Shown here: piece by piece, positions 1 through 64,000 of the stretch
Layout: every line of letters begins with the position of its first letter
How positions within the stretch are numbered: position 1 is the stretch's first letter
Sequence record: NC_041916.1
Direction: 5' to 3' (one strand)
Length of the DNA: 64,000 bases
Notes under the pieces: generated by a model
What the model saw: only the letters and a program-made list of their open reading frames with translations
Databases searched by the model: none
What the model was told of the DNA's origin: nothing
Position numbers and translations under genes: made by a program

Positions 1-3000
1 TGATGGTTGTTCCTGAAAGGGTGGTTGTACTACCTGCTATCGCTAGAGGGAGTTCCATCGTGTCGATAGAAACACCTTCGGCACCCGTGATGTTACTCAC
101 CCAGTTAATGACGTGAGTACCTTCAACGCCGTTGCCAGCATTAAACGTGTACGTCACCACTTCTTCAGTGTCACGAGTGAACTGGTAAGCGATTTGACCG
201 TTTTCATCAGTCATGGATTGAGGGAACGGAATACCGCCATCATCCCAAACCACACTCACGTTCGGCATAGGTTGCCCGAATTGGTCTTTCGTCAAGATAG
301 TAACATTGGCTGTTTCAGCAATGGTTGCTGTCTCAGGACCAGTGATCTCAATAGAGGTTACCACTGGAGGTGGAGCTGACCATGTAACAGTCAGAGTTAA
401 GTTCTCAACCGGACCGCTGCCGATGAAGTTGTAAACCACATCGCCGACTTCGTTAGCATTCAACGTAAACGTTGCGATACCATCTTGGTCAGAAGTGCGT
501 GCCGGCATGTTAGTACCACCGTCACTCCAAGCCACAGATTGACCAGCCATCGGATTACCGAATTGGTCTTTCGTTAGGATTTTAACTTCTAACGCTGTAC
601 CTGTTGTGCCCGCTGTTGGTGACTGAGTAAACTCCATGCTAGTGAAGATTGGATCAGGAAGACTCCAAGTAACTGTATGACCGATACGAGGAATGTTAGG
701 TTCCCAACCAAATTCGTAAAGCACGTCACCCGCTTCTGTAGCGTTGTAGTCGAACGACCACTTACCGCCCGGAGGTGAGCGGAACGCATCGCCCGGAGTA
801 CCGTTGATGAACGGACGGACTGATACGCCTTCGATTGGATTACCGTATTGGTCAAGCGTCATGGCTTCCAGTTTGACTGGTGTGCCAACTTCACCGGTGC
901 TTGGTTGTTCACCAACCCAAACGATGCTGGTGTATTCAGGTGGAACCAAGTGACCCCACTCAATATCAAACGATTCAGAAACCACAGCCCCAACATGAAC
1001 CGTGTAAGTCTTCTTCGTGTACTCAGCATAGCTGAGCGGGAACAAGAACTTACCTTCAGTGTCGATTGTACTTAATGTTTCACCGCCTTCAGTATCCACC
1101 AACTTAGCCACAACCACAGAGTTAGGAACTACGATTTGATCGTCAGCCGATAACAAGTGACCAGTTAGTTCAACTTCTTCACCTTCACTTGGATTTGCGC
1201 TGTGAGTATCAATAGCGATAGCTGTGTACTCTTTAAGCGGTTCATCCACCCAGCTGCTGTTCACTTGGGTACGAGCGTTCTCGGTGTAGATCATCACTTC
1301 AATAGAAGCGTCAGTCATACCCTCGATAGTGTACAGCCCGCGACCATGTTGGTTCGCATCAGGTGTGATAGTTAACGGTGTGAAGTTAGTGAAGTCAAAC
1401 GCCCCGATAACTGGGTTAGCAATCACCGCATCGTTCTGATCAGTAACCGTGATGTCAAACAACATCGCTTCACCGTTCACAGTAGGTTCGATGTTCAGTA
1501 CCTCTGTGATCGCCGAGCCTACCGGTTGATCAGTAAAGCTGACTTCGTAAACCCCAATGACCGTCGTTCCCACTTTAACTTCCAACATGACCGTTGAGTT
1601 TGGTTCTGTTGAGTTAAAGAGCAGCACCCCGTAACCTCGAGCATCCGTGTAAGTACCACGAATAGGTTGAGCACCACCTTGGATGTAAAGGTCTAGTGGA
1701 AGATCTACAACATCTGCACCAGCGTTCGTTGCTTTGAACGCCAAGAACACTGAACCGTCGTTAGCAGCACGTGTTGTAGAGAACGGAAGTTTTTCTACCG
1801 AGTCGTAAGCCGGAATAACCAACTCGACTTTAACAGTACCGTAAACTAGATCAGCGCCCGCACTCACGATCAATTCGTGATCACCTTCTTCGACCATATT
1901 AACATCAATACGGAACGAACCACCAATAGTTGGTGTGCTAACGTAATCAATCCCCGTTAGTTTGTCAGTGACTGTAACGACAACACCTTCAAGTAGATTA
2001 CCGTCTTTATCTTGGACGTTACCAGTAACCGCTACTGGTTTGTTAGGCAATGCTGTCGCAGGAACCACTACGTCACTAAGCACAACTTGTTTAGCTTCAC
2101 CATCCCAAGTAACAACGATGGATGTTTCTGATTCAACAATGTCGGTGAGCTTAGCTTTAATAGTGACAATCTCAGGGTCAGTAATAGAAACCACGTAAGC
2201 CTCTGAAACTTTACCTGTAGCGTAACCTAAGTGATCTGTAGTACCACCACTGATGTTTCCATACATCTCTTCAGAGTAGAAGTCTACCCACACGTTAGCA
2301 ACGCCTTGGTGAACTTGGTTCATTGCTCGAGCAACCAATGTTGCTTGCTCACCGTGTGCGACGGTTTCAGTGGTTGCTTTAGACATCTCAACCAACAGAT
2401 CGTCACGGAACGTTAGTGCAAACTCACCATAGTTCTCACCAGCATCACCTTCGTACTCTTGGTCTTCGAACCAGAATGTGTAGTCACCCGCCTCGTTCGG
2501 TACTACCGCTGAGTAAATTTCACCGTTAGGGCCGATGTGTGCGTAACCACCGTTGTAATCAACCCCGTCCATCTTACGATGTACAGCCACTTGAATACCG
2601 TAAGCTGGTTTGAATGGGTTACCGTCCGCATCTTGCGCTTGAGCCATGATAGGGAAGTAACCACCATCATTAACCATACCAACTGTCGGTGCGTCTGCGG
2701 TGAGCACGATCTTAGCTGGAGTAACTACATCGGCTTCGTCGACGACGACTAGGTCAAAGTAAACGCGGGAGTTAGATTGGCGGTGCCACATCACCATTGG
2801 GTGAGTACCCACCCCTAGTTTGAAGTCGCCGAACATTTCAGCGGTTTCAACGTTGTACACGGATGTTCCGTCAAGCACATAATCAGGAGAAGAAACAGAC
2901 ATCGCTTTGAAAGAAGGTAAGTGGTAAACATGCATGCCTTGAAGACTTGAGACGGGTGTACCAAGTTTATCTACAGCAGTGCATTTCACTACAGCTGATT

Positions 3001-5080
3001 TACCTACTTGTGTCTTCTCATTAATAGTGAAGTTAGCAAGTTCCATTACGCTCGGTCTTACATTACTACGAGTGTAATTCAGACGCAGTTGCTTGTCTTT
3101 GTACTTCGCCAAGTAGTAGACCGTTTCAAAGGCTTCAGTAAGTGGTGTATCCACCGTGACTTTAAGTTCAGCGAAACCGTATTCGTTGGTCATCACTGTC
3201 CCTAACTCTTCACCTTCGACTTCGTAGAAATCCGAACGGTAGAAGGTTACAGGTACGCCTGCCGCAGTTTCACCGTCGGCTGTAATAGCTGCAACACCAA
3301 TCAAGTCCTCAGTTCCTTCCGGTGTGGACTCGGTCATCCATGGTAGTGCTCTGAAACTTTCAAAGACTGGAACGCTGTCAATCCACGTGGTGTCATGATG
3401 TTCTGCTACCGCATTGGCGGCTAAGATCAATTCGTGATCACCGATAGGTAACGGACCGTAGTTGATGTTGAAACTGCCATCATCTCCAATTGCACCGTTC
3501 TCACCAAATTCTTGGTACTCCAATGTCGAGACGTTAAAGATACCGAGTTTCGTATCTTTAATAGGCGCACCGTTTTGGTCGTTCAGCACACCTGTGATCG
3601 TCATAGCGACATTATCTTTAGACTGGGTAGGGAAGACTACGTCTCTCAACGTCAAGCCCACAGGAACGCTTGCAGGCTTCCAGTAAACACCCGCCACTGC
3701 TTTAGACTCACCCACGATAGCGGTGATCTCTTCGTAGGTACGGTTTTCATCACCGCCCTGACTGATAGGAACTTCGAGGATGTGGTTGCCATCCACCGGT
3801 GTATTGGTGTAATGACGTTTACCAGAGCTCTCGATGTAATCTACCGCAGCAGCGGGTACCGCTTTACCATTAGTACCAGTAACAACGAAAGCAACAAAAC
3901 CATCCTGACCGGTAGGGACAGCATCGTTACCATATTCACACTTACTAATCGTTAACCCATCACGATATTCGAATTCGTGATCAAGTTTAGAAACCCCGTC
4001 AATCATCACGCCTTGACGTTGTGTCTTGGCTGTGTCTGATTGCGCGTTAATCACCAAAGAACCGTCTGGCAAAATAATGCCGAAAGACTTAGATGACCCG
4101 TTAATGGTGTTGTTGAATTTTAACTCGTTACGAACTTTAACCACTTCACCATCAGCGTTATAAGCAATAGCCTTAACGTAAGTATCTACCACGGTTGGGT
4201 AGACATGAGCATCGGGTGCAGTTAAACGAACCGTATCGATCACATCACTGACTTGGTCTTGCCACGTAACCGTAACGTCTTTACGACCGTTATCAGAGAA
4301 GAAGCACAAACGGTGTGAACCTTCACCTTGGTCATTCGGAGCCATGATGATACGACCATCAGGGTCTTGGTAAAAGTTAGAACTGATGATGGACAGTTTG
4401 TCTTTACTAAAGATGTCGAAGTTGTAAGGCTGAATAATCACTTCGCCATTTTGGTCTAACAAGTAACCACCCAGAACCGCACGACCACCCGGTTCCACTT
4501 CGTCAGTGTACATGAAGTCGGAAATCGCGTAAGTCAAAGGCTTGCTGTCGGTCGTCCATTCAACCGTGTGTGTTGCGATGGTTTTGCCAATGGTGGCATT
4601 AAAACGACGCGGACCTAATGCTAAGCTACCCGATTCCGTTGTAGGAGAAACTAGGAACTCAACGATACCGAAGCGGTCAGTGTTTACTGTAGCCGTCGGG
4701 TTCGGGTCTGAACTGTCGTCGTAGAACGTTACAGGTGCGTTTGGTACACCTTTACCATCAGGGTCAGTTACCGCAAAGGCGATCAATGCACTATGACCTT
4801 GGTGGGTTTCACTGGAGGAATAAGGGAGAACCGTTAAGTTCAAATCGTCTACGAAGAAGACTTCGTAAGAACCAACTTCTAACCCGTTGTACATGAATGT
4901 GATATCACATTCCCCTACCTTTTCAGAAGTCAGGTTAAATGACCACGTACCGTCTGGTTCGGTGATCACGGAGATGTCATCCCCACCATCACTTCGAACA
5001 CCGGTAATGGTTACTGGTTTTCCGGGCACGATAGGTCGACCCTGAGCATCCAGTATATTACCCTTAATAATCCCAATCAT
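1..5080 (-). CDS. Giant Ig-like (invasin/Big_1-like) repeat protein, probable tail fibre/adhesin; >=1693 aa, 3' end outside window
   Basis: Not in the ORF track because it has no stop in the window. ATG at 5080 after GGAG; my manual translation stays open to position 2 (MIGIIKGNILDAQGRPIVPG...MELPLAIAGSTTTLSGTTI). ~95-aa beta-rich repeats with DQxGxP and TDxxG motifs, similar to the C-terminal part of the upstream gene. Confidence 0.85.
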   Translation of the reverse strand, partial: MIGIIKGNILDAQGRPIVPGKPVTITGVRSDGGDDISVITEPDGTWSFNLTSEKVGECDITFMYNGLEVGSYEVFFVDDLNLTVLPYSSSETHQGHSALIAFAVTDPDGKGVPNAPVTFYDDSSDPNPTATVNTDRFGIVEFLVSPTTESGSLALGPRRFNATIGKTIATHTVEWTTDSKPLTYAISDFMYTDEVEPGGRAVLGGYLLDQNGEVIIQPYNFDIFSKDKLSIISSNFYQDPDGRIIMAPNDQGEGSHRLCFFSDNGRKDVTVTWQDQVSDVIDTVRLTAPDAHVYPTVVDTYVKAIAYNADGEVVKVRNELKFNNTINGSSKSFGIILPDGSLVINAQSDTAKTQRQGVMIDGVSKLDHEFEYRDGLTISKCEYGNDAVPTGQDGFVAFVVTGTNGKAVPAAAVDYIESSGKRHYTNTPVDGNHILEVPISQGGDENRTYEEITAIVGESKAVAGVYWKPASVPVGLTLRDVVFPTQSKDNVAMTITGVLNDQNGAPIKDTKLGIFNVSTLEYQEFGENGAIGDDGSFNINYGPLPIGDHELILAANAVAEHHDTTWIDSVPVFESFRALPWMTESTPEGTEDLIGVAAITADGETAAGVPVTFYRSDFYEVEGEELGTVMTNEYGFAELKVTVDTPLTEAFETVYYLAKYKDKQLRLNYTRSNVRPSVMELANFTINEKTQVGKSAVVKCTAVDKLGTPVSSLQGMHVYHLPSFKAMSVSSPDYVLDGTSVYNVETAEMFGDFKLGVGTHPMVMWHRQSNSRVYFDLVVVDEADVVTPAKIVLTADAPTVGMVNDGGYFPIMAQAQDADGNPFKPAYGIQVAVHRKMDGVDYNGGYAHIGPNGEIYSAVVPNEAGDYTFWFEDQEYEGDAGENYGEFALTFRDDLLVEMSKATTETVAHGEQATLVARAMNQVHQGVANVWVDFYSEEMYGNISGGTTDHLGYATGKVSEAYVVSITDPEIVTIKAKLTDIVESETSIVVTWDGEAKQVVLSDVVVPATALPNKPVAVTGNVQDKDGNLLEGVVVTVTDKLTGIDYVSTPTIGGSFRIDVNMVEEGDHELIVSAGADLVYGTVKVELVIPAYDSVEKLPFSTTRAANDGSVFLAFKATNAGADVVDLPLDLYIQGGAQPIRGTYTDARGYGVLLFNSTEPNSTVMLEVKVGTTVIGVYEVSFTDQPVGSAITEVLNIEPTVNGEAMLFDITVTDQNDAVIANPVIGAFDFTNFTPLTITPDANQHGRGLYTIEGMTDASIEVMIYTENARTQVNSSWVDEPLKEYTAIAIDTHSANPSEGEEVELTGHLLSADDQIVVPNSVVVAKLVDTEGGETLSTIDTEGKFLFPLSYAEYTKKTYTVHVGAVVSESFDIEWGHLVPPEYTSIVWVGEQPSTGEVGTPVKLEAMTLDQYGNPIEGVSVRPFINGTPGDAFRSPPGGKWSFDYNATEAGDVLYEFGWEPNIPRIGHTVTWSLPDPIFTSMEFTQSPTAGTTGTALEVKILTKDQFGNPMAGQSVAWSDGGTNMPARTSDQDGIATFTLNANEVGDVVYNFIGSGPVENLTLTVTWSAPPPVVTSIEITGPETATIAETANVTILTKDQFGQPMPNVSVVWDDGGIPFPQSMTDENGQIAYQFTRDTEEVVTYTFNAGNGVEGTHVINWVSNITGAEGVSIDTMELPLAIAGSTTTLSGTTI

Positions 5081-5146
5081 TATTAACTCCGTTAATTAGG
5101 TTAATTAAATTCTTTTGTTGACATCATCGTTGATTAAAGGATGAAA

Positions 5147-5168
5147 TAGGGGGAACGAATTCCCCCTA
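5147..5168 (-). terminator. UUCG-capped hairpin between the two Ig-repeat genes (weak terminator or processing signal)
   Basis: TAGGGGGAA-TTCG-TTCCCCCTA on the minus strand; only a short T run follows. Confidence 0.6.
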
Positions 5169-5206
5169 AGATTATGGACTGTCTTGTGACACTAAATCAC
5201 AGACCC

Positions 5207-8200
5207 CTAGATTATCGTCGCCGAACCTTTCATGGTTACGGTGTCATCGACGATACCCACCGGTGGTGAGTCTTCCGCAATATCAATACGGATTTCGAAC
5301 GGCTTCGGTAAGACCTCACCATTTTCAATCAGAATGTATTTGTTGGACGATTCATCCACGTTCACACGGTTAATGGTAATCAAGCCATCGATGACCTCGA
5401 CGCTCACTTCTTCGTAGTAAGAGCCAGTGTAAAGAATCATGTCTTTAACACCCGCTTGGTCCCAAGGACCGATTTCTACGTCAAAGAGTTTAGAACCACC
5501 GTCTACCGCACTTTGGTTGTAGTTGTAGTTATGACGATCGTACAGACCGACAGGCATGCTGCTGATCGGGTTACCACGTTGATCGATCACTTTACCACTG
5601 ACGTTGAACAGGTCGCCTAGGGCGATACCAGTTGCTTTAGTCAGCTCAGAGAACGACGTAGGTAACAAGATGCTGTCCGAAGACCAGTCTACGTTATGTT
5701 CATCACGTTTGCCAGCGTACACTGCAATAGCGGTTACACGATCACGGTCAACGATGTAAGGAACTCGGAATGTTGCCACGCCGTATTCATCTGTTGTCGC
5801 TTTCGCGTTCAACACACCATTGCCTTCGATAGAGATACCGAACGTACCACCAACAACTGGGTTACCCAAGTTATCTTTAAAGCCGTACGCCAAAGTAGCT
5901 TCTTTACCGAAGTGTAGATCAGAACTGCTGTAAGGTGCAGGATGCATCACCACGTTGTCGTGGTAGCGTACTGTGAGGTCACCCATGCCGATGTCATTGT
6001 CACCCGCTGGTGTCAACTTCCAAATAACTGTATCTTCTGCTCCGTGAGTCAGTGTTACTGTCCAGTTACCTTCAGTGTCAATGACACCTTTAATAACCGC
6101 ACCGCTTACTGAGTTCACTGCATCAAATTCAGTTTCCTCTGTAGGAGTAAATGGAGTGCCATCCAACTGATGCGCTGTACCCGTTACCACCATATCTGAG
6201 TTGGTTGTCCAGAAGTCACTTAGGTACTCTGATGGACGTAGGTCAGCCAACACCATAGGGCGAGCGTTCCAAACCACTTGTTCATTTTGATGGTGCATGT
6301 TCAATGCGAACACTACGTTGTTAGTCCCTTCTAGGAATGGACCGTAAGTTGCGTTCAACATACCGTCGCTGGTCAGGTTGTCTGACAGATCAACCAATTC
6401 CAGTTTCTCTTTCGAGAACACAACCGCCCAACCATTTTCAGCAGACTGGTTACCGTTTTGTGTTAACACGGTACCGTTGACGCTTAGTGGGTTAGGAAGT
6501 TCGGCTTGACGGACGATATTCAAAATACCGAAACTTGCCGGGTATTGTTCTGAATCGTTGACTTCCACCCAAGTAATGTAACCCTCGGACTTAGTATCAC
6601 CGAACACAGACTCGACATTATCGTTCTCAACAAACTCACCCCAACGTAGGGTAGATTCTGCGATACCGAATCGGTCAGTACGTACTTTGCTGATTGGTAC
6701 GTTAGGGAACGCATTCAGTCTAAACTCTACTGTGGCGTTAGGAACCCCATTGCCTGCTGCATCTTTAACGTAAGCCGCGATGAACACGTCTCCGCCTCGG
6801 ATAGCAGCGTCTTGAGAGTATTTAGCGTACGTGACTGCCGCACCACTGATGAACTTAACTGCTTTAGTAGCAATGTCTTGTCCATCTTTCACAAAGCTGT
6901 AGTGCCATTGACCGTCACTGCTTTGTTCCACTGGTATTGAAATCGTACCATCAGGCATCGCCCAAGCAGTACCGAACTCAACATCGTCAGTACGACGGTA
7001 ACTAACTTCAACCGGACCTTGGATACGCATACGTTGTTCACCTTCTTCAGGTGTCCAGCGCATAAGCTTACCATCGATCAACGTTTCCGCACCAGTGCCT
7101 ACTACCTCGGCAGTATCAGTTGGGATCATCCAACCAATCGCTGCGTATTGAACAGCCGGAGCTGACAACCAAGTGATCGTTCTAGTGAACTGAGAAGACT
7201 CAGTGTAGAACGCAATGTCGTGTTCCCCTTCTGATTGTGCTGCCAAATGTCCGTAGAACATCTCGCGGTCATTATCGTGCTTGGTTAACGTTACAGTTTG
7301 TAGTGTACGTTTGTTAAACGCTGACATAGCTGTAACCGGAACGTAACGATCGTTAAAGCCACCCATCGCCACTGCAACAACTGCATCTGAGCCCGCACCG
7401 ACTGTGTCAGTATGGTCTGACCAACGAACCATAACAGGCAAGCTGTAATCGTTCTTAGTCCAGTTGATGGTATGTTCTTCATTGAAGTCATTGGTGTAAC
7501 TAGCCAGTACTTTGATGTCGCCATCCCAGTAAACTGGTACCATTTGAACTTCGCCGAACACGGTGGTTTCTTTTGGATTCTCATCGTTGTCCGGAAGGAT
7601 GAATTCAGCAATACCGTTTTCATCAGTAAGAACAGTTTGTGACTGTAGACCCGCGTAACGCAAACTGATGGTTACAGGGATGTTAGGTACAGCGTTGCCG
7701 TACTCACCCATGGCAGCAATTGCTACAAAACCTTGTTCACGGTAAACCTGACGGGTGTTAGAGTAAGGTAGTACGCGAAGACCTACTACTGGTTCGGCTT
7801 CACCAACCCACTCGATGGTTTCTTCACGAATGTCATAACCTGTTGCGAACAACAGATGACGTGTTCCATCCCAAGAGCTTCCGCCTGCGATTGTTGCTGA
7901 CAGACTACCGTCACCGCCAAACTCGTAATAAGGAGGACGATGATTTACGTCAGACGCTGTACCACAGTCAACGTAATCGAACGAACCTTTATCAAAGATA
8001 AAGAAGTGTTCAGTCGGACTACTTTCACCTGCTTTCGCGCTCACGCCAGTGGTCAGTCTTACTTCACCACGACCATAACCGATTTGATCGATAAACGTCA
8101 CATCAATTACATCAGCCATTAGTGGATCAGTTGTACCAGCATCGTACCAAGTCACCGTTTGAGTTCTAGGCTGTGCCTCAACAAACACACTCGCCACACC

Positions 8201-11200
8201 GGAGGTGGTTTCGATAGTTTGACTTGTACCACTCAACACTGTTGGAGTGTCAATGACACCATTGGTTGGTGTGTCTGGGTTAAACGAAGCGACTACTGTA
8301 TTGGTTCCCGGTACCGCATCGTCACTACCAAGCACCAGTTCCATGATACCCCACTCATCGGTAATACCGTTCGTGTAGATTTCATTTTCTTCTGGGTTGA
8401 TAGCTTTCAACAGAGTCAGCCCTGCTACTGCTCGATCGTGTTCATCACGAACACCCCAAGCTACTCGCGCCGATTCCCCAGTAAAGCGGAAGGTTTGAGA
8501 GTAAGGCAGTTCTGTTACCGTACCATTGATGTATTCGATTTCAAACGTGGTTAAGATGCGTGAACCATCTTTGATGGTGTACACAACTGTACCCGCGCCC
8601 ACTACATCATGGATGTAGAAACCGATTGAACCGTCACTGTTAACCACGGTGTTACCAGTTGAACCGTCACTACCTTCCCATGTTACTGGGGTAGGAGTAG
8701 ATGGTTGGTAAACCGATTCGTCACCTGCAATACCTGTACCACGAATGTAGACCGTAGGAGCATCTACCGGAGTTAGGGCTTTTGTTGCGGTGTCGTCAGC
8801 CAGCTCAATGCGAGATAACACTTTATCGTAGACTCGCCATGTGATCGGCCACACTTTAGTATCACACTCAGAGAAGAACACTAGGTTGTGTTTACCTTCA
8901 GGAAGTGGATCCACCCAGAACGCTTGTTCACCGTTACCTAACACACCTGCCCAATCGTTAAGATCGTGTGCTGGAGGTAGGTTATCCGGGTCGTAAGGTT
9001 GTAGAGTCACCAAAGAGTAATCGTCACGGTTGTAACACATCAAACGACCAGTAGGGACTGGGTCGCCTTCTTCATTTGATACAACTGCACGCACTAACGG
9101 TGTAACACCGTTGTAAACAAACTGTGGTGCGTTAAATGAAGAGATCGTGTGAGCGATGTCTGTTTCTTCTGTCCAAATTAATTCCACCGTTGCTTCTTTC
9201 TCACCAGCAAAGCCAGCGATTTCACCAAAGCCTGTTTGGTAGTAAGGAACTGTGTATTCAAACTTACCGTACTTGTCAGTTATGCCATAACCCAAGTCTT
9301 TCTCTACCGGCAAGCGTTGGACGATGTCAATGCGTTGACCTACCATCACATCACCGTTCTCGTCTACCACGTACCAGCCAATGGTCATGGTCTCACCCAC
9401 CGGAATGCGGTAGTCTAGGTCGACGTTAGGTAATGGACGAATAAAGATCTCGCCTTCGAATTTAACTGTGAATGTACCGACTACACGAGTGTTAGATTTA
9501 AAGGTGTATTGGATATCGCCTTCTACATCGCTAGATGCTTTGAACGACCAACGACCATCACCCATGGAGTGTGCTTTCGCTACATTACCGTTACCGTACT
9601 CTACATCAAACTCGAATTCAGTGCCCGGAGCAAACAGTTTACCATGTTGGTCTACTGTCTCACCCTCCAACAACGCTGGAAGACCAAGTTTCGTTTCACG
9701 CGGCAAGCCGGCGTCAAACTTCAAGTTGTCTAAGCGTGCTGGTTCACCCATCCAAGTAATGGTGTGGGTTACCGGAGCCTTACCTTCTAGTTCAAACAAG
9801 AACGTAGTAACTTCCCAATCTTTAAACGGACCGACTTGAGTTTCAAAGCGACCGTCGATGCCTGCGTAAATCAGATCAGACTCACCGCTACCTAGTCGGG
9901 TAACCTTGATTGGGGTTTGACCTTCACTTACAAAGTCATTGCCTTCTGCATCCACCAATTTACCGGAAATAGCCACGGTAGTACCGGCAGGTGCTTCTGT
10001 TGGGTTTTCACTATCCAGTACAATGCGGTCAGCCACGATAACTTCTTTCTCCCACGTTGCCGTGCCGAAAGCGAAGTCGTTGTCTGTCCATACGACGATG
10101 TCGTAAGTATTGCCCGGTTCCATGTACGCGTGGTTCAACACATACGTACCTTTAGCGGCTGTCGTAGTAACGTTAGCCGGATTCCATTGAGGGCCGAAAC
10201 CAAACGTTGTAGTGACACCTTGTACCAGTTCACCGAATTGATCGTAGACACGACCTGTGACCGCCATTTGATCGGTACCCACAAAGGTCCAGTCAATTTG
10301 GTCTAAGGTGATGCGGTCGCCGTAAGACTCAGTTTCTACCCAAGTCAATACACGAACGTCGTCGGTACCGCCCGCCTTGATGTTCATGACTGCAACTTTC
10401 TCATCACCCGTATGGAAACGAGTCAACAAGAAATCACCATTTTCATCTGTGGTCTCCGCTCGGATAGTATCCAAGTCATCACCAACCATGGAGTAGAATG
10501 GGAAGTCACGTAGACGGTTTTGTTCGTCGTCTTCCAAGTAACCGTAAGCGCGTGCAGGTTTGTTCACACCCACTTTCGTAGGAGAGTAAGGATAGAACTC
10601 ACTAACGATGGTGTTTTCATTCTCGATGATCTCGATATCTTTTTCCAAGATATAAACTGGTGCTTTACCCGTTTCGAATGCAAACTCGATAGTTTCAGTT
10701 TCACCTACTGGTTTCTCGGACCATGTGTAGAAGCGGAATGAACCGTCAATCTTCACAGGAACTTTACGTGGGGACTTATCGTGGAATACACCACCACGAA
10801 CCATTAAGTTCGTTAAGCCGTCTTTCATTGGTTTACCGAACTGGTCGTAAACCACACCACTTACCGCAAAGACTTCATTCAGACCAATGCGACCCACTAC
10901 TTCACGATCAAGTTCAATCGACGTAGGTTCTGGTGTTTCTGTACTTGGGCCTTCCACGACATCAATAGAGACACCTGTGGTTGCCAATAACAGACGTTCG
11001 CCTTGAATGGATTCGTAAACCCAACGAACAAAGATCGTACGACCTTGTGGTTCTTGTACATCCAAGTAAAGCTTGTCTGCCCATTTCGATATCGCGTAAG
11101 AGTACACTTTACCTGAGCTGACTTCAATCTCAAAGTGAGTAGGTTTCATCGGACCTTTCTCACGCTGGCTATTGTACGACGGTTCTACTGCATAGTAGGT

Positions 11201-12667
11201 GTCTTCCAACCACTCGTCTTGAGATTCGTAACCTTTACCGAATTCGATTTGCTGACGACCATCGGCTTGGTTAACCGCTTTGAACGTAGGGTCGTTGTAA
11301 GCACTTTGATCGTAAGAATAACGAACGTCAAACTTGCTGCCGTCTTCGTTACCCGGTGCTTTCAGAATGAACGTCGTAGACTGACGCATGATCATTGGTT
11401 CGAACGTAGGAACCACATCACTTAGACGTAGGTTCAACTCAATGGTTTGTTCCACGCCGTAAGTCGTAGGACGGAAAGCAGGAGACAACTCATTGATACG
11501 AACGTAATCGGTAGCGTCCATAATGAAAGAACGATCTAAGTCGGTCAGGTAGTGTTTCAACTGGTACTGACCATTCACCCATGTAGGGTAAGAGTAAAGC
11601 TTAGGTGAGTAAGCCCCGTCGAAGTCTATCGCCAGCAATGAGTAAGAATCTCGGTACTGGTTCGGGTTACCCGGTTGAGCTTCGTAGATGTGCTCGTCTG
11701 GGTCCAAGTTGTACACTAAGGTCAAAGTACCACGTTGCCCCGGAGTCGAAGGCTTGTGTTCATTCAGACCGTACAAAATGACCTTCTGACCATCGATCGG
11801 TAACTCTTCTGATTTCGAACCGTCACTGTAGTGCACCAAGGCACGGAATGCCAAGTTTTGCAGCACCGTGTTAACTGGCACGTTCAGAGTTTTAGGGTCA
11901 CCAGAGTTCAGGAACCAAGGAGCGAGCAACTCCACTTTACGGATGTAACGTTTACCCACTTGGTGGTCACGTAGCATAGCCGTGTGCTGAACCGTTAGCG
12001 AACGCGCTTTCGGAATCATGTTACCGGTATGGTCGAACCACACCAAGGTCGCACGACTGCCATCTGGCAGTTCTTCCGCATTACGGTTCACGGAGAATGG
12101 TTGAGTAACCATGATCTCTTTGTTCGACAAATCGTGGTGTGCAGCTAACGTAGCAGGAATGCGGTTAGAGATCATTTCGTTGTTACTACCGTACACAACC
12201 GAAATGACTTTACCATTTTCCCCTACGGTGTTGCCTTCGTACAACAGAGCGTACGCGGCACCCGGTGCCATTACTTGACCATCTACCACGGCACGGTTAG
12301 GACGCACTGAGTAGTCGATACCAACGATCGCTTCTCCTTGGTAACCCGCAGGCAAACCAAAGATGGAGTTAAGTGGGTCGGAGTTACCATCACCACCGGT
12401 GTTAAAGATAGGTTCTAGGGTAGAACGTAAGTCCCCTTCCCAGTTAACGTGCGAAACGATGTACCATTGTTGAGCGACAGGGTCAACGACCATTTCTTTC
12501 TCTTTAGGTACACGGTAACGACTCTCCTCCCCCGGCTTCACCGTATCAGGGTTATAGACATCCCAAATATAGTGAAAACGTCCGGCTTCATTATCGTTAG
12601 GGAGCTGTGGACCAGCTCCCGGGATAACGGCGGATTGGGTAGGACTGTTTAAAGTTTTACTAAACAT
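5207..12667 (-). CDS. phiKZ gp26-like baseplate protein (N-terminal ~580 aa) fused to a ~1900-aa Ig-like repeat array
   Basis: Start moved to the ATG at 12667 (GAGG RBS; MFSKTLN). Lies next to gp27/gp28-like, sheath and tube genes. A P/T/E linker (GPSTETPEPT, ~10940) precedes repeated Ig-like domains. Confidence 0.75.
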   Translation of the reverse strand: MFSKTLNSPTQSAVIPGAGPQLPNDNEAGRFHYIWDVYNPDTVKPGEESRYRVPKEKEMVVDPVAQQWYIVSHVNWEGDLRSTLEPIFNTGGDGNSDPLNSIFGLPAGYQGEAIVGIDYSVRPNRAVVDGQVMAPGAAYALLYEGNTVGENGKVISVVYGSNNEMISNRIPATLAAHHDLSNKEIMVTQPFSVNRNAEELPDGSRATLVWFDHTGNMIPKARSLTVQHTAMLRDHQVGKRYIRKVELLAPWFLNSGDPKTLNVPVNTVLQNLAFRALVHYSDGSKSEELPIDGQKVILYGLNEHKPSTPGQRGTLTLVYNLDPDEHIYEAQPGNPNQYRDSYSLLAIDFDGAYSPKLYSYPTWVNGQYQLKHYLTDLDRSFIMDATDYVRINELSPAFRPTTYGVEQTIELNLRLSDVVPTFEPMIMRQSTTFILKAPGNEDGSKFDVRYSYDQSAYNDPTFKAVNQADGRQQIEFGKGYESQDEWLEDTYYAVEPSYNSQREKGPMKPTHFEIEVSSGKVYSYAISKWADKLYLDVQEPQGRTIFVRWVYESIQGERLLLATTGVSIDVVEGPSTETPEPTSIELDREVVGRIGLNEVFAVSGVVYDQFGKPMKDGLTNLMVRGGVFHDKSPRKVPVKIDGSFRFYTWSEKPVGETETIEFAFETGKAPVYILEKDIEIIENENTIVSEFYPYSPTKVGVNKPARAYGYLEDDEQNRLRDFPFYSMVGDDLDTIRAETTDENGDFLLTRFHTGDEKVAVMNIKAGGTDDVRVLTWVETESYGDRITLDQIDWTFVGTDQMAVTGRVYDQFGELVQGVTTTFGFGPQWNPANVTTTAAKGTYVLNHAYMEPGNTYDIVVWTDNDFAFGTATWEKEVIVADRIVLDSENPTEAPAGTTVAISGKLVDAEGNDFVSEGQTPIKVTRLGSGESDLIYAGIDGRFETQVGPFKDWEVTTFLFELEGKAPVTHTITWMGEPARLDNLKFDAGLPRETKLGLPALLEGETVDQHGKLFAPGTEFEFDVEYGNGNVAKAHSMGDGRWSFKASSDVEGDIQYTFKSNTRVVGTFTVKFEGEIFIRPLPNVDLDYRIPVGETMTIGWYVVDENGDVMVGQRIDIVQRLPVEKDLGYGITDKYGKFEYTVPYYQTGFGEIAGFAGEKEATVELIWTEETDIAHTISSFNAPQFVYNGVTPLVRAVVSNEEGDPVPTGRLMCYNRDDYSLVTLQPYDPDNLPPAHDLNDWAGVLGNGEQAFWVDPLPEGKHNLVFFSECDTKVWPITWRVYDKVLSRIELADDTATKALTPVDAPTVYIRGTGIAGDESVYQPSTPTPVTWEGSDGSTGNTVVNSDGSIGFYIHDVVGAGTVVYTIKDGSRILTTFEIEYINGTVTELPYSQTFRFTGESARVAWGVRDEHDRAVAGLTLLKAINPEENEIYTNGITDEWGIMELVLGSDDAVPGTNTVVASFNPDTPTNGVIDTPTVLSGTSQTIETTSGVASVFVEAQPRTQTVTWYDAGTTDPLMADVIDVTFIDQIGYGRGEVRLTTGVSAKAGESSPTEHFFIFDKGSFDYVDCGTASDVNHRPPYYEFGGDGSLSATIAGGSSWDGTRHLLFATGYDIREETIEWVGEAEPVVGLRVLPYSNTRQVYREQGFVAIAAMGEYGNAVPNIPVTISLRYAGLQSQTVLTDENGIAEFILPDNDENPKETTVFGEVQMVPVYWDGDIKVLASYTNDFNEEHTINWTKNDYSLPVMVRWSDHTDTVGAGSDAVVAVAMGGFNDRYVPVTAMSAFNKRTLQTVTLTKHDNDREMFYGHLAAQSEGEHDIAFYTESSQFTRTITWLSAPAVQYAAIGWMIPTDTAEVVGTGAETLIDGKLMRWTPEEGEQRMRIQGPVEVSYRRTDDVEFGTAWAMPDGTISIPVEQSSDGQWHYSFVKDGQDIATKAVKFISGAAVTYAKYSQDAAIRGGDVFIAAYVKDAAGNGVPNATVEFRLNAFPNVPISKVRTDRFGIAESTLRWGEFVENDNVESVFGDTKSEGYITWVEVNDSEQYPASFGILNIVRQAELPNPLSVNGTVLTQNGNQSAENGWAVVFSKEKLELVDLSDNLTSDGMLNATYGPFLEGTNNVVFALNMHHQNEQVVWNARPMVLADLRPSEYLSDFWTTNSDMVVTGTAHQLDGTPFTPTEETEFDAVNSVSGAVIKGVIDTEGNWTVTLTHGAEDTVIWKLTPAGDNDIGMGDLTVRYHDNVVMHPAPYSSSDLHFGKEATLAYGFKDNLGNPVVGGTFGISIEGNGVLNAKATTDEYGVATFRVPYIVDRDRVTAIAVYAGKRDEHNVDWSSDSILLPTSFSELTKATGIALGDLFNVSGKVIDQRGNPISSMPVGLYDRHNYNYNQSAVDGGSKLFDVEIGPWDQAGVKDMILYTGSYYEEVSVEVIDGLITINRVNVDESSNKYILIENGEVLPKPFEIRIDIAEDSPPVGIVDDTVTMKGSATII

Positions 12668-15242
12668 TTTTAACCTCAAAGTGTCCGTTAGTATTAATAC
12701 GAGATTCTAAGAAAACCTCATTAACCCGTTGTATGAAAATCAATTGCTTCGGTTCTACCACTGGTACGTATTGCTGTACATACGGGAAGACCGCAAAGTA
12801 ACGAACATCGTAACCCAATTGTACAGGGTCGTACTTAAGCAACCATTGAAAATCTGCTGTCTTACGCAATACATAGTCTTTGGAGTAAGATTCACCACTA
12901 GGTAGGTCATCCAGTTCCAATAGACCGAGTAAGATACGGTTCACTACCATGTTCATGAACGGACTGTACACACGGTACTTATCCATTAAAGAAGGGATGG
13001 CTTGTGGAGCAGGTTTCTTCGCAAACAGTGTTAGGTACTGACTCATTCGACGGTCACGGTCTCGTGCTTCTTCCCAACCATGTGAAGTATCGTACGGTAC
13101 CCAGTCTCGAAGAGGTAGATACCAATGTTTCACACCGTACGGTTTCCCGTTCAATGGGTTCAACACTTCACTCGGTGGATTGAGTTCCGCCACCGCTACC
13201 TTAGCCGGGTCCCAGACCTTACCATCGATCGTAGTGCGCGTTATACGGTCTTCTCGCAAGTTGTATTGACCATTATGACCAATCACACCACCAGTGACGT
13301 AACCTAACTCAGATTGTTCCAGAGGGGTCTTATCGTCGATTGGTGACCACTCACTACAATAAAGGACGAAATCGTTTCCTCCGTCTTTTAAGTATTGGTG
13401 GTTTAAGATATGAACGTCAGGGAAGTCCACCACGTAATCCACGTTCTCTATTAAAGAACGACGGTTCATGATGACCATGATGTTAGCTGGTGCAATGTCC
13501 ACCAACAACCCACCCTGAATCCATTCTCGTGTGACACTGAAAGATAATGAATTATCGATGTGGTTTAACGTGAACTCTTTGTACAACGTTTGGTCGTTGT
13601 AAACAATCAACCCCATGAACATCTTAGACGCCAATGTCCATGTCACGTTCCCCGTAGCACGATCAAAGAGATAGTCTTTCCCTTCTTCCGCCACCATTCG
13701 TTCTCCGGAGTACTCTCCTTCGGTGGTGACCGCCTGAACGTAAAAACGCGGCGTTGTGTTAGGGTCAACGTTCATCACCCCTCGACCGGCTTCTGCGTGA
13801 ATACGACGTCCCGGTTTACCCGGGAAGAATTCCACTAACCCAACATCACTGCTTGGTCTGACGAAATTCACACGACTTAAATATCGCATGCGAAGGAATA
13901 ACCCTTCCGAATCGTATTCAAACATGGTGAGGTCTTTACGACATGCAGGAGGGACTTCGAGTTCCGCTCCTGTTGAAGCGTCGTAAGACACAGGAGAAGC
14001 ACAGAGCACTTGCGTGGCTCGGTTGTACCCGATCGCCTTCATCGCCAAATCGTGGTTAATGTCCTTATAAGGGATGGTCAAGAACTCGTTTGTGGCGGAT
14101 TGTTCCAGATTGACTGCCAGCCATTCTTTCATGGTGGAGTTAATCCCGATCAATGCACCAACGATGTTCTCGTCATTCATGCGGTATAACCATCTCGCTC
14201 CATTAGACTCATAAGGAATCTCTTGAGCGTAGTTATTACGACGATACACCAACAACAACTGAGGACGGTCTTCGTTCACCATTTCTTGCATGTTGGTTTT
14301 ATCGTCCACCAAGGACGCGTTGACAGCGTAGTCGCGGTGAGTCAATTGACGGAAGTGACTCGCTTCGTTACGGTTAAGATACACCCCACGTTTCTTACGG
14401 TTCACTAAATAAAAGGCGACATCCGCCACATAGTGATACGTAAAGTCCCCGTCGACTTTAGGTGGGTGAACAATTAACTTACGAACGTTATCTCGCTTAG
14501 ACTGGAAGTTAGGCAAAGAGCCAACCTCATACATTTCTGTTTTCCAGACGCTAGGGTCATTGGTGATTTCGATGACCTCCGTTCCTAACAGTTGATCGTC
14601 CGCTGGAAACCCATCCCACAAATAACCATTCAAGTACACCGAGGTTAAACCCGGTAACTTGAGGTATTGTGCATAGATGATTTTCATGCGGTCTTTTTCT
14701 TCCGCTGAGTTATCGTTGTTAGAACTGAACCGCGGCCAGTCTAATTGTTGATTGTTGGTAAGTGGATTGTAAACTTCGGTTTGTATCGTGTAACAGTGAA
14801 CATAACGAGGTTCTTTCCAGCTCTGTTTGAATGCTCGCAACTTTTGTATCGCTAACAATTGTTGTCCGTCGTAAGTCGACATAATCCAACACTTGTCTCG
14901 AGGATATAAACGACCGTCATCTCCGTAGATGTCGACGATCATACCTCGTTCTTTACAAATCTTCGCAACGTTAATCCATTGGTCTACCGGATCCATGCGA
15001 GTGAACAATTCATGGAAGTTCCATGTCGAGCCATCAAAGCCAGACATGTTGTAAATCATGAAGTAGTCTCGTTCAATCGGAGTCTTGCGGTAACGTCCCA
15101 TGAACTGGAACGTGTTAATGTATCCCACGTCCGGTGATACCTGTGTCAGCATCAACTGAAACTGACGACCGGTACCGGGATTGGAATACATGTCCTTAAT
15201 GGCGTAACGCGCTAAAGGGGTGCGATAATTATCGACTAACAT
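12660..15242 (-). CDS. Virion structural (baseplate) protein, phiKZ gp27-like, 860 aa
   Basis: Long ORF with GAGGGG RBS; size and position match the gp26-gp27-gp28 / sheath-tube block. Confidence 0.7.
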   Translation of the reverse strand: MLVDNYRTPLARYAIKDMYSNPGTGRQFQLMLTQVSPDVGYINTFQFMGRYRKTPIERDYFMIYNMSGFDGSTWNFHELFTRMDPVDQWINVAKICKERGMIVDIYGDDGRLYPRDKCWIMSTYDGQQLLAIQKLRAFKQSWKEPRYVHCYTIQTEVYNPLTNNQQLDWPRFSSNNDNSAEEKDRMKIIYAQYLKLPGLTSVYLNGYLWDGFPADDQLLGTEVIEITNDPSVWKTEMYEVGSLPNFQSKRDNVRKLIVHPPKVDGDFTYHYVADVAFYLVNRKKRGVYLNRNEASHFRQLTHRDYAVNASLVDDKTNMQEMVNEDRPQLLLVYRRNNYAQEIPYESNGARWLYRMNDENIVGALIGINSTMKEWLAVNLEQSATNEFLTIPYKDINHDLAMKAIGYNRATQVLCASPVSYDASTGAELEVPPACRKDLTMFEYDSEGLFLRMRYLSRVNFVRPSSDVGLVEFFPGKPGRRIHAEAGRGVMNVDPNTTPRFYVQAVTTEGEYSGERMVAEEGKDYLFDRATGNVTWTLASKMFMGLIVYNDQTLYKEFTLNHIDNSLSFSVTREWIQGGLLVDIAPANIMVIMNRRSLIENVDYVVDFPDVHILNHQYLKDGGNDFVLYCSEWSPIDDKTPLEQSELGYVTGGVIGHNGQYNLREDRITRTTIDGKVWDPAKVAVAELNPPSEVLNPLNGKPYGVKHWYLPLRDWVPYDTSHGWEEARDRDRRMSQYLTLFAKKPAPQAIPSLMDKYRVYSPFMNMVVNRILLGLLELDDLPSGESYSKDYVLRKTADFQWLLKYDPVQLGYDVRYFAVFPYVQQYVPVVEPKQLIFIQRVNEVFLESRINTNGHFEVKNV

Positions 15243-15273
15243 AAGTTCCCCTCATAAGGAAAGTATTAAGGAA

Positions 15274-16152
15274 TTAAAGGATGATAGGGTAAGAGTTCGT
15301 AATGGTCATCACCAAAGCACGGTTGTTTTTCTCGTTGTACTTAGGATCCAACTGCATGCCTAACGGCGTTTTACCGTAAGCGTTCTTATCCGAAATCGTA
15401 GCAGCACACATACCCACTAATAAAGGTGGGTGTTCTAGACCAGCGCCAACGATCTGTTTACCGGTTGCTGAATACCAGATACGTTGACCAAGAGCAACCA
15501 AGTCTTTCACTTGCATGTTCTTCAGTTTGTACATACCCGGGTAATTCACCAAAGCTTCGTGAAGTTTAGGAAGGGTGTCAATGAAATCGATTTGTTCCAG
15601 CACTTCCAAGCTACGACGACGATCAATTCCCATGACTTGTTGACACAAGTTTTGAGAAGTAAAGGTCATGTCGCCAACGTTACCGTTAACCAGACAGTTG
15701 TAGTAGTGAATAAGGATGATGTAAACCGAGAGTGCTTTGTCTTCTTCTAAACCAGACTGGCGAATGATTTGAGAACCCCAAGCACGAGCTAGTGCACGAG
15801 CCACGGTAGACTGGGTACCACGAACGACAGCCAAGTTACCGTCGATGATGTCTTGCTGAACATACGCGGCTACTAATAAAGCAGCACGTTCAGAAGAGTT
15901 AGTGACGACGCCGTTTTTGTTCGTGTATGGACGATCGTCCATTACGGTGATTGGTTTGCGGTTGAACCCAATCATAGATAGAGGGAAGTTCAGGAAAGGG
16001 ATGTTCTGACCGTTATCGTGAGTGATGGAATAAACACCGTTACCTAAAGATAACAAGTCGTTTGACAACGATAAACGTTTAAGGGTAGATGGCACATGAT
16101 CTAAGTGTGCTAATGGTTTACCGACATAAGTGTCGTAAGCATTAGAAAACAT
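15274..16152 (-). CDS. Virion structural protein, phiKZ gp28-like, 292 aa
   Basis: GGAG RBS; divergent from the sheath gene as in phiKZ-like phages; size match. Confidence 0.65.
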   Translation of the reverse strand: MFSNAYDTYVGKPLAHLDHVPSTLKRLSLSNDLLSLGNGVYSITHDNGQNIPFLNFPLSMIGFNRKPITVMDDRPYTNKNGVVTNSSERAALLVAAYVQQDIIDGNLAVVRGTQSTVARALARAWGSQIIRQSGLEEDKALSVYIILIHYYNCLVNGNVGDMTFTSQNLCQQVMGIDRRRSLEVLEQIDFIDTLPKLHEALVNYPGMYKLKNMQVKDLVALGQRIWYSATGKQIVGAGLEHPPLLVGMCAATISDKNAYGKTPLGMQLDPKYNEKNNRALVMTITNSYPIIL

Positions 16153-16243
16153 GATAAACTCCGTATTGAATCCTATGTAGAAACTTACTTTCTACGTTTC
16201 AGTTATAAGACAGTATTTCCTGTCATACGATTGATGGGAAGTG

Positions 16244-16263
16244 AGTTTTTTGATCAAAAAACT
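16244..16263. promoter_or_regulatory. Perfect 20-bp palindrome in the divergent baseplate/sheath intergenic region
   Basis: AGTTTTTTGATCAAAAAACT read directly; function unknown. Confidence 0.45.
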
Positions 16264-16296
16264 TTTAGTTAATAACAATAACCAACGGAGTTATTT

Positions 16297-18435
16297 ATGT
16301 CCTTTACTAATATAGTTCCGGGGCAAGTCCGTAACCAAGGTATCGGTGATGATTCACGCCCAGTCGTGGTTCCTCAGCTGGCTACCTATCCTTGTAACTT
16401 CCCAGTTATCAGTATGGTTACTCCAAAAGGACCTCTCGGACAGAAGTACATTAACACGCGAGATCATGGCGACATCTACGGTGACGTCCAAGATGTCGAT
16501 GGACCGTACTACAACCCGATCGCGGCGTTGATCCACTCACTATCAAGTGGTGGTCAGGCGTCGTTTGGTCAGCGTCGTTTGACAGCCAACAAAGAAATTG
16601 CTCGTGTAGCAATTGGTGTTAAAGTGACTAAAGGTAAAGTGCAGCAGTACAAACGTGATGACGCACAACAATTTATCTTAGACGACGCTGGTAAGCGCGT
16701 ACCAGTAACAGATGGCACCACAGAGCACGAAGGTCTGAAGATCGAACATGTTCTGATGGACACCACTGATCTGGCCTACAAAGGTCTTAAACCAGTAGAA
16801 GGTACGGGTGCGACTGAAGAAGAAAACTTCACCATCTATCCTCTTTACGAACTACCTGCGGGTATCGGCGACCTCTACAACCGTATGGGTCACTACGCTG
16901 GTGTTAATCCTTCTGCTGACTTCCAACAAATCGCTAACTTCGTAAGTGAATTTGGTGTGTTCCCATTCACTATCAAGCTGTACGAGAAATCTGTGTACGG
17001 CACACCAGTGATGGCTAAAACACTGATCAACACAGAAGAAGCACCTTTCACTCTGTTCGATCTTCGTGCAAACGGCGTTCGTTACTCAATGAAAGAAGCT
17101 ATCGGTGCTTACACCGGTGCTACAGCTAACCGTCCGATCACGCCACGTCCTGCTCCGTTCTACGAAGCACACGTGTACAACGATTCGATCGAAACGCTGG
17201 CTAAGCTAATGTTTGGTGTTGAAGAAAAGGCTATGCCTGATAACTTGGTTTACTTGGAAGGTGTTAAGCCTTACAAACAAATGAACCCGTTAACGGCAGT
17301 TACTCACGAAGGCATCCCATACTACGCGATCGAGATTGCTACAGAGTCTCGCTTGTTCAACATGGGTGCTCAGTTGGATGCGAAAGGTGGTATCTCACCA
17401 TTCCTAACCAAAGAGTATCAAGTGCCTGAAGGTGTTACACTTTCTCGTGAGTACAACCTAAATCCAGCTAACGGTCCGGTTGAAGAACTAAACCGTAAAG
17501 ATGCGTGGGCGGTGACACAAGCGCTGTATCTAGCAGACCTTATGGAATACCGTAAGTCTCTAGAGATCACTGACTGGACTCGCAACCGTCAATCGATCAT
17601 CTTTGATGTTGGTTTCAACTCAGATATCGTAGACGAACAGATCCAACTGTTGGCGGCTCGTAAAGACCACGTAGCGGTATTTGCGTCAGCGGAATGGTTG
17701 AAGAACGCCACAATCCAAGAGCATTACTCTCGTCAAACGTACATCACTAACCGTCTTCGTCTGATTCCTGAATCAGAGAAATACGGCACACCTGCTTGTC
17801 GTGCGATGATTGCAATGTGGGAAATGAACAAGATCAATGAAGAGTCTAGCGAAGCATTCTCTCATGTACTTGACATCGCTTACCACATGGCTCTATTGGG
17901 TGGTAACGCTCAAGGTCAATTGATCAAAGCGAATTCTCCTGATCACGCGGACAACCGTATTCTAAGTACGATGTTCAACCCTACTGTCGATATTGAAGCA
18001 GACCCTGTGGCTGCGGCTAACTTCGACAACGGTGCTTGCACTCTTCGTCCTTACAACCAAGAACAGTTGTACCGTCCTGCGCTACCAACTGTTTACCCAC
18101 ATTCAGACTCTGTTCTGAAAGATTGGACTACAGTCTTCACTTCTGTTTGTGTTGAGAAGATCATCCAAGATACGTGGACGTTGGTTTCTGGTGATACCAC
18201 TATCACTTCAGAAGAGTACGCTGCGATTGTTAAAGATCGTGCGGAAACAGAATGTCGTGAACGCCTAGGCACTATGTACGAAGATTTGGTCATTGAACCA
18301 ACGTACAACGAAGGTGGTCCGGATTCTCGTTCTGTACTTTACGTAACAGGCTACGTTGCTTTCCGTAAAGGTAAGTACATGATGGACATGTCTCTTGTTG
18401 CACGCAACGAGCAAGACTTGGTAACTGAGGGGTAA
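16297..18435 (+). CDS. Contractile tail sheath protein (phiKZ gp29-like), 712 aa
   Basis: GGAG RBS; sheath-like C-terminus (PDHADNR, LYRPALPTVY, SVLKD); followed by a tube-sized gene; strongly biased codons. Confidence 0.85.
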   Translation: MSFTNIVPGQVRNQGIGDDSRPVVVPQLATYPCNFPVISMVTPKGPLGQKYINTRDHGDIYGDVQDVDGPYYNPIAALIHSLSSGGQASFGQRRLTANKEIARVAIGVKVTKGKVQQYKRDDAQQFILDDAGKRVPVTDGTTEHEGLKIEHVLMDTTDLAYKGLKPVEGTGATEEENFTIYPLYELPAGIGDLYNRMGHYAGVNPSADFQQIANFVSEFGVFPFTIKLYEKSVYGTPVMAKTLINTEEAPFTLFDLRANGVRYSMKEAIGAYTGATANRPITPRPAPFYEAHVYNDSIETLAKLMFGVEEKAMPDNLVYLEGVKPYKQMNPLTAVTHEGIPYYAIEIATESRLFNMGAQLDAKGGISPFLTKEYQVPEGVTLSREYNLNPANGPVEELNRKDAWAVTQALYLADLMEYRKSLEITDWTRNRQSIIFDVGFNSDIVDEQIQLLAARKDHVAVFASAEWLKNATIQEHYSRQTYITNRLRLIPESEKYGTPACRAMIAMWEMNKINEESSEAFSHVLDIAYHMALLGGNAQGQLIKANSPDHADNRILSTMFNPTVDIEADPVAAANFDNGACTLRPYNQEQLYRPALPTVYPHSDSVLKDWTTVFTSVCVEKIIQDTWTLVSGDTTITSEEYAAIVKDRAETECRERLGTMYEDLVIEPTYNEGGPDSRSVLYVTGYVAFRKGKYMMDMSLVARNEQDLVTEG

Positions 18436-18440
18436 TCTAG

Positions 18441-19337
18441 ATGTCTAGTAACCAACCGCATCGCGGTAACAAGACTTTACTGTCTAATTCATCTGCCTTC
18501 TTTACCAACACTGACAAAGGCGTACGCCCTACGTTAGATGGTACACAAGGTGGTCAATACGGTTTTGCACCGGACTCCTACCTATACGTTAACGAGCATC
18601 CGCACGTTGACCAACAGGGCTGGTGTTTCGTGTTGTCAACTCCGGCGTTGTTCAGCAAACTGCCGGCAGGTAACTACCTGCATGCGTTAGCTAAAGCGTG
18701 GTTCGAGACTCGTGCTCGTACTTGGCAAGGTCCAACAGACCGTACTGAACTTGAGTTTGGTGACGTTCGCTGGTCTGGCCGTACGCTAAGCGTACCTACT
18801 GGTGGTACTCGTACCCTAGGTCCTATTTCATTCCAAGGTAACGACGTAGTAGGTGAAGTGTTCACTAACCTACACTCTATCTGGGTGAAATGGTTAGGTT
18901 ACGATGTAGACCTAGCAGCACCTCGTGCTGTGGTACTGAGCAACCCGGGCGATCTTCTGATCGACGAACGTTCAGCTACCCTACTGATGTTCAACACGAC
19001 TGAGAACATGCGTGATATCGCTCATGCGGCTATCACTATGGCAGTAATGCCACGTTCTACAGTAGAAGTTGGCATCCGTCGTAACAAAGAAGAAGCTGGT
19101 CAAATCCGTGAGATTAACATGGAGTACACTGGCTTGACTGAGTTCGACACGCTGGCGACTCGTGAAGTGGCTCGCACGTTCTTGAAGAAACTGCCGTTGT
19201 ACAACAACATCGGCGCTAGCATCCCGTCAGGCTTTAAAGACCGTACTGCGGTTCTTAACTCTCTACGTGATGTTGGTATCATGGAACAGATGGAAGCTCG
19301 CGCTAAAACTGTTAAGAACAAGAACACTATGGTTTAA
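18441..19337 (+). CDS. Tail tube protein (phiKZ gp30-like), 298 aa
   Basis: Directly after the sheath; size match; tube-like motifs (LSVPTGGTRTLG, ATLLMF). Confidence 0.8.
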   Translation: MSSNQPHRGNKTLLSNSSAFFTNTDKGVRPTLDGTQGGQYGFAPDSYLYVNEHPHVDQQGWCFVLSTPALFSKLPAGNYLHALAKAWFETRARTWQGPTDRTELEFGDVRWSGRTLSVPTGGTRTLGPISFQGNDVVGEVFTNLHSIWVKWLGYDVDLAAPRAVVLSNPGDLLIDERSATLLMFNTTENMRDIAHAAITMAVMPRSTVEVGIRRNKEEAGQIREINMEYTGLTEFDTLATREVARTFLKKLPLYNNIGASIPSGFKDRTAVLNSLRDVGIMEQMEARAKTVKNKNTMV

Positions 19338-19369
19338 TCCATAGAAAAAAAAATAAACTGCAAAGTTAT

Positions 19370-19399
19370 CCTCCTACTACCCCAAGGGGTAGTAGGAGG
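19370..19399. terminator. Bidirectional terminator between convergent genes
   Basis: CCTCCTACTACCCC-AA-GGGGTAGTAGGAGG, TTTT after it and A9TAAA before it. Confidence 0.85.
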
Positions 19400-19414
19400 T
19401 TTTATGCATTCTGT

Positions 19415-19816
19415 TTATTGTAAACGAGTCATGGCACGTTCTTCATTGGTGATGTTCGTATAGAAATCGTCCAACGTACGTATTTGACCAACTTGCTCAC
19501 CTTTTAGGAAACGAGCTAAATGACGTGCATGTGAGTAAATAGTCACTTCTTTATCAAGTTCTGATGAGAGGTCTTTTGCGATCTCCAAAGCTTGTAATGA
19601 ATCAGTGATATAAATCAACATGCTCGTGTATATGGTTAAGTTTAGTTCAATACAGAGTTCCGTGTTAAACTCAACCGGACGTTCTTCCGTAAGTTGAATC
19701 ACGTGACCAAGTCGTTTAGTTTCCACATCCCATTTACTGACAAAGATGGTGTGTTTACCAAACGTCGCTTTAACTAGATCAAGGTAGTTGGTACCCTTGT
19801 AAATGAAGCTTTCCAT
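19415..19816 (-). CDS. Hypothetical protein, 133 aa
   Basis: ORF in the operon with a GAGAG RBS-like site; no recognisable motif. Confidence 0.7.
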   Translation of the reverse strand: MESFIYKGTNYLDLVKATFGKHTIFVSKWDVETKRLGHVIQLTEERPVEFNTELCIELNLTIYTSMLIYITDSLQALEIAKDLSSELDKEVTIYSHARHLARFLKGEQVGQIRTLDDFYTNITNEERAMTRLQ

Positions 19817-19829
19817 AATGGCTCTCTCA

Positions 19830-20159
19830 TTAAAGGTTGTTTGATTCTAGGATTTCGATGAATTTAGTTACTGCTGTTGCAGCATCGCATCCATCAAGTT
19901 CTACCAGCAGACCGTCTTCATAATTCCCACCCAAATCTTCATGTTGAGTTAGGTTACGGATTACCCAGCCGTTCTTCATTCCACCGATAGCTAATGTGAA
20001 AACCGATTCGTTTTCATCACCAGAGACAAGCAGGAATATAAGTTTTCCAGACACTGGATCTGTCTTATTGATGATTCCTGCTTCATTCAAAGTTCCATCT
20101 TTGCACGCACGCCAGTTGATTGGCATGACCTTTTTAATGATCGAAGATTGCTTTTCCAT
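19830..20159 (-). CDS. Hypothetical protein, 109 aa
   Basis: GAGGA RBS; tight operon packing. Confidence 0.7.
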   Translation of the reverse strand: MEKQSSIIKKVMPINWRACKDGTLNEAGIINKTDPVSGKLIFLLVSGDENESVFTLAIGGMKNGWVIRNLTQHEDLGGNYEDGLLVELDGCDAATAVTKFIEILESNNL

Positions 20160-20197
20160 GATCGTTTCCTCATAAAAGGTTGAATAAATAAATTAGA

Positions 20198-20449
20198 TTA
20201 AGACAAGATACCAGCAACAACGCTAACTAGTGTTGTAGTCCAGATAGTATCCCACATTGCTGAGCTTCTTGAATTAGACCAGCGTGTATCTGACTCAGTA
20301 GTGCGAGCCATAGAGATAGCTGTACCTGCTGCAATGCAAGTTACAGATTTAACAGGAGTTTCACTTGTACAACCAACTACCGCTGCCAATGCTGCGCCAG
20401 TAACAAGTTTAACACCACGTAGTTCATTTACAGTTGTTTCGTTAGCCAT
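20198..20449 (-). CDS. Small hydrophobic protein, possible lipoprotein, 83 aa
   Basis: GGAG RBS; hydrophobic stretch ending in VVGC (lipobox-like) and a hydrophobic C-terminus; first gene after an early-promoter motif. Confidence 0.65.
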   Translation of the reverse strand: MANETTVNELRGVKLVTGAALAAVVGCTSETPVKSVTCIAAGTAISMARTTESDTRWSNSRSSAMWDTIWTTTLVSVVAGILS

Positions 20450-20490
20450 GATAAAATCTCCAAAAAGTTAAATGACTTATATTCTTTATA

Positions 20491-20514
20491 CACCTAGACT
20501 ATATAGGTTTAAAA
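20491..20514 (-). promoter_or_regulatory. Putative early (virion RNAP) promoter
   Basis: TTTTAAACCTATATAGTCTAGGTG; the motif recurs six times upstream of minus-strand genes and resembles the phiKZ early TATATTAC element. Confidence 0.75.
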
Positions 20515-20552
20515 CTATCTGTATGTCAAAAAAATAAAAAGCAAAAAAGAAA

Positions 20553-20570
20553 GCGTTCCCGAAGGAACGC
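20553..20570 (-). terminator. Intrinsic terminator
   Basis: GCGTTCC-TTCG-GGAACGC followed by T-rich tracts. Confidence 0.8.
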
Positions 20571-20577
20571 CACCACA

Positions 20578-20886
20578 TTAGACACCAACGTACAAACACG
20601 TGCGTTCACCAGTAGGGTATTCCCCATACATCACTTTGAGATCTCGAAGCTCACCGATGATAAGGTGTTGTTCTTGATCCAAGGTACATTGGAATAACCC
20701 CACCTCTGTACGGATGAAGTAGTCGTAGTAAAGTTCACCGTTCACATTACTGGTTTCAAATACATCAGTAACGTATCCCTCGGTATCCAGTACTTGGTAT
20801 TTCAAACTACACCAAAGGAGGAAAGAGATCAAACCAGCGATCAATCCGTAAACCGGTGTTCTAATTAAAGTACTTCTTTTCATCAC
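20578..20886 (-). CDS. Membrane-anchored protein, 102 aa (paralog of the next gene)
   Basis: N-terminal TM segment; beta-rich domain with two Cys; ATGA overlap with the upstream gene. Confidence 0.7.
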   Translation of the reverse strand: MMKRSTLIRTPVYGLIAGLISFLLWCSLKYQVLDTEGYVTDVFETSNVNGELYYDYFIRTEVGLFQCTLDQEQHLIIGELRDLKVMYGEYPTGERTCLYVGV

Positions 20887-21254
20887 CCCTCCGTCGTGGG
20901 TTTAATATTCAAACAACTGTATTCACCGTTGTCCATCATCTCGTAAGTCATGTTCACGTAATTCGTTCCACCGAGCAACTCGTACTCATCATCACGTAAC
21001 ACACACGACACCACTTTACGACCCACCAACACGTCGATCTCATAACGGACAAACGAACGCATCTCAGATTCAACGATCTCAGGTTCACCCACCGTAGGGA
21101 AGTTCACCGTAGTGGTTTGATGTATTTGTTCACGGATGTTAACGATCTCACCTTCCGAATTATACGAACTCGGGATGGAGTTCAACGCCACGTGATACAA
21201 CACCGCGAACAACACACTAAATAAAAAGATCTTCACATTTTCTTTCTTAAACAT
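20883..21254 (-). CDS. Membrane-anchored protein, ~123 aa
   Basis: Start moved to the ATG at 21254 (AAGGA RBS; MFKKENVKIF); N-terminal TM segment, two Cys. Confidence 0.7.
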   Translation of the reverse strand: MFKKENVKIFLFSVLFAVLYHVALNSIPSSYNSEGEIVNIREQIHQTTTVNFPTVGEPEIVESEMRSFVRYEIDVLVGRKVVSCVLRDDEYELLGGTNYVNMTYEMMDNGEYSCLNIKPTTEG

Positions 21255-21255
21255 T

Positions 21256-21465
21256 TTAACCAGTCCTTCTGACGTAATAATAATAACGATCCACATTCCT
21301 TACTTTGGAATTAGTGGTTCTTCCTAGTTTAGATGGAACAGTAACAACATGAACCACTGACACTAAATCAGTCAATGGTTCCCAGTCCGCCCCTTCTATT
21401 TCTATCGGTGCTGCCGCAGCATATAACGCCGAGGCCAGAGCAACAGATAGTCTTAGACTCCGCAT
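21256..21465 (-). CDS. Small protein with a signal-peptide-like N-terminus, 69 aa
   Basis: Strong AAGGAGG RBS; the stop abuts the next ATG (TAAAATG). Confidence 0.55.
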   Translation of the reverse strand: MRSLRLSVALASALYAAAAPIEIEGADWEPLTDLVSVVHVVTVPSKLGRTTNSKVRNVDRYYYYVRRTG

Positions 21466-21486
21466 AGACCCTCCTTACATACGATG

Positions 21487-22623
21487 TTATTCCTCGTTGT
21501 CTGGGGTTCTGTTTAACCATGCTTCACGGTCGTTGGTATACATTTCATTGCCGTCTTCATCAACCACAACAAATCCTGCACGCTTAGGGTCGTCTTTCAA
21601 CATATCCGGTGAACCTAGTGTCACGACGTTCTCTACTTTGACCGGTTCACAGATTTCCAATTTACTGCACGCGGATTCGATAGCTTTTAGCTGGTCAGCA
21701 GATAAGTTCAACTTATGTTGACCAATAGTAAAGTCAGGAGACTTAGCCCAATGCATTTCCAGCTCGACGGTTCCACGTTCATCTAAGTACTTCTGGTATC
21801 CCGCGTCATCGATTATTTGGACCGTCGGAATACACCCACGAAGTTTACTTAAACCCGGTTCCCCTACTCGGGTGAGTCGTCCCATCATCTGAATGTTATT
21901 TCGGGTTAACACGTCTTCACCAAAACAAGATTCCATCACTTCCCCATAGGACGGGTAACGTGTGAAAATAATGTTTCTCATCCAAGTGCAGTACTCAGTA
22001 ACACGCAACGTCACCCACAAGTCTTCTGGATAAGCCGTGAAGTCCGCCATCCACGCTAAGGAGTATTTCGTTAGCGGTTTGTTGGAATACTGTTGGTAAC
22101 GACGACGGTAACGAGTCAACAAACGACGGTGAACAGTTTTAGTGTAGTCACGGAGCCATTTGTGTTTATGACGAGTGTAAGTGTCTGGGATAGTGTACCA
22201 CTCCACCATGTGGTTGTAGAACTCAGGTTTAGGTACCCCGAATTCTTCACACATCCATTCGATCAAAACCATGAAACGAGGATGCGGATTTAGAATACCA
22301 ACTTTACCGTATTCTAAAAGGTCTAGTGTTGAACGACACTCTGCTTCTTCCAGCTTCCAAACCTTACAAGGGTCGTTAGGATAACCAGTCGGGTAGATGG
22401 TGTCGTAGTACTTACCTTCGAACTCCAACAAACAGTGATGTGGGTGAGAAACCATATTGACTTCAATACGGAACTTCTCCTTTAAGATGTGTTGCACTAA
22501 AGTTGCAACCATGTAGCAGTAACCTGTGTTAAGGTCTTGAACTGCACGGTGCGGTTTGTTGTTGCAGATCTTCGCATAAGCATCAACAGTTTGAAATAGT
22601 AGTTCAGTGATTTGTTTGTGCAT
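21487..22623 (-). CDS. Protein with an N-terminal putative Cys-His-Asp (papain/transglutaminase-like) domain, 378 aa
   Basis: LNTGYC...HPHH...YYDTIYPTG; paralogous to the N-terminus of 22695..23255. Confidence 0.6.
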   Translation of the reverse strand: MHKQITELLFQTVDAYAKICNNKPHRAVQDLNTGYCYMVATLVQHILKEKFRIEVNMVSHPHHCLLEFEGKYYDTIYPTGYPNDPCKVWKLEEAECRSTLDLLEYGKVGILNPHPRFMVLIEWMCEEFGVPKPEFYNHMVEWYTIPDTYTRHKHKWLRDYTKTVHRRLLTRYRRRYQQYSNKPLTKYSLAWMADFTAYPEDLWVTLRVTEYCTWMRNIIFTRYPSYGEVMESCFGEDVLTRNNIQMMGRLTRVGEPGLSKLRGCIPTVQIIDDAGYQKYLDERGTVELEMHWAKSPDFTIGQHKLNLSADQLKAIESACSKLEICEPVKVENVVTLGSPDMLKDDPKRAGFVVVDEDGNEMYTNDREAWLNRTPDNEE

Positions 22624-22670
22624 GGGTTTACTCTCTTTAAAGTTTATATGGAATATTACTAGGGTCTTTA

Positions 22671-22686
22671 CACCCTAGTAATATAG
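22671..22686 (-). promoter_or_regulatory. Putative early promoter embedded in a 13-bp inverted repeat
   Basis: CTATATTACTAGGGTG contains an exact TATATTAC; inverted repeat arms at 22653-22665 and 22672-22684. Confidence 0.7.
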
Positions 22687-22694
22687 ATGTGTGT

Positions 22695-23255
22695 TTAATT
22701 ATAAAGTGACTTAACGTGGGTCACTTTGGCTCGTTCGCCGTCGGTTCTGTAGGAGACCTCGACAGGGTAGAATTGATCTAACGTGAAAGCAATGTCCTTA
22801 GGAATCTCTGGGACTTCCCATGTTCCATCTGGAACAGTCCCTGAGAACAACAAAGGTTCCACCTCAAATCGTTTACAACATTGTAAAACAATATGATAAA
22901 TATCCCCATCCCACGGCTGAAGATTGAAGTTACCAATCAGCTCAGCTGAACGAGCGTATTGGTAAAACACTTCATCCAGCTCAAAGATGGACCCATTAGG
23001 ATACAACGTATCGAAATGATTGTTGTCGTACACTATGAAATAATGACTTGGTGAACACATCACATGACATGTTTCACCGTAACGCTCCTTCATAATGTGT
23101 GCGGTCAACATCGCGACCCACAGGCATTCGCCGTTATTGAGTTTTACTATGGTCTCTTCCCACGCACCTATGTTGTGATAAGCACGATAGGTTGCAGTGA
23201 TCTCATGAAAGATCTCAGAGATTCTAGAGCGGAATAAACTGAAGTGATCAGACAT
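22695..23255 (-). CDS. Putative Cys-His-Asp domain protein, 186 aa
   Basis: LNNGEC...SPSH...HFDTLYPNG aligns by eye with the 378-aa neighbour. Confidence 0.6.
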   Translation of the reverse strand: MSDHFSLFRSRISEIFHEITATYRAYHNIGAWEETIVKLNNGECLWVAMLTAHIMKERYGETCHVMCSPSHYFIVYDNNHFDTLYPNGSIFELDEVFYQYARSAELIGNFNLQPWDGDIYHIVLQCCKRFEVEPLLFSGTVPDGTWEVPEIPKDIAFTLDQFYPVEVSYRTDGERAKVTHVKSLYN

Positions 23256-23640
23256 GTTCTCCCTCTTTTTCCAATATGGTGGTTAAGTAATTGCTCAGGT
23301 GTTTACCTGAAGCACGGATTTCATCCGGCGACATCCAACCTAAAAAAGGATGACGGTCGGGTTCCATGTTGCGAGGTTCTTCGTGTAACTCCACCGCAAA
23401 GATGGTTTGTTCCACGTCACCTAAGAAAGTGTAGTTGTTAAACCAGTGATGGTATTCACCGAGGATGGTTAAATCCGATACACCGATCTCTTCTAACAAC
23501 TCACGACGAAGTCCTTCTTCCAAGGTTTCCCCGTCTTCCAATTTCCCGCTAGGTACTGTGTACCCGCCAATCTTAACATGCATTTGAATCAGGATTTTAC
23601 CTTCTTCATTTTTGATTAGCGCACCAACCGTCTTTAACAT
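23248..23640 (-). CDS. Nudix hydrolase, 130 aa
   Basis: Exact Nudix box GKLEDGETLEEGLRRELLEEIGV. Confidence 0.92.
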   Translation of the reverse strand: MLKTVGALIKNEEGKILIQMHVKIGGYTVPSGKLEDGETLEEGLRRELLEEIGVSDLTILGEYHHWFNNYTFLGDVEQTIFAVELHEEPRNMEPDRHPFLGWMSPDEIRASGKHLSNYLTTILEKEGEHV

Positions 23641-23643
23641 TTC

Positions 23644-24399
23644 TTAATCCTTCTTCTCAGTTTCTTTGGCTTTAGACTTTTTCTTAGCCTTCTTAGCCGG
23701 TTTGCCTTCTTTAGGTTTCTCGATTTCCGGTTTGGTTAGTCCGGTGATTTCGTACAAACGTTTCTCGTAACGATCGCGTAAGTATTTCTGTTCTTCGGGA
23801 TCTAGTTTATTCGAAACCTCCTGAACCACCGTACCATCCGAGTGCAGCACTCTGACGTTCCCACCGATGGTTTCATCTACTTCAGACCGTAATACCAATT
23901 TCAAAACCAACAACACGTCGTAAGCGGTTACCGTTTTATCACCAGTAATCGCTTTCATTGTTGCTGAGAACGTCTCGGACCCAGACCCCGCCACAGCATA
24001 AGTCAAAGGTCTGCTAATGCGAAGTTCGTTGCCACGAAAGTCCACTTCGAAAAACTCTTCCCCGATGCGGTAAAAGATTTTAGCCAAACGGCTACTTCTT
24101 GTCGATAGGTGAATCAACTCCCGTTCCCAAACCCCTTCCTTGAACTCCTTAAGACCAAATAGTTCCAACCAATCTTTAGGGTCTAAAGTGTGTCTAAAGA
24201 TGAGGGCAGTCGAACCACATACCGCCATGAAATCTGGTTTAATACGAGTCCCGTCTTCTTTAACATAATCAGGTGTCAAAGTCGGAGTACGGATGATCTT
24301 AATTCGGTCATTATTGTACTCGTCATTAACAGTTGGTATCTCGACGGTCTCTCTTGAGTCAGCAAAGAAATTGCCTCGGTGTCCCACTATTACTGTCAT
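23644..24399 (-). CDS. Ntn-hydrolase, HslV/proteasome-beta-like, with a Lys-rich tail, 251 aa
   Basis: Thr at position 2 (MTVIV...FADSR), a Lys in RIKII and an AVAGSGS motif; tail KPAKKAKKKSKAK. Confidence 0.65.
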   Translation of the reverse strand: MTVIVGHRGNFFADSRETVEIPTVNDEYNNDRIKIIRTPTLTPDYVKEDGTRIKPDFMAVCGSTALIFRHTLDPKDWLELFGLKEFKEGVWERELIHLSTRSSRLAKIFYRIGEEFFEVDFRGNELRISRPLTYAVAGSGSETFSATMKAITGDKTVTAYDVLLVLKLVLRSEVDETIGGNVRVLHSDGTVVQEVSNKLDPEEQKYLRDRYEKRLYEITGLTKPEIEKPKEGKPAKKAKKKSKAKETEKKD

Positions 24400-25040
24400 T
24401 GGTGTTTCTCCATAGCTTTATCGAATAACTCCAACCAATTATCAATGTCCGATTGCTCATATTTGGTTTCGGATAAAATGCTTGTGCCGGTTTCTGTTTT
24501 AAAAAGTGCTGTCATCTTAGGTGTGGTGGGCTTTAACTTTTGCACCATCGCCCAAGAGTACGTTTCCACCGGACAGTCTATTCCGAGAATTGACGCTGAG
24601 TCAGAGTATTTATAATCAGGGTCGACCAACCATCCACCTTCGGCTAAAAACCGGACCTCAAAGGTTTCACTGTCAATTGAGATCTCGACGACACGGTCAT
24701 TCTCACACAACCCATAGTAGGTCAAAGTAGGGAGTTTGGTGACCACTTTAAGAGCGTAAGCGATTCGATGTTTCCCGACCTTAAGTTCTGTCTGACGGAA
24801 AGCCCAGAGGATGTCATCGATTTCTGTGGTGTTCCAGTTCGCTGAAGTATCGTCTGTTACCACCGCTCCCCACAACACCTTAGTTTCTTGTTCCTTGCCT
24901 TCATCGTCGGTGTACTTGATCGGTAAGCGATCTTTCCATACCGGTGCACCAAACATTAAGTTCGTTACCCAAAAGTCTCCACCGAGTTCATGGACACTTT
25001 CAAACAACACTCCGGTTTTATCAAAACACATTAATGGCAT
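24396..25040 (-). CDS. Hypothetical protein, possible inactive paralog of the Ntn-hydrolase, 214 aa
   Basis: ATGA overlap with the Ntn gene; weak similarity by eye; no N-terminal Thr. Confidence 0.6.
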   Translation of the reverse strand: MPLMCFDKTGVLFESVHELGGDFWVTNLMFGAPVWKDRLPIKYTDDEGKEQETKVLWGAVVTDDTSANWNTTEIDDILWAFRQTELKVGKHRIAYALKVVTKLPTLTYYGLCENDRVVEISIDSETFEVRFLAEGGWLVDPDYKYSDSASILGIDCPVETYSWAMVQKLKPTTPKMTALFKTETGTSILSETKYEQSDIDNWLELFDKAMEKHQ

Positions 25041-25043
25041 AAC

Positions 25044-25478
25044 TTACTCCTTTTCACTGACTGCGAGCGCACAGATGATGACACGGTTAATGGCTAACGT
25101 GCTAGGACGTCCTCCTAATGAACGATTGACCGTGATCACTGCGGTGGTTGTTTCCTGAGGGTCTTTCATACTAAAGCGTTTACGGACAAAAGAGAGTCTT
25201 ACCATATTAGGTTGAGGGTAGGTAAAACTTAATGCTTTATAGATAAGCAAAAGTTTGTCTAATCCTTTCTCGGTAAACAACATTTGCAAGTAATAGTCGC
25301 GTTGACCAAAGTCTTCTTCAGGATGACCGGAACAACTTTGATGTGTGGCTAGTTCATTGCTAGCATTGATTGCTTTAATGGCTTCCAACATATCTTGGTC
25401 GAAGTTACGCAATCTTAGGAAATCAGTGACCTTATTTAGTTCACTTTGCTTTTGGAAAAACATGGGTGCGGTACGCAT
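25044..25478 (-). CDS. Hypothetical protein with a THQSCSGH motif, 144 aa
   Basis: AAGGA RBS; motif resembles the TxSCxGH/TYW3-like small-domain proteins seen in phages. Confidence 0.6.
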   Translation of the reverse strand: MRTAPMFFQKQSELNKVTDFLRLRNFDQDMLEAIKAINASNELATHQSCSGHPEEDFGQRDYYLQMLFTEKGLDKLLLIYKALSFTYPQPNMVRLSFVRKRFSMKDPQETTTAVITVNRSLGGRPSTLAINRVIICALAVSEKE

Positions 25479-25514
25479 GGCGCAATCCTTAAATATTGAA
25501 AAAGTAAAAGAGAT

Positions 25515-25534
25515 GGTAGGACCGAAGCCCTACC
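25515..25534 (-). terminator. Intrinsic terminator after thyA
   Basis: GGTAGGGC-TTCG-GTCCTACC followed by CTTTTACTTTTT. Confidence 0.75.
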
Positions 25535-25542
25535 CGTAATAG

Positions 25543-26451
25543 TTAAACCGTGAATGGATAAATGATTTTGTCGTGGTGCTTGTAATCAATCAATGCAAAG
25601 TCTTTAGGAGTTACCCAAGTACGGACATCTTCCAGAGTCTTGATGTCTGGGTTGATCCATAGCTTAGGTGCTTCTAAAGGTTCACGTTCCATTTCACCAC
25701 GGAACAAATCAACCTGATCTTCATACAAATGAACGTTGACCAGTTTGTGGTAAGACTCTTTAGCCTTATGACCTGTGATTTGTGCCATCAGCGCATTGCT
25801 CAAGAAAACTTGAATCATGTTGGAGCTTACACCTAAACCCAGATCACATGATCGCTGCGTTGAGTTCAAGTACATATCGTCATTCACCAAAGACCAGTGA
25901 TGAGAATACATGCAAGGACGTAAACAACCTAAATCGAACATACCCGGGTTCCAGAAGTTCAGGATTTCACCACGGTCATCCAAACCATTGCTAAGGTCAG
26001 TGTAGATGCGGTGCAGTAAGTCAATCTCACCAGAATGACGTAAGTCTAATGTGCCATCATCTTTAATGCGAGCTTCACGATTAACGAATTCCATCAACGG
26101 CCAGTGGTTACCCACACCACCATAGACGATACCCATGTCATCTTCACCCAAGCGGTTCGGGTTATTCAACCATGCTTCATTTTTATTGGCGTTACTGTCC
26201 CAAGACTTAGTCATTAGAGCGCGGAAGTCCGCAGCGTTCATCAGACCCTTCCAGTAACCCAGTAATTCACCCACACCCAAGAAGAAAGGTGATTGACGTA
26301 ATGTGTTAGCTGGCACCGCATTAAGGTCGTTACGGTAAGTCATATCCGCATTGATGACGGTTAAACATTTCTTACCAGTGCGTTTGTTGTGAATATATTC
26401 ACCTTCGTTCAACACACGTAGACCTAACTCTTTGAAATTCGTATAAATCAT
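25543..26451 (-). CDS. thyA: Thymidylate synthase (Vibrio-type ThyA), ~302 aa
   Basis: RTGKKCLTVINAD, GCLRPCMYSHH, NSTQRSCD, VNVHLY, YPFTV; start moved to the ATG at 26451. Confidence 0.97.
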   Translation of the reverse strand: MIYTNFKELGLRVLNEGEYIHNKRTGKKCLTVINADMTYRNDLNAVPANTLRQSPFFLGVGELLGYWKGLMNAADFRALMTKSWDSNANKNEAWLNNPNRLGEDDMGIVYGGVGNHWPLMEFVNREARIKDDGTLDLRHSGEIDLLHRIYTDLSNGLDDRGEILNFWNPGMFDLGCLRPCMYSHHWSLVNDDMYLNSTQRSCDLGLGVSSNMIQVFLSNALMAQITGHKAKESYHKLVNVHLYEDQVDLFRGEMEREPLEAPKLWINPDIKTLEDVRTWVTPKDFALIDYKHHDKIIYPFTV

Positions 26452-26481
26452 AATAACAACTTTTTTAAAGTGAAAAAGAAA

Positions 26482-26503
26482 GTGGTCGGTATCACCCGAC
26501 CAC
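26482..26503 (-). terminator. Hairpin between the HD gene and thyA
   Basis: GTGGTCGG stem with a 6-nt loop, followed on the minus strand by TTTCTTTTT. Confidence 0.65.
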
Positions 26504-26512
26504 ACTTAAGGT

Positions 26513-27307
26513 TTACTTCGGCACGTAAACGATTTTACGTTTCTCATTTACTCGACCGAAAGAACCCGTGTACAGCACATCGATTTCATCCACCGGCGTG
26601 GTTTCACCAGTTTTGATATATTGCTCTGTATACGTGTTCACCAAAGAGACGATGTTTTTACGCAATAGTAAACGATCGAACTCTTCCCACTCTTTGGCAA
26701 AATAGCGTAATCCCTCTTTAGGATAGCTATTCCAGTTATAACCGTTCGCACGGCTAAACTTATCCAGCAGATGTTTGTAGACTTCTTCAGTCATCTCTTG
26801 CTGTGTTAACCCATCTTCTTTACGGAACAAGAAACAACGCATGACGTACAGAGGAAGGTTAGGTTTGCCACGGTCAGCGATTGCCACCAAGGTAGACAAC
26901 TCAGTGGTCGGCCCGCCTTTGTAGCTACTGCGGTGTTCTAAGCAGCACAAGCGTACTTGATCAATGTCGTTGTCTGTTAACGCACCCTTGCCGAAGATGC
27001 TCAATAACTCTTCAGCTAAGATAGCCGATTCGATATGATGAGACTTCCTGTCCCAACGACATCCCAAATCGTGCATGAGAGCGCCGTAGTAAATGATTAA
27101 CATTTCTTTGGTGCCGTAGTACCCTTCTTTCACTCCAAGCTCCACTACGAGCTTTACAACAGCGTGTACGTGCTCTAAGTTGTGAGCGTGGTCGTTCTTG
27201 GAATTACTGGATACACAAAACTCTAGGATTTCAGGGTCAACAGTAATACCACCGATTTGAGCTAGGGTTTTGAACTTCATGGTGTAGTTGTAAATGCGTT
27301 GTTTCAT
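26513..27307 (-). CDS. HD-domain metal-dependent phosphohydrolase, 264 aa
   Basis: DHAHNLEH...LMHDLG...SHHIES...EHR...IADR; ATGA overlap with folA. Confidence 0.85.
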   Translation of the reverse strand: MKQRIYNYTMKFKTLAQIGGITVDPEILEFCVSSNSKNDHAHNLEHVHAVVKLVVELGVKEGYYGTKEMLIIYYGALMHDLGCRWDRKSHHIESAILAEELLSIFGKGALTDNDIDQVRLCCLEHRSSYKGGPTTELSTLVAIADRGKPNLPLYVMRCFLFRKEDGLTQQEMTEEVYKHLLDKFSRANGYNWNSYPKEGLRYFAKEWEEFDRLLLRKNIVSLVNTYTEQYIKTGETTPVDEIDVLYTGSFGRVNEKRKIVYVPK

Positions 27308-27807
27308 GAGTCACTTCCTTGTTTCCTTAAAAGGACCTCAAACTTAAGGTCCGCAAAATGGCGTTCGTCTTTTTCAAAGTATGATGTAGCGAAAGGATAA
27401 AAGTCGTCATCTACATCAGGGAAGAAAGCATCGCCTTCGATGACAGCGTTCACCGTTGTGCGCATGATCAGATTAGAATAAGGTAGAAATATCTTGTAGA
27501 TGTTCTCCCCACCTATCACGATCATATCGTCCATAACTTCGGCTAACTTTAAAACTTCTTCCACACTGTTCAGTACGAGTGCGCCCGGAATAACCAGTTC
27601 CTTATTTCGACTTAGAATTATGTTTTGTCGATTAGGTAATAGTCGGCCTATGGATTGGTGTGTTTTATGACCCATCACCACAGGTCGTCCAGAGGTCTGA
27701 TTACGGAACCACTTCATATCTTCAGGTAAATCCCACAACAGTTGATTATCCTTTCCGATACAACGGTTCGTAGACATGGCTACGATCATAGATAATTTTT
27801 GGTACAT
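27304..27807 (-). CDS. folA: Dihydrofolate reductase, 167 aa
   Basis: IGKDNQLLWDLPEDMKWF, VVMGHKT, LPNRQNIILS, VIGGENIY, EGDAFFP. Confidence 0.97.
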   Translation of the reverse strand: MYQKLSMIVAMSTNRCIGKDNQLLWDLPEDMKWFRNQTSGRPVVMGHKTHQSIGRLLPNRQNIILSRNKELVIPGALVLNSVEEVLKLAEVMDDMIVIGGENIYKIFLPYSNLIMRTTVNAVIEGDAFFPDVDDDFYPFATSYFEKDERHFADLKFEVLLRKQGSDS

Positions 27808-27834
27808 ATAAACTCCAATATATATTAGTTAAAT

Positions 27835-27854
27835 CACTAAAATAATATAGAACT
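27835..27854 (-). promoter_or_regulatory. Putative early promoter for folA-HD-thyA
   Basis: AGTTCTATATTATTTTAGTG, a variant of the recurring motif. Confidence 0.6.
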
Positions 27855-27885
27855 GACATTTTTTAATAAAAAAATAAATTGTAGT

Positions 27886-27918
27886 TATTAGGTAGGTGGA
27901 AACCCCACCTACCTAATA
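27886..27918 (-). terminator. Terminator hairpin
   Basis: 14-bp stem TATTAGGTAGGTGG with a 5-nt loop; TTTATTTTTTT follows 7 nt later. Confidence 0.8.
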
Positions 27919-27924
27919 GTATTA

Positions 27925-28389
27925 TCAATCACTAGGGATAACGAACCGGCATTGTTTTCTGAAGGAGAACAATTCGTTCGCCGACATTCGGTTCTGGTTA
28001 TCAAAGGTGACGATTTCTTTCCCGTCTACATCAGTCAACCATATCGTCTCGTATTGCGCGAAGATATGAGCAAAGTCACTAAAAACAAATCCCTCCATGG
28101 TCATTTCGACATGTTGTGCAAGATCGTGTTTTGAATCATATCCGAACACTTTACTAACTTTTTGTTCTTTCCCATCCACCATCAAAAGAAACGTAGCACG
28201 TTCAATCAACGGTTGACAAGTAAGATCCATCACGACGGATTGGTTTACTTGATATTGGAATGAGAATGTGTAAGGATTATTGTTAGGGATGAATTCCCAT
28301 TTGTTGGTCGTCGAGGAGTCTGACGTAACATAGTTACCGAAAGCACTCAACGCAACGCATGACAAAAACAACGTCATGAACTTTTTCAT
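27925..28389 (-). CDS. Secreted/periplasmic protein with a signal peptide, 154 aa
   Basis: MKKFMTLFLSCVALSAFG is a typical Sec signal; GGAG RBS. Confidence 0.75.
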   Translation of the reverse strand: MKKFMTLFLSCVALSAFGNYVTSDSSTTNKWEFIPNNNPYTFSFQYQVNQSVVMDLTCQPLIERATFLLMVDGKEQKVSKVFGYDSKHDLAQHVEMTMEGFVFSDFAHIFAQYETIWLTDVDGKEIVTFDNQNRMSANELFSFRKQCRFVIPSD

Positions 28390-28412
28390 TACCGAACTCC
28401 TTAATTTTTTTA

Positions 28413-28931
28413 TTAAACCACTTGTTGAAGTCGACGAGCAAATTGAGTTTTTGCACGAGAACTGAACGCGTAGTCTTTTAGGTGGGTGTTGCGAATGACA
28501 GGAGATTGCTGTTTAATAAGTTTCACCAAATTAAACACGTTATCACTAGCAGTAGTCCTGTCGGCTTCTGGTAGAGAATCCAAACACATCTCTAAGTTAG
28601 CGAAATCGCATAACCCAGTTTGTGCACGGAATATCACACGATTCAGACTCTGGTGGTCTGCTAAGATCTCAGTTCCAAAGTCTGGAGTAGTGATCACTTC
28701 GAATTCGTAACAAGTATTAAAGTGTCTGTCGTGGATACGGAAACAAACACCTTGTGATGGATAAGTAACCGTTACATGGTAACGTTTACCGAAATGTACG
28801 TCTTGGTAACCCATTAACAATGTGCCAAAGATACCGCACACCATTAGTAAGATAGAGTACATATTGTGATCGTACGGACCAACCAATAAAAGAAAGCCAG
28901 CCAACGTCATTAATAAACATGTTAAGATCAT
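28413..28931 (-). CDS. Membrane-anchored protein (two N-terminal TM segments), 172 aa
   Basis: Hydrophobic N-terminus; ATGA overlap; part of the array. Confidence 0.7.
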   Translation of the reverse strand: MILTCLLMTLAGFLLLVGPYDHNMYSILLMVCGIFGTLLMGYQDVHFGKRYHVTVTYPSQGVCFRIHDRHFNTCYEFEVITTPDFGTEILADHQSLNRVIFRAQTGLCDFANLEMCLDSLPEADRTTASDNVFNLVKLIKQQSPVIRNTHLKDYAFSSRAKTQFARRLQQVV

Positions 28932-29431
28932 GGTATTTTCCCTAATGAAATGAGTTTTTGTTCAACGTTATACTCCACGTGGAAGTTTTGACGTTGTGTG
29001 ATTTTCATCAAACTCTGATCAAAAACAAATTGAATTAAGTCGTGCGCTATCAGCAGTCGTTCTTTTAGTAACCGGTCGTTCTTATGCAGAGCGATGGCGG
29101 ACACCAAATGATCAGTCACGGTACGATGGAAGTGTGAACCCGGTTCACATCCCAAAGTTAAAGTGGCTGGGACTTCGTCATTGCGAATCGGTAAACTTAA
29201 CTCAAATATGTTCTCGACAGTATTTGAAGTCAAAATAAATAAAAAGCTTTTGCTGTCATCCGAACAGCAACACTCAATGGTAATCCTACCGTGCTTGAGC
29301 TCCTTAACGGTAACTGAGTAAAAGTCACCGACCCCATCGTATTTTGTTTTAAGGGCGTTTCTCCACGCCCCGATTAAAACAACGACTAAAAGTCCCATCC
29401 ACGCTAAAGTCATGCAGCTTGTGCCATCCAT
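28928..29431 (-). CDS. Membrane-anchored protein, ~167 aa (start may be 29413)
   Basis: TM segment LAWMGLLVVVLIGAW; part of the array. Confidence 0.7.
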   Translation of the reverse strand: MDGTSCMTLAWMGLLVVVLIGAWRNALKTKYDGVGDFYSVTVKELKHGRITIECCCSDDSKSFLFILTSNTVENIFELSLPIRNDEVPATLTLGCEPGSHFHRTVTDHLVSAIALHKNDRLLKERLLIAHDLIQFVFDQSLMKITQRQNFHVEYNVEQKLISLGKIP

Positions 29432-30069
29432 TTAAAGTTAACTGGTTTAGCTGGCGTATCACCAACAATGTTAAAGCTACGTGCGTTCACCTTAGCGAAC
29501 TCACGACTTGCTCCTACTATAGAGTTGTACATTGCAGGTGAATAAACTGATGAAGCAAGTTCAAGCTGATCATAGTAGAAGCCGAACAACAAGTCATGCA
29601 ATAGACCCATTTCGAATTCCACACGATCGTCTGATTTGCCTAAGCGATCTTCCAATCCCATCGCAATAAACAATTCTCCTAATTGAGCGATGTTGAGATG
29701 ATTGGTGTCTGTGTTTGTTCCGATGAACGTGTAAACACGCTTACCGAAGTATTGTTGCACTCGTGGTAGTACAGTCGCTGGACGTTCACGACCAGTACGA
29801 TACACGTGCTCTTCCATTTCCACCCCGTTTTCTTTTAGGATGATAGACTCCACTTGGTCACGAGCTTTAGGGTAGAAGTGTGCTTCGAACCCAAGAGAAG
29901 GCTTGATTGAGTTCGTGGCAATGAAACGAATCATCCCACGCTCAGCTTTGACCTCAAAATTAAAAGCCTTGTTAGGGTCACTGAGTCGACCGTGTGCTAA
30001 GAAGCAAACAGCCAAAGCTGCTAGGATGGAAATGATAGCGATAGTGATGTTAAGCGAAGTTAGTTCCAT
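29410..30069 (-). CDS. Membrane-anchored protein, 219 aa
   Basis: GAGG RBS; TM segment ITIAIISILAALAVCFL. Confidence 0.75.
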   Translation of the reverse strand: MELTSLNITIAIISILAALAVCFLAHGRLSDPNKAFNFEVKAERGMIRFIATNSIKPSLGFEAHFYPKARDQVESIILKENGVEMEEHVYRTGRERPATVLPRVQQYFGKRVYTFIGTNTDTNHLNIAQLGELFIAMGLEDRLGKSDDRVEFEMGLLHDLLFGFYYDQLELASSVYSPAMYNSIVGASREFAKVNARSFNIVGDTPAKPVNFKWMAQAA

Positions 30070-30091
30070 TTTAAGTTCCTCTTTTTAAAGG

Positions 30092-30565
30092 TTATAAAGT
30101 TACGTCTAGGTAGTTGTAAAGATGGTTGTGTACTTCATCCATTCGATCTTTGGTGTATTCGTTGTAATGAGGTTCTAGCTCGTTAGTTAGAATAGCACGG
30201 ATAAGTCCAAGGTCACGATTAAGCAATGCTTCCTTACCTTCACGAATGATGTTGTGGTTAGCCAACGCTTGCAATGCTCTCATGCGACACTCAGCAGAAC
30301 CGAAGTGCTTATAAGAAAAAGCAAGAACGTAAGTCCCGAGTACTGGGTCGTAAGATAACGTTGTTTCTTCTGATGTTGTACTCTTGATGGTGTGAAGACA
30401 CATAGTGCGGCCTTCCTCACCATATAGGAAGGTCCAGTGAGAATTTACATCATCAAAGATACGCATTTCAAGCTGCTCAACACCATCGATGTTGAACTGA
30501 CGAAATAACGTCCAAGTGATAGCGATAGCAATGATGGCGACAAGTAGAGCTGAAAGTGCGTACAT
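30092..30565 (-). CDS. Membrane-anchored protein, 157 aa
   Basis: GAGGG RBS; TM segment ALSALLVAIIAIAITWTLF. Confidence 0.75.
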   Translation of the reverse strand: MYALSALLVAIIAIAITWTLFRQFNIDGVEQLEMRIFDDVNSHWTFLYGEEGRTMCLHTIKSTTSEETTLSYDPVLGTYVLAFSYKHFGSAECRMRALQALANHNIIREGKEALLNRDLGLIRAILTNELEPHYNEYTKDRMDEVHNHLYNYLDVTL

Positions 30566-30605
30566 AATAGGTCCCTCGAAAGGTTAAATAAAAAATGATT
30601 GATTA

Positions 30606-30629
30606 TGACCCCATCGAAAGATGGGGTCA
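30606..30629 (-). terminator. Terminator hairpin
   Basis: TGACCCCATC-TTTC-GATGGGGTCA, then TTTTTTATTT a few nt downstream. Confidence 0.7.
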
Positions 30630-30635
30630 GTTTAA

Positions 30636-31154
30636 TTAGCGAGAAAGATTACGATCAATCTTTCTTTCTAAGTACTCAAGATGAGCGTGTTGCTTTTTAA
30701 CGATCTCAGTAGCGATCGCTTGGATGAACATACGGCGAACACCTGAACAACTGAAGCGGTAAGGTAATGCAGTAATGTCACTGTTGAACATGTTGTAAAA
30801 TAGTTCACCCGCTTCACCGTGTGTGCGGACTTCCACATTACGGAAAAGATCAGCAATGCTTTCACGGTCACATGGTTTCATGGTAATAACCAGACAACCA
30901 TTTTCATCGAGCTGATATGGTTGAGAGATCGAGTAATCCGTGTTCACCAGATTGATGTACACCGAGTGTTCTTTCCCATTGTTGTATTTCACATAGAGTC
31001 TGAATCGTCTTAGTGCATTGGTAACACCGACCGAATGAGTGTGACCGTATTGATCAACCACGATGCTTAGACGAGACATAGTGAAACGAAACAGACCAGC
31101 TGCTAGTACTAAAAGAACCATCACTAGGATGGTGTAAAAGATAATGCTTAGCAT
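30636..31154 (-). CDS. Membrane-anchored protein, 172 aa
   Basis: AAGGA RBS; TM segment IIFYTILVMVLLVLAAGLF. Confidence 0.75.
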   Translation of the reverse strand: MLSIIFYTILVMVLLVLAAGLFRFTMSRLSIVVDQYGHTHSVGVTNALRRFRLYVKYNNGKEHSVYINLVNTDYSISQPYQLDENGCLVITMKPCDRESIADLFRNVEVRTHGEAGELFYNMFNSDITALPYRFSCSGVRRMFIQAIATEIVKKQHAHLEYLERKIDRNLSR

Positions 31155-31204
31155 AATAATTTCCTTAATAAGGTTAGATAGATTAAGAATAGCACATTAC
31201 TATT

Positions 31205-31228
31205 CACCTAAGTTATATAGATCTCAAA
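31205..31228 (-). promoter_or_regulatory. Putative early promoter
   Basis: TTTGAGATCTATATAACTTAGGTG. Confidence 0.75.
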
Positions 31229-31260
31229 TAAACTGTAAGTAAAAAAATAAAAAAAGAAAT

Positions 31261-31290
31261 AACTCCCATCCCCGTTAGGAGATGGGAGTT
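31261..31290 (-). terminator. Terminator hairpin
   Basis: AACTCCCATC...GATGGGAGTT followed by ATTTCTTTTTTTATTTTTTT. Confidence 0.85.
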
Positions 31291-31299
31291 AACTTTACA

Positions 31300-31746
31300 T
31301 TACTTAAATAGTTTGCTTGCTAGAGTTTCGTTTGTAGCACGTTGCTCTGCCAGCCAATCTGAAGCTTCTTGTGTGTGGATGAAATCTGTCATTGTAGTGC
31401 TAGCACCGTACAATGATTCGTCACCCACTTCGCTACGGAGAATGTGTTCAGAATTGAATGTGACACCCGGTATAGTTAGCGTGCCTTCTACGTTGTTGAT
31501 TTTGTCGTTCTCTGCATAAAGATTACGAGTAATTTCAGCAGTCGCAACTTCAACAGCACCGCTCACTTGGTTCATGAAGTTTACGTGAGCTTCCATGGAT
31601 TCACCAGTAATACCTTCCGGCATTTCTAGTTTCTCCGAATCGAACACCACTACGTTAGTACCTTTGTTGTACTCGTGATTCTTAGTCAGAGACTTAACTA
31701 GGTTAGCTTGTAGTTCGTCGTATTTAGGAGCTTTAGTATCAGACAT
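31300..31746 (-). CDS. Hypothetical protein, probably highly expressed early, 148 aa
   Basis: Has its own promoter and terminator; GAGG RBS; strongly biased codons. Confidence 0.8.
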   Translation of the reverse strand: MSDTKAPKYDELQANLVKSLTKNHEYNKGTNVVVFDSEKLEMPEGITGESMEAHVNFMNQVSGAVEVATAEITRNLYAENDKINNVEGTLTIPGVTFNSEHILRSEVGDESLYGASTTMTDFIHTQEASDWLAEQRATNETLASKLFK

Positions 31747-31819
31747 GAGTTACCTCGATATAGTTTTAGTTAATTAAAAAGGAACGTGGTACGGTTCCCT
31801 AGACGCTGTGGTCTTTGTT

Positions 31820-31843
31820 CACCTAAGTTATATAGGTTCAAAA
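31820..31843 (-). promoter_or_regulatory. Putative early promoter
   Basis: TTTTGAACCTATATAACTTAGGTG. Confidence 0.78.
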
Positions 31844-31847
31844 TATT

Positions 31848-32513
31848 TTAAGAAACTACATTAAAAACAGAACAATCCATTTTGGTGATATCTTTCAGTA
31901 CGTCGAACAAGTCCAGATAATCACGTTCAATGACTACACCCATCGCTATATTCCAGAACGCTTCACGACGCTCAAACATAGCGTTAATCATTGATTCATC
32001 CAAATCAGATAACACCATGGCTTCTGCGTAATCCATGTCACACAAATCGTGTTTACGCACTGCGTAAGCGAAAGTGAGTGTAGCCAATTCGAAAGGATTG
32101 TTGTTGGCGTAATTAGCACGTCCCACCAACCATTGGTCGTAACCCACTACCGTTGACATAATGGTGTTGAACGCACGCTCAAATGTCAAATCGCTAACTG
32201 CTGCCAAACGTGAGATAGTAGAAGTGAAACGTTCAGATTCTTCTACGATCATTTCGTCACTGTAACCGTTCAGTGTTTTGCCTTTAGCGTTCAAGCTAAG
32301 TTTAAGGACAGCTGCACCAAATGATTTCAATGATTCAGTTTTAAGGTTAGAGAACGCCACACCTTCGATTAAGTGGGAACCACTGGAGCGGTCACGGTAG
32401 TTTTCCCACACGCCTTTCGCACTATCATGAATCCCTGCCAGCACCATAACTTCGCCACGAACAGCGGACATAGTAGAAACCAAGTTGAGTTTCTGTACGT
32501 ATGTAATTTGCAT
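31848..32513 (-). CDS. Hypothetical protein, 221 aa
   Basis: AAGGA RBS; helical-looking; no motif recognised. Confidence 0.7.
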   Translation of the reverse strand: MQITYVQKLNLVSTMSAVRGEVMVLAGIHDSAKGVWENYRDRSSGSHLIEGVAFSNLKTESLKSFGAAVLKLSLNAKGKTLNGYSDEMIVEESERFTSTISRLAAVSDLTFERAFNTIMSTVVGYDQWLVGRANYANNNPFELATLTFAYAVRKHDLCDMDYAEAMVLSDLDESMINAMFERREAFWNIAMGVVIERDYLDLFDVLKDITKMDCSVFNVVS

Positions 32514-32590
32514 TGTTTTTCCTTTTTGATGGTTTTCGGTTTATGCTAATAAATAAAACACCAGAGTAAAAATTTACTAAAAGCAACAAA

Positions 32591-32614
32591 GAGGGCAGGA
32601 AACCCCGCCCACTC
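32591..32614 (-). terminator. Hairpin after the protease gene
   Basis: GGGCGGG-GTTT-CCTGCCC followed by TTTGTTGCTTTT. Confidence 0.5.
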
Positions 32615-32625
32615 AATTAACGAAC

Positions 32626-33522
32626 TTAGAACAAGTCCATAGGGTTTACCGTAGTGATGATTTCACGCTTACCGTTATGAATGTGGTGGTTGCGTTTCAA
32701 CGTTGTCAGCATATCATTTAGTTGATTGAACGACTCCATACCTTCCACGGTTTGGATTTTGTTCTTATCACCTAATGCCGCTTCCATCAGTTCAATGGAT
32801 TTACCTGCATCGATAGTCATGCCTTCTGAAAGATCACGTTCAAAACCCATCTCAAACATCAATGATTCCATACCACCGACTTGGTTAAGACCGGTGCGGT
32901 ATTTCGTCGCTTCTGCGAAACCCGGTTCAGGTACCCAGTCGAGACCTGTCCAGTATTCGACCTGACGTGTGGTGTCACCGAATTGCTGAGGTGTGGTAAC
33001 CGTACGAATCGATACCGCGGTACCCATTTTCGGAGAGTCTAGGTTTTCTTTGAAGTACTCACCAAACGGACCAAACGGTTTAGTGTCGATATCGAAGTAC
33101 ACCGGACCGTTCATAGTACGACGGTCAAACTTAGTTAGGTTTGGATAGATCTCGCCGATGGCTGCACAGATGCGGTCCATGTCGATAGTCTTCAGACGGT
33201 TAATCCAAGTTAGTACGTCGGTGATCTGAGTACGAACAACCTTTCCGTCGATCTTCTCAAAGAACCACTGAACCGGATGGTTCATTTCCATGTACACTTC
33301 ACCACGTTCTAAACGACGACGTAAGTCGCTGCCAGAACCCACATTCGGACCTTCTTCCAAACACTCTAACAAGTATTGGTTCATGCGGTACGTGATACCC
33401 ATGCGGTTTGCTATGTTGAAACCACCGCCAGCAATGCGGTAATAACCGTCACTGTTTGGTGTGATAATCCCCTTGTTCTCGGACATCGCTAGTTCGATGT
33501 TGCCGTAAGTAAGTTTACTCAT
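32626..33522 (-). CDS. Prohead (head maturation) serine protease, phiKZ gp175-like
   Basis: GEVYMEMNHP (His), VSIRT (Ser), LDWVPEPGF; likely start MSKL at 33522. Confidence 0.88.
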   Translation of the reverse strand: MSKLTYGNIELAMSENKGIITPNSDGYYRIAGGGFNIANRMGITYRMNQYLLECLEEGPNVGSGSDLRRRLERGEVYMEMNHPVQWFFEKIDGKVVRTQITDVLTWINRLKTIDMDRICAAIGEIYPNLTKFDRRTMNGPVYFDIDTKPFGPFGEYFKENLDSPKMGTAVSIRTVTTPQQFGDTTRQVEYWTGLDWVPEPGFAEATKYRTGLNQVGGMESLMFEMGFERDLSEGMTIDAGKSIELMEAALGDKNKIQTVEGMESFNQLNDMLTTLKRNHHIHNGKREIITTVNPMDLF

Positions 33523-34249
33523 CGCCGAAGCCACCTTTAATAATTAGTTCTTCTGTTGTTACTTTATCGTCTTTTTCCAAGACCGCCATAATTAAGTTGT
33601 CTTGGTCATAACCACCTATCAAGCGGTTAAAGGTGCCGTCAATCAATAAGCTGCCGTTGTTCAAACCCACCGTCAAAGGCGGACGCCCTTGTTTGATCGC
33701 TTTGGAATAACGATACGGTTGACTTGGGTCATCAGGGTCTCGTTCCGTTAAAGAAGTCATAACACGGTATACCGTAGGGGAACTACCCACACCGCGGTTA
33801 GTGATCAACTTAGCTCGGTCGAAAGTGGTACGAACTTTGGTGTACTCTGTGTACCACGGGAGTTTGTTTAACCAACAGAACTCACGATAGAATGTAAAGT
33901 TTAAGTTCGCGTCTTGAATACTACTTAAACTCTTAAAGACGATGTCGCCTTCTTCAAAGTCCATAGTAAGGTAACGGTCACCATTTACATTCTCTTCCCC
34001 CATGTTACTAGGACATAACGTAAAGGAAGTTTGCAGGTACATGCTAAAGAACTGTTCACTCTTAGGTTCAACGAACCCAATCACCCCTACGGTGGTTACC
34101 GTGTCACTCGCTGTCGCCATTGAGTTCTCGATAAAACGGACAGGGATGTACCCGACCAAAGGTCGGGTAGCAACCACGGAACCGTCTTCCAACGTACGCA
34201 GGGTTTTACTGAACAACGCTTGATTGCGACTCAGTTTGTTTGGTTCCAT
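33515..34249 (-). CDS. phiKZ gp176-like head protein (proposed vRNAP-associated subunit), 244 aa
   Basis: Position between the protease and the gp177-like gene; size match. Confidence 0.6.
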   Translation of the reverse strand: MEPNKLSRNQALFSKTLRTLEDGSVVATRPLVGYIPVRFIENSMATASDTVTTVGVIGFVEPKSEQFFSMYLQTSFTLCPSNMGEENVNGDRYLTMDFEEGDIVFKSLSSIQDANLNFTFYREFCWLNKLPWYTEYTKVRTTFDRAKLITNRGVGSSPTVYRVMTSLTERDPDDPSQPYRYSKAIKQGRPPLTVGLNNGSLLIDGTFNRLIGGYDQDNLIMAVLEKDDKVTTEELIIKGGFGDE

Positions 34250-34264
34250 GTTAGGGTCCCCTTA

Positions 34265-35752
34265 TTAAAGGTGATTACCTAGACACAGACTGGTCACACA
34301 CTCGCCAACCGCTTCCGCAAGTTTGTCACGACGTTCTTCCAACGACATGTTGCTGGTGACCACTGAACGAGTCAGGATTTCAGCAGCGAATGTCATGCCA
34401 AGACGTTTACCTACTTCAATAGCGATGGTCGGTGTAGATAAGAACACGTCACTGTCCATGTTACCGTTCACCACTAGGTCACGATGACGATGTACCCATT
34501 TGCTGGTTACTTCGTTCATAGCGGTAGTTAGACGACGGTAAGGAAGATCGTCGTTGAACTTCTCACAAATCGCACCAAGTTCAGCGTGTTGTTTTTGGAA
34601 ATCGTTCAAACACGTCTCAACAACACGAGACACGTTCTTGATACACGCACTCACGATTTCAGCTTTTACTGAATTTAGGTACACTTGGTATTTCTCCAAG
34701 TAACCCGGAATCGCATCCAGAGGAGGCACGTGGTTTGCCGCAGGGTTGTTTGCCAACGCCACAGCGTAACCCAGAAGAACTTCACTTAGAGACGTGTTGT
34801 TCTCTTCGATGACTTCGATAGCACGATCAGTCAGACCTACACGCAGCTGACCCGAAACTGTACCGAACTCAGAACGACGTTCATCAATCTGAACTTTCAT
34901 TACCGGAAGAACTTGTTTAGCAAGATCTTGGTAGTAACGGCGAGTACGTTGCAGACCGTAAATAACTACGTTTAACGCTGTGTTAATGTAAGAGCGGTAC
35001 ATTTCTAGCGTCATGTTCTGAACGCCTTCCAGTGGAGTCTCTTCCACATTCAAACGTGATAGCACGATGTAAAGTTGAATCAAGTCTTGTGGAGTTTGAT
35101 TGCGATCTAGAACCAAACGGTCACCTTCAGCAATAAACAGACCTGACCACTCACCACGAGCCACGTAAGCATTGTAAAGAGTTTGAGTGCGCTCAATATC
35201 CAAGTGATGATTTAATTCATCACTGGTGGTCTTCAGGAGATCTTCCATCTGATTGTATTCGAGTGCTGGTAGGCAGTTCGCGTACTCCGTCAGTTCTCGA
35301 GCTTGGAAGTTAGAGTAATCCCAAACTTTCGATGGTTCACCTTCTGGGAAGAGATGTGAAGTGAAAAACGGATGATCTAACTCAGTGTAAGAAATGTAGA
35401 AGTTGTTGTGCACACACGTGATAGCACTAGTTGGGGAATAAAGATCACGAACACCTTCAGTGATAGCCGCGTCCAGAGGACGAAGGTATTGACGAATCTG
35501 TTTGAATGCGTTTTGAACACCAGTCGTGATCATCTCAATCGCTTGCTGTTGTTTAAGGGCATGTTCGCTACCCAGTTCTGTAGCAGCAGGAACTTCCGTC
35601 GCAAGGTTGTCAGGAGTCAGAGGAACCAGACCTGTACTCACGTCCACCAACGATTGGATGAAATCAGAGGCTTTATCGTACACACTGTTTTCACGGTGTT
35701 GAATAGCCAAGGCGATAGGTGAAGCAACTAGGATGGAATGTTGACGAATCAT
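34265..35752 (-). CDS. phiKZ gp177-like virion head protein, 495 aa
   Basis: Synteny and size; GGAGG RBS. Confidence 0.6.
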   Translation of the reverse strand: MIRQHSILVASPIALAIQHRENSVYDKASDFIQSLVDVSTGLVPLTPDNLATEVPAATELGSEHALKQQQAIEMITTGVQNAFKQIRQYLRPLDAAITEGVRDLYSPTSAITCVHNNFYISYTELDHPFFTSHLFPEGEPSKVWDYSNFQARELTEYANCLPALEYNQMEDLLKTTSDELNHHLDIERTQTLYNAYVARGEWSGLFIAEGDRLVLDRNQTPQDLIQLYIVLSRLNVEETPLEGVQNMTLEMYRSYINTALNVVIYGLQRTRRYYQDLAKQVLPVMKVQIDERRSEFGTVSGQLRVGLTDRAIEVIEENNTSLSEVLLGYAVALANNPAANHVPPLDAIPGYLEKYQVYLNSVKAEIVSACIKNVSRVVETCLNDFQKQHAELGAICEKFNDDLPYRRLTTAMNEVTSKWVHRHRDLVVNGNMDSDVFLSTPTIAIEVGKRLGMTFAAEILTRSVVTSNMSLEERRDKLAEAVGECVTSLCLGNHL

Positions 35753-35913
35753 TTCACTTCCTCCGTGATGACCTTAGATACGATTTCGTTCAGTTTACCG
35801 TCTTCCACGGGAGGCAGAACTTCTAGACCTACACTCGTCAGTACACCACGAGTGATTTCTTGGATGTTGGCAATGGTCAGCACATCCTTAACGTACTGTT
35901 CAGGTTTATTCAT
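35749..35913 (-). CDS. Small 54-aa ORF below the track cutoff
   Basis: MNKPEQYVKDVLTIANIQEITRGVLTSVGLEVLPPVEDGKLNEIVSKVITEEVK; the ATG abuts the endolysin stop (TAAATG) and the stop overlaps the next start (ATGA). Confidence 0.7.
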   Translation of the reverse strand: MNKPEQYVKDVLTIANIQEITRGVLTSVGLEVLPPVEDGKLNEIVSKVITEEVK

Positions 35914-36768
35914 TTAGATCATACTCCGGTTCTTAGGCTTCATGCCTTCGTAATACATTTGGTAGATAGTTTCAGCGATCTCGCCCACTACAATATTGCC
36001 GTCCTTGTTTTTGTCCAAGCCACGGTTTTGGCGATAACCCACACTACCTTCCGAGAACAACACTTCATCCAGTCCCTTCCCAACGTAAGCAGGATACAGT
36101 ACACTGAGATAAAAGTCTTCAAGGTTTTTCATTGGTTTACGACGAGCACGCATGTCGAAGTAAGGAAGCACCGCTTTCTCTAATTGCTCCAACTGACTCA
36201 TCTTACGGATTTGATCCAATGTGAAACCAAGGTCTTTAGCCGCCGGAGCCATGAACTGAATCAGACCGTATGCTTGACTGCCCGCTGCGTTTTGGATAGC
36301 CGGGTCAAAAGTGCGACCAGATTCAAACGCCATGATAGACATCACATAGTCACCCACACACGGTAAGTAACCACGAGCTTCTACCCACTCTTTTACGATC
36401 TTACAGAAAACGTTAGGAACACGGTTAGACCAAGCCAAGTCTAAATCTGGTTGATCATTAAGACGACGATTGGCTAACACTAGGTTATCCAAAGCACGTT
36501 GACTACCGTTACCCCAAATACCATCGACCTGACCGGCATAAAAACCAGTGAGACGAGCATTGTGTTGGAACAGCTTGATAACATCGATGGCTTTTGACCA
36601 AGCCGGGATGTCTTTCAATTCTTCTTTTTTAATGACGGTATTAAAAAGACTAAGGGCAGCCGTTCGGCTACCCTTACCCCAAATGCCGTCAATCTTGCTG
36701 TTGTACGTACCAGCGATTAAACAACCCAACTGAATACGCTTTACAGCGCCAATTAACGCGAATGACAT
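35914..36768 (-). CDS. Modular endolysin: two peptidoglycan-binding repeats plus an SLT/lysozyme-like domain, 284 aa
   Basis: Two DGIWG repeats; MAFESG catalytic Glu; YGLIQFM; GLDKNKDG. Confidence 0.88.
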   Translation of the reverse strand: MSFALIGAVKRIQLGCLIAGTYNSKIDGIWGKGSRTAALSLFNTVIKKEELKDIPAWSKAIDVIKLFQHNARLTGFYAGQVDGIWGNGSQRALDNLVLANRRLNDQPDLDLAWSNRVPNVFCKIVKEWVEARGYLPCVGDYVMSIMAFESGRTFDPAIQNAAGSQAYGLIQFMAPAAKDLGFTLDQIRKMSQLEQLEKAVLPYFDMRARRKPMKNLEDFYLSVLYPAYVGKGLDEVLFSEGSVGYRQNRGLDKNKDGNIVVGEIAETIYQMYYEGMKPKNRSMI

Positions 36769-36769
36769 T

Positions 36770-39700
36770 TTAATTTCTTCCTCGGTAGGCTTCTACCATA
36801 AGTTTTGTTGTATGAATAACAAGCTCGTTGTTAACCAGTTTATCACGAAGACTCAGAACCATTCGGTTAAAGAGAGATTTAAATGAGAACAGGATGTCCA
36901 CTTTACGTCCATCTTTAGTATAGTACTGACGAGGAGCGATGTTACCCACCGTACCTTTCATCTGGTTGCCGATAACAAACTTGTCCACCGTGGTGGTTTC
37001 GGTAAAGTCTTCCACAAACACTTCGATGGAGACCTGACCCGGTTCAAGTGATGCTCGCATGCCACGACTACCTGCCACGTTACCGTTCACTACACCGTCA
37101 CCGGTAATAGCTGCTTGGCGTTTACGAAGACGGTCGAACTTATCCACGAACTTACGGACCGGTTCAGACATCTCTTCTTTATCACCGTTGTAACGCACGT
37201 CAATAGATACGACTTTACCGTGGTGGTTACTACGGATTTGTTTCGTACCTAAACGATCCAGACCAGACATGAAATCAGAAGTCTCTTCTTCCACACCTAC
37301 CAAGGACGCGTCCTCGATGTCACATAAAATCGTTTCGTAGTCTACATCGCTGCCAATGTCCACGTGCATCTTCAACCCTTGATCGAATTGACAGAAGAAC
37401 TTATTACCAAGGATGTAAGATGTTTTGGTGGCTTCTGCGAACTCTTTCGATACTTCGATGGAGTCTTCGAAGGTGAACTGGTTTTCAATCAGAGCGATGC
37501 GGGTCATTACACCACACTTCCAAACCACTTGACGAGGGTTTGCTGCATCACGTTGGAAGTAAACTTCATCCCAACCTAAGATGTCACCAGCGTCAAACGT
37601 GTCTCCCACTGCTAAGTCGGTCACACGATTATGACGATGAACTTCACCCGCCGCATCCCCTAACTTAATACCCAGTGGGTAAGTGTCCACGCTGCCGTCA
37701 GCATACTCAACACGAATACCGTCGTTCGTTACTTCTACCACCTTACCGGCTTGTTTAGCTGGTTTAGAGTAAAGTTCCGAAGTACGGTGAGCGATCACCA
37801 TGTCGTACGGAGTACGTGTGATGTTCGGTGTGTAGTTGACCGCTGAGGTACCTTGTGAATGTTGTACACCAGAGAACAAGGTACGTTTCGGGTCATCCTT
37901 GTTAGCACCCGCCATCAGGTTCATCGTTACCGAACCTAAACCTGCTTTACCCACATCACGACTGATGTCAATGTTACCACGGTAGTCCGCTACTTTCGGG
38001 TTACTGGTGGTGTACGTTACGTAACCAACTTTACCCGAGTCTTTACCCGCTTCTGAAATCACCCCTTTGTAACTAGGCAATTGACCACGAGTACGACGAA
38101 CCATGGTCACATCACTTCGACCGTTGTTACCACCGAACGTAACCGTTTCCTGTTCCTTGATCTCATGGATAGGGTTTACTTCCTGCACCATGTCAACCGA
38201 CGTGTCATTCATACACGCTTCCATCATCACCGCTTCAGGGTTCAGGTCGAAGGTTGCGCGAGCATCCATACCTTTACCGTTAAGCTGACGAGCTGATGTA
38301 GTCAACTGATGATAGATCGCACCTGCGAACGATTCGTAACCGATGAAACGTTGTTCTTCGATTTCAACTTCGTGACGGTGTTGTTCTGTACGTAACATCT
38401 CAGTAGCTTCAATCAACAAGTAATCAAAGCTGGTTGCGTGACCTAAACGTTTCAACTCTTCTCGTGTGATAGGGTCAATGAACATATCAAACAAGTTAGT
38501 CATCTCACGGAAGTGAGTTGGCTTCACCTTAGGGTTGTCGATCGCCGTCACCCAGATTTCAGGGTCGTTCATATCGAAACGGTTAAAGGTGTGTAAGTTG
38601 TTTAACTCAGTCATGCCACCGAATACCAACGATGCCATTGGGTCACGACGGTTAAAGATCAAAGTTTCATCCGCACAACGTAATGCGAATTCATCTTGTT
38701 CCAATTTAACGCGCGTACCACCCGGTACAGTCTTCGGTTCGATTTGAAGAATCTTCAATAGTTCATCGAAACCAAAGTAGTACGACAACACCACACCCAT
38801 AGGGAAACGGTAACCGTTGATGTTGATTTGACCGTACTCCACCGGAGCTTTACTGATGTTGATGCCTAAGAAAGATTCAAACGTACCTAAGGTTTCTTTA
38901 CCCGCTGTTAATAACCCGTTCTCATTTAACATGACCGGGGTCTTGCCACGGAAACCTACCGGAGCCTGTTCTGCGGTGAACAAGTTTGCCAGTGTTTCGT
39001 CTTTCTTAATGATCGCTTTGGCGTCGAACATCAATTCAACGTCTTTCACTTTAATTGAGGTGAAACGACGTGACAACAAAGTGAATAAACGAGGGGCTTT
39101 GTAATCGTTCGTGTAAACACTACCAACGTGCAAATCGATTTCGTTACGACCACCTAACTTACGAATTTGTTTAGACAACCACACCCCGTAGTCATCCGCC
39201 ACCGCTTTAGAACGACTGACGATCAACTTACGACCGTAATAAGAAGTCAGACCCACACGGTAGTCATCCAATTTACGAATCGGATGGTCCATACGTTGCA
39301 GACCTTTTGTACGTTTCTTACCGTCAATGGTAAACGTACCTTCTTTAGTCACTCGGGCAATGCGGAATGAACGCGTCACCGCTTTACCACCGACCGGATG
39401 GAATTGGACTTTGAAGACGTCGTAAGTACCGTCAACGTTATGCACGGTATCCATCTCAAAGTTGGTGACACATATCCCGGCTTGTTGTACTGCCAGAATT
39501 GCACTCACCATGTCTTTCAACAAGAACTTCTCCACGTAACCGTTCTTCAGATGGGCAACGGTAGAATCTAAGTAAGACTCATCTTCAACACCGATCATCT
39601 TTGGAGCAACACGACTAGGCAGTTCACGCAACGTTTTCTCTTCAATGCGAATGAATTCTTCTAACGTTTGACCGTTAGGCATTGTGAGATCTTTGTAACG

Positions 39701-41125
39701 TTCTGCTTGACGTAAGAAGAAGTCTTGTTGTGCTTTGGTCAACTGACCATCTTTAGCTTTACGTGCAATGGCACGTTTCACACCCGCAGTAGGGTCTTCA
39801 TCCGCCATGCGTTGATGTGTGGTGCTGATGCTAGACTCTTCGACTTGGAACTCCGTGTCGTCTATTTCATCAGTCCAATTTTGAAGTTGTTCTTCTTCTT
39901 GATCAGTTCCTGTATCTGATCCTGCACTACGTCCGCTTGGTTCTTCTCCGGACTGTCCATCCAGTCCCTCAGGGCTGACTTCAAGTCCATTGAGAAAATC
40001 ATCGAAGAGATCAGTGTCACCAGAAGTACCCACGTCGGAATCCGTCTCACCAGATTCTTCTTCCTTGGTTCCAGTATCCCGTTTCTCTTCACCCCCGTCC
40101 TTGCTTGAACCAGCTTCTTCACCTTCGCCAACATCGACTTCCTCCTGATCAGCCATTGTGACCATTTTCATGAAGATCGTCAGGGTACGTTTTACAGCGT
40201 TAATTCGTTGCGACGTATTATAATCGACGATTTCTTCACCGTTTTTCTCGGTTACTTTATTTAACTCGTCAAGCCAGTCACGTAACAGACCCGGTTTTAG
40301 GATAACCGCTTTTCCGTTCTTAGTAAAGACTAAGTTTAAACGCTCTAAGGATTTTTCAGACAGACGGTTAAATAAGGAATACTCGTATTGACCGCTCAAC
40401 CAAGCAAACCAGTCCAGTAACCAGAAAGCCCCGGTGCGTTTCAAATCACGTAACGCTTGGTCATTGTGATCAGTCAGGACAAGTTTCCCTTCGTCATCTT
40501 TAGTAAAGAATTTCTCGTAGTGACGGAAGTACTCCACAAATTTCTGATGCAAAGGAATCTGGTTAGGGAGTTCGATACGCATGAAGAATTGACGGTCGTT
40601 GCCTTCCGTGTGTTTGTTCATGATATCGAAAAGGTTAGCCAGCTGGTTATAGCTTTTATCGAACGCCAAGAAGCGGTTAGGAACATAGTTCCATTTTAAC
40701 TGCCCTAGTGCGTTGTTGATCACCACCAGTTCTTTAGCACGGCTAAGTGGTTGAGTTAGGTTACGAGCGTATTTGTACTTAAAGTGACCATTACGGTAAC
40801 GTTGGATTTGTTTGCGTTCGTCCAATGCCGCTGGACGTGCTTTACCTGCAAACACCACGTACTGACTATCAAACCCGACGTTAATGATGTCTGGGTAGTT
40901 TGATATCATCGGCTCTTGGTTACTCGGACCCAAGTCTTGCTGATGTTTTGGGTAATAGAAGAAAGCCGCATCACGCGGTAATTCAACGTCACTTAAGTTG
41001 TGAAATCTAGGGTTGGTTAAGTCGTTCTTACGGCGAACCACGTACTCTTTGAAGAACAAAGGATACAGTGCTTCCAAACCGTCTATCGGCAAACTGTCAA
41101 CCTCTAGGGCGTCTTTAAAATGCAT
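36770..41125 (-). CDS. rpoB: Virion RNA polymerase beta-like subunit (phiKZ gp178-like), 1451 aa
   Basis: beta motifs (VTFGGNNGRS, DSGKVG, FTFEDSI, DKFVIGNQMKGTV); split phage homolog, not host rpoB. Confidence 0.9.
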   Translation of the reverse strand: MHFKDALEVDSLPIDGLEALYPLFFKEYVVRRKNDLTNPRFHNLSDVELPRDAAFFYYPKHQQDLGPSNQEPMISNYPDIINVGFDSQYVVFAGKARPAALDERKQIQRYRNGHFKYKYARNLTQPLSRAKELVVINNALGQLKWNYVPNRFLAFDKSYNQLANLFDIMNKHTEGNDRQFFMRIELPNQIPLHQKFVEYFRHYEKFFTKDDEGKLVLTDHNDQALRDLKRTGAFWLLDWFAWLSGQYEYSLFNRLSEKSLERLNLVFTKNGKAVILKPGLLRDWLDELNKVTEKNGEEIVDYNTSQRINAVKRTLTIFMKMVTMADQEEVDVGEGEEAGSSKDGGEEKRDTGTKEEESGETDSDVGTSGDTDLFDDFLNGLEVSPEGLDGQSGEEPSGRSAGSDTGTDQEEEQLQNWTDEIDDTEFQVEESSISTTHQRMADEDPTAGVKRAIARKAKDGQLTKAQQDFFLRQAERYKDLTMPNGQTLEEFIRIEEKTLRELPSRVAPKMIGVEDESYLDSTVAHLKNGYVEKFLLKDMVSAILAVQQAGICVTNFEMDTVHNVDGTYDVFKVQFHPVGGKAVTRSFRIARVTKEGTFTIDGKKRTKGLQRMDHPIRKLDDYRVGLTSYYGRKLIVSRSKAVADDYGVWLSKQIRKLGGRNEIDLHVGSVYTNDYKAPRLFTLLSRRFTSIKVKDVELMFDAKAIIKKDETLANLFTAEQAPVGFRGKTPVMLNENGLLTAGKETLGTFESFLGINISKAPVEYGQININGYRFPMGVVLSYYFGFDELLKILQIEPKTVPGGTRVKLEQDEFALRCADETLIFNRRDPMASLVFGGMTELNNLHTFNRFDMNDPEIWVTAIDNPKVKPTHFREMTNLFDMFIDPITREELKRLGHATSFDYLLIEATEMLRTEQHRHEVEIEEQRFIGYESFAGAIYHQLTTSARQLNGKGMDARATFDLNPEAVMMEACMNDTSVDMVQEVNPIHEIKEQETVTFGGNNGRSDVTMVRRTRGQLPSYKGVISEAGKDSGKVGYVTYTTSNPKVADYRGNIDISRDVGKAGLGSVTMNLMAGANKDDPKRTLFSGVQHSQGTSAVNYTPNITRTPYDMVIAHRTSELYSKPAKQAGKVVEVTNDGIRVEYADGSVDTYPLGIKLGDAAGEVHRHNRVTDLAVGDTFDAGDILGWDEVYFQRDAANPRQVVWKCGVMTRIALIENQFTFEDSIEVSKEFAEATKTSYILGNKFFCQFDQGLKMHVDIGSDVDYETILCDIEDASLVGVEEETSDFMSGLDRLGTKQIRSNHHGKVVSIDVRYNGDKEEMSEPVRKFVDKFDRLRKRQAAITGDGVVNGNVAGSRGMRASLEPGQVSIEVFVEDFTETTTVDKFVIGNQMKGTVGNIAPRQYYTKDGRKVDILFSFKSLFNRMVLSLRDKLVNNELVIHTTKLMVEAYRGRN

Positions 41126-41127
41126 GT

Positions 41128-42738
41128 TTACTCCAATCCACTCGTTAGAGCGCGTAATAAGAATTCGTGAGGCTCCACCACTGGCTCGTACAGGAAGTCA
41201 CCGGAACCGGTGATGTAGAAACTTCGTTCCCCCATACGTTTGAGTGCTTGCTTGATTGAGTCCTCTGCCTCAATACCATTACTGTTTAATTGGTCGCCAT
41301 CGAAGTCACCACCCAACAGTTGGAGGCGAGAGCCATCCACAGACATCGCATCAAAGTAACTTGGCTTGCCTGTTAAAATAGGGTAGTTGTTTAATCGATT
41401 GGTTTCTTCCCAGTAATCATCTAACAATACACGAGGTCGTGTTTCGATGGTGGTACGGAGGTTAATCTTAGAAGGGTAGATGGAACCCACACCAGTGATC
41501 GGGTAACGAGTGATCTGACTCATACGAGTTTCGATCAAATTACCACAACTGATGTAGAACAGTTCCATGTAAGTCAACGGACGAAGGTGTTTAGGGTCAC
41601 GATCTCCGATCTCCGATTTATCACCTACAATACGAACGTGTGTTCCGTCGTCATACACCAGACCCATGAGGGAGCCTGAGATCATGATCGGTTTGTTACG
41701 AAGATGTGTGTCTTTAAATCCATTGAACAAACGAGTCAACCCTTCTGGGGTCATCCATTTGTCAACGACTTTGATTTCCACTTCTTTATATTCGTATTCA
41801 AACGTTTTCGGGTTAACCAGTTTCGCCATCGGACTGCCAATGGTGAAGACGTTTTGTAACCAACCATTCAACATGCCATGACGACATGTGTATTGGTATT
41901 CCAACAACGCTTGGTACAAACCGATGTCGGTGGTGTTAACATCCACGCCTGTATCGGCATCCGCGTCAGCAATCGACACGTGTCGTGCGGAGATAACGTT
42001 ACGAGTACCACCAACCACACCACGTGTGGCTACGCGTTTCTGCCAGAAGCCTGTTTTACCACGCATCAACCCTTGGATGTAAGTGTCGATGTCATTGAAG
42101 TTAGATTGAGCACCCCAACGCAAGTTATCGTAGACCGGTGAGTTTTCTTCACCTTCATTCACGACTACGGCTTTGGTACGGAACAACAACTTACGGTAGT
42201 ATTCGTTGATCTCTGGTTCGATGGTACGGTTATCGTTAGGAGAGAACTGTACGTCACGAAGACCGGCAGGGATAACCAGAATCTTACTGGTAAGCGCTTG
42301 CGGTTGAAAACGATGGAATAGTTCGATCTTTTTCTTTCGACGGAAAGACTCCGTTAACTTAGGTTCCAGTTCATTAAAGTGTTTCATGAAGAAACTGAAT
42401 CCGGTGTCCCCATCAAGCAGGTTGGATTTTATGAAGTCTTTGCTTTCACTATCCCAGACGGCGTATTCCGTCCCTTTGATTATTCCCGCATATAAAGATT
42501 TGAGGGTAATCATGGCTTTGAAATACGTAGGGTTAAATACGGGAAGTTTAACGTCGATGTAAGAGAACTTACGATCACGTTCATCACTACCCACACGTCC
42601 GAAGGTTTCTACTGAATACAACCCGTCTGGGTGCAAGCTGGTAGAAGAACCCTCGTTTACATCAGCTGATGATACAGGACGCATCAGCGACCAAGCAACT
42701 TTACTTGGGTTTAATAAAGAAACGTTAGTAGGTTTCAT
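41128..42738 (-). CDS. rpoC: Virion RNA polymerase beta'-like catalytic subunit (phiKZ gp180-like), 536 aa
   Basis: GGDFDGDQ catalytic motif; GLYSVETFG, VIPAGLRD, ITRYPI; split phage homolog. Confidence 0.92.
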   Translation of the reverse strand: MKPTNVSLLNPSKVAWSLMRPVSSADVNEGSSTSLHPDGLYSVETFGRVGSDERDRKFSYIDVKLPVFNPTYFKAMITLKSLYAGIIKGTEYAVWDSESKDFIKSNLLDGDTGFSFFMKHFNELEPKLTESFRRKKKIELFHRFQPQALTSKILVIPAGLRDVQFSPNDNRTIEPEINEYYRKLLFRTKAVVVNEGEENSPVYDNLRWGAQSNFNDIDTYIQGLMRGKTGFWQKRVATRGVVGGTRNVISARHVSIADADADTGVDVNTTDIGLYQALLEYQYTCRHGMLNGWLQNVFTIGSPMAKLVNPKTFEYEYKEVEIKVVDKWMTPEGLTRLFNGFKDTHLRNKPIMISGSLMGLVYDDGTHVRIVGDKSEIGDRDPKHLRPLTYMELFYISCGNLIETRMSQITRYPITGVGSIYPSKINLRTTIETRPRVLLDDYWEETNRLNNYPILTGKPSYFDAMSVDGSRLQLLGGDFDGDQLNSNGIEAEDSIKQALKRMGERSFYITGSGDFLYEPVVEPHEFLLRALTSGLE

Positions 42739-42759
42739 AAATCACCATGAGGTTTCATA

Positions 42760-45700
42760 ATGGCTACTGATAATGATTGGGGAGATGATTTCTTAGATGG
42801 CGATTTCGATTTCGACTATGACTTTGATGGAAACAAAGATCAAGGTTTTTTGAAATCCGTGTCTAAAGGTTTCTTCTCTTCCTTAAAATCTAATACCGTC
42901 GGGGATACCGACGCTAAGATTAAAACATTACGACGAATTTTACCTAGTTCATTCGGCACTACCTTTAACTTCTACCGTGACCTAGATCGTCGTAAGAAAG
43001 AAGCGTTCAAAGAGTTTAAAGAGAACAGCGCTGAGTTAATGGGTGACTTAGCGTTTTTGTCTGGTTCTCTTAGTGAGTCCCTTCGAGACCGGTTACCTAA
43101 TAAAATCGTCGATGGATTAGACGAGTTTAGTAAAAAGGATTTCAGTGACTGGGAAAAAGAAGGTGAGTACCGTGATCCGGGTTTATCCATGGAAAGTGTT
43201 ACCGGAGACATGGAGCAACAAATGCTGGAAGCTCTGGAAGCACAATCATCCATTACGGTAGAAGCCACCGATACGATGACTCGTGTGATGAGCAGCATCG
43301 GCGCTAAGCAATTGTCGGCAGGGTTGCAAAACAACGACCAACTTTACGAAGTTAACGCTAACTTAAGACGTTTGTACGAATATCAAATGAACGTGCAGGC
43401 GAAACGTGAAGCCATGAAACTTAACTTGATGACTCGTAACTTTTTAACGAGCGCCAAGTATTACAAATTCATGGAAGCGTCTCAACACCGTTTGGTTCGT
43501 GAGTTGAAAGACATCACCAAAAACACCGCAATGAGTGAGTATGAGAAAACCTCAGCCATTCAAGCGGCGAAAAGCAATATTCGTGATGGCATCCTTCAAA
43601 CGACGTTAGCACGCACTGGAGGCTTCGGAGAAGCGCTAAGCAGCATCATTAGTAAAGACAGTGTGAATGAAGGTTTAAGTACCTTTGGACAGATTGTGGG
43701 TGATTTGCGTTTTGCGACAGAAATGTCTCAGGGAAGTGGAATTAATGCGGGCGAGATGATCGGTAGCATGCTAGGTCAGTATGTTGTTGAGAAAGGTCCG
43801 GAGTTCCTAGGCACGCCTGCGGGTAAGAAGATGGTGAATAAACTCCGTCTTCGTTATCCTGAACAAGCGAAGAAGTTTGATGAGATGTACAAAACTCTAA
43901 CCGAGTTTGGTGACACGCTTTCTTACTCCACCAAAGCACTAGGTTCGGTCATGGGTCGTCATTACCAAGAAACGGGTATGATGGATCTCCCTGATCAAAC
44001 TTACGAGGAATACCTAGAAGAGTTACCTGCGGATAAAGACCCGATGCCTAAAGCGTTATGGGCTACGATTCGTAAGGCTACTAAAGCAGCAGGTGGGGCG
44101 TTTAACTTGATCGGTGAAAACTATCAAGAGTCTCAAGGCAGCTTCTATCAAATCCAAGAAAAATCCCTAGCGAGTTTAAAAGACGTTTCGGTTTGGTCAA
44201 TTCATGACTCTCGTTCTTTAACAGAAGAAATCCCAACGTTATTAAGTGAGATTCACAACTCCATTGAAAAGATTCGTACTGGAGACGACAACGCGTCTAA
44301 GTTGCGTTACGATTACCGTACGTCTCGTGTAACGACCACAGACAGCTTGAACAAACAAGTTGAGCGTATCGTAACACCGGCATGGGAGCTCAACTCCTAC
44401 GCTGATACAGCGCGTTCTATCGCTAAAGATCTGGATAAAGACGGCACGCTTTCTAAGGAAGCACTAGATGCATTATCCCTTCGCTTAGCACGAGAATCAG
44501 ACAAAGGTAATATCTTTAACCCATACGACTACATTCGTATGCAGACTGATGAATACCTGAATGAAGATCATGCAAAAGAGATCGACGAATTAATGCGTTC
44601 TCGTTTCCAGATCAAAGAAGAGGACATCGCTCGTACTCAGGAGAATACCCTAGACGGTCTTATGGCTCGTTTGATGGTACCGACGGCTGAAGGGAAAGAG
44701 TTACTCCACCGTTTGTCAGAACGTACGGAGTCCTTAAAGAACTACACGCCGGATGTGTCTAAGAAAATCGATCTTATTCGTAATCTCGGTTTGGATGAAG
44801 GTTTAAAATCTTCAGGTTATGTCATGGTCGATGAAAAGACCAACAAAGAGTACATTAACCAAGAGCTTATTTGGAAACAGCTTCATAACCAAATAACAGG
44901 AAAAGGATTGAACTTGGAACTCCCTAAAGTGGATATCCATAATCCTACGGATACAAGACTAGAATTAGGAAGACGTAGTCGTTACACTCCTACTCCGCTT
45001 AATAATAGTCAAACTCCCCCTTCTTTTTCCGACGGTCTTTCCAGTTCTCTTCCCTCCCTCCCTCCCTTTCAGGAAGAAGTCAGTGGTGTGCTCAGCAATA
45101 TCATGGACACGCTAGTAGAAATTCAAAACAACACGAAAGTGTTGGAAGCAATCCATGGTAAAGATCAATCTGGCTTAAGTCTGAACCTAGAACCGATGCT
45201 AGACCTTATGACGACGAACAACAGTACGTTGGCAGAGATCAGCAGCACCCAACTCGAACAACTAGCCGTGCTTCGTAAATTGAAAGCGGTTACGACAATT
45301 GGTACTGAAGGGTTAGGGGACGGTGAAGTCACCCCAGAAAAACAACAAGAAGAAAAAGAGAAACGTTCTTTGATTGAACGTCTCCGTGCCATCGTTCCAG
45401 CGGACGTGTTCAATAAAGGGGTGGAAGCCCTGATTGCGAACAAACCAATGGTGTTAGGTGGTCTTCTAGGTGGTCTGGGTGTGACTGCAATGACAAACCC
45501 GAAAGCCGCCGCTTTACTTGCGGGTGGTGCCGCAGTTGCCACGGTTTACGGTAAGTTGAACCACTTGGCTAACTCAGGGAGTGCACCGGGTGAGGATGAG
45601 GACCTTTACGATGAAGAAGGGAATGAAGTTCTGTACGCTTCTAAGAAGAATGCAGGTGACTACTACGACCAAGCTTCTCGTAAAGTAATCAAGTCTTGGA

Positions 45701-48700
45701 AAGATGTTAAGGGGACGGTCATCGACATGTCCGCAGGTGCCTCAGAGATCGCTGCTTCGGCTAAACGTCTTGGTGGTAAGCTGTTCGGTCCTGATGGTCG
45801 TGAGGTGGTGCTGGAAGGTGTCCATCGTCTGAAAGCCTTTGTGAGTAAAACGTACAAAGCGATTGATCCTGTCGGTAAAGCGAAGCAGTTGTTTGAAGCA
45901 GCGCGCACCGAAGTCGATCAATTGAACGTTTACCTGAAAGGGGATTCGGATCCAGTCTTAACTCGCCGTGGGTTTAAGAATGGATGGTACTACGATGCCG
46001 AAGGGAACGAAATCAAAGGTTGGCGCGACATTAAAGGTCCGGTGTACGATCAAAACGGTGATGAACTCATTTCAATGGAAGATCTTAAAGCAGGTCTTCA
46101 TACCGTGGGTGGCGTTACGCTAGACTCGTTGAGCTCTGCGGGCAAGTCCTTTGGTAAGATGTTGAGTAAGGGGTCTAACTGGTTACAAACCGAAGGACGT
46201 GAACGACTAGGTAGTAAGATACTGGGTCAGGAAGTCCACCTTGACAGAACCGGTGGAAAGTACGAACCGATCACGGAACGTCTGGATTCGATCTACGCTC
46301 TCGTTGCTAAGCATTGGGGTTACGATGATAAGATCCCGATGAGTGAGAAAGTCGGTCCTAAGATCAAAGCGCAAATGGACAAGCTTACTGAAGACGACGA
46401 TGCTGACGTTACTCCAGATAAACCGGGGATACGTTTGAACTCGCTAGCGGATAAGATTCGTCGTAAGAAAGAAGCGAAACGTGCACAGTTCCAAGATTCA
46501 GTCATCGACATCGCCGATACGTTAAAGCCTAAAGATAAAGATGGTAAACCTAAGAAAGACGGTGGCATCTTTGGCAGTCTGTTAGGTATGGCGGGTGGTG
46601 GTCTCTTTGCGATGCTGAAGAAGTTCTTGGGATTAGGCATCTCCGGGTTCTCTAGCATGATGAAGCTGAACGGCACAATCGCCAAAGGCTTGTTCTCGTT
46701 AGGTAAGGTCTTGACAGGGGCTTTGTTAGGGAAACGTGCTAAAGACGGTGTGGAAGACATCGTAGACGGTATGGACGGGTCAGGTGAACGTCGTAAAGGT
46801 GGTAAAGGTAAACGTGGGAGAGGTCGCTTCCCTCGTATGGGTAAGATGGGTGGTATGACTAAGCTAGGTCTGGGTGCTGGTCTGATGATCGGCGGCGACA
46901 TGGCTCTAGACTTCGCCAGAGACTCTCTAGACCCTGAAGAAGGTTCAGTGACCGACAAACTGCTGGATTACAGTTCAGTTGGTTTGGACGTTGCAGGCTT
47001 AGGGATGACCGCCTCAGCAATCGCGGGTATGGCGGGTACATCTCTGGGTGGTATCGCAGCAGCGGCAGCACCGTTGTTACTTAACCCGATTACTCTGGGC
47101 GTGGCAGGTGTTGGTTTGGTAGGTTACGGAGCTTACAAATACTTCAGCTCTAGCGATCTTACCACACAGCAAAAACTTCGTATGGCACAATACGGTATTG
47201 ATGCTCAACACGAAGAACTCATCAATGAAGTATTGAAACTGGAAGCACAGCTCGAGAACTATGTTAGTATTAATGGTGATCAAGCTAACTTCACAGAAAC
47301 CACTCCGTTTAACAAAATCTTGTCTCCGTTCTTTGCGAGTCGTAAAACACAGCAAGGTCTGCAAGATGGTGTGACGTGGTTTGGTAAACGTTTCAAACCA
47401 GTGTTCTTGAGTTACTTGTCAGCGATGCGTACTTTGAATTGTAACGGGTTTAAAGAGTTCGATCAATCTAAGAACCTTAACGTTGCAATCATCGCTAAAG
47501 AAGCCAACCAGAACGTCATGAACGTGAACCCTAATCCGTACCGCATTCAAGTCTGGATTTCTCCGGATGTGTATGCATTGGATTACGCGGACACCATGGC
47601 TCAAGTCAATCGTTATCTTGAGGAGTTTAAGAAAGACAACGATAAGACCAACATGTTCAAGAAACTTCCTGAAGATCTGATGATTCAAAACACCGAAACT
47701 CAGATCAAGGAAAATGAACAGAAGGGAATGTTGTCCTCGGCATGGGATAAGCTCACTGGTAATTACGTCGACCAAGATAAACAGGACAAACTCGATACGT
47801 GGTTTAAGCAACCGGAGATCATTAAAGACATTGACGTGTCGGACATGCTACCGGGAGATAAACCAGTGGCAATCATCACTGCTTTCCGTCTTGCCGCTTA
47901 CGGTAATGATGAAAACATGCCTTGGCGTGTGGAAGGGGTGTTGAAGCTAGAGCGTTGGATGGAATCTCGGATGGCGTTCATTGGTGGTAAGGCTCAGTTC
48001 ACGGGTACCGATGAAGAGTTCTGGAAAGCCTTTGCTATGACATTCCGTATCACGTCTAAGCGTGGTCGTGAAATGACACTGCGTTGGTTTAACTACCGCT
48101 TCTTGCCTGTGTTCACTGCGTGGTTTGAAACCTGTCGTACTCAACGTGGCGGCGTGCCTTCGAAAGTGTGGCGTGCGTTGTCGGCAACAGCGAAGTTCCG
48201 CTTCGCTCGTCGTGTGAGCGAAATGACCGTTCTGATTGATGAACGTGTTCGTGCTGTGTTCGAAATCGATGAAGCCCCGTTTGAAGGTGAACGTTCTTCA
48301 GGTATGTCTACTAAGGCCAAACGTCTATTGACGGCTTTAGAGGTCAAAGCTAACGAAGCCAAGATCAAAGACCCTGAGTTAGAACGTACATTAACTCAAC
48401 CGGACAAGATCAAGGACAATTCGGTTTACGCACCAGCACCGGGCACCATGACGGCGGATCCAAAGGCTAATCCAGATTTCCAAGCACTGCGTGGCGGTAT
48501 TGCTACTCCGGAGGAAATGCGAAATAACCGTGGTCCACATGGTCGCAAGAAACGAGAACAACAATGGGCTCGTAATCAACTGTCCGGTGAGCTGGACCAG
48601 ATTAACGTAGACACCAGTCAGAAGTACGATGCTGGCGCTGAACTAAAACCCGGGAACGATCGTGGAGTTTCTTTGAATAAAGATCAGATGGTTAAAGTCT

Positions 48701-49734
48701 TGATTCAAGAAATGGTGAAACGTGGACACTCAGACCCTAGAGAAATAGCAGAGATGTTGGCTCTAACGGATTATGAGACCGGGGGTTACAAAGCAACCGC
48801 AGAGAACATGCGTTACTCTAACGCTCAACGCGCTCGTAACATTTTCCGTAAGTTGAAGAAATTCAACATTGCTCAAGTGGAAGACCTCATCCGCAGAGGA
48901 CCTGTGGCGTTTGCGAACGCCGTGTACAACGGTTGGTTGGGCAATACGGACTCTGAGAACGATGGGTGGTTGTACCGTGGTCGTGGGTTAGTGCAATTAA
49001 CGGGTAAAGATAACTATGAGAAAGCGGGAGCTGATCTAGGCATCGATATCGTTAACAACCCTCGTATGGTGTCGGAAGACCCTGAGACCATGGCGAAGAC
49101 CGCCATTTGGTTCTACGAGAACAACCCACAGATGCGTTCCATCAAACACCACGGTGACTTTGCCTTTGCAGCTCGTGGATTGAATGGTGGTAAAGCTCTG
49201 CCGGGAATGGACAAACGTGAAGCGTTGTACAACCAATATCTGGAAGACCTCATGCAAGGTGAGTTAACGAAAGATATGGGAACAGGTGAAGAGGAAGCGC
49301 CTAAGGAAGACATGCCGGCATTGCCGGAAGTTCCTCCGATGCTTGCTGCGCTACCTAAAGAACGATTGGAGAAGGAAGAGAAGTCTGCAATGGCTCCGAA
49401 ACCAATTCCTAAACCTTCGTTGGATGACGCACCTGCTCAAGCAACGGCTGCGGTTAAAGAGACCAAAGCACCGGTTACGAAAACACCGACAACACCACCT
49501 CAAGCACCAACGTTAATGGATGACCGTCCATTGCCTGATTTAGCGAAAGCCAAGGTGCCGGAAAAACTAGCACCGCCTGAACCTGTTAAGGTAGAAGCGG
49601 ACGTTAAGTTGAAACCGGAGACCGAAGCAGCACTAAGTGGGCAAGCGAAAATACTGGCTCAAATTCTTAACGCCATTAATGAAGGGAATAACCAAGCGGC
49701 TCGCCAACGCCAGCCATCGGTTAACCCTTTCTAA
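42760..49734 (+). CDS. Tape measure / tail-associated lysin (phiKZ gp181-like) with a C-terminal GH19 domain, 2324 aa
   Basis: Divergent from the vRNAP genes; helical body, Gly-rich hydrophobic segments; YETGG...DGWLYRGRGLVQLTGKDNY...LNGG. Confidence 0.88.
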   Translation: MATDNDWGDDFLDGDFDFDYDFDGNKDQGFLKSVSKGFFSSLKSNTVGDTDAKIKTLRRILPSSFGTTFNFYRDLDRRKKEAFKEFKENSAELMGDLAFLSGSLSESLRDRLPNKIVDGLDEFSKKDFSDWEKEGEYRDPGLSMESVTGDMEQQMLEALEAQSSITVEATDTMTRVMSSIGAKQLSAGLQNNDQLYEVNANLRRLYEYQMNVQAKREAMKLNLMTRNFLTSAKYYKFMEASQHRLVRELKDITKNTAMSEYEKTSAIQAAKSNIRDGILQTTLARTGGFGEALSSIISKDSVNEGLSTFGQIVGDLRFATEMSQGSGINAGEMIGSMLGQYVVEKGPEFLGTPAGKKMVNKLRLRYPEQAKKFDEMYKTLTEFGDTLSYSTKALGSVMGRHYQETGMMDLPDQTYEEYLEELPADKDPMPKALWATIRKATKAAGGAFNLIGENYQESQGSFYQIQEKSLASLKDVSVWSIHDSRSLTEEIPTLLSEIHNSIEKIRTGDDNASKLRYDYRTSRVTTTDSLNKQVERIVTPAWELNSYADTARSIAKDLDKDGTLSKEALDALSLRLARESDKGNIFNPYDYIRMQTDEYLNEDHAKEIDELMRSRFQIKEEDIARTQENTLDGLMARLMVPTAEGKELLHRLSERTESLKNYTPDVSKKIDLIRNLGLDEGLKSSGYVMVDEKTNKEYINQELIWKQLHNQITGKGLNLELPKVDIHNPTDTRLELGRRSRYTPTPLNNSQTPPSFSDGLSSSLPSLPPFQEEVSGVLSNIMDTLVEIQNNTKVLEAIHGKDQSGLSLNLEPMLDLMTTNNSTLAEISSTQLEQLAVLRKLKAVTTIGTEGLGDGEVTPEKQQEEKEKRSLIERLRAIVPADVFNKGVEALIANKPMVLGGLLGGLGVTAMTNPKAAALLAGGAAVATVYGKLNHLANSGSAPGEDEDLYDEEGNEVLYASKKNAGDYYDQASRKVIKSWKDVKGTVIDMSAGASEIAASAKRLGGKLFGPDGREVVLEGVHRLKAFVSKTYKAIDPVGKAKQLFEAARTEVDQLNVYLKGDSDPVLTRRGFKNGWYYDAEGNEIKGWRDIKGPVYDQNGDELISMEDLKAGLHTVGGVTLDSLSSAGKSFGKMLSKGSNWLQTEGRERLGSKILGQEVHLDRTGGKYEPITERLDSIYALVAKHWGYDDKIPMSEKVGPKIKAQMDKLTEDDDADVTPDKPGIRLNSLADKIRRKKEAKRAQFQDSVIDIADTLKPKDKDGKPKKDGGIFGSLLGMAGGGLFAMLKKFLGLGISGFSSMMKLNGTIAKGLFSLGKVLTGALLGKRAKDGVEDIVDGMDGSGERRKGGKGKRGRGRFPRMGKMGGMTKLGLGAGLMIGGDMALDFARDSLDPEEGSVTDKLLDYSSVGLDVAGLGMTASAIAGMAGTSLGGIAAAAAPLLLNPITLGVAGVGLVGYGAYKYFSSSDLTTQQKLRMAQYGIDAQHEELINEVLKLEAQLENYVSINGDQANFTETTPFNKILSPFFASRKTQQGLQDGVTWFGKRFKPVFLSYLSAMRTLNCNGFKEFDQSKNLNVAIIAKEANQNVMNVNPNPYRIQVWISPDVYALDYADTMAQVNRYLEEFKKDNDKTNMFKKLPEDLMIQNTETQIKENEQKGMLSSAWDKLTGNYVDQDKQDKLDTWFKQPEIIKDIDVSDMLPGDKPVAIITAFRLAAYGNDENMPWRVEGVLKLERWMESRMAFIGGKAQFTGTDEEFWKAFAMTFRITSKRGREMTLRWFNYRFLPVFTAWFETCRTQRGGVPSKVWRALSATAKFRFARRVSEMTVLIDERVRAVFEIDEAPFEGERSSGMSTKAKRLLTALEVKANEAKIKDPELERTLTQPDKIKDNSVYAPAPGTMTADPKANPDFQALRGGIATPEEMRNNRGPHGRKKREQQWARNQLSGELDQINVDTSQKYDAGAELKPGNDRGVSLNKDQMVKVLIQEMVKRGHSDPREIAEMLALTDYETGGYKATAENMRYSNAQRARNIFRKLKKFNIAQVEDLIRRGPVAFANAVYNGWLGNTDSENDGWLYRGRGLVQLTGKDNYEKAGADLGIDIVNNPRMVSEDPETMAKTAIWFYENNPQMRSIKHHGDFAFAARGLNGGKALPGMDKREALYNQYLEDLMQGELTKDMGTGEEEAPKEDMPALPEVPPMLAALPKERLEKEEKSAMAPKPIPKPSLDDAPAQATAAVKETKAPVTKTPTTPPQAPTLMDDRPLPDLAKAKVPEKLAPPEPVKVEADVKLKPETEAALSGQAKILAQILNAINEGNNQAARQRQPSVNPF

Positions 49735-49738
49735 ATAC

Positions 49739-49756
49739 GGGGAGGTTCGCCTCCCC
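49739..49756 (+). terminator. UUCG hairpin after the tape measure gene (weak U tract)
   Basis: GGGGAGG-TTCG-CCTCCCC. Confidence 0.6.
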
Positions 49757-49782
49757 CATTATCAACACCTAAGGAGACTTAC

Positions 49783-51963
49783 GTGAGTGTAACCGTTACA
49801 GACCGAGACCTCGTGAAGAAGTCTTTCCGTCTGATGGCTTCTGGTGTCGAAAACGTCACCATACGCGATCACTTAAACAAAGATCTTTACTATAACTTTT
49901 TCTCTAGTGCTCCGGGCGATAACCGTTACATTAACCCGTTGCCTCAATTCTCTCCATCGGCTGACCCTCGCTTCACTCAATTCATGAGTACTAAGGAAGG
50001 CGGGATGGGGACCCAATACAAACGCGTGTTCGATGACAATGCCTCACTAGTAACCATTACTCCGGGGGTTCCAGAGTTTACTGGGTTACTGACTTTCATC
50101 ATGAATATGTTTGACCCTGTTGCTGCGGTAATGGCAAACAAAGGGCGTGCTCCCGGGTTTTTGTTTTACGTAGGACAGGCGGTTGGTACGGTAGCCTTTG
50201 CACCACTCCAACTCATCAACATCGGTGCCCAGTTTTTGTACTGGTTGTCGAACACCCCTAAGAACCAGTTCTATTATGTTAAACCAGCGGTAGGTCAATA
50301 CTTCCAGTCAGCCAACAACTTATTGAACGACATCATGGTTTCGCTAGGTGCCATCAAACCAGTACTTCCTATGAAGTACGATGACACGGCTCCAGTGAAC
50401 GGGATTGATCCATCATACAAAAAAGAGTATCAAGAAGAAATCGCTCGTTTGTCCAAAACCTTCGGGGACGTGGTAAATGAAGACGGTACGATCGACTTGG
50501 CTCGTATGATGACTCGTGGGGTTCGTAAGTTCCGACACTTTGTTAAGGAAGTGAAAAAGCTGGATGACGCAGCTATCAACAGCCCTAACCAGAAACTGGA
50601 CAGTATTGAAGACAAGCTCAAAAACTTCCGTCCGGGTGATGGGAATGCTTACGACGTTCCGTTACAAAAACTCTTGGATAAAGAGTTGGGTACGGTTGGT
50701 CGTATTCGTGGTGACGGTACTGAAGAACCCAATACCCCAGAACGTCATTCTGCGTATCTGGACAAAGAGATCTATGGTGACCCTAACGCCACAGGTGACC
50801 CTAAGACCACAACGTATTCTGGTGGTGGGCAGTTACCGGGGTTGTTTGGTAACCAGAACAATGAAGGTGGACAGGCTCCAACTGGGAACACGTCAGCGTC
50901 CAGTGCTGCACCTAAACACCCGGGGGATTCCAATCGACCACCTTTAACCGGTACAACACCTAACATCTACCAAGCAGCGGATACCCAAGTCACCTATGAA
51001 GACAATACGCAAGACCGTAGTTGGATGGGTGACATCGTGGACTTGCTGGAAACGTCACTGTACGGTGGTTTCGACGCATTTACTATGCGTTGTGAACATC
51101 AAGGTGCGGTGAGTGACTCGTTCAATAACACCACGACGGGCTCACCAATGGCGTCCAAGTTTAACTCTGCGGTAAAATCGGTGAACGACTTCCGATTTGA
51201 CATGGCAGACATGCAACTGGGCATCGGTGTGGTTGATGGGGTAATGAATGCGATTCGTGATGTGGCTGGCGGTATTGCAGCTTCAGCGTCCATCGTTAAC
51301 ATCCCTCTGGCGCTAACCAACAACGCTCACGTTAACATCCCTGACCACTGGTCTGAATCTTCAGCCAACCTTCATCGAGAATCTTACAAGTTCGAATTCA
51401 AAGCAACGTATGCTACATTGTACTCACAAATCACCACCATGTGGGCACCGTTCTGTATGTTGTTGCCTTTGATCTTACCAAACTCTGCGGGCGGTTCTGC
51501 TAACACCTCACCATTCATGTGTAAAGTCTTTTCTAAAGGAAGACAGATCATTCGAACCGGTATGGTGGAAAGCGCAACGATTCGTTTTGGTGAAGGACCG
51601 GGTGGATGGACCAAAGACCGTAAGTGTTTGAACATTACGGTTGAACTTACGTTCGTGGATATGGAGAAATACCTCAGTATCCCTATCACGCGTGCTTCAG
51701 GATTATTAAGTTCCATCACTAACCCGGCAGCAGCAGTATCTCGTATGTTAACCGACGTAGGTCCTTACAACGCTTACATCGCTCGTATTACTGGTACTGA
51801 TTACTTAGACACGGTTTTACGTTGGAGTCAGTTATCGAAACGTTTGACCACCCAAACAGTTGCGTGGAAACAAAGCGTGGCTCCGGGTAACATTGCAGGT
51901 ATGGTCGCGGACTCTGTGGTCGGTGATATTGCCAAAGTGTTTGCTCGTCCATTAGCTCGATAA
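49783..51963 (+). CDS. Virion structural (baseplate hub-like) protein, phiKZ gp182-like, 726 aa
   Basis: GTG start with a GGAG RBS; follows the gp181-like gene; motifs AINPLPQF-like, PDHW, TSPFMCKVFSKG. Confidence 0.75.
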   Translation: MSVTVTDRDLVKKSFRLMASGVENVTIRDHLNKDLYYNFFSSAPGDNRYINPLPQFSPSADPRFTQFMSTKEGGMGTQYKRVFDDNASLVTITPGVPEFTGLLTFIMNMFDPVAAVMANKGRAPGFLFYVGQAVGTVAFAPLQLINIGAQFLYWLSNTPKNQFYYVKPAVGQYFQSANNLLNDIMVSLGAIKPVLPMKYDDTAPVNGIDPSYKKEYQEEIARLSKTFGDVVNEDGTIDLARMMTRGVRKFRHFVKEVKKLDDAAINSPNQKLDSIEDKLKNFRPGDGNAYDVPLQKLLDKELGTVGRIRGDGTEEPNTPERHSAYLDKEIYGDPNATGDPKTTTYSGGGQLPGLFGNQNNEGGQAPTGNTSASSAAPKHPGDSNRPPLTGTTPNIYQAADTQVTYEDNTQDRSWMGDIVDLLETSLYGGFDAFTMRCEHQGAVSDSFNNTTTGSPMASKFNSAVKSVNDFRFDMADMQLGIGVVDGVMNAIRDVAGGIAASASIVNIPLALTNNAHVNIPDHWSESSANLHRESYKFEFKATYATLYSQITTMWAPFCMLLPLILPNSAGGSANTSPFMCKVFSKGRQIIRTGMVESATIRFGEGPGGWTKDRKCLNITVELTFVDMEKYLSIPITRASGLLSSITNPAAAVSRMLTDVGPYNAYIARITGTDYLDTVLRWSQLSKRLTTQTVAWKQSVAPGNIAGMVADSVVGDIAKVFARPLAR

Positions 51964-51980
51964 AAAAATAAAGTAAAGGT

Positions 51981-52011
51981 AACCCCTACTCCCGTCAAGG
52001 GAGTAGGGGTT
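51981..52011. terminator. Bidirectional terminator between convergent genes
   Basis: 13-bp stem AACCCCTACTCCC / GGGAGTAGGGGTT, preceded by A7TAAA. Confidence 0.85.
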
Positions 52012-52018
52012 ATATTGG

Positions 52019-53152
52019 TTATCGTATGTTTATTACCGGAGTATCGGGGAAGTGATCAAAGAAGGTGTCGTCAGCACGCCCTTCGTTAAAAGTCCCGCGC
52101 AACATCACTATGATTCTTAAGCGTTCTTCATTACGTAAGAGTATCATCGCGTCATTACTGCATTCGCTCCCAATAAGGACGTTGTAAGCGTCACCATGAG
52201 CCGTTGGCACTAAATACCAATCTACCCCATAGATATCGGATAAGTGTCCGTCTAACTCTTTACAGAGCACCTCGTGTTCATGAGGGTAAACTTTCTTATC
52301 CATGTAGTAAGCACTCAACAGATCTCGAGGAAGTGTCGGGTACGTAGAACGAATCTTAGGGTATTGCGCTTTACCCAGAATCTTAAGCATCTCACGGAAA
52401 CTGAAATAATCCCCGTTGCTGATCACGTACTTGATAGCGTTGATCATCATGTCGTTGGCTTTAGACTGTGGTTTTATTTTACCGTAGATCTCAGCGTACG
52501 CTTCCACCATCCCTGCTTGTGCGGCAGAGTACAACATGGTTGCGTCAAAGGCATCTTGTTTGGCTGAGTCCTTAACGTCTTGGTAAAGTTCGTACCCAGC
52601 CATCCCTAGGGCGTAGATCAGGCCTTCTGTTGTTCCGTCTCGCCAACCGTCTTTGAAACTTAATTGGTCACCGTTCTTATCGAGCAATGACCCACCATCG
52701 GGATCCGTCAGTTGAACAAACAAATCAAATAAGGTATCCCCTGCTTGACCTTTGAATGTTTCACTGTTCCCAATGTTGTAACCCACGATATCAGAAATGT
52801 CGTCCAATACCGCTTCTTTGTTGATCTTGATCTTACCGCTTTCTACATCGAGTAAGTCTCGCGCATCCTTTATACTGAAGTTCTCAGTCTTGCTTTGATA
52901 CGCTTCAGTCATCTGACCTAAGGTCTGACTCTTAAATCCGTTTAGCGTCTCATCCAACCCGTCCATTGAAGGCATGACAGACTCGATACCTAAGTAGTTG
53001 TCTTCACTACTGGCGTCGATAGGGTCAGTGGCTTGTTTACGAATAGATCCCACATCACTGCTGATTTGCTCAGCACTGCGTGATACCGGGTCTGTGGTTG
53101 CCACTCCTTCAAACGGATCAAATGAGTCTAAGGACGTTGCTTTATCACTCAT
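52019..53152 (-). CDS. Probable virion structural protein of a phiKZ-like family, ~377 aa
   Basis: Likely start MSDK at 53152; acidic N-terminus with GIE/S; C-terminal DWY...SNDA..LL pattern. Exact family uncertain. Confidence 0.5.
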   Translation of the reverse strand: MSDKATSLDSFDPFEGVATTDPVSRSAEQISSDVGSIRKQATDPIDASSEDNYLGIESVMPSMDGLDETLNGFKSQTLGQMTEAYQSKTENFSIKDARDLLDVESGKIKINKEAVLDDISDIVGYNIGNSETFKGQAGDTLFDLFVQLTDPDGGSLLDKNGDQLSFKDGWRDGTTEGLIYALGMAGYELYQDVKDSAKQDAFDATMLYSAAQAGMVEAYAEIYGKIKPQSKANDMMINAIKYVISNGDYFSFREMLKILGKAQYPKIRSTYPTLPRDLLSAYYMDKKVYPHEHEVLCKELDGHLSDIYGVDWYLVPTAHGDAYNVLIGSECSNDAMILLRNEERLRIIVMLRGTFNEGRADDTFFDHFPDTPVINIR

Positions 53153-53190
53153 ACCACCCACCATCAAAAAAAATAAGGAACATAAAATTC

Positions 53191-53214
53191 GCCGACACCC
53201 CGAAGGATGCCGAC
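53191..53214 (-). terminator. UUCG terminator hairpin
   Basis: GTCGGCATCC-TTCG-GGGTGTCGGC; the G-U pairs work only on the minus strand; TTATTTTTTTT lies 14 nt downstream. Confidence 0.75.
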
Positions 53215-53245
53215 GGTCTTTTATTACGTAATAATAGACAAATAA

Positions 53246-53701
53246 CTATTTGGTGTTTCGAGCGTTGTGCACACGTCCCGATTCCGACACAGTTACTGTT
53301 TCTCCGTTTTCAAGTTCGACTTCCATAGTAAACTTGTAACGGCGTGCTTGGATGATACTTAATCCATTTAAGAGTTTAGGAAAGGTCATGGTATCATTTT
53401 TGAAAAATGCGGAACGAATGTTCCCCATCAATGTAGTCCTTTCTGTTTTGGCTCTTACTGGGTCTGGGTTGGTTACTTCCCAATCGATGTATTCTTTTAA
53501 AAGCAATACTAATTGGTCCGTAGTAAGGTTTAGCTTCCGAAGTAAAGCTCGAAAGAGTCGGGATGGTGGATCCTTTAAGTCACGATCTTCGACGTAGCTT
53601 TTGGTCACTACCCCTAAATCTAAATCGACTTTCACCCCATACTTGTTTCTGTTTTCTTTAGCTTCGGTTTCGGTTGTTTTCGAGTTTTTCAAAATCGTCA
53701 C
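53246..53701 (-). CDS. Conserved-looking hypothetical protein, 151 aa
   Basis: GTG start; SRLFRALL...GNI...MTF..GL pattern like a phiKZ-like core hypothetical. Confidence 0.65.
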   Translation of the reverse strand: MTILKNSKTTETEAKENRNKYGVKVDLDLGVVTKSYVEDRDLKDPPSRLFRALLRKLNLTTDQLVLLLKEYIDWEVTNPDPVRAKTERTTLMGNIRSAFFKNDTMTFPKLLNGLSIIQARRYKFTMEVELENGETVTVSESGRVHNARNTK

Positions 53702-54272
53702 CTCTCGGCTGACTCTGCAATAACAATTCTAGTACCACTATGTAGTCGCTAAGGACTTTGATAAAGAGACCGGAGAAAACAAACGCACGTTGAACTTCTG
53801 ACACGGGATGGTCGTAATCCCCTGTCGGCCCTTCGCCGTAACGCTCATAATGAACACGAATACCGATTTGTAACCAAACCGCCATGTGTTCTAAGATTTC
53901 TTCGATAGACTCTTTATTGGAGTACCAGTCTAATATCAGTAATTCTTTCTTACTGGTCACAAACGTATCGTAATAAATTGCAACACGTTCATGAGGGTCT
54001 CTGAAGCTGTCTCTGACGAACAGAGCGAAGCCCTCAGAGCTTCTAGTGCTAGTTTTAATATAACGCTTCCGCATCCAGTTAAAGTCTTCCACAAACTCAT
54101 ACGGGAGCTCTTTTTGGAAATTGTATAGAGCAAGGAACACTTCGCTTATAAGCGCCATGCTACTAGGTTTCAATAAATCTGTAATTTCCGCCAAGGTTGT
54201 TAAATGATCGGACACGTCCTTAGGTTTAGGTTTAAGTCCAAAGTAACCCAAGAGACGCTGCAATAGCTTCAT
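53658..54272 (-). CDS. Hypothetical protein, 204 aa
   Basis: AAGGAG RBS; downstream of an early-promoter motif. Confidence 0.7.
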   Translation of the reverse strand: MKLLQRLLGYFGLKPKPKDVSDHLTTLAEITDLLKPSSMALISEVFLALYNFQKELPYEFVEDFNWMRKRYIKTSTRSSEGFALFVRDSFRDPHERVAIYYDTFVTSKKELLILDWYSNKESIEEILEHMAVWLQIGIRVHYERYGEGPTGDYDHPVSEVQRAFVFSGLFIKVLSDYIVVLELLLQSQPRGDDFEKLENNRNRS

Positions 54273-54308
54273 TAATACACTCCTTTTCTTTTTAACAAGG
54301 TAGGTTAC

Positions 54309-54332
54309 TACCTAGATAATATAGGTTTAAAA
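54309..54332 (-). promoter_or_regulatory. Putative early promoter
   Basis: TTTTAAACCTATATTATCTAGGTA. Confidence 0.7.
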
Positions 54333-54338
54333 TAATTT

Positions 54339-54842
54339 ATGACAGACCAAGAATTCAAACCCTACCATGCGGATGCCTCCGACCAAACGGTAAAGGGTAT
54401 TTTACAACAACTCTTTGAGGCTAACCGTAAAGACGAGGAAGACCCAAGTCAACGTAACTTGGTGAGTTCTATTCAACAACTCCGTGGACTCATCCTAGAT
54501 AACGCCACCGCTGCTTATTTAAAACGACCGAACGACCCGAAACTATTGGATGCATTAAACTCCTTAGTGGGGGCATTGGAGAAATCGGTACGCGATGATC
54601 GTAAAGAAGCGGAACGTAATAAGGACCGAGAAGAAAACCGTGCAAGCTTTAACCAAATGATTGAAGCATTGGGTTCACTTAACAACATGGAAATCCAACT
54701 TCCTACATGGGGAGAAGGGTCATTCATCATCAACATGGATGCCGAACTGGATGAACTGTTGGCTGATCAACCTAAGATTCGTGAAGACGAATTGGTGCAA
54801 GGTCAGGTTTATCTAGACTTTGACGGTGAAGCCGTTTCTTAA
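54339..54842 (+). CDS. Hypothetical helical protein, 167 aa
   Basis: Clean ORF ending at a bidirectional hairpin. Confidence 0.7.
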   Translation: MTDQEFKPYHADASDQTVKGILQQLFEANRKDEEDPSQRNLVSSIQQLRGLILDNATAAYLKRPNDPKLLDALNSLVGALEKSVRDDRKEAERNKDREENRASFNQMIEALGSLNNMEIQLPTWGEGSFIINMDAELDELLADQPKIREDELVQGQVYLDFDGEAVS

Positions 54843-54854
54843 TAAAAATGTATA

Positions 54855-54887
54855 ATATTCCCACTCCCCAAAAAGGAGTGGGAATAT
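54855..54887. terminator. Bidirectional terminator
   Basis: 13-bp stem ATATTCCCACTCC / GGAGTGGGAATAT between convergent genes. Confidence 0.8.
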
Positions 54888-54889
54888 GT

Positions 54890-55213
54890 TTACTTTTCAC
54901 TTCTTGGCATAAAGGAGAGATCTAAAAAGGACTCTCCCCAACCAACGCTTAATGTAAAGCGTTGACGACCGTGGTGAGTAAAGTCAGGCTCCCCAACCTT
55001 ATCCAGTGCGAAGGTGTCACAAAACCCATCCACCACACACTGGGGGTCGTGAGGGGTTTCGGTCCAAGGAATGCACACCAGATCAAAATCACGCTGCATG
55101 CTTCCAATGATGCTCAATCCCCAGCCATGCTGTTTGGCGATCTTAGCCAACTCAGGATACATCGCACAATAAGCAGGAGCAAAGGAAGGTTCTGGTTTAA
55201 CTCTTTCCGACAT
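54890..55213 (-). CDS. Minimal nucleotidyltransferase-like protein, 107 aa
   Basis: IIGSMQRDFDLVC matches the Pol-beta-superfamily GS..DxD motif; also HGR and DLS. Confidence 0.55.
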   Translation of the reverse strand: MSERVKPEPSFAPAYCAMYPELAKIAKQHGWGLSIIGSMQRDFDLVCIPWTETPHDPQCVVDGFCDTFALDKVGEPDFTHHGRQRFTLSVGWGESFLDLSFMPRSEK

Positions 55214-55934
55214 AGCTGGCTTCCATTTTCTCTTGTTCTGTTAACGACATCCCATCGTAAAATTTCAATGGTAAAGGGACCGCCGTGAAAATCACGCTCC
55301 ATAACAAACTGATACGTTGGATTTGTGCGGTTGGGGAAACTCCCATTTCTTCTGGTTCTTTTAAGAACACCGCCGGAATAAACAACTTGGTATCAGGGTT
55401 AGGTCGTTGATCAAACGTTTTCGTGAACTCTGGGTACCATTCACCTAATAGATGGTAAATGAACACATGGGAGAAATTGGAAACGTAACTTCCGGTGATC
55501 TCCTCCGCTTTACGATTCACAAAAGTCACCTTACAACGATACCCTAAATGGTGTTCTAAGATGAGTTTAAGTTCCACCAACAAATCAGGCGGGAGATCGT
55601 AAGGATGAGTAAGGACCGTGATTTCTAATGTTTCAACGCGAATCGGCTTACCGCTCAACCCTTCTGCATCCACCACCACTTTAAACAAGTTACGCAGCAA
55701 TGGACTTGGTCGGGATTTTACGATAGTATTAATGTCCCGTCTTGCGAAAGCATCACGATAGCTATCCATAGTGATACCAAAAGATGGACGGTCGAACTTA
55801 TCCAGTATGCGTGTAAAGTAGCTATGAGCGTAAACATTATCAAAAGTTTCCTTACTCGGTTCCAGTAATACATCTAGGGTACCTTGACGAGTGTCGAGTA
55901 GCGTGTCTAAATCGGTTAAGACTCGGTACGACAT
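55197..55934 (-). CDS. Conserved phiKZ-like hypothetical protein with a HAD-like DLD motif, 245 aa
   Basis: MSYRVLTDLDTLLDTRQG; AAGGAG RBS. Confidence 0.6.
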   Translation of the reverse strand: MSYRVLTDLDTLLDTRQGTLDVLLEPSKETFDNVYAHSYFTRILDKFDRPSFGITMDSYRDAFARRDINTIVKSRPSPLLRNLFKVVVDAEGLSGKPIRVETLEITVLTHPYDLPPDLLVELKLILEHHLGYRCKVTFVNRKAEEITGSYVSNFSHVFIYHLLGEWYPEFTKTFDQRPNPDTKLFIPAVFLKEPEEMGVSPTAQIQRISLLWSVIFTAVPLPLKFYDGMSLTEQEKMEASYVGKS

Positions 55935-55935
55935 C

Positions 55936-56451
55936 TTACGCTCCTTTAGTTTCTTTAGACAAACCTAACAGCATCTCTTCCACCATTGGACGAAACATTC
56001 CCAATATCGGGTTGTGGATCTGTGGTTCGTATGCCTTAATACGAGCAGAGATCTCTACTGCGTAGATACGGTGAAGAATGGCGTAAGTTTTCAATGGAGA
56101 CATGCCTTTGTGTCCATCCAATCCTAACTCTTTTAAATTAGGGTCGATGGCTTCAAACAACACCTCTACTTCTTCCGTAAGTTTTTGGTGGTCCACCGAA
56201 ACGATAGTGCGAAGGGTGATTTCCATCAACTCGGTAATGATGTCCGAGCTTCCTTCCTTTCTCTCCAAGATAAGATTCATGTAAGAATCAAACTCTTCAT
56301 ACACCGCGACCAAAGGTTTGACTTGCAACGCCGCAGTCACAGCGAAGATAGCGTGCGCTTTGTTTTCACCTTCGGTGTTAGACCATTGCAACACCGCCAG
56401 TTCTCGAGACCATACATCCAACCATGTGTTGATGGCAGGGAATTTACTCAT
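55936..56451 (-). CDS. Hypothetical protein, ~171 aa
   Basis: Start moved to the ATG at 56451 (MSKFPA), overlapping the upstream stop. Confidence 0.7.
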   Translation of the reverse strand: MSKFPAINTWLDVWSRELAVLQWSNTEGENKAHAIFAVTAALQVKPLVAVYEEFDSYMNLILERKEGSSDIITELMEITLRTIVSVDHQKLTEEVEVLFEAIDPNLKELGLDGHKGMSPLKTYAILHRIYAVEISARIKAYEPQIHNPILGMFRPMVEEMLLGLSKETKGA

Positions 56452-57133
56452 CACGTTCTCCCACGTTATTTTCCAAGTGACGACCACGCATCAGGATACC
56501 GGCGGTCATCAATGAACGAACACCCGTACCTCGACGCAATGATTCACGAACCGTGGCGTGACCAGTTTCTTGGATACTACGACGATATTCATCCAACGCG
56601 CCCAAGTCACCACCTTTGACGTCATACAGTTCACGAGCCATGAGGTCCAAACCTAAAGTCTTCAGTACGCGAACTTCAGGAATAGAAATACCAGTACCGC
56701 GAGAGTCCCCGAACACCTGACCTGTTAAGTCATCAATCTTCGTGTCGTCTTTAGCAGCACCAAACTTCTTAACCCACATCTGACGTTGTTTACGAGTTTC
56801 ACCCGTACCCACCACAAACGTTTCTGGCGTCTCGTACTCTAACCCAGTGTCTTGATCGTAGAAGATCAAGTGTTGTTCGATCAGCAACCCGCGTTTCTCG
56901 GCAGACTCCAAGAGTTTGTCGTAGACAGGGTATTCATCTGGGTTGTTGTTATCCACCCAAACCGACAACGGTTTACCTGATTCAATTTGAACCATGAGTT
57001 CTTCGAACTGGTCGTCGTTCATTTTGCTGAACAACTCTTTGTAAACTCGGTAGTTGTAACCACCTTTGGTGATCTCTTTCATAAGGTCTAGCCAAATCTT
57101 TTCGGCGACCTTACGATTTCGTGGTTCACTCAT
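56444..57133 (-). CDS. Virion RNA polymerase beta C-terminal subunit (phiKZ gp149-like), ~229 aa
   Basis: Start MSEPRN at 57133; YKELFSKMNDDQFE, RQMWVKK, IDDLTGQV, KGGD, GVRS. Confidence 0.82.
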   Translation of the reverse strand: MSEPRNRKVAEKIWLDLMKEITKGGYNYRVYKELFSKMNDDQFEELMVQIESGKPLSVWVDNNNPDEYPVYDKLLESAEKRGLLIEQHLIFYDQDTGLEYETPETFVVGTGETRKQRQMWVKKFGAAKDDTKIDDLTGQVFGDSRGTGISIPEVRVLKTLGLDLMARELYDVKGGDLGALDEYRRSIQETGHATVRESLRRGTGVRSLMTAGILMRGRHLENNVGERDE

Positions 57134-57501
57134 GCTGCTTTCCTTTGATATTTGTAACGACGGATGGTAATGCAACGTTCGCTTAATGCAGAGGCTAGGG
57201 CTTCGATATGAGGGTCATGATCGACAATCGAAATGATGATCAACTCACTGGTTAAATGAGCCATGTTTTCGATGGTCTGTACAAAAGACGTTTTGTTGCG
57301 ATCTTCGATTTCCATGACGGTAATGCTTTCATCCAAATCACCTAACCCATATTTGCCACTAACTGTGTGCAATGCATAGTCGTTATTAGTTCGTTCACCG
57401 ATAATGGTTTTTAGACGTTCAATGTAAGAAAGGGGTGTCGAACACAAGTTACCAAAACCTGAATCACAAATGACTAGGATGTTTTGAGTGTTTACTGACA
57501 T
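57130..57501 (-). CDS. Hypothetical alpha/beta protein, ~123 aa
   Basis: GGAG RBS before the ATG at 57501; ATGA overlap. Confidence 0.7.
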   Translation of the reverse strand: MSVNTQNILVICDSGFGNLCSTPLSYIERLKTIIGERTNNDYALHTVSGKYGLGDLDESITVMEIEDRNKTSFVQTIENMAHLTSELIIISIVDHDPHIEALASALSERCITIRRYKYQRKAA

Positions 57502-57528
57502 TATTTTTATCTCCAAAAAATTAAATAG

Positions 57529-57548
57529 GAGGTGTCCGTAGACACCCC
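57529..57548 (-). terminator. UNCG hairpin after uvsX
   Basis: GGTGTC-TACG-GACACC followed by TATTTAATTTTTT. Confidence 0.65.
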
Positions 57549-57566
57549 ATAAAATTTGTTATAGCT

Positions 57567-59003
57567 TTACTTTTTAGCAGGACGACCAGTCGCAACAGAT
57601 TCACCGGTAGCCAAACGGAAAATCTGGTAAGCTGTGATGGTCGGTTTATCGATGTTCGGGTTAGTGTGCCAGTAATCTACAGAATCCAACAGTTCGTCCC
57701 AATCGAAGCCACGGTCTTTCACGGCTTTATAGATTTCTTCTGGAGTCATGCGGTATTGTTCTGGTAGACGTAACCACTCACGTTGCATTTTCATGATGTG
57801 GTAAGCGATGGTCAAAGCACGGTAGAACTTAGGGTTATCGGCAATCACTTTACGAACGGTGGTACGACCCACTTTAACACCCGGTAGGAATGTACACTCG
57901 TGTGATAGCTTAGAACCGTCCAGTGCGAAGTAACCGTTGGTTTTTAGCGCGTGGTACATAGTCAGACCTTCTTGGATACCATCGGCTTGAGAACCCAAGA
58001 ACATACCGCTTAGACCAGACGGACCACCTTTGTTACGGAACATGGTGTAAGAGTATTGTAGTAAGTCTGGGTTTTCACGAGCATCCGCAGAGATCACCAC
58101 ATCACGACCCAATGGGTTCGGGTACATCCATTGTTGTTCAGACTTCAAAGCAGAGCCACGAATGATTTCGTAACCTTGCGCTGGTAGTTGAAGAATCGCT
58201 TTAGGACACTTAGCAATCTTTTTACCTTGACGGATAAACGTAGATTGTTTCTCTAGTGGTTTGCCGTCCATGTTGATAACGTCAGTGATTTGACCTACCC
58301 ACCACAGTTTCAAACCAGCGATGCCACCTAAGTGGTGTGAGTCTTCGAACACGATACGTTTCAAGTTACCGAATTCCATATCACGAGTACGCTTCTTACC
58401 ACCCTCGTCCACATCGCCTTCTTGGAACTTAACCGATGCTTCGTTAAAGCGCAGCTCGCCTAACGAGTCGGTGATTACCATAATAGGAGTGTAGATTTCG
58501 ATAGGCTTTTTGTTTTTGTCTAGGAAAACAGTTTCTAGGTAACGACTACGGTCACCCTTGTTTTCTTGGAAATCTTTGTACGCATCTTTAACGATGTTGT
58601 GTAGCTGAGTGCCGTCGTAGCCATCTGCTGAGCTTAGGTAGATGAAGCGTTTGTTTAGAATTTCTCGTTCGAAGTAACCGCTTTCACCAAATCGTTTGTC
58701 TACGGCTTCTGACAGACGACCAATGTCTAGGGTAGCCTCAGTATCACCATAGATGATAACACCTTGTGGGATGCGTTCTAGGAAGCTCAAACAGCTCAAG
58801 ATAAGCATACCAGTTTTCTGTGTATTCGAACCACCTGTTACTGCGTTGTTAGGAGTCATACCACCGTTACAATACGCAAGGTCATCTTTACCGATAAAGA
58901 AGCGTCCGTTGTTGATGTCGTAAATCGGTGAGATGTTTAAACCAATCTGAATTGATTCGGAAGACTCTATTTTGTTCAGGAAGCCGAAATTCGGAATTGA
59001 CAT
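57567..59003 (-). CDS. uvsX: UvsX/RecA-like recombinase (phiKZ gp152-like), 478 aa
   Basis: Variant Walker A (TGGSNTQKT), YGDTE, Walker B (VITDSLG), MFRNKGGPSG. Confidence 0.85.
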   Translation of the reverse strand: MSIPNFGFLNKIESSESIQIGLNISPIYDINNGRFFIGKDDLAYCNGGMTPNNAVTGGSNTQKTGMLILSCLSFLERIPQGVIIYGDTEATLDIGRLSEAVDKRFGESGYFEREILNKRFIYLSSADGYDGTQLHNIVKDAYKDFQENKGDRSRYLETVFLDKNKKPIEIYTPIMVITDSLGELRFNEASVKFQEGDVDEGGKKRTRDMEFGNLKRIVFEDSHHLGGIAGLKLWWVGQITDVINMDGKPLEKQSTFIRQGKKIAKCPKAILQLPAQGYEIIRGSALKSEQQWMYPNPLGRDVVISADARENPDLLQYSYTMFRNKGGPSGLSGMFLGSQADGIQEGLTMYHALKTNGYFALDGSKLSHECTFLPGVKVGRTTVRKVIADNPKFYRALTIAYHIMKMQREWLRLPEQYRMTPEEIYKAVKDRGFDWDELLDSVDYWHTNPNIDKPTITAYQIFRLATGESVATGRPAKK

Positions 59004-59057
59004 ATTTACCTCTAAATGAATTTTATGTTAGTTAACCTATATTAAGGCATTACAGTC

Positions 59058-59858
59058 ATGGAAAATTTTTACTTAAATCTCTTACTTAATTCTGGACCAG
59101 TGGATGGTCAAGAAGCATTCAATTTGAACAAATACTTGGGTCCTATTGAAGGGTTCCGTATGCGCTTCAAATCATTAAGTTTGGAACTGGATAAAAAGAT
59201 CGCAGGTATGTCGAGTTCTATCCACACTATCGATTACGCTGCTGCCCAATCCAAAGCAAACAAAGAATCGTACCTAAAACGTGCAAACACACCTATGCCG
59301 ATTCCTGTGCACTTTAACCCACGTAACACAACAATGGAAAAGTACATTAAATCGTGCATCAGTGCGGTAGCATTAGTGGACAGCTTTAAAACGGATTCCA
59401 GTCGTTTTTATGATTGGATGCGTGAAATCGCGTCTAAGGGCAAAGTGTCTGGTACGTTCCGTTATACCGTGAGTTCTACGAGTCGTGCTATCGATGAATT
59501 GGACAAGTTCATTAAGACCTTAGGTAACCCTAAGAAAGAAATGAACATCCCTCTAAAAGATGCGTACAGCTCGTTTAATGAGATGTTCCGTAACATCAAC
59601 GAGTACAACATCAACGTTAAGATGATCAAGCCACGTGATGCAGAAACCATTGCTCGCCAATTACAGCTCAATGCGGAGCTCGGTGAACTGTTGCTAGCAC
59701 GCATCGCATCGAATGACGTGGTGTTGAATGAAAACGACCTAGACATCATCAAACGTGTGTTCGATGATTTCGAACGTTACATGAACTTAACTGGTGCGTT
59801 GGTCGGTATGTTGAACGAATTGTCAGCCGTATTGAAAGCTCAATGTGACGCCATCTAA
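59058..59858 (+). CDS. Virion head protein, phiKZ gp153-like, 266 aa
   Basis: Divergent from uvsX; size and helical character; N-terminal SLE motif. Confidence 0.55.
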   Translation: MENFYLNLLLNSGPVDGQEAFNLNKYLGPIEGFRMRFKSLSLELDKKIAGMSSSIHTIDYAAAQSKANKESYLKRANTPMPIPVHFNPRNTTMEKYIKSCISAVALVDSFKTDSSRFYDWMREIASKGKVSGTFRYTVSSTSRAIDELDKFIKTLGNPKKEMNIPLKDAYSSFNEMFRNINEYNINVKMIKPRDAETIARQLQLNAELGELLLARIASNDVVLNENDLDIIKRVFDDFERYMNLTGALVGMLNELSAVLKAQCDAI

Positions 59859-59889
59859 CGTTGATAAAAATACTAAAACGAAAAAAGAT

Positions 59890-59912
59890 GAGGTAGGGGA
59901 ATCCCCTACCTC
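59890..59912. terminator. Bidirectional terminator
   Basis: GAGGTAGGGG-AAT-CCCCTACCTC with an A tract on the left and TTATTT on the right. Confidence 0.8.
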
Positions 59913-59920
59913 CGTCTTAT

Positions 59921-61450
59921 TTACTTTTCACCTAACTCTTTCTTGTTTAACACACGCACATTCGCTGCCGCCGACGTAAAGACGTAAGTCCAATCCGTGG
60001 TTTCAATGATGGTACGATAGATCAAACAACGATCGTTAGTGAAGTCCAAGTTCAACCATACTTTAACTTCCGGGTCGGTGACGGAGTTAAAACAGTTACG
60101 GTCAGGAACGTCGTACCCCACACTTAACATGATAGGAACCGGACACACCGCTTTAGGGTGATGCATGGTTTGACGAATGACCATCTCGTTTGGTTTGAAC
60201 GCCGGGTTGAGCTTGAGTTTGATGTCACCTTTCTTATTCGCTTCTTTTACATAGAACGAATCAGTGATGTCAATGAACTCTTGCTTGTCCCCATAACGGT
60301 TCTCTTTATCTCGGTTTACGAACGACGTGTAAGTAAGGTCAATGCGGTCCATGGATTCCACAATCATGAACGACAACCCCGGTGGGTCAATCAGTTCAAT
60401 CAAGGTTGGGTCTTCTTTCGTACCCACCACAAACGGCACAACCAAATCCTTACCTTTACGTACACCCGGATAAGAGTCAATCATGCGAGCGACACCCTTA
60501 CTGGTCACGTACTGCATGTTACCTGCACACAACAACTCACGAGGGTTCTCGGTACGTTCTTCGGTAAAGCGGAACAAACGGTCAAAGTAAGGAATAGGTT
60601 CTTTAACGAACAGCGCTGAGTAAGTCACGTCTGGTGTCAGTTTACCGTAATACTTCTTACCCTTTTCCACCGAACCAAATTGGTAACGACGACGCCCTTC
60701 GATTTCTTCCCAGTAATCGGTACCCATGCCAGTACGGAAGTACCAACGGTTACCACTGATGATTTTAGGAAGACCTGTCTCAGGGTTTTCATACACTTTC
60801 ACTGGTTGAGCCGTGAGATAACACTCTGGTTCATCACCCCACATTGTCATCACGTCACTCAAACCCATTTCTTCGCCCAAGCGCTTAGCACCAAGACCAC
60901 CTTTAGCTAACGAGACTTTTGTGTCAACGCTTACGTTAGCCGGTAAGTAAGGGGCAAAGAAGTCCTGTAACGCTTTGATGCGTTTGTACATGTCGTCTTC
61001 ACACTTCCCTTTACGAGATGCTGTCATCTCCATAATACGGTAGAACCAAGGGTCGTTTGGTATGAACAAAATGCGAACCCATTCTACGTCGTATTCTACT
61101 TCCTCCTTTTTCTCGATAACGACTTCTTTCTTGACTGATTCCACGTAGTTACGAACTTGTTCTAACAACGAAACCCATGCGTCGAATTCCGTCTTACAAT
61201 TAGAAGAATATCCACCAATGATGTCCTTCTGGTTAACTACGGTGCCAGCGGTCGTCGTTGTGCTAGTCCAATATCCCATGGTCGCAGGTACGTTTTTCTT
61301 AAGCTGCTTTTTGCCTTCCGCTGAGGGATCGTACGTGTAACCATGTAAGGCGGTGTAAAACTCTTTATGTTCCGGCTTGACACGCGTTGCTTTAAACGTG
61401 GTCGTACCCATGCCGATATAAACCACCATGTTTCTTTTTAGTGTTGCCAT
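59921..61450 (-). CDS. RNase H-like protein (phiKZ gp155-like) with substituted catalytic motifs, 509 aa
   Basis: Position after uvsX/gp153-like; LHGYTY, TEF and the C-terminal YYGK..D, PP.L, GYDVPDRN pattern; YIGMG replaces YTDGG. Confidence 0.7.
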   Translation of the reverse strand: MATLKRNMVVYIGMGTTTFKATRVKPEHKEFYTALHGYTYDPSAEGKKQLKKNVPATMGYWTSTTTTAGTVVNQKDIIGGYSSNCKTEFDAWVSLLEQVRNYVESVKKEVVIEKKEEVEYDVEWVRILFIPNDPWFYRIMEMTASRKGKCEDDMYKRIKALQDFFAPYLPANVSVDTKVSLAKGGLGAKRLGEEMGLSDVMTMWGDEPECYLTAQPVKVYENPETGLPKIISGNRWYFRTGMGTDYWEEIEGRRRYQFGSVEKGKKYYGKLTPDVTYSALFVKEPIPYFDRLFRFTEERTENPRELLCAGNMQYVTSKGVARMIDSYPGVRKGKDLVVPFVVGTKEDPTLIELIDPPGLSFMIVESMDRIDLTYTSFVNRDKENRYGDKQEFIDITDSFYVKEANKKGDIKLKLNPAFKPNEMVIRQTMHHPKAVCPVPIMLSVGYDVPDRNCFNSVTDPEVKVWLNLDFTNDRCLIYRTIIETTDWTYVFTSAAANVRVLNKKELGEK

Positions 61451-61507
61451 TATTTTACCACTAGTTATTTTGATGACCTATACATAGACTCCATAGTGAG
61501 AATCTAC

Positions 61508-61538
61508 CGAACCGCTCCCCCTAAGGAGAACGGCTCGG
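61508..61538 (-). terminator. Imperfect hairpin after the gp156-like gene
   Basis: CCGAACCGCTCC...GGAGAACGGCTCGG; no clear U tract. Confidence 0.35.
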
Positions 61539-61548
61539 AAAGTCGGTA

Positions 61549-61974
61549 TTATTCCGGTTGCTTAGCGCATTGACCGGTTTCTATAAAACGTTTTAATTCT
61601 AAGTTGTCTTGTGTCAACCTTTCGATATCTCTGATGAGAACGGATCGCTCTTTTAACGTGGCGATGTGTTCGTCCTGTATGGTCTCTAAGCGAGCTGTGA
61701 GTCCCCGGTTAATCGTCACGAATGACTTTAGGGGATTATCTTCTACTGCAAAGATTTGTTGGATAACCTCACTAGTCTCCTCCCATTCTTTCTTACCTAA
61801 CATCGCGTGGGTGTATTGTAAGCCTAAGCCGAATACTAGCCAAGTCACAATGGTTGCATAAAAAATGGTCCATCTCAATACCACTCGAATCTTTTCTTCG
61901 TATGTCTCTCCTTGAACCTTAGGAACCATGGATTCTATGAATCGGTCCGCCAGTTCTTTTAGAACTATAAACAT
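61549..61974 (-). CDS. Single-TM, coiled-coil protein (phiKZ gp156-like), ~141 aa
   Basis: Start moved to MFIVLK at 61974; TM segment WTIFYATIVTWLVFGLGL; C-terminal heptads. Confidence 0.65.
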   Translation of the reverse strand: MFIVLKELADRFIESMVPKVQGETYEEKIRVVLRWTIFYATIVTWLVFGLGLQYTHAMLGKKEWEETSEVIQQIFAVEDNPLKSFVTINRGLTARLETIQDEHIATLKERSVLIRDIERLTQDNLELKRFIETGQCAKQPE

Positions 61975-62014
61975 CGCTAACACACCTTATTGTTTTTATA
62001 AGTGGGAAACTATT

Positions 62015-63346
62015 ATGCTTGTTAACTTCTTATCGTTCGGAAGCATTCCGGAACTACATGATCGACACCCTTTGGTAACGTCTCCCATTGGCGAACCAAC
62101 GGGGTCAGAACTTACTTTTAGTAAAGATCCTAACTACTACCCTAGTAAAGATGGATCCACAACCCTGATCAACTTTTACTCTCGCTCATCGGATGATGAA
62201 GAAGTGACGATTGATCAAACTGTCATTGATCGTCAAAACGAGATCACAGTTTGGTTGCTCGACCAAGGCAAGCGTGGGAACCTTACGCAAAACGCGCAAG
62301 AGTGCTTACAACAGCTCCGAGCTACATTCACGAAAGACGTTGAAATTGTTAGCGTCGGCGAAATGGTAACAAACGGTACATTGTACCTACCTGCGTTCGT
62401 AGAGATGAACTTTACGACAGCCGAAGACGAGATTACCGCACGAGTGTGGTACGCCACCGGCTACTTTTCAGCAGAGTACCCGTTCCGTGAGATTTTGATT
62501 GCGTTACCTCTTCCTCCTGAAGACATGGACTTCTTGATCAACCACAACCATTTGGAAATCGAATCGCGATTGGAAAAAGAAACTCCGGATGTTATTCAGG
62601 AACGTATTAACGGTTTGACAGTGGGACAGAAGTACCCGTACACAGCACGTAAATCTGTGAAGTTTGAGTTCATTGATACAACGAACAATCAAACGGTACC
62701 GATTTTCTTCACAGCCATCATTTACGGCAATGCCTCTGACGTTGATGAGCAATTGTACGAAACCATTAAAGAAGAAATACTGAATAACTCAGTGTTCGAC
62801 GAAACGGTTTGGGAACCTCATCTCCCAGATTTGTTCAACCCTCTCGAGTTTACTTGTATCCCTTATTGGAACACCGTAGGCTTGATTAATGAAACCAAAG
62901 CAGCAAGCACTTATTCTCCTATCGGAGATTATGCCGATTCTTTGGTCCTGCCGACCAAATACTGTCCTACTATTAATAGTCAAGACCTCATAAAATCTTT
63001 GCAGACCGTTCCGTTCATGTACAACAACACTTTGGTGGCTTTTGTTGCTAAAGCTAAGAACTACGGCGGTAAGATCAAGATTCGTGAATTGTACAAAGAT
63101 TACCAAATCCTGAGTACCCTTGATTACGATAATGGTCGTGTAGAACCAGAAACGTTCGACTTTATCCGTCAAATGGAAACGTTGTTATCCGCTGCGGAAG
63201 TAGTGCGTCCGGACGGCATTCCTCCAGCGGGTGTAAAACGTTTAGTACGTAACGACATTTTGTATGTTACCAAACGCATTGCTAAAGTCAACTACTTGTG
63301 TCCAACATACTGGCAGATGGTTAAAGACGGGGTGATTAATGAATAA
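62015..63346 (+). CDS. Virion structural protein, phiKZ gp157-like, ~443 aa
   Basis: Start moved to the ATG at 62015 (MLVNFLSF); PIGE, FPFREI, PDLFNPLEF..IP.W. Confidence 0.7.
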   Translation: MLVNFLSFGSIPELHDRHPLVTSPIGEPTGSELTFSKDPNYYPSKDGSTTLINFYSRSSDDEEVTIDQTVIDRQNEITVWLLDQGKRGNLTQNAQECLQQLRATFTKDVEIVSVGEMVTNGTLYLPAFVEMNFTTAEDEITARVWYATGYFSAEYPFREILIALPLPPEDMDFLINHNHLEIESRLEKETPDVIQERINGLTVGQKYPYTARKSVKFEFIDTTNNQTVPIFFTAIIYGNASDVDEQLYETIKEEILNNSVFDETVWEPHLPDLFNPLEFTCIPYWNTVGLINETKAASTYSPIGDYADSLVLPTKYCPTINSQDLIKSLQTVPFMYNNTLVAFVAKAKNYGGKIKIRELYKDYQILSTLDYDNGRVEPETFDFIRQMETLLSAAEVVRPDGIPPAGVKRLVRNDILYVTKRIAKVNYLCPTYWQMVKDGVINE

Positions 63347-63971
63347 CATCATTCCTGAAATGGGTGCAGAAGGTTCATTCGTTGCCTTAGAACCCTTTGA
63401 CCGGATTTGTGACCCTAAAGTGGTTTATACGGTTGAAGCGCTCCGTACCGTAGACGAACTGAACATTGCTAAGGTAAACACCCATCAGCTGATTGGTGCG
63501 CCAGCAGGAATGACTTCTGACGAGTCCGAAGGATTGATGGATGATGTGGAAACCAGCGAAGGTGTGATTGTCACACTGGTTGGTCCCGGTCTCCCTACCT
63601 TACACATTCCTTCAACCCACTTCAAGTCGTTCCCGTTAATAGACGGTGTGGTGTATGAACATTTGTGTTACATCGTGGACCTCGGTGCCGTTCCTCCTAG
63701 TTTGAAAGATCAGTTGAACACTTACCGTGTTTTCTTGAAAGATCAAACTAAAGCGATTACGGGGATTGACGATCCAGAAGTCTTCGTTGGGACCGTTCCT
63801 ACTAAAGCTTACGTAAGCCGTGAACAAGCGGAAGTCTTTGAGAATACCCGTAAAGGGAAAATCACGAAGTCTGCTTCTGACGCCATTCGTATTAAGCAGT
63901 TAGAGAAAGAACAAATCGAAGACCGCAAGTACATCGCGTTGCTTGAAGAAAAAATCCGCGCATTGCAATAA
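63339..63971 (+). CDS. Virion-associated protein, phiKZ gp158-like, 210 aa
   Basis: Overlaps the upstream stop; PF...Y.V.ALR, HIP...F.SFP...GV.Y, DLG.VP pattern. Confidence 0.6.
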   Translation: MNNIIPEMGAEGSFVALEPFDRICDPKVVYTVEALRTVDELNIAKVNTHQLIGAPAGMTSDESEGLMDDVETSEGVIVTLVGPGLPTLHIPSTHFKSFPLIDGVVYEHLCYIVDLGAVPPSLKDQLNTYRVFLKDQTKAITGIDDPEVFVGTVPTKAYVSREQAEVFENTRKGKITKSASDAIRIKQLEKEQIEDRKYIALLEEKIRALQ

Positions 63972-64000
63972 AAAAAATAAAGACATATCTATCCTCTCCT

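Follow-up and report, generated by a model that had tools for sequence, protein, structure and literature searches.

Vibrio phage pTD1 is a phiKZ-like jumbo phage in which giant arrays of Ig-like domains are encoded beside the baseplate genes, raising the question of what such arrays do there. The stretch of DNA analyzed here (the window; 64,000 nucleotides of record NC_041916.1) is pTD1 sequence (100% identity), with position 1 at record position 175277. Two array proteins are encoded in it, both on the minus strand: gp161 (5207..12667; 2486 aa, from the open reading frame and the annotation) and gp160 (1..5080; 1726 aa, annotated as "putative invasin"), the last 33 aa of which lie past the window start. 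An earlier note, made from the sequence alone, took these for a two-gene system, but the array spans five consecutive genes, gp161 and gp160 being followed by gp159, gp158 and gp157 outside the window. Together, gp157-gp161 have approximately 70 Ig-like domains and occupy 9.9% of the pTD1 genome. The reading tentatively favored here, at a little under an even chance, is that the arrays are segmented adhesive filaments, multivalent and anchored at the baseplate, that add to the canonical fibers. If so, pTD1 devotes approximately a tenth of its genome to long sticky tail-tip filaments.

When seeded with six triads, HMMs specific to each of the domain types A, B and C parsed the proteins stably, and HMMs trained on Aphrodite1 phage alone reproduced 63 of 64 pTD1 type calls. 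Residue autocorrelation peaks at approximately 290-310 aa in all five array proteins, in agreement with the 290-aa periodicity expected by the earlier note, and also at approximately 100 and 190-200 aa. Similarity by domain lag has its maximum at lag 3, and gp160 aligns with gp161 over 560-1170 aa (approximately 21% identity) in several registers, offset by approximately 293, 315 and 553 aa. The next domain after B is C in 20 of 21 cases and the next after A is B in 14 of 15 (pTD1 transitions: AB 14, BC 20, CA 12, CB 9, CC 3, AA 1, BB 1, BA 0, AC 0). None of 5000 within-protein label shuffles reached the observed counts, and the non-random order also holds with seed-only HMMs on proteins left out of seeding. 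The three types hold up as genuine, and they are arranged far from randomly. To this extent the A-B-C triad described previously stands, but the repeating unit is (A)BC, with ABC triads mixed with contiguous BC dyads, and not a strict triad. Because triads are mixed with dyads, C-B-C-C and A-A-B-B, 21 of the 35 domains in the window (18 in gp161 and 17 in gp160) lie within complete triads. The size given before (>3500 aa, approximately 35 domains) agrees with the approximately 1,850 aa of array in gp161 and the 1,726 aa of gp160, as does the conservation of order despite divergence with a triad-to-triad identity of 19-24%.

In the typed-HMM parse (all positions on the minus strand), gp161 consists of a gp26-like baseplate domain, 18 Ig-like domains in the order C-B-C-C, ABC, ABC, BC, ABC, ABC (four triads, one dyad and the proximal C-B-C-C) and a 53-aa tail. 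The non-repeat N-terminal domain (aa 1-585; 10913..12667) is followed by C-B-C-C (aa 586-980; 9728..10912), so that the boundary between N-terminal domain and array, at 10912/10913, is within 20 nt of the array end proposed earlier (10930). Next are triad 1 (aa 992-1285; 8813..9694), triad 2 (aa 1300-1628; 7784..8770), a BC dyad that abuts the preceding C without an A domain (aa 1634-1840; 7148..7768), triad 3 (aa 1856-2141; 6245..7102), triad 4 (aa 2153-2433; 5369..6211) and the C-terminal tail (5210..5368), for which no family matches were found. The 17 domains of gp160 have the order ABC, ABC, BC, ABC, BC, A-A-B-B: triad 1 (aa 2-281; 4238..5077), triad 2 (aa 294-574; 3359..4201), dyad 1 (aa 580-787; 2720..3343), triad 3 (aa 803-1093; 1802..2674), dyad 2 (aa 1099-1284; 1229..1786) and the distal A-A-B-B (aa 1297-1668; 77..1192), which has the strongest Big_1 and MG4 Pfam matches. 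A 58-aa tail follows.

The domains are predicted to fold as all-beta, Ig-like sandwiches, as had been anticipated, in AF2 models of triad 1 of gp160 (pLDDT 80, pTM 0.73) and of a hexad of six domains (pLDDT 87, pTM 0.70). Foldseek matches include invasin, SbsC, MG-domain, titin and T5 pb4 arrays. The triad model superposes on independently predicted paralogues with TM-scores of 0.61-0.73 (rmsd 3.8-9.6 Å), whereas the hexad model reaches just 0.27-0.55 (rmsd 15-30 Å), the inter-domain geometry in each case coming from AlphaFold models alone with shallow alignments of 6-7 sequences. Geometry thus appears reproducible between models within triads and not between them, suggesting that the triad is a structural module; that the triad superposes and the hexad does not agrees with the "segmented" fiber of the earlier note.

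The description "invasin-like" is appropriate for stalk-type domains only. Type B is weakly Big_1-like and type A is weakly similar to Invasin_D3 or CarboxypepD_reg, but type C has no Pfam match. Relatedness to the Big_1 stalks of invasin/intimin/FdeC-type inverse autotransporters is also seen in a Foldseek match to invasin (1cwv) and a weak match to FdeC (4e9l) in a PDB-sequence profile search. In cells, the closest relatives are giant surface proteins of bacteria described as "Ig-like domain-containing", and the triad profile matches proteins of Orbus, Serratia and Symbiopectobacterium. These bacterial adhesins parse as homotypic arrays of Big_1-like B domains (B-B-B-B), whereas the phage proteins are heterotypic. 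Unlike invasin/intimin-type proteins, the array proteins have no beta-barrel/LysM translocator or lectin-like C-terminal tip in Pfam and family searches, and no signal peptide was seen at their N-termini by eye. Similarity to macroglobulin (MG) proteins of the alpha-2-macroglobulin/C3 family includes Pfam MG4 and bMG3 matches in gp160 and gp159 and Foldseek matches to the MG arrays of C3, A2M and TEP1, but TM-scores are just 0.25-0.33 and the thioester, bait-region and receptor-binding domains are unmatched in the Pfam search. As in titin-type Ig/FN3 super-repeats, different types occur in a fixed order despite low identity, and domains of one type seldom adjoin (5 of 60 contiguous pairs in pTD1). 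This is an analogy and not membership, as homology is limited to the general fold while pattern, organism and presumed function differ.

The arrays can be connected to the baseplate through gp161, as its genomic context had suggested. Residues 39-557 span nearly the full length of phiKZ gp26 (PDB 9xqd chain PHIKZ026, E-value: 2.4e-59, target 22-539 of 552; N-terminus to phrog_3430: 1.3e-145), while the full protein has its own PHROG (phrog_27497). Judged by sequence, the N-terminal part of gp161 is homologous to phiKZ gp26, which belongs to the outer periphery of the baseplate. The phiKZ protein stops at 552 aa, whereas gp161 adds approximately 1,900 aa of Ig-like domains. The other four proteins, gp157-gp160, are stand-alone arrays built from types A, B and C. 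In phiKZ, gp26 is the cross-linker of the outer-periphery "star lobe" (five copies per lobe, six lobes), and gp27, also in the outer star lobe, is its core scaffold (PMC13250141). The pTD1 gene has the same neighbors as phiKZ gp26: gp162 (12660..15242, minus strand; 860 aa), which shares 8 nt with the start of gp161 and is the gp27 homologue (PDB 9xqd PHIKZ027, E-value: 6e-47; 11pb_C, E-value: 1e-58), and gp163 (15274..16152, minus strand; 292 aa), which is in the phiKZ gp28 position by synteny and phrog_3227 and adjoins the sheath and tube genes. The gp26 partners are likewise present in pTD1, as homologues of gp130 and gp139 (fiber-docking), the gp131-like fiber bases and phiKZ gp157 (61928..63346, plus strand; tblastn E-value: 7e-34, 26% identity over 452 aa), the last being a protein of the brace ring in the outer baseplate periphery (PMC13250141).

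The C-terminus of phiKZ gp26 makes internal cross-links, inserting into the phiKZ gp157 ring and touching gp130/gp139 (PMC13250141), and therefore the gp161 extension could be structural and not exposed. The Ig chains would then serve as non-adhesive ropes or struts, bracing the very wide baseplate periphery and its fibers or keeping them spaced and extending the cross-linking role of gp26, whose termini reach neighboring components. The triad is semi-rigid by prediction, and the proximal order and domain number (C-B-C-C, ABC, ABC) are kept across genera; C-B-C-C is also found in VP4B (88-93% identity to pTD1), Aphrodite1 and PDCC-1. This is nonetheless unlikely: phiKZ makes the same star lobe from a gp26 without an Ig array, and domain number and gene partition vary freely (five array genes in pTD1 and three in Aphrodite1; gp158 of 1156 aa in pTD1 and 975 aa in VP4B). 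Distal domains are, moreover, only 30-70% identical, compared to >90% for structural neighbors, which is unusual for lattice components.

Conservation drops outwards from the gp161 anchor, a fiber-like pattern. Between pTD1 and VP4B, identity is 92% for the gp161 N-terminal domain, 88-93% for the first seven Ig domains and 45-76% for the distal ones; it is 67% for gp160, 60% for gp159, 42% for gp157 and 30% for gp158, and 91-98% for neighboring core genes. The dN/dS of array genes (0.15-0.21, versus 0.04-0.065 for core genes) indicates that the arrays are functional but three to four times less constrained. With dN/dS below 1 and dS near saturation, this faster evolution may be relaxed constraint and not host adaptation, which weakens the case for the favored filaments. 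Could they be primary receptor-binding fibers, the main host-range determinants of the clade? They evolve fastest in the structural region compared, between phages of V. parahaemolyticus and V. harveyi, and the conserved N-terminus with a variable C-terminus is typical of fibers. However, none of the five array proteins has a recognizable distal receptor-binding domain in Pfam and family searches, which also counts against the favored reading, and pTD1 keeps the canonical phiKZ fiber set, including three gp131-like fiber proteins and the docking proteins gp130 and gp139. The arrays are therefore accessory and not the sole fibers, and a primary receptor-binding role is very improbable.

An identifiable virion anchor is found in gp161 only, and the array genes are separate cistrons, each flanked by terminator-like hairpins. 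In the 126-nt gp161/gp160 gap, a GC-rich hairpin and T-rich tract (5150..5166, minus strand; same position in VP4B) precede the Shine-Dalgarno sequence and ATG of gp160. Such an arrangement could suit proteins that work within the infected cell or at its surface, such as released adhesins or a lysis matrix, but this is hardly credible for gp157-gp160, given the lack of a visible signal peptide, the domain grammar shared with the anchored gp161 and the location of the genes, which are on the strand of gp161-gp163 and have the terminase gene on one side and the baseplate, sheath and tube genes on the other. The literature searched held no virion proteomics or imaging for any phage of the pTD1 clade, and it is by pure inference that gp157-gp160 would be in the virion. 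A candidate docking module is the N-terminal A domain (4826..5080, minus strand, in gp160), a specialized "head" common to gp157-gp160. These heads score 92 mutually and 36-39 against internal A domains, and are the best-conserved domains of gp160 (83% to VP4B, 73% to phiKT1028), gp159 and gp157.

Ig-like sandwiches are found on other phage structural proteins (T4 Hoc, T5 pb4 and Big_2/FN3 tail domains), where they are thought to be weak, multivalent carbohydrate binders; T5 pb4 and Hoc-type proteins are among the structural matches of the pTD1 models. That class has 1-10 domains, in contrast to the approximately 70 in pTD1, which are of three types in an ordered grammar and have a baseplate-periphery anchor. 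The (A)BC order was found only in approximately 240-kb vibrio jumbo phages, and the fusion of a gp26-like domain to an Ig array only in Gorgonvirinae-type vibrio phages. In the Hoc "bacteriophage adherence to mucus" (BAM) model, adhesion is provided by Ig-like arrays, and the pTD1 arrays, on the baseplate or as a Hoc-like head or tail decoration, might attach to animal mucus or to chitin instead of the host, holding the phage where vibrios live. [quoted passage not shown] The steep divergence seen when phages infecting different Vibrio hosts are compared suits contact with the host surface at least equally, and the sole identifiable anchor is the baseplate, no capsid-binding module having been detected; environmental tethering is thus rather unlikely.

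The adhesive filaments favored here would operate as follows. Seated in the star lobes by its gp26-like part, gp161 would be present in approximately 30 copies per virion (extrapolated by analogy with phiKZ), each projecting a filament of approximately 70 nm (extrapolated from 18 Ig-like domains at approximately 4 nm each) made of semi-rigid BC or ABC segments and flexible links. Alternation of types would keep neighboring domains dissimilar, and the obligate B-C pairing would result from a co-evolved rigid interface. Using their conserved N-terminal A domain, gp157-gp160 would dock to the same structure or to each other, leaving their faster-evolving distal parts exposed. Jointly, the five proteins would make up a fringe of adhesive filaments, multivalent and of low affinity, that enlarges the capture radius and allows reversible first contact with Vibrio surface polysaccharides, after which the canonical gp131-like fibers would engage the cell. 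At the DNA level there is no repeat, the only echo being between the two distal B domains of gp160, which are also the most similar pair.

The window is 100% identical to Vibrio phage pTD1 (AP017972/NC_041916; Gorgonvirinae, Tidunavirus), which has a genome of 239,276 bp; record position 175277 is window position 1. gp161 (window 5207-12667, minus strand) encodes a 2486-aa protein annotated as a virion structural protein; the ORF listing gives it a TTG start at 12679, four codons upstream of the annotated ATG. gp160 (window 1-5080, minus strand) encodes a 1726-aa protein annotated as a putative invasin, the last 33 aa of which lie past the window edge. Beyond that edge are gp159 (1630 aa), gp158 (1156 aa) and gp157 (756 aa), followed by the large terminase gene. 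The array was described in the earlier note as a two-gene system, but it comprises five genes instead (gp161-gp157), which occupy 23,666 nt or 9.9% of the pTD1 genome. All of the genes that make up this finding are encoded on the minus strand.

In the 126-nt gap between gp161 and gp160 (window 5081-5206, minus strand), a GC-rich hairpin that ends in a T-rich stretch (5150-5166) precedes a Shine-Dalgarno sequence and the gp160 ATG. The same series of elements is found in each gap that follows an Ig-array gene (in L001, the pTD1 array locus, at 15058-15176, 10111-10164, 6550-6639 and 4192-4278). VP4B and Aphrodite1 have hairpins at equivalent positions, with different stem sequences. Because each gap has a hairpin, a Shine-Dalgarno sequence and an ATG, each array gene looks like its own cistron, and a single giant gene split by stop codons or joined by frameshifting was ruled out. 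The hairpins could perhaps act in stepwise attenuation from gp161 to gp157. A scan for sigma-70 promoters and terminators gave results that were overall at or below chance, and only the intergenic hairpin stands out, by where it lies. The Aphrodite1 genes gp040 and gp041 are spaced by 10 nt, without a hairpin. Several array gaps (L001 4192-4278 and 6550-6639; locus L002 5385-5472; Aphrodite1 locus L004 23222-23309) contain a short motif, …TCGTATAG… or …GTATGAC…, downstream of the hairpin and ahead of the following start codon. The late promoters of phiKZ have a TATG-like core, and the shared gap motif may be a lead to putative phage RNA polymerase promoters.

The ~290-aa periodicity predicted by the earlier note was recovered: residue autocorrelation peaks at ~290-310 aa in every array protein (with further peaks at ~100 and 190-200 aa), and domains within one protein resemble each other most at lag 3 (mean similarity 34.6, compared to ~27-30.5 at lags 1, 4 and 7). 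The control protein, gp162, has no autocorrelation peaks. Alignment of gp160 with gp161 is possible in several registers of 560-1170 aa (~21% identity; offsets of ~293, 315 and 553 aa). A single profile iterated from one domain identifies ~65 domains of ~97 aa across the five array proteins and none in gp162 or gp163. As one profile finds them all, these domains are distantly homologous.

Regular expressions modelled loosely on the A, B and C patterns of the earlier note matched only a handful of sites. Because these motifs are too degenerate, hidden Markov models (HMMs) of the three types were used instead, seeded with six obvious gp160 and gp161 triads and iterated over the proteins of pTD1, VP4B, Aphrodite1 and PDCC-1. 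They superseded spectral clustering and k-means on the raw pairwise scores, which were noisy and produced one catch-all cluster; identities from global pairwise comparison, whether inside a type or across types, were left unused, as the short aligned stretches made them uninformative. In the best-scoring, non-overlapping parse, gp161 consists of a non-repeat region (residues 1-585) followed by C B C C, ABC, ABC, BC, ABC, ABC and a 53-aa tail. gp160 consists of ABC, ABC, BC, ABC, BC, A A B B and a 58-aa tail (window 1-76 and beyond) that is rich in Thr, Ser and Gly, has short internal repeats and shows no family match in a Pfam scan. gp159 is parsed as A B, a gap, C B, a gap, B C, BC, ABC, ABC and C; gp158 as ABC, BC, ABC, ABC and A; and gp157 as A, a gap, BC, BC, C and B.

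The order of these domains is far from random. The contiguous transitions in pTD1 are AB (14), BC (20), CA (12), CB (9), CC (3), AA (1) and BB (1), with no BA or AC, and same-type neighbours make up only five of the 60 contiguous pairs. None of 5000 label shuffles within proteins matched the observed AB, BC or forward-order counts. Although the type HMMs were iterated on the very proteins that they classify, two controls agree with them: seed-only HMMs give the same order on proteins that contributed no seeds, and HMMs trained on Aphrodite1 domains alone reproduce 63 of the 64 pTD1 type calls across genera. The ordered A-B-C super-repeat is therefore real and solidly established, but the strict triad first proposed is not the unit. 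The unit is (A)BC, with 21 of the 35 window domains in full triads; because the BC dyads abut the preceding C, no hidden A domain is present there. The seven window triads align over their full length with 19-24% identity and six invariant columns. No tandem or long direct repeats were found at the DNA level, which rules out recent tandem duplication and indicates that the (A)BC pattern is old and maintained at the protein level.

Whole-protein Pfam scans identify Big_1, CarboxypepD_reg, MG4, bMG3 and Invasin_D3. When scanned domain by domain, all matches fall under the curated cut-offs. For Big_1, the whole-protein scores are 60.6 and 107.3 bits (cut-off 34.9) and those of single domains are 19-29 bits. 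In the single-domain scans, type B shows a weak resemblance to Big_1, as does the gp160 N-terminal A domain to Invasin_D3, CarboxypepD_reg or Big_1, and type C has no Pfam match. The MG4 matches (45.7 and 51.4 bits) exceed the cut-off of 24.7 bits, but, unlike in alpha-2-macroglobulin proteins, no thioester or A2M domains were found in the Pfam scans.

The Ig-like folds anticipated for these domains are solidly predicted. AlphaFold2 models of the first gp160 triad (pLDDT 80, pTM 0.73; input alignment of the seven window triads) and of six domains (ABC-ABC; pLDDT 87, pTM 0.70) are all-beta, with the triad forming three beta sandwiches of six to eight strands each. The Foldseek matches in the PDB are Ig-like arrays: the S-layer protein SbsC, invasin (1cwv), the MG arrays of C3, A2M and TEP1, titin and the T5 pb4 fibre. 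Their TM-scores are only 0.2-0.33, so it is the fold that is in common and not the arrangement. No PDB sequence matched the gp160 sequence, and the triad profile found only two weak adhesin matches there. Among predicted viral structures, the triad superimposes on separately modelled paralogues, namely pTD1 gp158 (TM 0.73, rmsd 3.8 Å, 25% identity), VP4B gp051 (TM 0.68) and Aphrodite1 gp040 (TM 0.61). The six-domain model reaches a TM of 0.27-0.55 at most against predicted viral structures (rmsd 15-30 Å). In these models, which derive from AlphaFold with shallow alignments, the internal geometry of the triad is reproducible and the joints between units are not. This would be expected of a segmented filament and is consistent with the segmented structural module suggested in the earlier note.

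In an exhaustive profile search with the triad, 1227 proteins were found at E ≤ 1e-3, including 53 at E ≤ 1e-30; a word-based protein search with gp160 found four close relatives only. The top non-phage matches are bacterial Ig-like domain-containing proteins of 3,700-6,900 aa (Orbus, Serratia and Symbiopectobacterium), in which the same type HMMs detect long homotypic B arrays with non-repeat ends. The (A)BC grammar is confined to ~240-kb jumbo phages of vibrios and Photobacterium and to short metagenomic contigs. Besides pTD1, its carriers are VP4B, Aphrodite1, PDCC-1, phiKT1028, phiKT1019, 2 TSL-2019 and a 244-kb ENA contig, and the protein families are PHROGs 27497, 27570, 22550 and 35019. 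pTD1 encodes a sixth Ig-array protein, gp020 (putative hemagglutinin/hemolysin-related protein, 1423 aa; pTD1 record 15182-19453, minus strand, outside the window), which has ~11 more Ig-like domains. These match A, B and C about equally weakly and so do not follow the (A)BC grammar.

The array proteins were initially called invasin-like, a description that is appropriate for their stalk-type domains only. Invasin and intimin have an N-terminal beta-barrel translocator (with or without LysM), whereas the N-terminus of gp161 is gp26-like and that of gp160 is an A domain; no beta-barrel translocator was detected by Pfam in either protein. No C-terminal lectin-like tip was found either: the 53-aa and 58-aa tails match no family, and gp157-gp159 end inside a domain. 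With both translocator and tip domain missing, membership in the invasin/intimin family was rejected. The adhesive Ig-like decorations of other phages (Hoc/BAM and T5 pb4) may work in a similar way, and the super-repeats of titin have a comparable ordered heterotypic pattern, as an analogy only. Database entries name the array proteins hypothetical, Big-1 domain-containing or putative invasin and nothing more, and no paper describing the arrays, their domain grammar or the fusion to gp26 turned up in literature searches.

The N-terminal region of gp161 links the array to the baseplate. Residues 39-557 match phiKZ gp26 (PDB 9xqd, chain 22-539 of 552; E-value: 2.4e-59), and gp161 aligns with phrog_3430, a family of ~554-aa proteins, over profile positions 8-551 of 554 (E-value: 1.3e-145). 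On every point that could be tested (sequence, synteny and partner genes), this domain belongs to the phiKZ gp26 family. gp162 matches phiKZ gp27 (PHIKZ027), and the order tube, sheath, gp163, gp162 and gp161 mirrors that of phiKZ gp30, gp29, gp28, gp27 and gp26. The placement of the array in a baseplate gene block is thus well founded, and both the gp26 fusion and the partner genes are solid. According to the 2026 phiKZ atlas (PMC13250141), the six star lobes at the outer periphery of the baseplate have gp27 as their core scaffold and are cross-linked by gp26, with five gp26 copies per lobe; the star lobes carry the twelve fibres. Unlike gp161, phiKZ gp26 has no Ig extension. The gp26-Ig fusion was found in this vibrio phage clade only, with a locus search using the gp26-like part returning pTD1, VP4B and Aphrodite1. 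gp162 (window 12660-15242, minus strand) is more similar to an 864-aa virion structural protein in PDB 11pb and 36za (E-value: 1e-58) than to phiKZ gp27, which suggests that a baseplate structure closer to pTD1 is available from another jumbo phage.

pTD1 also encodes the canonical phiKZ set of fibre and star-lobe proteins, outside the window (pTD1 record 42.5-59.8 kb; L007 and L008). tblastn matches were obtained for phiKZ gp130, gp139, gp157, gp131, gp133 and gp135. The gp157-like brace protein is encoded within the window (61928-63346, plus strand). gp131-like fibre-base (N-terminal) domains are found in three proteins (gp045, gp046 and gp047), and gp048, gp053 and gp055 are gp130-like, gp139-like and gp129-like, respectively. 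As the phiKZ-type fibre set is present, the Ig arrays are an addition to the canonical fibre apparatus. It is improbable that they serve as the primary receptor-binding fibres, given that the gp131-like set is intact and a tip domain is absent.

When pTD1, a phage of V. parahaemolyticus, is compared with VP4B, a phage of V. harveyi, amino acid identity follows a solid gradient. It is high for the terminase (96%), tube (98%), sheath (93%), gp163 (93%), gp162 (91%) and the gp161 N-terminal domain (92%), then falls through the gp161 Ig part (73%), gp160 (67%), gp159 (60%), gp157 (42%) and gp158 (30%, with large indels). Along gp161, identity is 88-93% in the first seven Ig domains and drops to 45-76% in the distal domains. 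A conserved root with a variable tip is the usual signature of a phage fibre. In gp160, gp159 and gp157, the N-terminal A domain is the best conserved; the four N-terminal A domains have a mean mutual score of 92, compared to 36-39 for internal A domains. dN/dS is 0.15-0.21 for the arrays and 0.04-0.065 for core genes (a rough guide, as dS is near saturation), indicating that the array genes are under purifying selection and functional. The partition of the array into genes is fluid: in Aphrodite1, the gp26-like protein (1588 aa) has just ten Ig domains and the next two proteins measure 3529 and 2548 aa, giving a total length similar to the 2486, 1726, 1630, 1156 and 756 aa of pTD1 (Aphrodite1 L004 61-23221 compared with pTD1 L001 4279-27944). 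If the Ig chains acted purely as structural bracing, this would be hard to reconcile with a domain number that varies freely and with fast distal divergence, and we consider such a role quite unlikely. It is highly improbable that gp157-gp160 are free-standing non-virion proteins, given where their genes lie and a grammar in common with the anchored gp161.

The proposed model, to which we give slightly less than an even chance, is that the arrays form baseplate-anchored, multivalent capture filaments that precede the gp131-like fibres. gp161 would enter the star lobes through its gp26-like part, in ~30 copies if the phiKZ stoichiometry holds, and each copy would project an 18-domain filament of ~70 nm (at ~4 nm per Ig-like domain); both values are extrapolations from phiKZ. 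gp160-gp157 would attach, through their special N-terminal A domains, either to the same structure or to each other. Distal domains, left exposed, may bind surface polysaccharides weakly and multivalently and thereby enlarge the radius of capture ahead of engagement by the gp131-like fibres. Like domains would be kept apart by the heterotypic order, in which the obligate B-C pair probably forms a co-evolved, rigid brick with A as an optional spacer. A more elaborate version is tentative: gp161 covalently anchored to the star lobe and gp160-gp157 docked by their N-terminal A domains could together build an all-Ig hierarchical appendage, in which rigid B-C bricks and optional A spacers or hinges form a segmented fringe of ~70 domains for long-range capture or for tethering to mucus or chitin. 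Such an appendage, occupying ~10% of the genome, would represent a new class of phage adhesion organelle. That the arrays function simply as an environmental mucus or chitin tether is rather unlikely; the related phages phiKT1019 and phiKT1028 last a week in the shrimp gut and decay in water, which is circumstantial evidence for this role (PMC10587174).

Jumbo phages have much more elaborate tails than T4-like phages, and in phiKZ the role of the outer star of the baseplate is still under study (PMC13250141). In pTD1, the gp26 cross-linker appears to have become the base of a long Ig filament, and four more Ig-array genes follow, which suggests that the star lobes serve as a platform for additional appendages. 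A strict (A)BC grammar at ~20-25% identity, absent from the homotypic bacterial relatives, provides a natural test set for multi-domain filaments and material for studying how they avoid misfolding and set their stiffness. If the capture filaments bind glycans on host or animal surfaces, they would help to explain how phages that are candidates for aquaculture adsorb, which hosts they infect and why they persist in the gut. The annotations putative invasin and virion structural protein need to be used with caution, the former resting on stalk-type domains alone.

Two other regions of the window encode large proteins with informative matches. The 2324-aa protein encoded at 42760-49734 (plus strand) belongs to PHROG 3201 (tail fiber protein) and has an endolysin/lysozyme-like domain at residues 1975-2187; it may be a phiKZ gp181-type tail-associated lysin rather than a fibre. 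At 36770-42738 (minus strand), two adjacent ORFs of 1451 and 536 aa have matches to split RNA polymerase subunits of the beta type, which are typical of phiKZ-like phages.

Follow-up and report, generated by a model that had tools for sequence, protein, structure and literature searches.

A probably ordinary, ancient boundary between two giant Ig-repeat virion protein genes of the jumbo Vibrio phage pTD1

The junction between gp161 (ORF1) and gp160 (ORF2) of the nucleus-forming jumbo Vibrio phage pTD1 is very probably an ordinary, ancient boundary between two separately translated genes in a tandem cluster for giant Ig-repeat virion proteins. For annotation, the analysis of the window (the whole stretch of 64,000 nucleotides from record NC_041916.1; Table 1) resolves gp161 and gp160 as two genes, neither of them a pseudogene, with no recoding site. 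At the level of profiles, the boundary appears as a real break inside the pattern of an Ig-like A domain. In this reading, ORF1 is homologous to gp26, a phiKZ protein of the baseplate periphery, has gained ∼1900 aa of Ig-like repeats and terminates in one or two partial "strand A/B" repeat stubs. The spacer would be regulatory, with a structure-conserved terminator-like hairpin and U-rich tail followed by an AU-rich leader carrying GGAG. Translation of ORF2 would start from a separate ATG, and its first domain is a specialised head, an A-type Ig fold starting from strand B, with which all the anchorless Ig-array proteins of the cluster open; the two proteins would not be connected by bypassing, by readthrough or by frameshifting. 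The boundary may have originated by an old split or by a phase shift within the Ig array.

Table 1. Features at and around the gp161/gp160 junction (positions in the window)
Feature	Coordinates	Strand	Extent	Basis or remarks
ORF2, pTD1 gp160	2..5080	(-)	1726 aa, 1693 inside the window	annotated "putative invasin"
Head domain of ORF2	4847..5080	(-)	residues 1-78	A-type Ig-like sandwich beginning at strand B
79-nt DNA island	5046..5124	(-)	79 nt	AU-rich leader, SD GGAG, ATG and first 11 codons of ORF2
Intergenic spacer	5081..5206	(-)	126 nt = 42 codons	stops close all three frames
Terminator-like hairpin	5147..5168	(-)	9-bp stem	UAGGGGGAA-UUCG-UUCCCCCUA; U-rich tract 5132-5146
Small hairpin	5181..5204	(-)		RNA fold; begins 3 nt past the ORF1 stop
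ORF1, pTD1 gp161	5207..12667	(-)	2486 aa	annotated "virion structural protein"; phrog_3430, phrog_27497, Pfam Big_1
Stub 2 (Tidunavirus-only tail)	5210..5308	(-)		PKPFEIRIDIAEDSPPVGIVDDTVTMKGSATII; second partial A-domain start, profile ∼10-42
Stub 1 (conserved peptide)	5309..5389	(-)		DGLITINRVNVDESSNKYILIENGEVL; corresponds to an A domain from its linker through strand A to the first part of strand B
Last complete A-type Ig domain of ORF1	5390..5656	(-)	residues 2338-2426	AF2 and profile
gp26-like anchor of ORF1	10997..12553	(-)	residues 39-557	phmmer against PDB 9xqd PHIKZ026, E 2.4e-59

Gene content and conservation of the boundary

The N-terminal part of ORF1 is a phiKZ gp26-like anchor, and ∼1900 aa of Ig-like repeats come after it; the protein was matched by phrog_3430 (the phiKZ gp26 family) with an E value of 1.3e-145 over profile positions 8-551 of 554. 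ORF2 was found to carry Ig-like repeats throughout; according to the Pfam and phrog profiles, the only candidate for an anchor is its own head domain. Pfam Big_1 scored 60.6 bits with ORF1 and 107.4 bits with ORF2 (gathering cut-off 34.9) and Invasin_D3 reached 40.1 bits (cut-off 33). These matches are a fold label only, and nothing points to an invasin function. In pTD1, the Ig cluster amounts to ∼7700 aa across five genes; a literature search on gp161 and gp160 returned nothing. ORF1 ends with ACG ATA ATC TAG (stop codon at 5207-5209; protein C terminus IRIDIAEDSPPVGIVDDTVTMKGSATII) and the ATG of ORF2 lies at 5078-5080 (protein N terminus MIGIIKGNILDAQGRP).

The boundary was kept in every relative found, in three lineages and at the same ORF2 residue, and the N terminus of ORF2 always reads M-[IA]-G-I-I-[KR]-G. 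With pTD1 as the reference, a long gap was found in VP4B, in phiKT1028 and in a 99 %-identical metagenomic relative; within Tidunavirus the spacer measures 126, 129 or 125 nt, as against 10 nt in the other two lineages. One of the latter comprises Aphrodite1, 2 TSL-2019, PDCC-1, phiKT1019 and USC-1, in which ORF2 lies in the +1 frame; the other is represented by two metagenomic genomes, likewise with a 10-nt gap. Identity windows gave conserved N-terminal and variable distal parts: residues 1-120 of ORF2 are 82-85 % identical to VP4B, versus 27-37 % further on.

The two ends of the junction

According to the sequence-only reading of this DNA, the end of the upstream protein resembles an A-domain start and the downstream protein begins in the middle of an A domain; both statements were borne out. 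An A-domain profile of 106 positions was built from 146 internal A domains together with 30 upstream residues. The last 33 aa of ORF1 scored 9.5 bits on this profile, versus a mean of 2.5 bits (sd 1.5) for 500 shuffles (p ∼0.006). The head of ORF2, which has neither linker nor strand A, enters the profile at ∼31/106 and Invasin_D3 at 27/98; its AF2 model (strands 3-8, 24-29, 36-39, 45-50, 56-64 and 67-76) has no counterpart to strand A of the internal domains. The last complete A domain of ORF1 was modelled by AF2 with strands at model residues 102-190 (pLDDT 72-86) and was matched by the profile at 2354-2426.

The head is the most conserved part of ORF2, with 32 of 76 columns invariant (alignment A4). 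Its profile exceeded 90 bits at N termini only (12 proteins) and gave at most 25 bits internally. By these measures the head is a distinct subtype, found exclusively at residue 1 of anchorless Ig-array proteins, for which it is probably the attachment module.

ORF1 ends in a single strand-A/B stub in the 10-nt-gap lineages and in two such stubs in pTD1. Stub 1 of pTD1 is homologous to the extreme ORF1 C terminus of the 10-nt-gap lineages; V, D, S, N, L and I are invariant in the alignment (A5), and the density of invariant columns in this peptide is about twice that in the Ig bodies. The orthologous peptides were aligned to profile positions 8-31 (shuffle p 0.004-0.01); the pTD1 copy alone was not significant (p 0.12). 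In the 10-nt-gap lineages, the end of ORF1 (8-31) and the start of ORF2 (∼31 onward) add up to exactly one A domain. In pTD1 the tail reaches position ∼42, and therefore overlaps the first strand of ORF2 by ∼11 positions (TMKGSATII versus IIKGNILDA), so that the two ends are not complementary halves. The seamless fit in the 10-nt-gap lineages goes beyond what is expected of an ordinary boundary between genes and may point to a link, either functional or historical; this fit and the conservation peaks at the junction count against a plain boundary.

Stub 2 was modelled with pLDDT <50, and no significant paralogue of this tail was detected among all the cluster proteins. Conservation within ORF1 is lowest in the window formed by its last 26 aa (35 % identity to VP4B, 23 % to phiKT1028). 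In VP4B the ORF1 stop comes two codons earlier than in pTD1 and shortens this segment; in phiKT1028 (gap 125 nt) a frame change ends ORF1 ∼10 codons earlier and removes it. The proposal that these 26 residues supply the missing half is not supported; the conserved peptide just upstream of the tail, DGLITINRVNVDESSNKYILIEN, is a better candidate for a complementing strand.

Complementation in trans is considered improbable: the C-terminal strand-A peptide of ORF1 would insert into, or augment, the strand-A-less head of ORF2, and ORF1, anchored on the baseplate, would thereby be joined non-covalently with ORF2, which has no anchor, into a single long Ig fibre. This would add to the ordinary boundary rather than exclude it. 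It is consistent with the complementarity, within one profile position, of the ORF1 end and the ORF2 start in the 10-nt-gap lineages, with the unusual conservation of both junction-proximal segments, and with an ORF2 that has no anchor other than its head. Taken alone, the ORF1 tail has no predicted structure (pLDDT <50 at model residues 200-250), the head model lacks the extra N-terminal strand of internal A domains, the gene order is conserved with tight coupling of the genes in two lineages, and the C termini of phiKZ gp26 insert into neighbouring proteins (PMC13250141). Against it, the conserved peptide of pTD1 is followed by 33 poorly conserved residues which overlap the first strand of ORF2 on the profile, and a single ORF1 tail would have to serve two to five competing head-bearing proteins in each genome. 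Moreover, head-bearing genes also follow domain-flush ends (phiKT1028 ORF2, pTD1 gp159 and Aphrodite1 ORF2), many Ig/transthyretin-like domains that begin with the equivalent of strand B are stable, and AF2 modelled the strand-A segment of the internal A domain of ORF2 with low confidence. That the Ig-array proteins of the Gorgonvirinae build very long baseplate fibres by strand complementation across a split Ig domain is doubtful; if true, a pilus-like donor-strand mechanism of reversed polarity would operate in a virus.

Search for fused orthologues

A fused ORF1-ORF2 orthologue was sought in phage records, in IMG/VR, by a word search and among 1.84 billion representative proteins, and none was detected in any lineage searched. 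With the ORF1 C terminus as the query (proteins of 1370-4357 aa), only proteins of ∼2485 aa were matched, none of them fused; with the head domain (proteins of 1941-6176 aa), all matches start at residue 1. In the exhaustive search of the 1.84 billion representatives, strong head matches lay at residues 1-3 with the exception of P0013 (3943 aa). This sole strong internal match, at first a possible fused orthologue, was rejected because the protein carries a signal peptide, is an invasin-like adhesin of bacteria and shows only ∼30 % identity. A locus search of IMG/VR with a six-sequence head alignment yielded no genomes beyond those already found.

Gene fission had been the simplest earlier reading. 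Its partial-domain ends stood up, but the fused orthologue did not appear, and the head proved to be a distinct subtype rather than a simply cut A domain. Since no lineage searched has a fused orthologue, any fission that did occur is older than the divergence of the Gorgonvirinae genera. Recent fission in the pTD1 lineage, by which an inserted terminator/RBS cassette would have cut a single ancestral gene, is very unlikely. Compared with the 10-nt-gap lineages, Tidunavirus does have a tail longer by 33-41 residues and a spacer longer by ∼115 bases; moreover, the number and sizes of the Ig-array genes vary between lineages, so that boundaries in the cluster do move. The lineage-specific parts, however, are the tail and the spacer, not the split: the boundary falls at one and the same ORF2 residue in every genome found, across all three lineages, and the head domain is never internal.

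The intergenic spacer

The elements ascribed to the gap by the sequence-only reading were found: ORF1 and ORF2 share a frame in pTD1 since the 126-nt spacer equals 42 codons, and in-frame stops, a UUCG hairpin and a GGAG ribosome-binding site are present. Beyond the terminal TAG, the shared frame contains TAG, TAA and TAA inside the spacer (four in-frame stops in total), and the pTD1 genome gave no sign of a genetic code that would read the spacer stops as sense.

The UUCG hairpin lies 39-60 nt past the ORF1 stop. A terminator consensus scan matched 5150-5166, and the GC-rich hairpin with its U-rich tract 3′ of a stop codon has the features of an intrinsic terminator, as which the structure at 5147-5168 may act. 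phiKT1028 retains the structure, but its stem differs in sequence and its loop is GCAA. At the position of the small hairpin, a reading of the VP4B and phiKT1028 sequences gave hairpins of other sequence. The SD GGAG occupies 5087-5090, six bases 5′ of the ORF2 ATG, and independent initiation of ORF2 would follow from such a start. The 79-nt island around it is near-identical in four Tidunavirus lineages; it was rejected as a repeated promoter motif because it occurs only once in the genome. A weak hairpin with the SD in its loop (AUUAAC-GGA-GUUAAU) was also discarded, as the phiKT1028 variant gives one wobble and one mismatch and hence no support. An Rfam scan of 4900-5400 returned sub-threshold chance matches only (blv_FSE, 18.6 bits versus a gathering score of 34), and a search for RNA runs covering this DNA found none.

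The shared frame is a chance event, to which the sequence-only reading had assigned a probability of 1 in 3; the gaps in relatives are 129, 125, 125 and 10 nt. In the 99 %-identical metagenomic relative, a 1-nt deletion at 5144 in the spacer breaks the frame. This break, together with a tail that is the least conserved part of ORF1, leaves bypassing and readthrough unsupported and makes the shared frame of pTD1, on this comparison, a matter of chance. A fused ORF1-ORF2 protein of ∼4200 aa would require either T4 gene 60-like bypassing or readthrough of the stop codon. The sequence-only reading already disfavoured bypassing, and the frame and tail, which are not conserved, and the ORF2 start with its own SD and ATG agree with that judgement. 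The stop does follow directly on Ile AUC, with AUU (same tRNA) at ORF2 codons 2, 4 and 5; if ribosomes landed at codon 5, the product would contain a canonical strand (...GSATII-KGNILD), and a stable UUCG hairpin lies in a gap flanked by genes in the same frame. A conserved take-off/landing pair is nevertheless missing (VP4B ends AGC-UAA, phiKT1028 GAA-UAA), the UUCG hairpin is off the take-off site, four in-frame stops intervene in pTD1 and TAA TAA stands in the frame of ORF2 just before its ATG in the 10-nt-gap lineages, the SD and ATG are strong and ultra-conserved, and no Rfam recoding element reaches threshold. This reading can be given almost no credence.

Significance and comparison with known systems

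In these vibriophages gp26, a core protein of the phiKZ-type baseplate periphery, has grown into a giant Ig fibre; two to five Ig-array proteins without an anchor come after it, and all of them open with the same strand-A-less head. The conserved, profile-complementary junction ends provide a concrete hypothesis for how the anchorless chains reach the virion. These Ig-array proteins are probably host-adhesion determinants, and the phages in question are under development for aquaculture phage therapy.

As in T4 gene 60, the final sense codon of the first segment is followed at once by a stop in pTD1, and the untranslated gap contains a hairpin capped with UUCG. The gap is 126 nt long, compared with 50 nt in gene 60, and ranges from 10 to 129 nt in relatives; the UUCG hairpin of pTD1 is not at the take-off codon, a conserved codon match is lacking and ORF2 has its own SD and ATG.

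Chaperone-usher pili (Fim, Pap) likewise contain an Ig-like domain without one edge strand and a neighbour with an unstructured extension that resembles it. In pili the C-terminal G strand is missing and is donated by an N-terminal extension, whereas in pTD1 the N-terminal A strand is missing and the candidate donor is a C-terminal tail; the pTD1 system has neither chaperone nor usher, and the interaction is hypothetical.

Big-type Ig-like domains are reportedly appended to phage virion proteins, presumably as accessory adhesion modules. Compared with Ig domains on phage structural proteins, the scale in pTD1 is far larger, and a programmed frameshift is not involved.

The long tail fibre of T4 is assembled from gp34-gp37, products of consecutive genes that are joined end to end without covalent bonds. 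As in pTD1, successive long structural proteins are encoded by consecutive genes, the proximal one is anchored to the baseplate, and N-terminal parts are conserved with variable distal parts. The pTD1 chains, however, are monomer-type Ig-like arrays (Big_1, invasin, macroglobulin-like) instead of trimeric beta-helices, and their joining is hypothetical.

The synteny sheath, gp28-like, gp27-like, gp26-like is shared with phiKZ, in which gp26 is the cross-linker of the outer periphery of the baseplate (PMC13250141). The phiKZ protein is a stand-alone chain of 552 aa, whereas its Gorgonvirinae counterpart adds 1000-1900 aa of Ig repeats and is then followed by two to five Ig-array genes.

The two genes and their spacer

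The window is a perfect sequence match to pTD1 (NC_041916, 239 kb), a nucleus-forming, phiKZ-like jumbo phage of Vibrio that belongs to Tidunavirus in the Gorgonvirinae. ORF1, a giant Ig-repeat protein, and its downstream neighbour ORF2 belong to a cluster of consecutive Ig-array genes; a literature search found nothing on these genes. Taken at its longest, the ORF1 frame begins with a TTG at 12679 (window 12660-12679, minus strand); orthologues start with MF(E/S/D)K, in agreement with the annotated ATG at 12667, whose 8-nt overlap with the end of gp162, present in all lineages, suggests translational coupling to gp162.

Features at the ORF1-ORF2 boundary (window coordinates)
Feature	Position	Strand	Remarks
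ORF1 (gp161)	5207-12667	minus	2486 aa; annotated 'virion structural protein'
Small hairpin	5181-5204	minus	within spacer
Strong hairpin	5147-5168	minus	9-bp stem, UUCG loop, then U-rich tract; scores terminator-like
79-nt island	5046-5124	minus	-44 to +35 relative to ORF2 ATG
GGAG		minus	6 nt upstream of ORF2 ATG
ORF2 (gp160)	<2-5080	minus	1726 aa; annotated 'putative invasin'

On the minus strand, ORF1 ends in ...ACG ATA ATC TAG (stop at 5207-5209) and ORF2 begins with ATG ATT GGG ATT ATT AAG from 5080. With its 126 nt the spacer (5081-5206) places both ORFs in one frame, and it is closed by stops in all three frames. All features described in the sequence-only reading (both ends, the in-frame gap, the stops, the UUCG hairpin and GGAG) were found in place. 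The UUCG hairpin is kept by structure (UAGGGGGAA-UUCG-UUCCCCCUA in pTD1 versus GAAGGGGAG-GCAA-CUCCCCUUC in phiKT1028). Across four Tidunavirus lineages (pTD1, VP4B, phiKT1028 and one further relative, from metagenomic data) the DNA of the 79-nt island hardly differs; its flanks in them are <80% alike or replaced, and no second copy of the island was found across the pTD1 genome. It might act as an anchor for recombination or as an element of translation initiation.

Long perfect palindromic hairpins of another family (TAACTCC..TACC..-loop-..GGTA..GGAGTTAT, often followed by T-runs) occur genome-wide, at window 31261-31290 and genome positions 39990, 52771, 73632, 111632, 117547 and 161810 among others (nine loci observed, 0.8 expected from shuffles), and are probably phage-specific bidirectional terminators.

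The boundary in related phages

The boundary was present in every relative found, with gaps of 126, 129 and 125 nt in the Tidunavirus members pTD1, VP4B and phiKT1028, respectively, and of 10 nt both in Aphroditevirus (Aphrodite1, 2 TSL-2019, PDCC-1, phiKT1019 and USC-1) and in a third, metagenomic lineage (L013, L014). In Aphroditevirus the gap consists of GAAATAATAA or a close variant of it; ORF2 lies in the +1 frame there, with TAA TAA in its own frame directly before the ATG. The ORF2 N-terminus is always M-[IA]-G-I-I-[KR]-G.

The suggested check for fused orthologues yielded none: a word search with the ORF1 C-terminus (lengths 1370-4357 aa) returned only proteins of ~2485 aa, one with the first ORF2 domain (1941-6176 aa) only proteins beginning with that domain, and among 1.84 billion representatives, searched exhaustively, every strong match but one began at residues 1-3. 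The lone strong internal match was rejected as a fused orthologue; it is a bacterial invasin-like adhesin of ~30% identity.

Domain profile across the boundary

A profile of 106 positions was built from 146 internal domains of the recurring Ig-like A type, each with 30 upstream residues, from cluster proteins of seven genomes. Positions 1-7 represent the end of the preceding domain, 8-34 the linker, strand A and the start of strand B, and positions from 35 onwards the conserved i-t-G-k-v-l-D strand and the remainder of the domain. In every lineage ORF2 enters at approximately position 31 (I5 = position 35), so that linker and strand A are missing from it; Pfam concurs, with entry into Invasin_D3 at position 27 of 98. 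ORF2 does, as had been proposed, begin within an A domain. The companion claim, that ORF1 ends like the start of one, was borne out by its last 33 aa in pTD1, which match positions ~10-42 (9.5 bits versus 2.5 ± 1.5 in shuffles, p ~0.006). The pTD1 ends overlap by ~11 profile positions (TMKGSATII versus IIKGNILDA), and were rejected on this account as two halves of one domain.

Directly upstream of the Tidunavirus-only tail, pTD1 ORF1 carries a conserved peptide, DGLITINRVNVDESSNKYILIEN, homologous to the extreme ORF1 C-terminus in both 10-nt-gap lineages (...FVNFDSVGIDESSNRVALITK and ...FFYFKEVEIDPESNTVALITE); residues V, D, S, N, L and I do not vary across the alignment. In the 10-nt-gap genomes this peptide occupies positions 8-31 (p 0.004-0.01), so that the ORF1 end and ORF2 start adjoin seamlessly in one A-domain profile. 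Scored alone, the pTD1 copy was not significant (p 0.12).

The head domain (ORF2 residues 1-78) is the best-conserved portion of ORF2, with 32/76 invariant columns versus 16/89 and 4/125 in the next two domains, and 82-85% identity to VP4B versus 27-37% further downstream. A profile of N-terminal domains scored 91-113 bits at residue 1 of 12 anchorless Ig-array proteins (gp160, gp159, gp158 and counterparts) and ≤25 bits anywhere internally; the first ORF2 domain is therefore not simply a bisected internal A domain and, judged by these scores, is a subtype of its own.

In the AlphaFold2 model of ORF2 1-290 (pLDDT 73.6) the head domain has six to seven strands. An additional N-terminal strand is present in internal A domains (ORF2 model 191-195, low confidence; ORF1 model 102-107, pLDDT ~76), and the last 50 ORF1 residues fall below pLDDT 50. 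The models are consistent with a head domain lacking strand A; their structure matches are generic Ig/MG arrays (SbsC, invasin, complement C3, filamin).

Partial A-domain starts (stubs) recur at C-termini: two in tandem end gp160 of pTD1 and VP4B, and one ends ORF2 of the third lineage; in other proteins of the cluster the C-terminus coincides with the end of a domain. The pTD1 gp160 stubs (L001:18430-18601, just outside the window; equivalent in L002) read ...VSIDTMELPLAIAGSTTTLSGTTI / ...SITVDEMETPMGTTTGTTTISGNAS and are followed by a 119-nt spacer with a hairpin and then by gp159, another head-domain gene. The pattern is thus seen again at the gp160-gp159 junction in pTD1 and VP4B, and is absent there from phiKT1028.

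Interpretation of the boundary

ORF1 and ORF2 are very probably two separately translated genes, with a boundary older than the divergence of the Gorgonvirinae genera and a spacer that forms a putative terminator-plus-leader region. Fission of one ancestral gene, the simplest explanation offered from the sequence, fares unevenly: as an event within the pTD1 lineage it is very unlikely, being contradicted by the boundary in every relative; an ancient split could explain the profile-complementary ends, as could a repeat whose unit runs from strand B to strand A. Docking of the conserved ORF1 peptide onto the ORF2 head domain would be a candidate interaction, a reasonable hypothesis of fairly low probability.

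Bypassing across the gap, already disfavoured in the sequence-only reading, is extremely improbable: the phiKT1028 gap differs in length from that of pTD1, a 99%-identical metagenomic relative has a 1-nt deletion at 5144, the VP4B ORF1 stop lies two codons earlier, phiKT1028 has the counterpart of the last ten pTD1 ORF1 codons in another frame, where it is not translated, and conservation within ORF1 is lowest over its last 26 residues (35% and 23% identity), so that there is no basis for readthrough or bypassing and the shared pTD1 frame is due to chance.

Cluster organisation and relation to the phiKZ baseplate

Downstream of ORF1 lie two to five anchorless Ig-array genes, which differ in number and size by lineage. 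The cluster (pTD1 record 164278-187943; L003, L004, L013-L016) is partitioned into 2486+1726+1630+1156+756 aa in pTD1, six genes in phiKT1028, 1588+3529+2548 aa in Aphrodite1 and 1579+3712 or 4470+1444 aa in the third lineage; ORF2 size differs by 758 aa between two otherwise near-identical metagenomic genomes.

ORF1 residues 39-557 (window 10997-12553, minus strand) are homologous to phiKZ gp26 (PDB 9xqd, E 2.4e-59; phrog_3430), a 552-aa cross-linker at the outer periphery of the baseplate, present in five copies per star lobe, whose termini insert into adjacent proteins (PMC13250141). Places expected of phiKZ gp27 and gp28 are occupied by gp162 (860 aa, DUF7193) and gp163 (292 aa, PhiKZ_VTX). 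The gene order of phiKZ gp29 through gp26 is maintained and, together with the gp26 homology, identifies the vibriophage ORF1 as a baseplate protein to which a giant Ig array has been added.

Follow-up and report, generated by a model that had tools for sequence, protein, structure and literature searches.

The gene at 5207..12667 of the stretch analysed here raises the question of how a baseplate protein that ends after roughly 550 residues in phiKZ-like phages comes to be 2486 residues long in a Vibrio phage, and of what the added residues may do for the virion. The window, that is the whole stretch of 64,000 nucleotides, is identical to positions 175277-239276 of the genome of Vibrio phage pTD1 (AP017972 / NC_041916), a Tidunavirus of the Gorgonvirinae whose host is V. 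parahaemolyticus. The gene, gp161, is a single unbroken open reading frame running from the ATG at 12667 to the stop at 5207-5209. An alternative TTG start four codons upstream would give a product of 2490 aa; the ATG agrees with the GenBank record and with all orthologues. GenBank and RefSeq label the product 'virion structural protein', and PHROGs places it in phrog_27497 as an uncharacterised virion protein. We divide gp161 as follows:

5207..12667, minus strand: gp161 (FDH33_gp161), 2486 aa, gp26-like anchor plus Ig-like array
10958..12667, minus strand: anchor, residues 1-570, full-length homologue of phiKZ gp26
10928..10954, minus strand: PSTETPEPT linker, residues 572-580, between anchor and array
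8243..10936, minus strand: domains D1-D9, residues 578-1475, Ig-like, 93-109 aa each
5378..8197, minus strand: domains D10-D18, residues 1491-2430, about nine beta-sandwich domains, where gp161 varies most
5210..5377, minus strand: C-terminal tail, residues 2431-2486, with a conserved D-E-S-S-N motif

The homology of the anchor covers almost its whole length. Residues 20-569 align with positions 8-551 of the 554-position profile of phrog_3430 (E 3e-144), and residues 39-556 with residues 22-538 of the 552-aa PHIKZ026 chain of PDB 9xqd (E 3e-59). By tblastn, the anchor is 28% identical to phiKZ gp26 (E 1e-50) and is present in 289 phage records, including phiKZ, EL and SPN3US; the Pfam search of gp161 found no family covering it. 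These results bear out the first-pass annotation, which had proposed a gp26-like N-terminus ending at a PSTETPEPT linker near 10940 and had named gp259 as the SPN3US counterpart. The latter was placed by gene order, since the 547-aa SPN3US homologue lies just before the terminase gp260, with the sheath as gp256. The linker is conserved in both Gorgonvirinae genera.

The same annotation had taken gp26 for a core baseplate protein, a placement contradicted by the atlas of the phiKZ baseplate resolved in 2026, in which gp26 is the internal cross-linker of an elaborate outer rim (PMC13250141). It occupies the outer periphery as star-lobe cross-linker in five copies per lobe, so that the six lobes give 30 copies per virion (PMC13250141). 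Each lobe contains five gp26, two gp27, five gp139 dimers, one gp127 and two gp130; gp27 provides the framework, gp26 cross-links the components, partly by its C-terminus, and a ring of gp157 dimers braces the lobes (PMC13250141). Several of the gp26 C-termini are buried, at the gp157 ring, a neighbouring gp26 or the gp130/gp139 interface (PMC13250141).

The surroundings of gp161 match this setting, and the relevant features of the window are:

12660..15242, minus strand: gp162, 860 aa, homologue of phiKZ gp27 (tblastn E 2e-51; phrog_3184)
15274..16152, minus strand: gp163, 292 aa, homologue of phiKZ gp28
16297-18435, plus strand: tail sheath, divergent, as phiKZ gp29/gp30
18441-19337, plus strand: tail tube, divergent, as phiKZ gp29/gp30
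62018..63307, plus strand: homologue of phiKZ gp157 (outer-baseplate brace ring), tblastn alignment, E 9e-34

The stop of gp162 overlaps the start of gp161 by 8 nt, and the gene order is that of phiKZ, with gp28-gp27-gp26 on the strand opposite to sheath and tube. With tblastn, we recovered pTD1 homologues of the outer-baseplate proteins gp27 (2e-51), gp130 (2e-9), gp139 (1e-26) and gp157 (9e-34), together with a homologue of the wedge protein gp128 and three genes for phiKZ gp131-like fibres; gp127 was not detected in pTD1 by the same method. Given these homologues, the star-lobe architecture is probably conserved in pTD1. We also considered the Ig array as a substitute for lost phiKZ rim proteins and discarded the idea, because gp27, gp130, gp139 and gp157 homologues are all retained.

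What follows the linker is a beta-sandwich array. The extension measures 1916 aa, is rich in V, G, T and D, and is all-beta in both AlphaFold models; it parses into about 18 Ig/MG-like domains of 90-105 aa and a 56-aa tail. An earlier count of some 20 Ig-like domains over about 1900 aa therefore holds for the size and the all-beta character, and comes down slightly in the number of domains. For residues 571-1490, modelled from a 10-sequence alignment, nine all-beta domains were obtained with a mean pLDDT of 78.7. Residues 1491-2486, modelled from four sequences, are also all-beta at low confidence (pLDDT 51.5), so that the domain count in this half is approximate, and D10 is atypical with 132 aa.

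Foldseek searches with the model of residues 571-1490 returned tandem MG/Ig arrays with E down to 1e-22, among them complement C5, alpha-2-macroglobulins, contactin and the GhpA grappling hook. With VIA-align, one domain superimposed on the Ig domain of a GH2 beta-galactosidase with Z 10.4 and an rmsd of 2.5 A over 91 residues, and the comparison with invasin 1cwv gave Z 9.8. At the sequence level, the whole protein scores 60.6 bits against Pfam PF02369 Big_1 (gathering cut-off 34.9). Pfam recognises just four individual Big_1 domains in gp161, with matches in the distal half near residues 1653, 1962 and 2257, and an iterated HMM places a Big_1-like motif at about 12 positions. No lectin, receptor-binding tip or other recognisable binding domain was found in the Pfam search.

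Self-BLAST gave no internal matches in gp161; the repeats were seen only by the iterated HMM and by a shuffled-score comparison of all 18 domains. In the latter, similarity peaks between domains separated by three positions (mean z 3.25) and adjacent domains are unlike each other (mean z 0.41), which supports a three-domain super-repeat.

To place the extension among orthologues, we ran two word-based searches, between which orthologues of 997-1367 aa fall outside the sampling. The long-form search took in proteins between 1367 and 4350 aa, with residues 1-570 as the scored region, and gave nine clusters; anchor identity is at least 74% in all of them, and the proteins are either about 2481-2486 aa long or about 1576-1587 aa. 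The short-form search, with the 570-aa anchor as query and candidates of 313-997 aa, gave 46 clusters, 44 of them with lengths of 548-601 aa. Plain forms of 552 aa in phiKZ, 547 in SPN3US, 574 in EL, 552 in Yong XC31 and 553 in pir03 agree with the first-pass annotation, which had given a size of roughly 550 aa and would have been contradicted by the same extension in most orthologues. The terminase gene follows the plain form directly in phiKZ, SPN3US, Yong XC31 and pir03, and in EL a single small ORF separates the two.

Gorgonvirinae proteins fall into two lengths: those of Tidunavirus (pTD1, VP4B, phiKT1028) have about 2480 aa, those of the Aphroditevirus type about 1590 aa. On these comparisons, and among the lengths sampled, an extension to about 1590 or about 2480 aa is a trait of Gorgonvirinae-type vibriophages only, a small group of marine phages. 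In the remaining two of the 46 short-form clusters, of 771 and 868 aa, a comparable low-complexity linker leads into two or three canonical Big_1 domains. Tube, sheath, gp28-like and gp27-like genes are present as usual on the contig that encodes the 868-aa form. On it, the 868-aa gene stands directly before a 777-aa ORF that equals the pTD1 terminase in length.

Up to about residue 1620, gp161 aligns colinearly with the Aphroditevirus forms at 50% identity, and the Tidunavirus form has roughly eight more domains. Within Tidunavirus, identity falls from the anchor towards the far end:

Residues 1-570 (anchor): 92% identity to VP4B, 87% to phiKT1028
Residues 571-1200: 89% identity to VP4B, 73% to phiKT1028
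Residues 1201-1620: 76% identity to VP4B, 71% to phiKT1028
Residues 1621-2486: 60% identity to VP4B, 46% to phiKT1028

The most variable distal third shows 43-60% identity within the genus, against 87-92% for the anchor. Nei-Gojobori dN/dS values, which are rough because synonymous sites are near saturation, are 0.05 for the anchor and 0.2-0.34 distally, in all cases far below 1. By these estimates the array is maintained by purifying selection in all segments, its base held constant and its far end evolving faster. A gradient of this kind, from conserved anchor to divergent distal part, would suit a fibre attached at one end and free at the other, and relaxed constraint alone could also produce it. 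Distal similarity, as far as the sequences compared go, tracks phylogeny and not host: pTD1 and VP4B, whose hosts are different species, are 60% alike in this part, pTD1 and phiKT1028, which share a host species, are 46% alike, and Aphrodite1 (Vibrio) and PDCC-1 (Photobacterium) share 85% and 68%.

The extension does not stand alone in pTD1, and two further features come into play downstream:

2..5080, minus strand: gp160, 'putative invasin', 1726 aa, a free-standing Ig array with its C-terminal end beyond the window
5150..5166, minus strand: weak terminator-like hairpin within the 126-nt gp161-gp160 gap

Four genes lie between gp161 and the terminase (phrog_2, a phiKZ gp25 homologue), namely gp160 with 1726 aa, gp159 with 1630, gp158 with 1156 and gp157 with 756. 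Their domain types are Big_1, MG3, MG4, Invasin_D3 and CarboxypepD_reg, and the 'putative invasin' label of gp160 reflects domain type only. Together with the gp161 extension, they amount to 7184 aa in 21.5 kb, about 9% of the genome. Comparable blocks occur in two relatives:

pTD1: 7184 Ig-array residues in 5 ORFs
Aphrodite1: 7095 Ig-array residues in 3 ORFs
phiKT1028: 8004 Ig-array residues in 6 ORFs

This differing partition, and the alignment of pTD1 gp157 within Aphrodite1 gp042, indicate that the ORF boundaries of the block are fluid. The boundaries nevertheless follow a pattern. The tail of gp161 resembles the first strand or strands of a further Ig domain, gp160 opens at the next (B) strand, and the gp160/gp159 boundary repeats this arrangement. 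In four phages, all 11 free-standing array ORFs examined begin 3-15 residues ahead of an HMM position that 23-27 residues precede in internal copies, and the register of the three-domain super-repeat continues across the gp161/gp160 boundary. The D-E-S-S-N motif near the C-terminus is common to Tidunavirus and Aphroditevirus proteins, though the domains preceding it differ. That ORF boundaries cut Ig domains after the first strand suggests gene fission.

Two other accounts of the boundaries were tried and rejected. Read-through or frameshifting from gp161 into gp160 is excluded: the gap of 126 nt keeps the reading frame in pTD1 but contains four further in-frame stops, and the corresponding gaps of 125 nt in phiKT1028 and 10 nt in Aphrodite1 are out of frame. 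An N-terminal domain unique to ORF starts, which had emerged from a strict motif search, was dropped when domain comparison and the HMM revealed the same type internally, the sole peculiarity of ORF starts being the missing first strand.

Taking these observations together, the reading that we favour, by a modest preference, is that gp161 is an Ig rod anchored at the baseplate rim and serving as an accessory, low-affinity adhesion fibre. Mechanistically, the gp26-type anchor would build gp161 into the outer star lobes beside the gp27-like gp162, and a stoichiometry like that of phiKZ would put 30 copies in each virion. The Pro/Thr/Glu linker and the following 18 or so domains would then form a flexible rod projecting from the rim over roughly 60-70 nm, at an assumed 3.5-4 nm per domain. 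Such a rod could make weak, reversible contacts with the host envelope or capsule, biofilm, chitin or mucus polysaccharides, and these contacts would raise the chance of the gp131-type fibres meeting their receptor. Seen this way, pTD1 probably carries up to thirty long sticky whiskers. We infer this position, copy number, outward projection and adhesion from the homology with phiKZ and the domain architecture. The burial of several phiKZ gp26 C-termini counts against the outward exit of 30 chains of 1900 aa. In the literature searched on pTD1, pVa-21, pVa-22, BONAISHI and phiKT1028, we found no virion proteomics, EM fibres or Ig domains.

The split domains allow a more tentative addition, in which gp161 might serve as the first link, fixed to the baseplate, of a mega-fibre concatenated non-covalently through strand-complemented split domains; judging from the sequences at the ORF boundaries, we regard this as possible but doubtful. 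If donor-strand complementation of the kind used by pilus subunits does rejoin the split domains, separate gene products would be linked into chains of at least 50 Ig domains, and ORF fission and fusion would be a route to remodelling them.

The same array could be imagined as a structural element, that is a brace, net, ruler or cement on the baseplate or sheath, acting alone or with the four Ig-array proteins encoded next to it. Of the rival readings we take this one most seriously, while holding it unlikely: phiKZ gp26 is itself a cross-linker with its C-terminus as connector (PMC13250141), and three phages have Ig blocks of similar total length (7184, 7095 and 8004 aa) that are divided differently into ORFs. 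Purifying selection on every segment would also suit a brace, as would the closest fold matches, alpha-2-macroglobulin and complement proteins with their compact rings of MG domains. However, the phiKZ bracers gp139, gp157 and gp130 still have their counterparts in pTD1, leaving nothing obvious to replace; the distal divergence is high for a lattice of fixed contacts; and the relatives with two to three appended Big_1 domains have extensions too short for bracing.

A role of the distal Ig domains as the primary receptor-binding protein, setting host range, seems to us improbable. It would account for the distal third being the most variable (43-60% identity against 87-92% in the anchor) with the higher dN/dS, and the extension-bearing phages phiKT1019 and phiKT1028 are reported with broad host ranges. 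On the other hand, pTD1 keeps three gp131-like fibre genes, which makes an accessory role likelier than a primary one in host range; distal similarity follows phylogeny instead of host; two other Vibrio jumbo phages, pir03 and Yong XC31, make do with plain forms of 553 and 552 aa; and the Pfam search detected no tip domain. The first-pass annotation had offered the extension as a determinant of host range or of environmental adhesion, and it is the adhesion half, itself deduced, that fits these observations better, the host-range half being weakened by the retained gp131-like genes, by divergence that tracks phylogeny and by the two Vibrio phages that do without the extension.

Finally, it is very improbable that the extension is not displayed, being cut off at the linker or present as a minor long form while the virion keeps a 570-aa gp26: the linker does contain S-T-E and phiKZ-like prohead proteases prefer an S/A/G-X-E motif, but these enzymes work inside the prohead and not on tail proteins, purifying selection maintains the 1916 aa across nine or more sequence clusters, and PHROG and RefSeq label the full-length family as virion structural protein, labels that are not experiments.

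With the accessory adhesion fibre as the preferred reading, the locus has wider implications. In pTD1 a very long Ig-like appendage would grow out of the gp26 cross-linker, and about 5300 further residues of like domains come after it. The natural length series of 570, 771, 868, about 1590 and about 2480 aa offers a view of how phages grow fibres on a conserved scaffold, and asks whether Ig whiskers hold large, slowly diffusing virions on surfaces. Surface retention of this kind would be relevant to the reported persistence of related phages in the shrimp gut and to their use in aquaculture. The regular ORF cuts within Ig domains, in turn, give a concrete hypothesis of strand-complemented assembly. 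In the literature searched, we did not find described a gp26 cross-linker as Ig anchor, an addition of about 18 domains, a three-domain super-repeat, a graded length series or the splitting of Ig domains at ORF boundaries.

Among known systems, phiKZ gp26 and its homologues SPN3US gp259 and EL gp9 resemble gp161 over about 520 residues, in operon position and in partners; they end at 547-574 aa, whereas gp161 continues for another 1916 aa and is followed by four Ig genes before the terminase. Invasin/intimin (1cwv) and the bacterial alpha-2-macroglobulins share the Big_1 / Invasin_D3 / MG domain type and the rod-like tandem arrangement, with VIA Z values of 9.8-11. Unlike invasin and intimin, gp161 and gp160 gave no Pfam match to an inverse-autotransporter barrel or a C-type-lectin tip, and, unlike alpha-2-macroglobulin and complement C3, gp161 and the array proteins gave none to thioester/TED, bait region or A2M families; the MG3/MG4-type matches are confined to the neighbouring array proteins. 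The whiskers of CBB (PMC5259590) and the hyperbranched fibres of phiKp24 (PMC9700779) also represent extra multi-domain appendages on jumbo myoviruses, as proposed here for gp161; they are reported from unrelated lineages with other anchor proteins.

Ig-like additions to phage structural proteins are already well known. Those of T4 Hoc, Wac, tail-tube and fibre proteins usually comprise 1-4 domains and are variably present among close relatives, and a 2006 survey by Fraser et al. is said to have described Ig-like domains appended to phage structural proteins more generally. The gp161 extension shares with such additions the placement of Big_1/Ig domains at the C-terminus of a conserved virion protein and a presumed role as a weakly adhesive accessory. 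It differs from them in its 18 or so domains, in its attachment to a cross-linker of the baseplate rim, in its super-repeat, and in being part of an Ig block of about 7200 aa.

In pTD1, the gp26-like gene is separated from the terminase gene by four free-standing Ig-array genes:

Window 2-5080 (-), genome 164281-180356 (locus L010; L001:19588-29780): gp160-gp157 block
gp160: free-standing Ig array, 1726 aa
gp159: free-standing Ig array, 1630 aa
gp158: free-standing Ig array, 1156 aa
gp157: free-standing Ig array, 756 aa

Without exception, the ORF boundaries within the Ig block (the gp161 extension plus gp160-gp157) interrupt an Ig domain past its first strand (window 5081-5260; L005:16740-16800). 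Across four phages, all 11 free-standing Ig-array ORFs start at the B strand, and in Aphrodite1 the two halves of the split Ig domain lie just 10 nt apart.

Within gp161, the gp26-like protein, one domain is atypical:

Window 7802-8197: D10, gp161 residues 1491-1622, 132 aa

D10 contains one of just three cysteines in the whole protein, and the three-domain super-repeat of gp161 jumps one domain at this point. No Pfam match was found for residues 1491-1622, where model confidence is low. D10 might be a non-Ig insertion.

Outside the window and distant from the Ig block, pTD1 encodes a sixth Ig-array protein, of approximately 1423 aa:

G000:C1:15185-19462 (-): annotated 'putative hemagglutinin/hemolysin-related protein'

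The terminase large subunits of Aphrodite1 and phiKT1028 carry an insertion of ~288 aa (residues 187-475), possibly an intein or homing-endonuclease insertion, which is absent from the 777-aa pTD1 terminase. The database names of both proteins look wrong:

L016:18510-21725: Aphrodite1 gp043, terminase large subunit, annotated 'DarB-like antirestriction'
L017:19083-22289: phiKT1028 terminase large subunit, annotated 'helicase'

phiKZ gp25 (L007:9739-11892), 717 aa and without annotation in AF399011, is the homologue (32% identity, E 1e-105) of the pTD1 ORF matching the terminase-large-subunit profile phrog_2.

On GCA_013565735.1, a phiKZ-like contig from a metagenome, the gp26-like protein has 868 aa and three Big_1 domains only (L011:7310-9916); the next ORF, directly after it, is 777 aa long and probably encodes the terminase. 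This short form looks as if it could represent an early step in the Ig accretion seen in pTD1.

The phages phiKZ, SPN3US, Yong XC31 and pir03 differ from pTD1: there the gp26-like gene directly adjoins that of the terminase. EL has a single small ORF between the two instead of four Ig-array genes. Aphrodite1 holds a comparable Ig-array total in two ORFs (3529 and 2548 aa), and phiKT1028 divides it among five.

Follow-up and report, generated by a model that had tools for sequence, protein, structure and literature searches.

It has been previously reported that tailed phages encode several kinds of proteasome-like protein, known from sequence censuses and none with a defined function: PPH, AAH and CPH, which carry an N-terminal nucleophile and whose function is unknown (PMC8665760; Fuchs, Alva, Lupas 2021). 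The proteasome catalytic set to which such proteins are compared consists of Thr1, Asp17, Lys33, Gly47 and Ser129 (PMC8665760). HslV, BPH, AAH, CPH and PPH, the phage and bacterial group-I proteins, have neither insertions nor the S12/H5 elements, and PPH, at about 140 residues, is also without H2 (PMC8665760). In Anbu, subunits of different layers are paired through helix H5, which in proteasomes lends stability to the double beta layer; among its phage homologues the 2021 census reports none with a paired dead paralogue (PMC8665760). A jumbo phage is reported to carry HslV-like genes without HslU (PMC7823757), and gp116 of Erwinia phage RAY has been described as a nuclear-localised "HslVU family" protein (bioRxiv 10.1101/2023.02.24.529968). 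We discarded RAY gp116 as an HslV homologue: it is an HslU-type ATPase of 569 aa with AAA_2/AAA domains. Pfam matches neither of the two 179-aa genes that follow it, and these show no detectable relation to the protein studied here. Within the limited collection of literature that we searched, neither the gp173 family treated below nor any phage protein paired with a dead paralogue was described.

We examined two adjacent genes, gp173 and gp174, of Vibrio phage pTD1 (239,276 bp; Gorgonvirinae, Tidunavirus), both annotated "hypothetical protein". They lie in a stretch of 64,000 nucleotides from record NC_041916.1, which is the window of this analysis. pTD1 is a chimallin-encoding jumbo phage grouped with the nucleus-forming Chimalliviridae, and in its near kin phiKT1028 and phiKT1019 nucleus formation has been examined experimentally (PMC10587174). 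An earlier note on this DNA had described ORFs of 251 and 214 aa joined by an ATGA overlap, and they are present exactly as given (Table 1). We refer to gp173 and its relatives as the A family and to gp174 and its relatives as the B family; the pTD1 genome contains exactly one gene of each.

Table 1. Features of the gp173-gp174 locus and of related loci (positions refer to the window unless a locus or record is named)
Feature	Position	Strand	Remarks
gp173 (A subunit)	23644..24399	-	251 aa; divergent proteasome-like Ntn threonine hydrolase, predicted catalytically competent
gp174 (B subunit)	24396..25040	-	214 aa; full-length catalytically dead gp173 paralogue, as judged by hhalign
ATGA overlap, gp174 stop/gp173 start	24396..24399	-	read from sequence; translational coupling
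GGAG RBS-like motif within gp174 3' end	24408..24411	-	8-nt spacer to gp173 ATG; putative function
AAGGAG RBS-like motif overlapping gp175 end	25047..25052	-	6-nt spacer to gp174 ATG; putative function
Thr2 codon, predicted N-terminal nucleophile once Met1 is removed	24394..24396	-	Met-Thr start in 18/18 A-family proteins
Asp14 codon (ADSR motif), putative counterpart of proteasome Asp17	24358..24360	-	invariant 18/18; equivalence suggested by motif position
Lys34 codon (RIKII), putative counterpart of proteasome Lys33	24298..24300	-	invariant in 18/18
Gly138-Ser139-Gly140 codons (AGSG), putative counterpart of proteasome Gly-Ser129-Gly loop	23980..23988	-	G138, S139 invariant; G140 17/18
Lysine-rich disordered C-terminal tail, residues 227-251	23647..23721	-	pLDDT below 50
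gp170	21487-22623	-	378 aa
gp171	22695-23255	-	186 aa
gp175	25044-25478	-	144 aa; phrog_7413
GC-rich hairpin with T-rich tail	25515-25534	-	between thyA and gp175
gp171/gp170-type relatives	L002 5720-6289, 6677-7939; L018 2730-3347, 3735-5402; L019 5762-6349, 6812-7963		
Third A-type gene of L016	L016 6223-6882		219 aa; starts MTIIVG
Aphrodite1 B-type gene	record positions 31512-32135; L024 3360-4004		intact 214-aa ORF
Split thymidylate synthase gene of phiKT1028	L006 2253-4294		
Erwinia phage RAY gp116	L020 11353-13062		569 aa

gp173: fold, catalytic residues and family

The gp173 family is a lineage overlooked by standard domain models. Pfam PF00227 gave no match above its gathering score for gp173, for any of 15 family members or for the whole pTD1 genome; the family is too divergent for this model, and its membership can therefore be stated at the level of fold or superfamily only. 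Pfam and NCBIfam (HslV included) returned nothing for gp173 or gp174, PADLOC matched neither of them, and PDB sequence and profile searches with the pair gave only noise. The phage profile phrog_1040 ("peptidase HslV family") was matched by 9 of the 15 family members, each match beginning at residue 1 (best for member P0014, E 2.5e-7, residues 1-151), while gp173 itself reached an E-value of only 0.12. An exhaustive HMMER search of 1.84 billion representative proteins recovered just 11 relatives of gp173, all of 231-255 aa, and word-index searches with the pair returned close relatives only. The A/B family was found in only 15 of 50,697 phage records, and IMG/VR scans gave known isolate genomes or nothing. 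In the ESM Atlas gp173 was supported only as a lead, and there was no lead for gp174.

The AlphaFold2 model of gp173, for which an alignment of 11 relatives served as input, reached a pLDDT of 82.5 and a pTM of 0.77. The modelled chain folds into the four-layer alpha-beta-beta-alpha sandwich of Ntn hydrolases and can be superposed on subunits of the proteasome. A Foldseek search with this model against the PDB returned at least 500 matches with E <= 0.001, and among the matches listed these were proteasome subunits throughout. Residue 2 of the model, at the start of strand S1, pairs with residue 1 of mature active beta subunits, of HslV (1m4y), BPH (5ovs) and Anbu (5loy), and of connectase; in structure gp173 is nearest to active beta subunits, Anbu and HslV, and not to connectase or small-molecule amidases. 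The Foldseek result thus supports the proteasome-beta/HslV-like Ntn fold that the earlier note had proposed for the 251-aa protein.

The Ntn-protease hallmarks named in the same note (a Thr after Met, ADSR, a Lys in RIKII, and AGSG) are invariant, or nearly so, in 15-18 members. In particular, T2, D14, K34, G62, G138 and S139 are invariant across 18 of 18 family members, whose identity to gp173 ranges from 26 to 90%. Motif order and conservation suggest that T2, D14, K34, G62 and S139 are the counterparts of Thr1, Asp17, Lys33, Gly47 and Ser129. The model and the conserved residues together identify gp173 as an Ntn hydrolase of the proteasome-like kind in which the catalytic set is intact.

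The gp173 ORF has no earlier in-frame start, so that no propeptide is possible. Methionine aminopeptidase accepts Thr at the second position, and in a protein without a propeptide exposing this Thr needs methionine aminopeptidase alone. In the mechanism that we propose, the host enzyme would strip Met1 and leave Thr as the N-terminal nucleophile, with Asp14, Lys34, Gly62 and the Gly-Ser139-Gly loop assisting it. We infer from these features that Met1 is removed and that gp173 has peptidase activity.

Two further elements stand out in the model. An additional confident hairpin, the S3/S4 insertion, lies between the Lys34 strand and Gly62, and the spacing of these two residues is 28 residues in gp173 compared to 14 in proteasomes. 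The C-terminal part consists of strands at 182-185 and 192-195 followed by a long helix at 201-219; the alignment with Anbu extends to residue 222, and gp173 possesses the long C-terminal H5 helix found in that protein. Beyond this helix lies the disordered tail. Over their last 25 residues, 11 of the 18 A-family proteins carry a net charge of +5 to +8 and the rest one of -6 to +1, the tail being basic in Tidunavirus and several metagenomic relatives and acidic in Aphroditevirus. It had been suggested that a strongly basic tail could bind nucleic acid. The lysine-rich tail itself is present in gp173; nucleic-acid binding is unsupported as a conserved function because the charge of the tail is not conserved, and we dropped this candidate element.

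The partner gp174 and the organisation of the pair

BLASTP between gp173 and gp174 returned nothing significant. Profile alignment with hhalign gave a probability of 92% (E 6.3e-7, 166 columns) for the first, smaller alignments, and one of 96.3% (E 1.5e-9, score 67.5, 208 columns) when 18 A sequences were aligned to 17 B sequences. This alignment spans A 1-218 and B 1-213, from residue 1 through the C-terminal helix, and the stretches that it aligns are exactly those that the earlier note had picked out as parallel segments of the two proteins. Reversed and column-shuffled B profiles, used as nulls, all scored 17.6 or less, and the real score is about four times the best of them. Furthermore, a tblastn search with gp173 reached the B1 gene of phiKT1019 (E 1e-4), a genome search gave a further A-B match (E 0.003), and in BFVD the gp173 model matched a 211-aa protein of phage 2 TSL-2019, which has the length of the B1 gene (E 2.6e-5). 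The order of strands and helices is parallel between the gp173 and gp174 models, and the only detectable relatives of gp174 are the members of the A family.

The catalytic residues did not survive in this partner. gp174 begins Met-Pro, in agreement with the Pro start noticed earlier, and across the B family the nucleophile position is occupied by Pro, Ser, Ala, Lys, Gln or Gly, not by Thr. The positions of Asp and Lys show no conservation, and where the A family has Gly-Ser-Gly the B family has an Asp-Pro-Asp-like stretch. The B family is more divergent than the A family and has invariant Trp, Pro and Asp residues of its own. Taken together, the profile alignments indicate that gp174 is a full-length paralogue of gp173 without any catalytic residue. 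With a pLDDT of 62.5 the gp174 model is weak, and structure searches with it returned nothing significant, with proteasome alpha subunits filling much of the sub-threshold lists. Because this model is too weak, the fold is taken from homology, by which gp174 would share the proteasome-type fold.

The pair had been likened to an active beta subunit with an inactive alpha subunit. The first half of that comparison, an active gp173 with a homologous dead partner, is borne out; the alpha-like identity is not. Proteasome alpha subunits combine the lack of a nucleophile with an H0 extension, and gp174 has neither a nucleophile nor an N-terminal H0 extension. Since it lacks such an extension and aligns with the A family from residue 1, gp174 is not alpha-like, and its sequence makes it rather a dead beta-type paralogue specific to this lineage. 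It probably arose by duplication of the gp173 fold within the phage lineage, followed by loss of the catalytic residues.

We compared 13 loci from nine isolate Vibrio/Photobacterium phages and several metagenomic contigs. Across these loci a B gene directly precedes every A gene but one, and the B-to-A overlap is 1 or 4 nt at each of the 20 junctions. A single B-A pair is present in pTD1, VP4B, phiKT1028 and Aphrodite1. The order B1-A1-B2-A2 is found in 2 TSL-2019, PDCC-1, phiKT1019, USC-1 and the loci L016, L018 and L019, and the catalytic set is kept in both A paralogues and absent from both B paralogues. As read from these gene orders, pairs are gained or lost as units. In trees of the A and B families the A1 clade is moderately supported (85/93); the trees do not separate the loss of a pair in Tidunavirus from a second pair that was never present.

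Two loci deserve separate mention. In the metagenomic locus L016 the B1-A1-B2-A2 cassette is followed, at a distance of 526 nt, by a third A-type gene with no B gene in front; its product matches the A profile with an E-value of 1.5e-11. This orphan implies that an A protein may act without a dedicated B. Aphrodite1 has one B-A pair only, unlike the other Aphroditevirus members, and its B-type gene is unannotated in GenBank/RefSeq although its ORF is intact.

Neighbouring genes and the missing ATPase

In pTD1 the genes are tightly packed in the order DHFR, HD phosphohydrolase, ThyA, gp175, B, A, Nudix, small and then large Cys-His-Asp protein. This order is largely common to the relatives but not invariant: the flanks vary and the pair is constant. 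phiKT1028 has no gp175, Nudix or small Cys-His-Asp gene beside the pair, the Nudix gene is likewise absent beside the pair in L016, and L016 differs further. It had been proposed that the pair forms an early proteolytic or anti-defence module together with the Nudix and Cys-His-Asp proteins. The only evidence for such a module is synteny within one phage subfamily, and since these phages are all related, this synteny may be simple inheritance. PADLOC matched the Nudix protein alone (candidate family PDC-S07), leaving the pair, gp175 and the Cys-His-Asp proteins unmatched, and we rejected the defence or counter-defence reading, for which we found no support past subfamily synteny.

The Cys-His-Asp pair noticed earlier beside these genes is real: gp170 and gp171 have an N-terminal domain in common, with invariant N-x-G-x-C, H-H and D-T motifs. 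Small and large paralogues of the gp171 and gp170 type flank the Nudix gene in most relatives. The one link of these proteins to a known family is weak: 4 of 10 members match Pfam Phage_YunG-like, the best with an E-value of 3.4e-4. A PDB sequence search with gp170 and gp171 gave no match.

On the other side, most relatives carry gp175 immediately upstream of the pair; in L016 the gene is found downstream instead. At its N-terminus the protein weakly resembles TYW3/Taw3 methyltransferases (Pfam E 0.011). A hairpin between thyA and gp175 could end the thyA transcript and leave gp175-gp174-gp173-Nudix-gp171 as a separate unit, a suggestion to be read with the finding that terminator-like sites in the region are no more numerous than in shuffled sequence. 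In phiKT1028 the thymidylate synthase gene is split by a gene annotated as a homing endonuclease, whereas in pTD1 it is intact.

The absence of an ATPase next to the pair, which the earlier note had pointed out, extends to the whole phage. Neither AAA (PF00004) nor AAA_2 (PF07724) had a match in the 239-kb pTD1 genome, while the control genomes were all matched. HslU is accordingly not encoded alongside gp173 in pTD1.

Models for the pair and relation to known systems

We consider it probable, with moderate confidence, that gp173 is an active proteasome-like subunit and gp174 its coupled dead paralogue, and that the two most likely form one hetero-oligomer without an unfoldase of its own. Because the genes are translationally coupled, A and B would be made together and in similar amounts. 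By analogy with 20S proteasomes, in which active and inactive subunits assemble together, A and B would build an active/dead hetero-oligomer, and the long C-terminal helices may aid this assembly as H5 does in Anbu. The doubled cassette B1-A1-B2-A2 of most relatives would then supply two active and two dead subunit types. Since the phage apparently lacks an AAA+ unfoldase, the particle would have to work unaided, on peptides and on substrates that are unfolded or loosely folded, or else recruit an unfoldase of the host, for example HslU. The site of the genes, beside those for thymidylate synthase, DHFR, HD phosphohydrolase and Nudix and away from the head genes, points to intracellular development and not to virion maturation; the role of the complex might be host takeover or the turnover of particular proteins. 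More tentatively, and at somewhat less than even chances, we suggest that a virus has independently re-invented subunit specialisation here, giving nucleus-forming Vibrio jumbo phages a hetero-oligomeric, ATPase-less compartmental protease of their own that remodels the host or phage proteome in the course of infection.

A different division of labour would have gp173 alone form a homo-oligomeric HslV-like ring, with gp174 as its regulator, which might for instance inhibit or cap the ring, bring substrates to it, or stand in for the missing propeptide as a chaperone of assembly. HslV, BPH and Anbu are indeed homo-oligomers (PMC8665760), the L016 orphan is an A-type gene standing alone, and the invariant Trp, Pro and Asp residues of the B family could form a distinct binding surface. 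We nevertheless regard a regulatory gp174 as rather unlikely, because B matches A in fold register over its full length, C-terminal helix included, and because a strict one-to-one coupling, with duplication of the two genes together, would be expected of stoichiometric subunits more than of a regulator.

It is improbable, in our judgement, that the pair is non-degradative, whether as a specific processing enzyme, a connectase-like transpeptidase or ligase, or a small-molecule amidohydrolase linked to nucleotide metabolism. The structures closest to gp173 speak for proteases, the Thr/Asp/Lys/Gly/Ser set of proteasomes is conserved in full, and the synteny with nucleotide-metabolism genes that would suggest such a link is confined to one subfamily and is not invariant.

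It seems quite improbable, and is speculation at this stage, that the A/B assembly mainly targets the proteolytic system of the host by docking onto its HslU or a different unfoldase there, thereby sequestering it or turning it against host or defence proteins. Vibrio hosts do carry HslUV, members of the family match the HslV-family PHROG, and no phage AAA+ protein was found; however, gp173 has the S12/H5 elements and an insertion that are absent from the compact HslV. Finally, it is very improbable that gp174 is unrelated to gp173, a mere neighbour tied to it by an artefact of profile matching: the insignificant BLASTP result, the gp174 model without a significant match and the ESM Atlas without a lead would fit this, but the end-to-end hhalign match far above its nulls, the tblastn, genome-search and BFVD matches and the parallel order of secondary structure all argue against it.

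If A and B do assemble as we propose, they would reproduce in a virus, in minimal form and without an unfoldase of their own, the way in which the 20S proteasome combines active and inactive subunits. An obligate pairing of active and dead proteins that duplicates as a unit offers a small, recent and tractable analogue of the specialisation of 20S alpha and beta subunits and of active and inactive beta subunits. The pair sits in nucleus-forming phages, whose sorting of proteins and takeover of the host are under active study, and as a two-gene system whose host phage has cultured and imaged near kin in phiKT1028 and phiKT1019 it is open to study.

Among the known systems, Anbu is bacterial and homo-oligomeric, and its likeness to gp173 is structural, including the long C-terminal H5 helix. 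Anbu operons include transglutaminase-like proteins. HslV (ClpQ) is homo-dodecameric with HslU as its partner, whereas gp173 is obligately paired with a dead paralogue. HslV is also compact, at about 175 aa without S12/H5 or insertions; gp173, with 251 aa, is some 70 residues longer and carries both the S3/S4 insertion and S12/H5, which HslV lacks (PMC8665760). Compared to PPH, AAH and CPH, gp173 is larger and has the insertion and S12/H5, features that set it apart as these proteins are described in the census. With respect to the 20S proteasome, gp173 differs in having no propeptide, in escaping PF00227, in its S3/S4 hairpin insertion and in the lack of a dedicated ATPase. The dead partner in turn differs from the 20S alpha subunit: gp174 has no H0 helix and seems to have arisen recently, by duplication within its own lineage, whereas the 20S alpha subunit is ancient.
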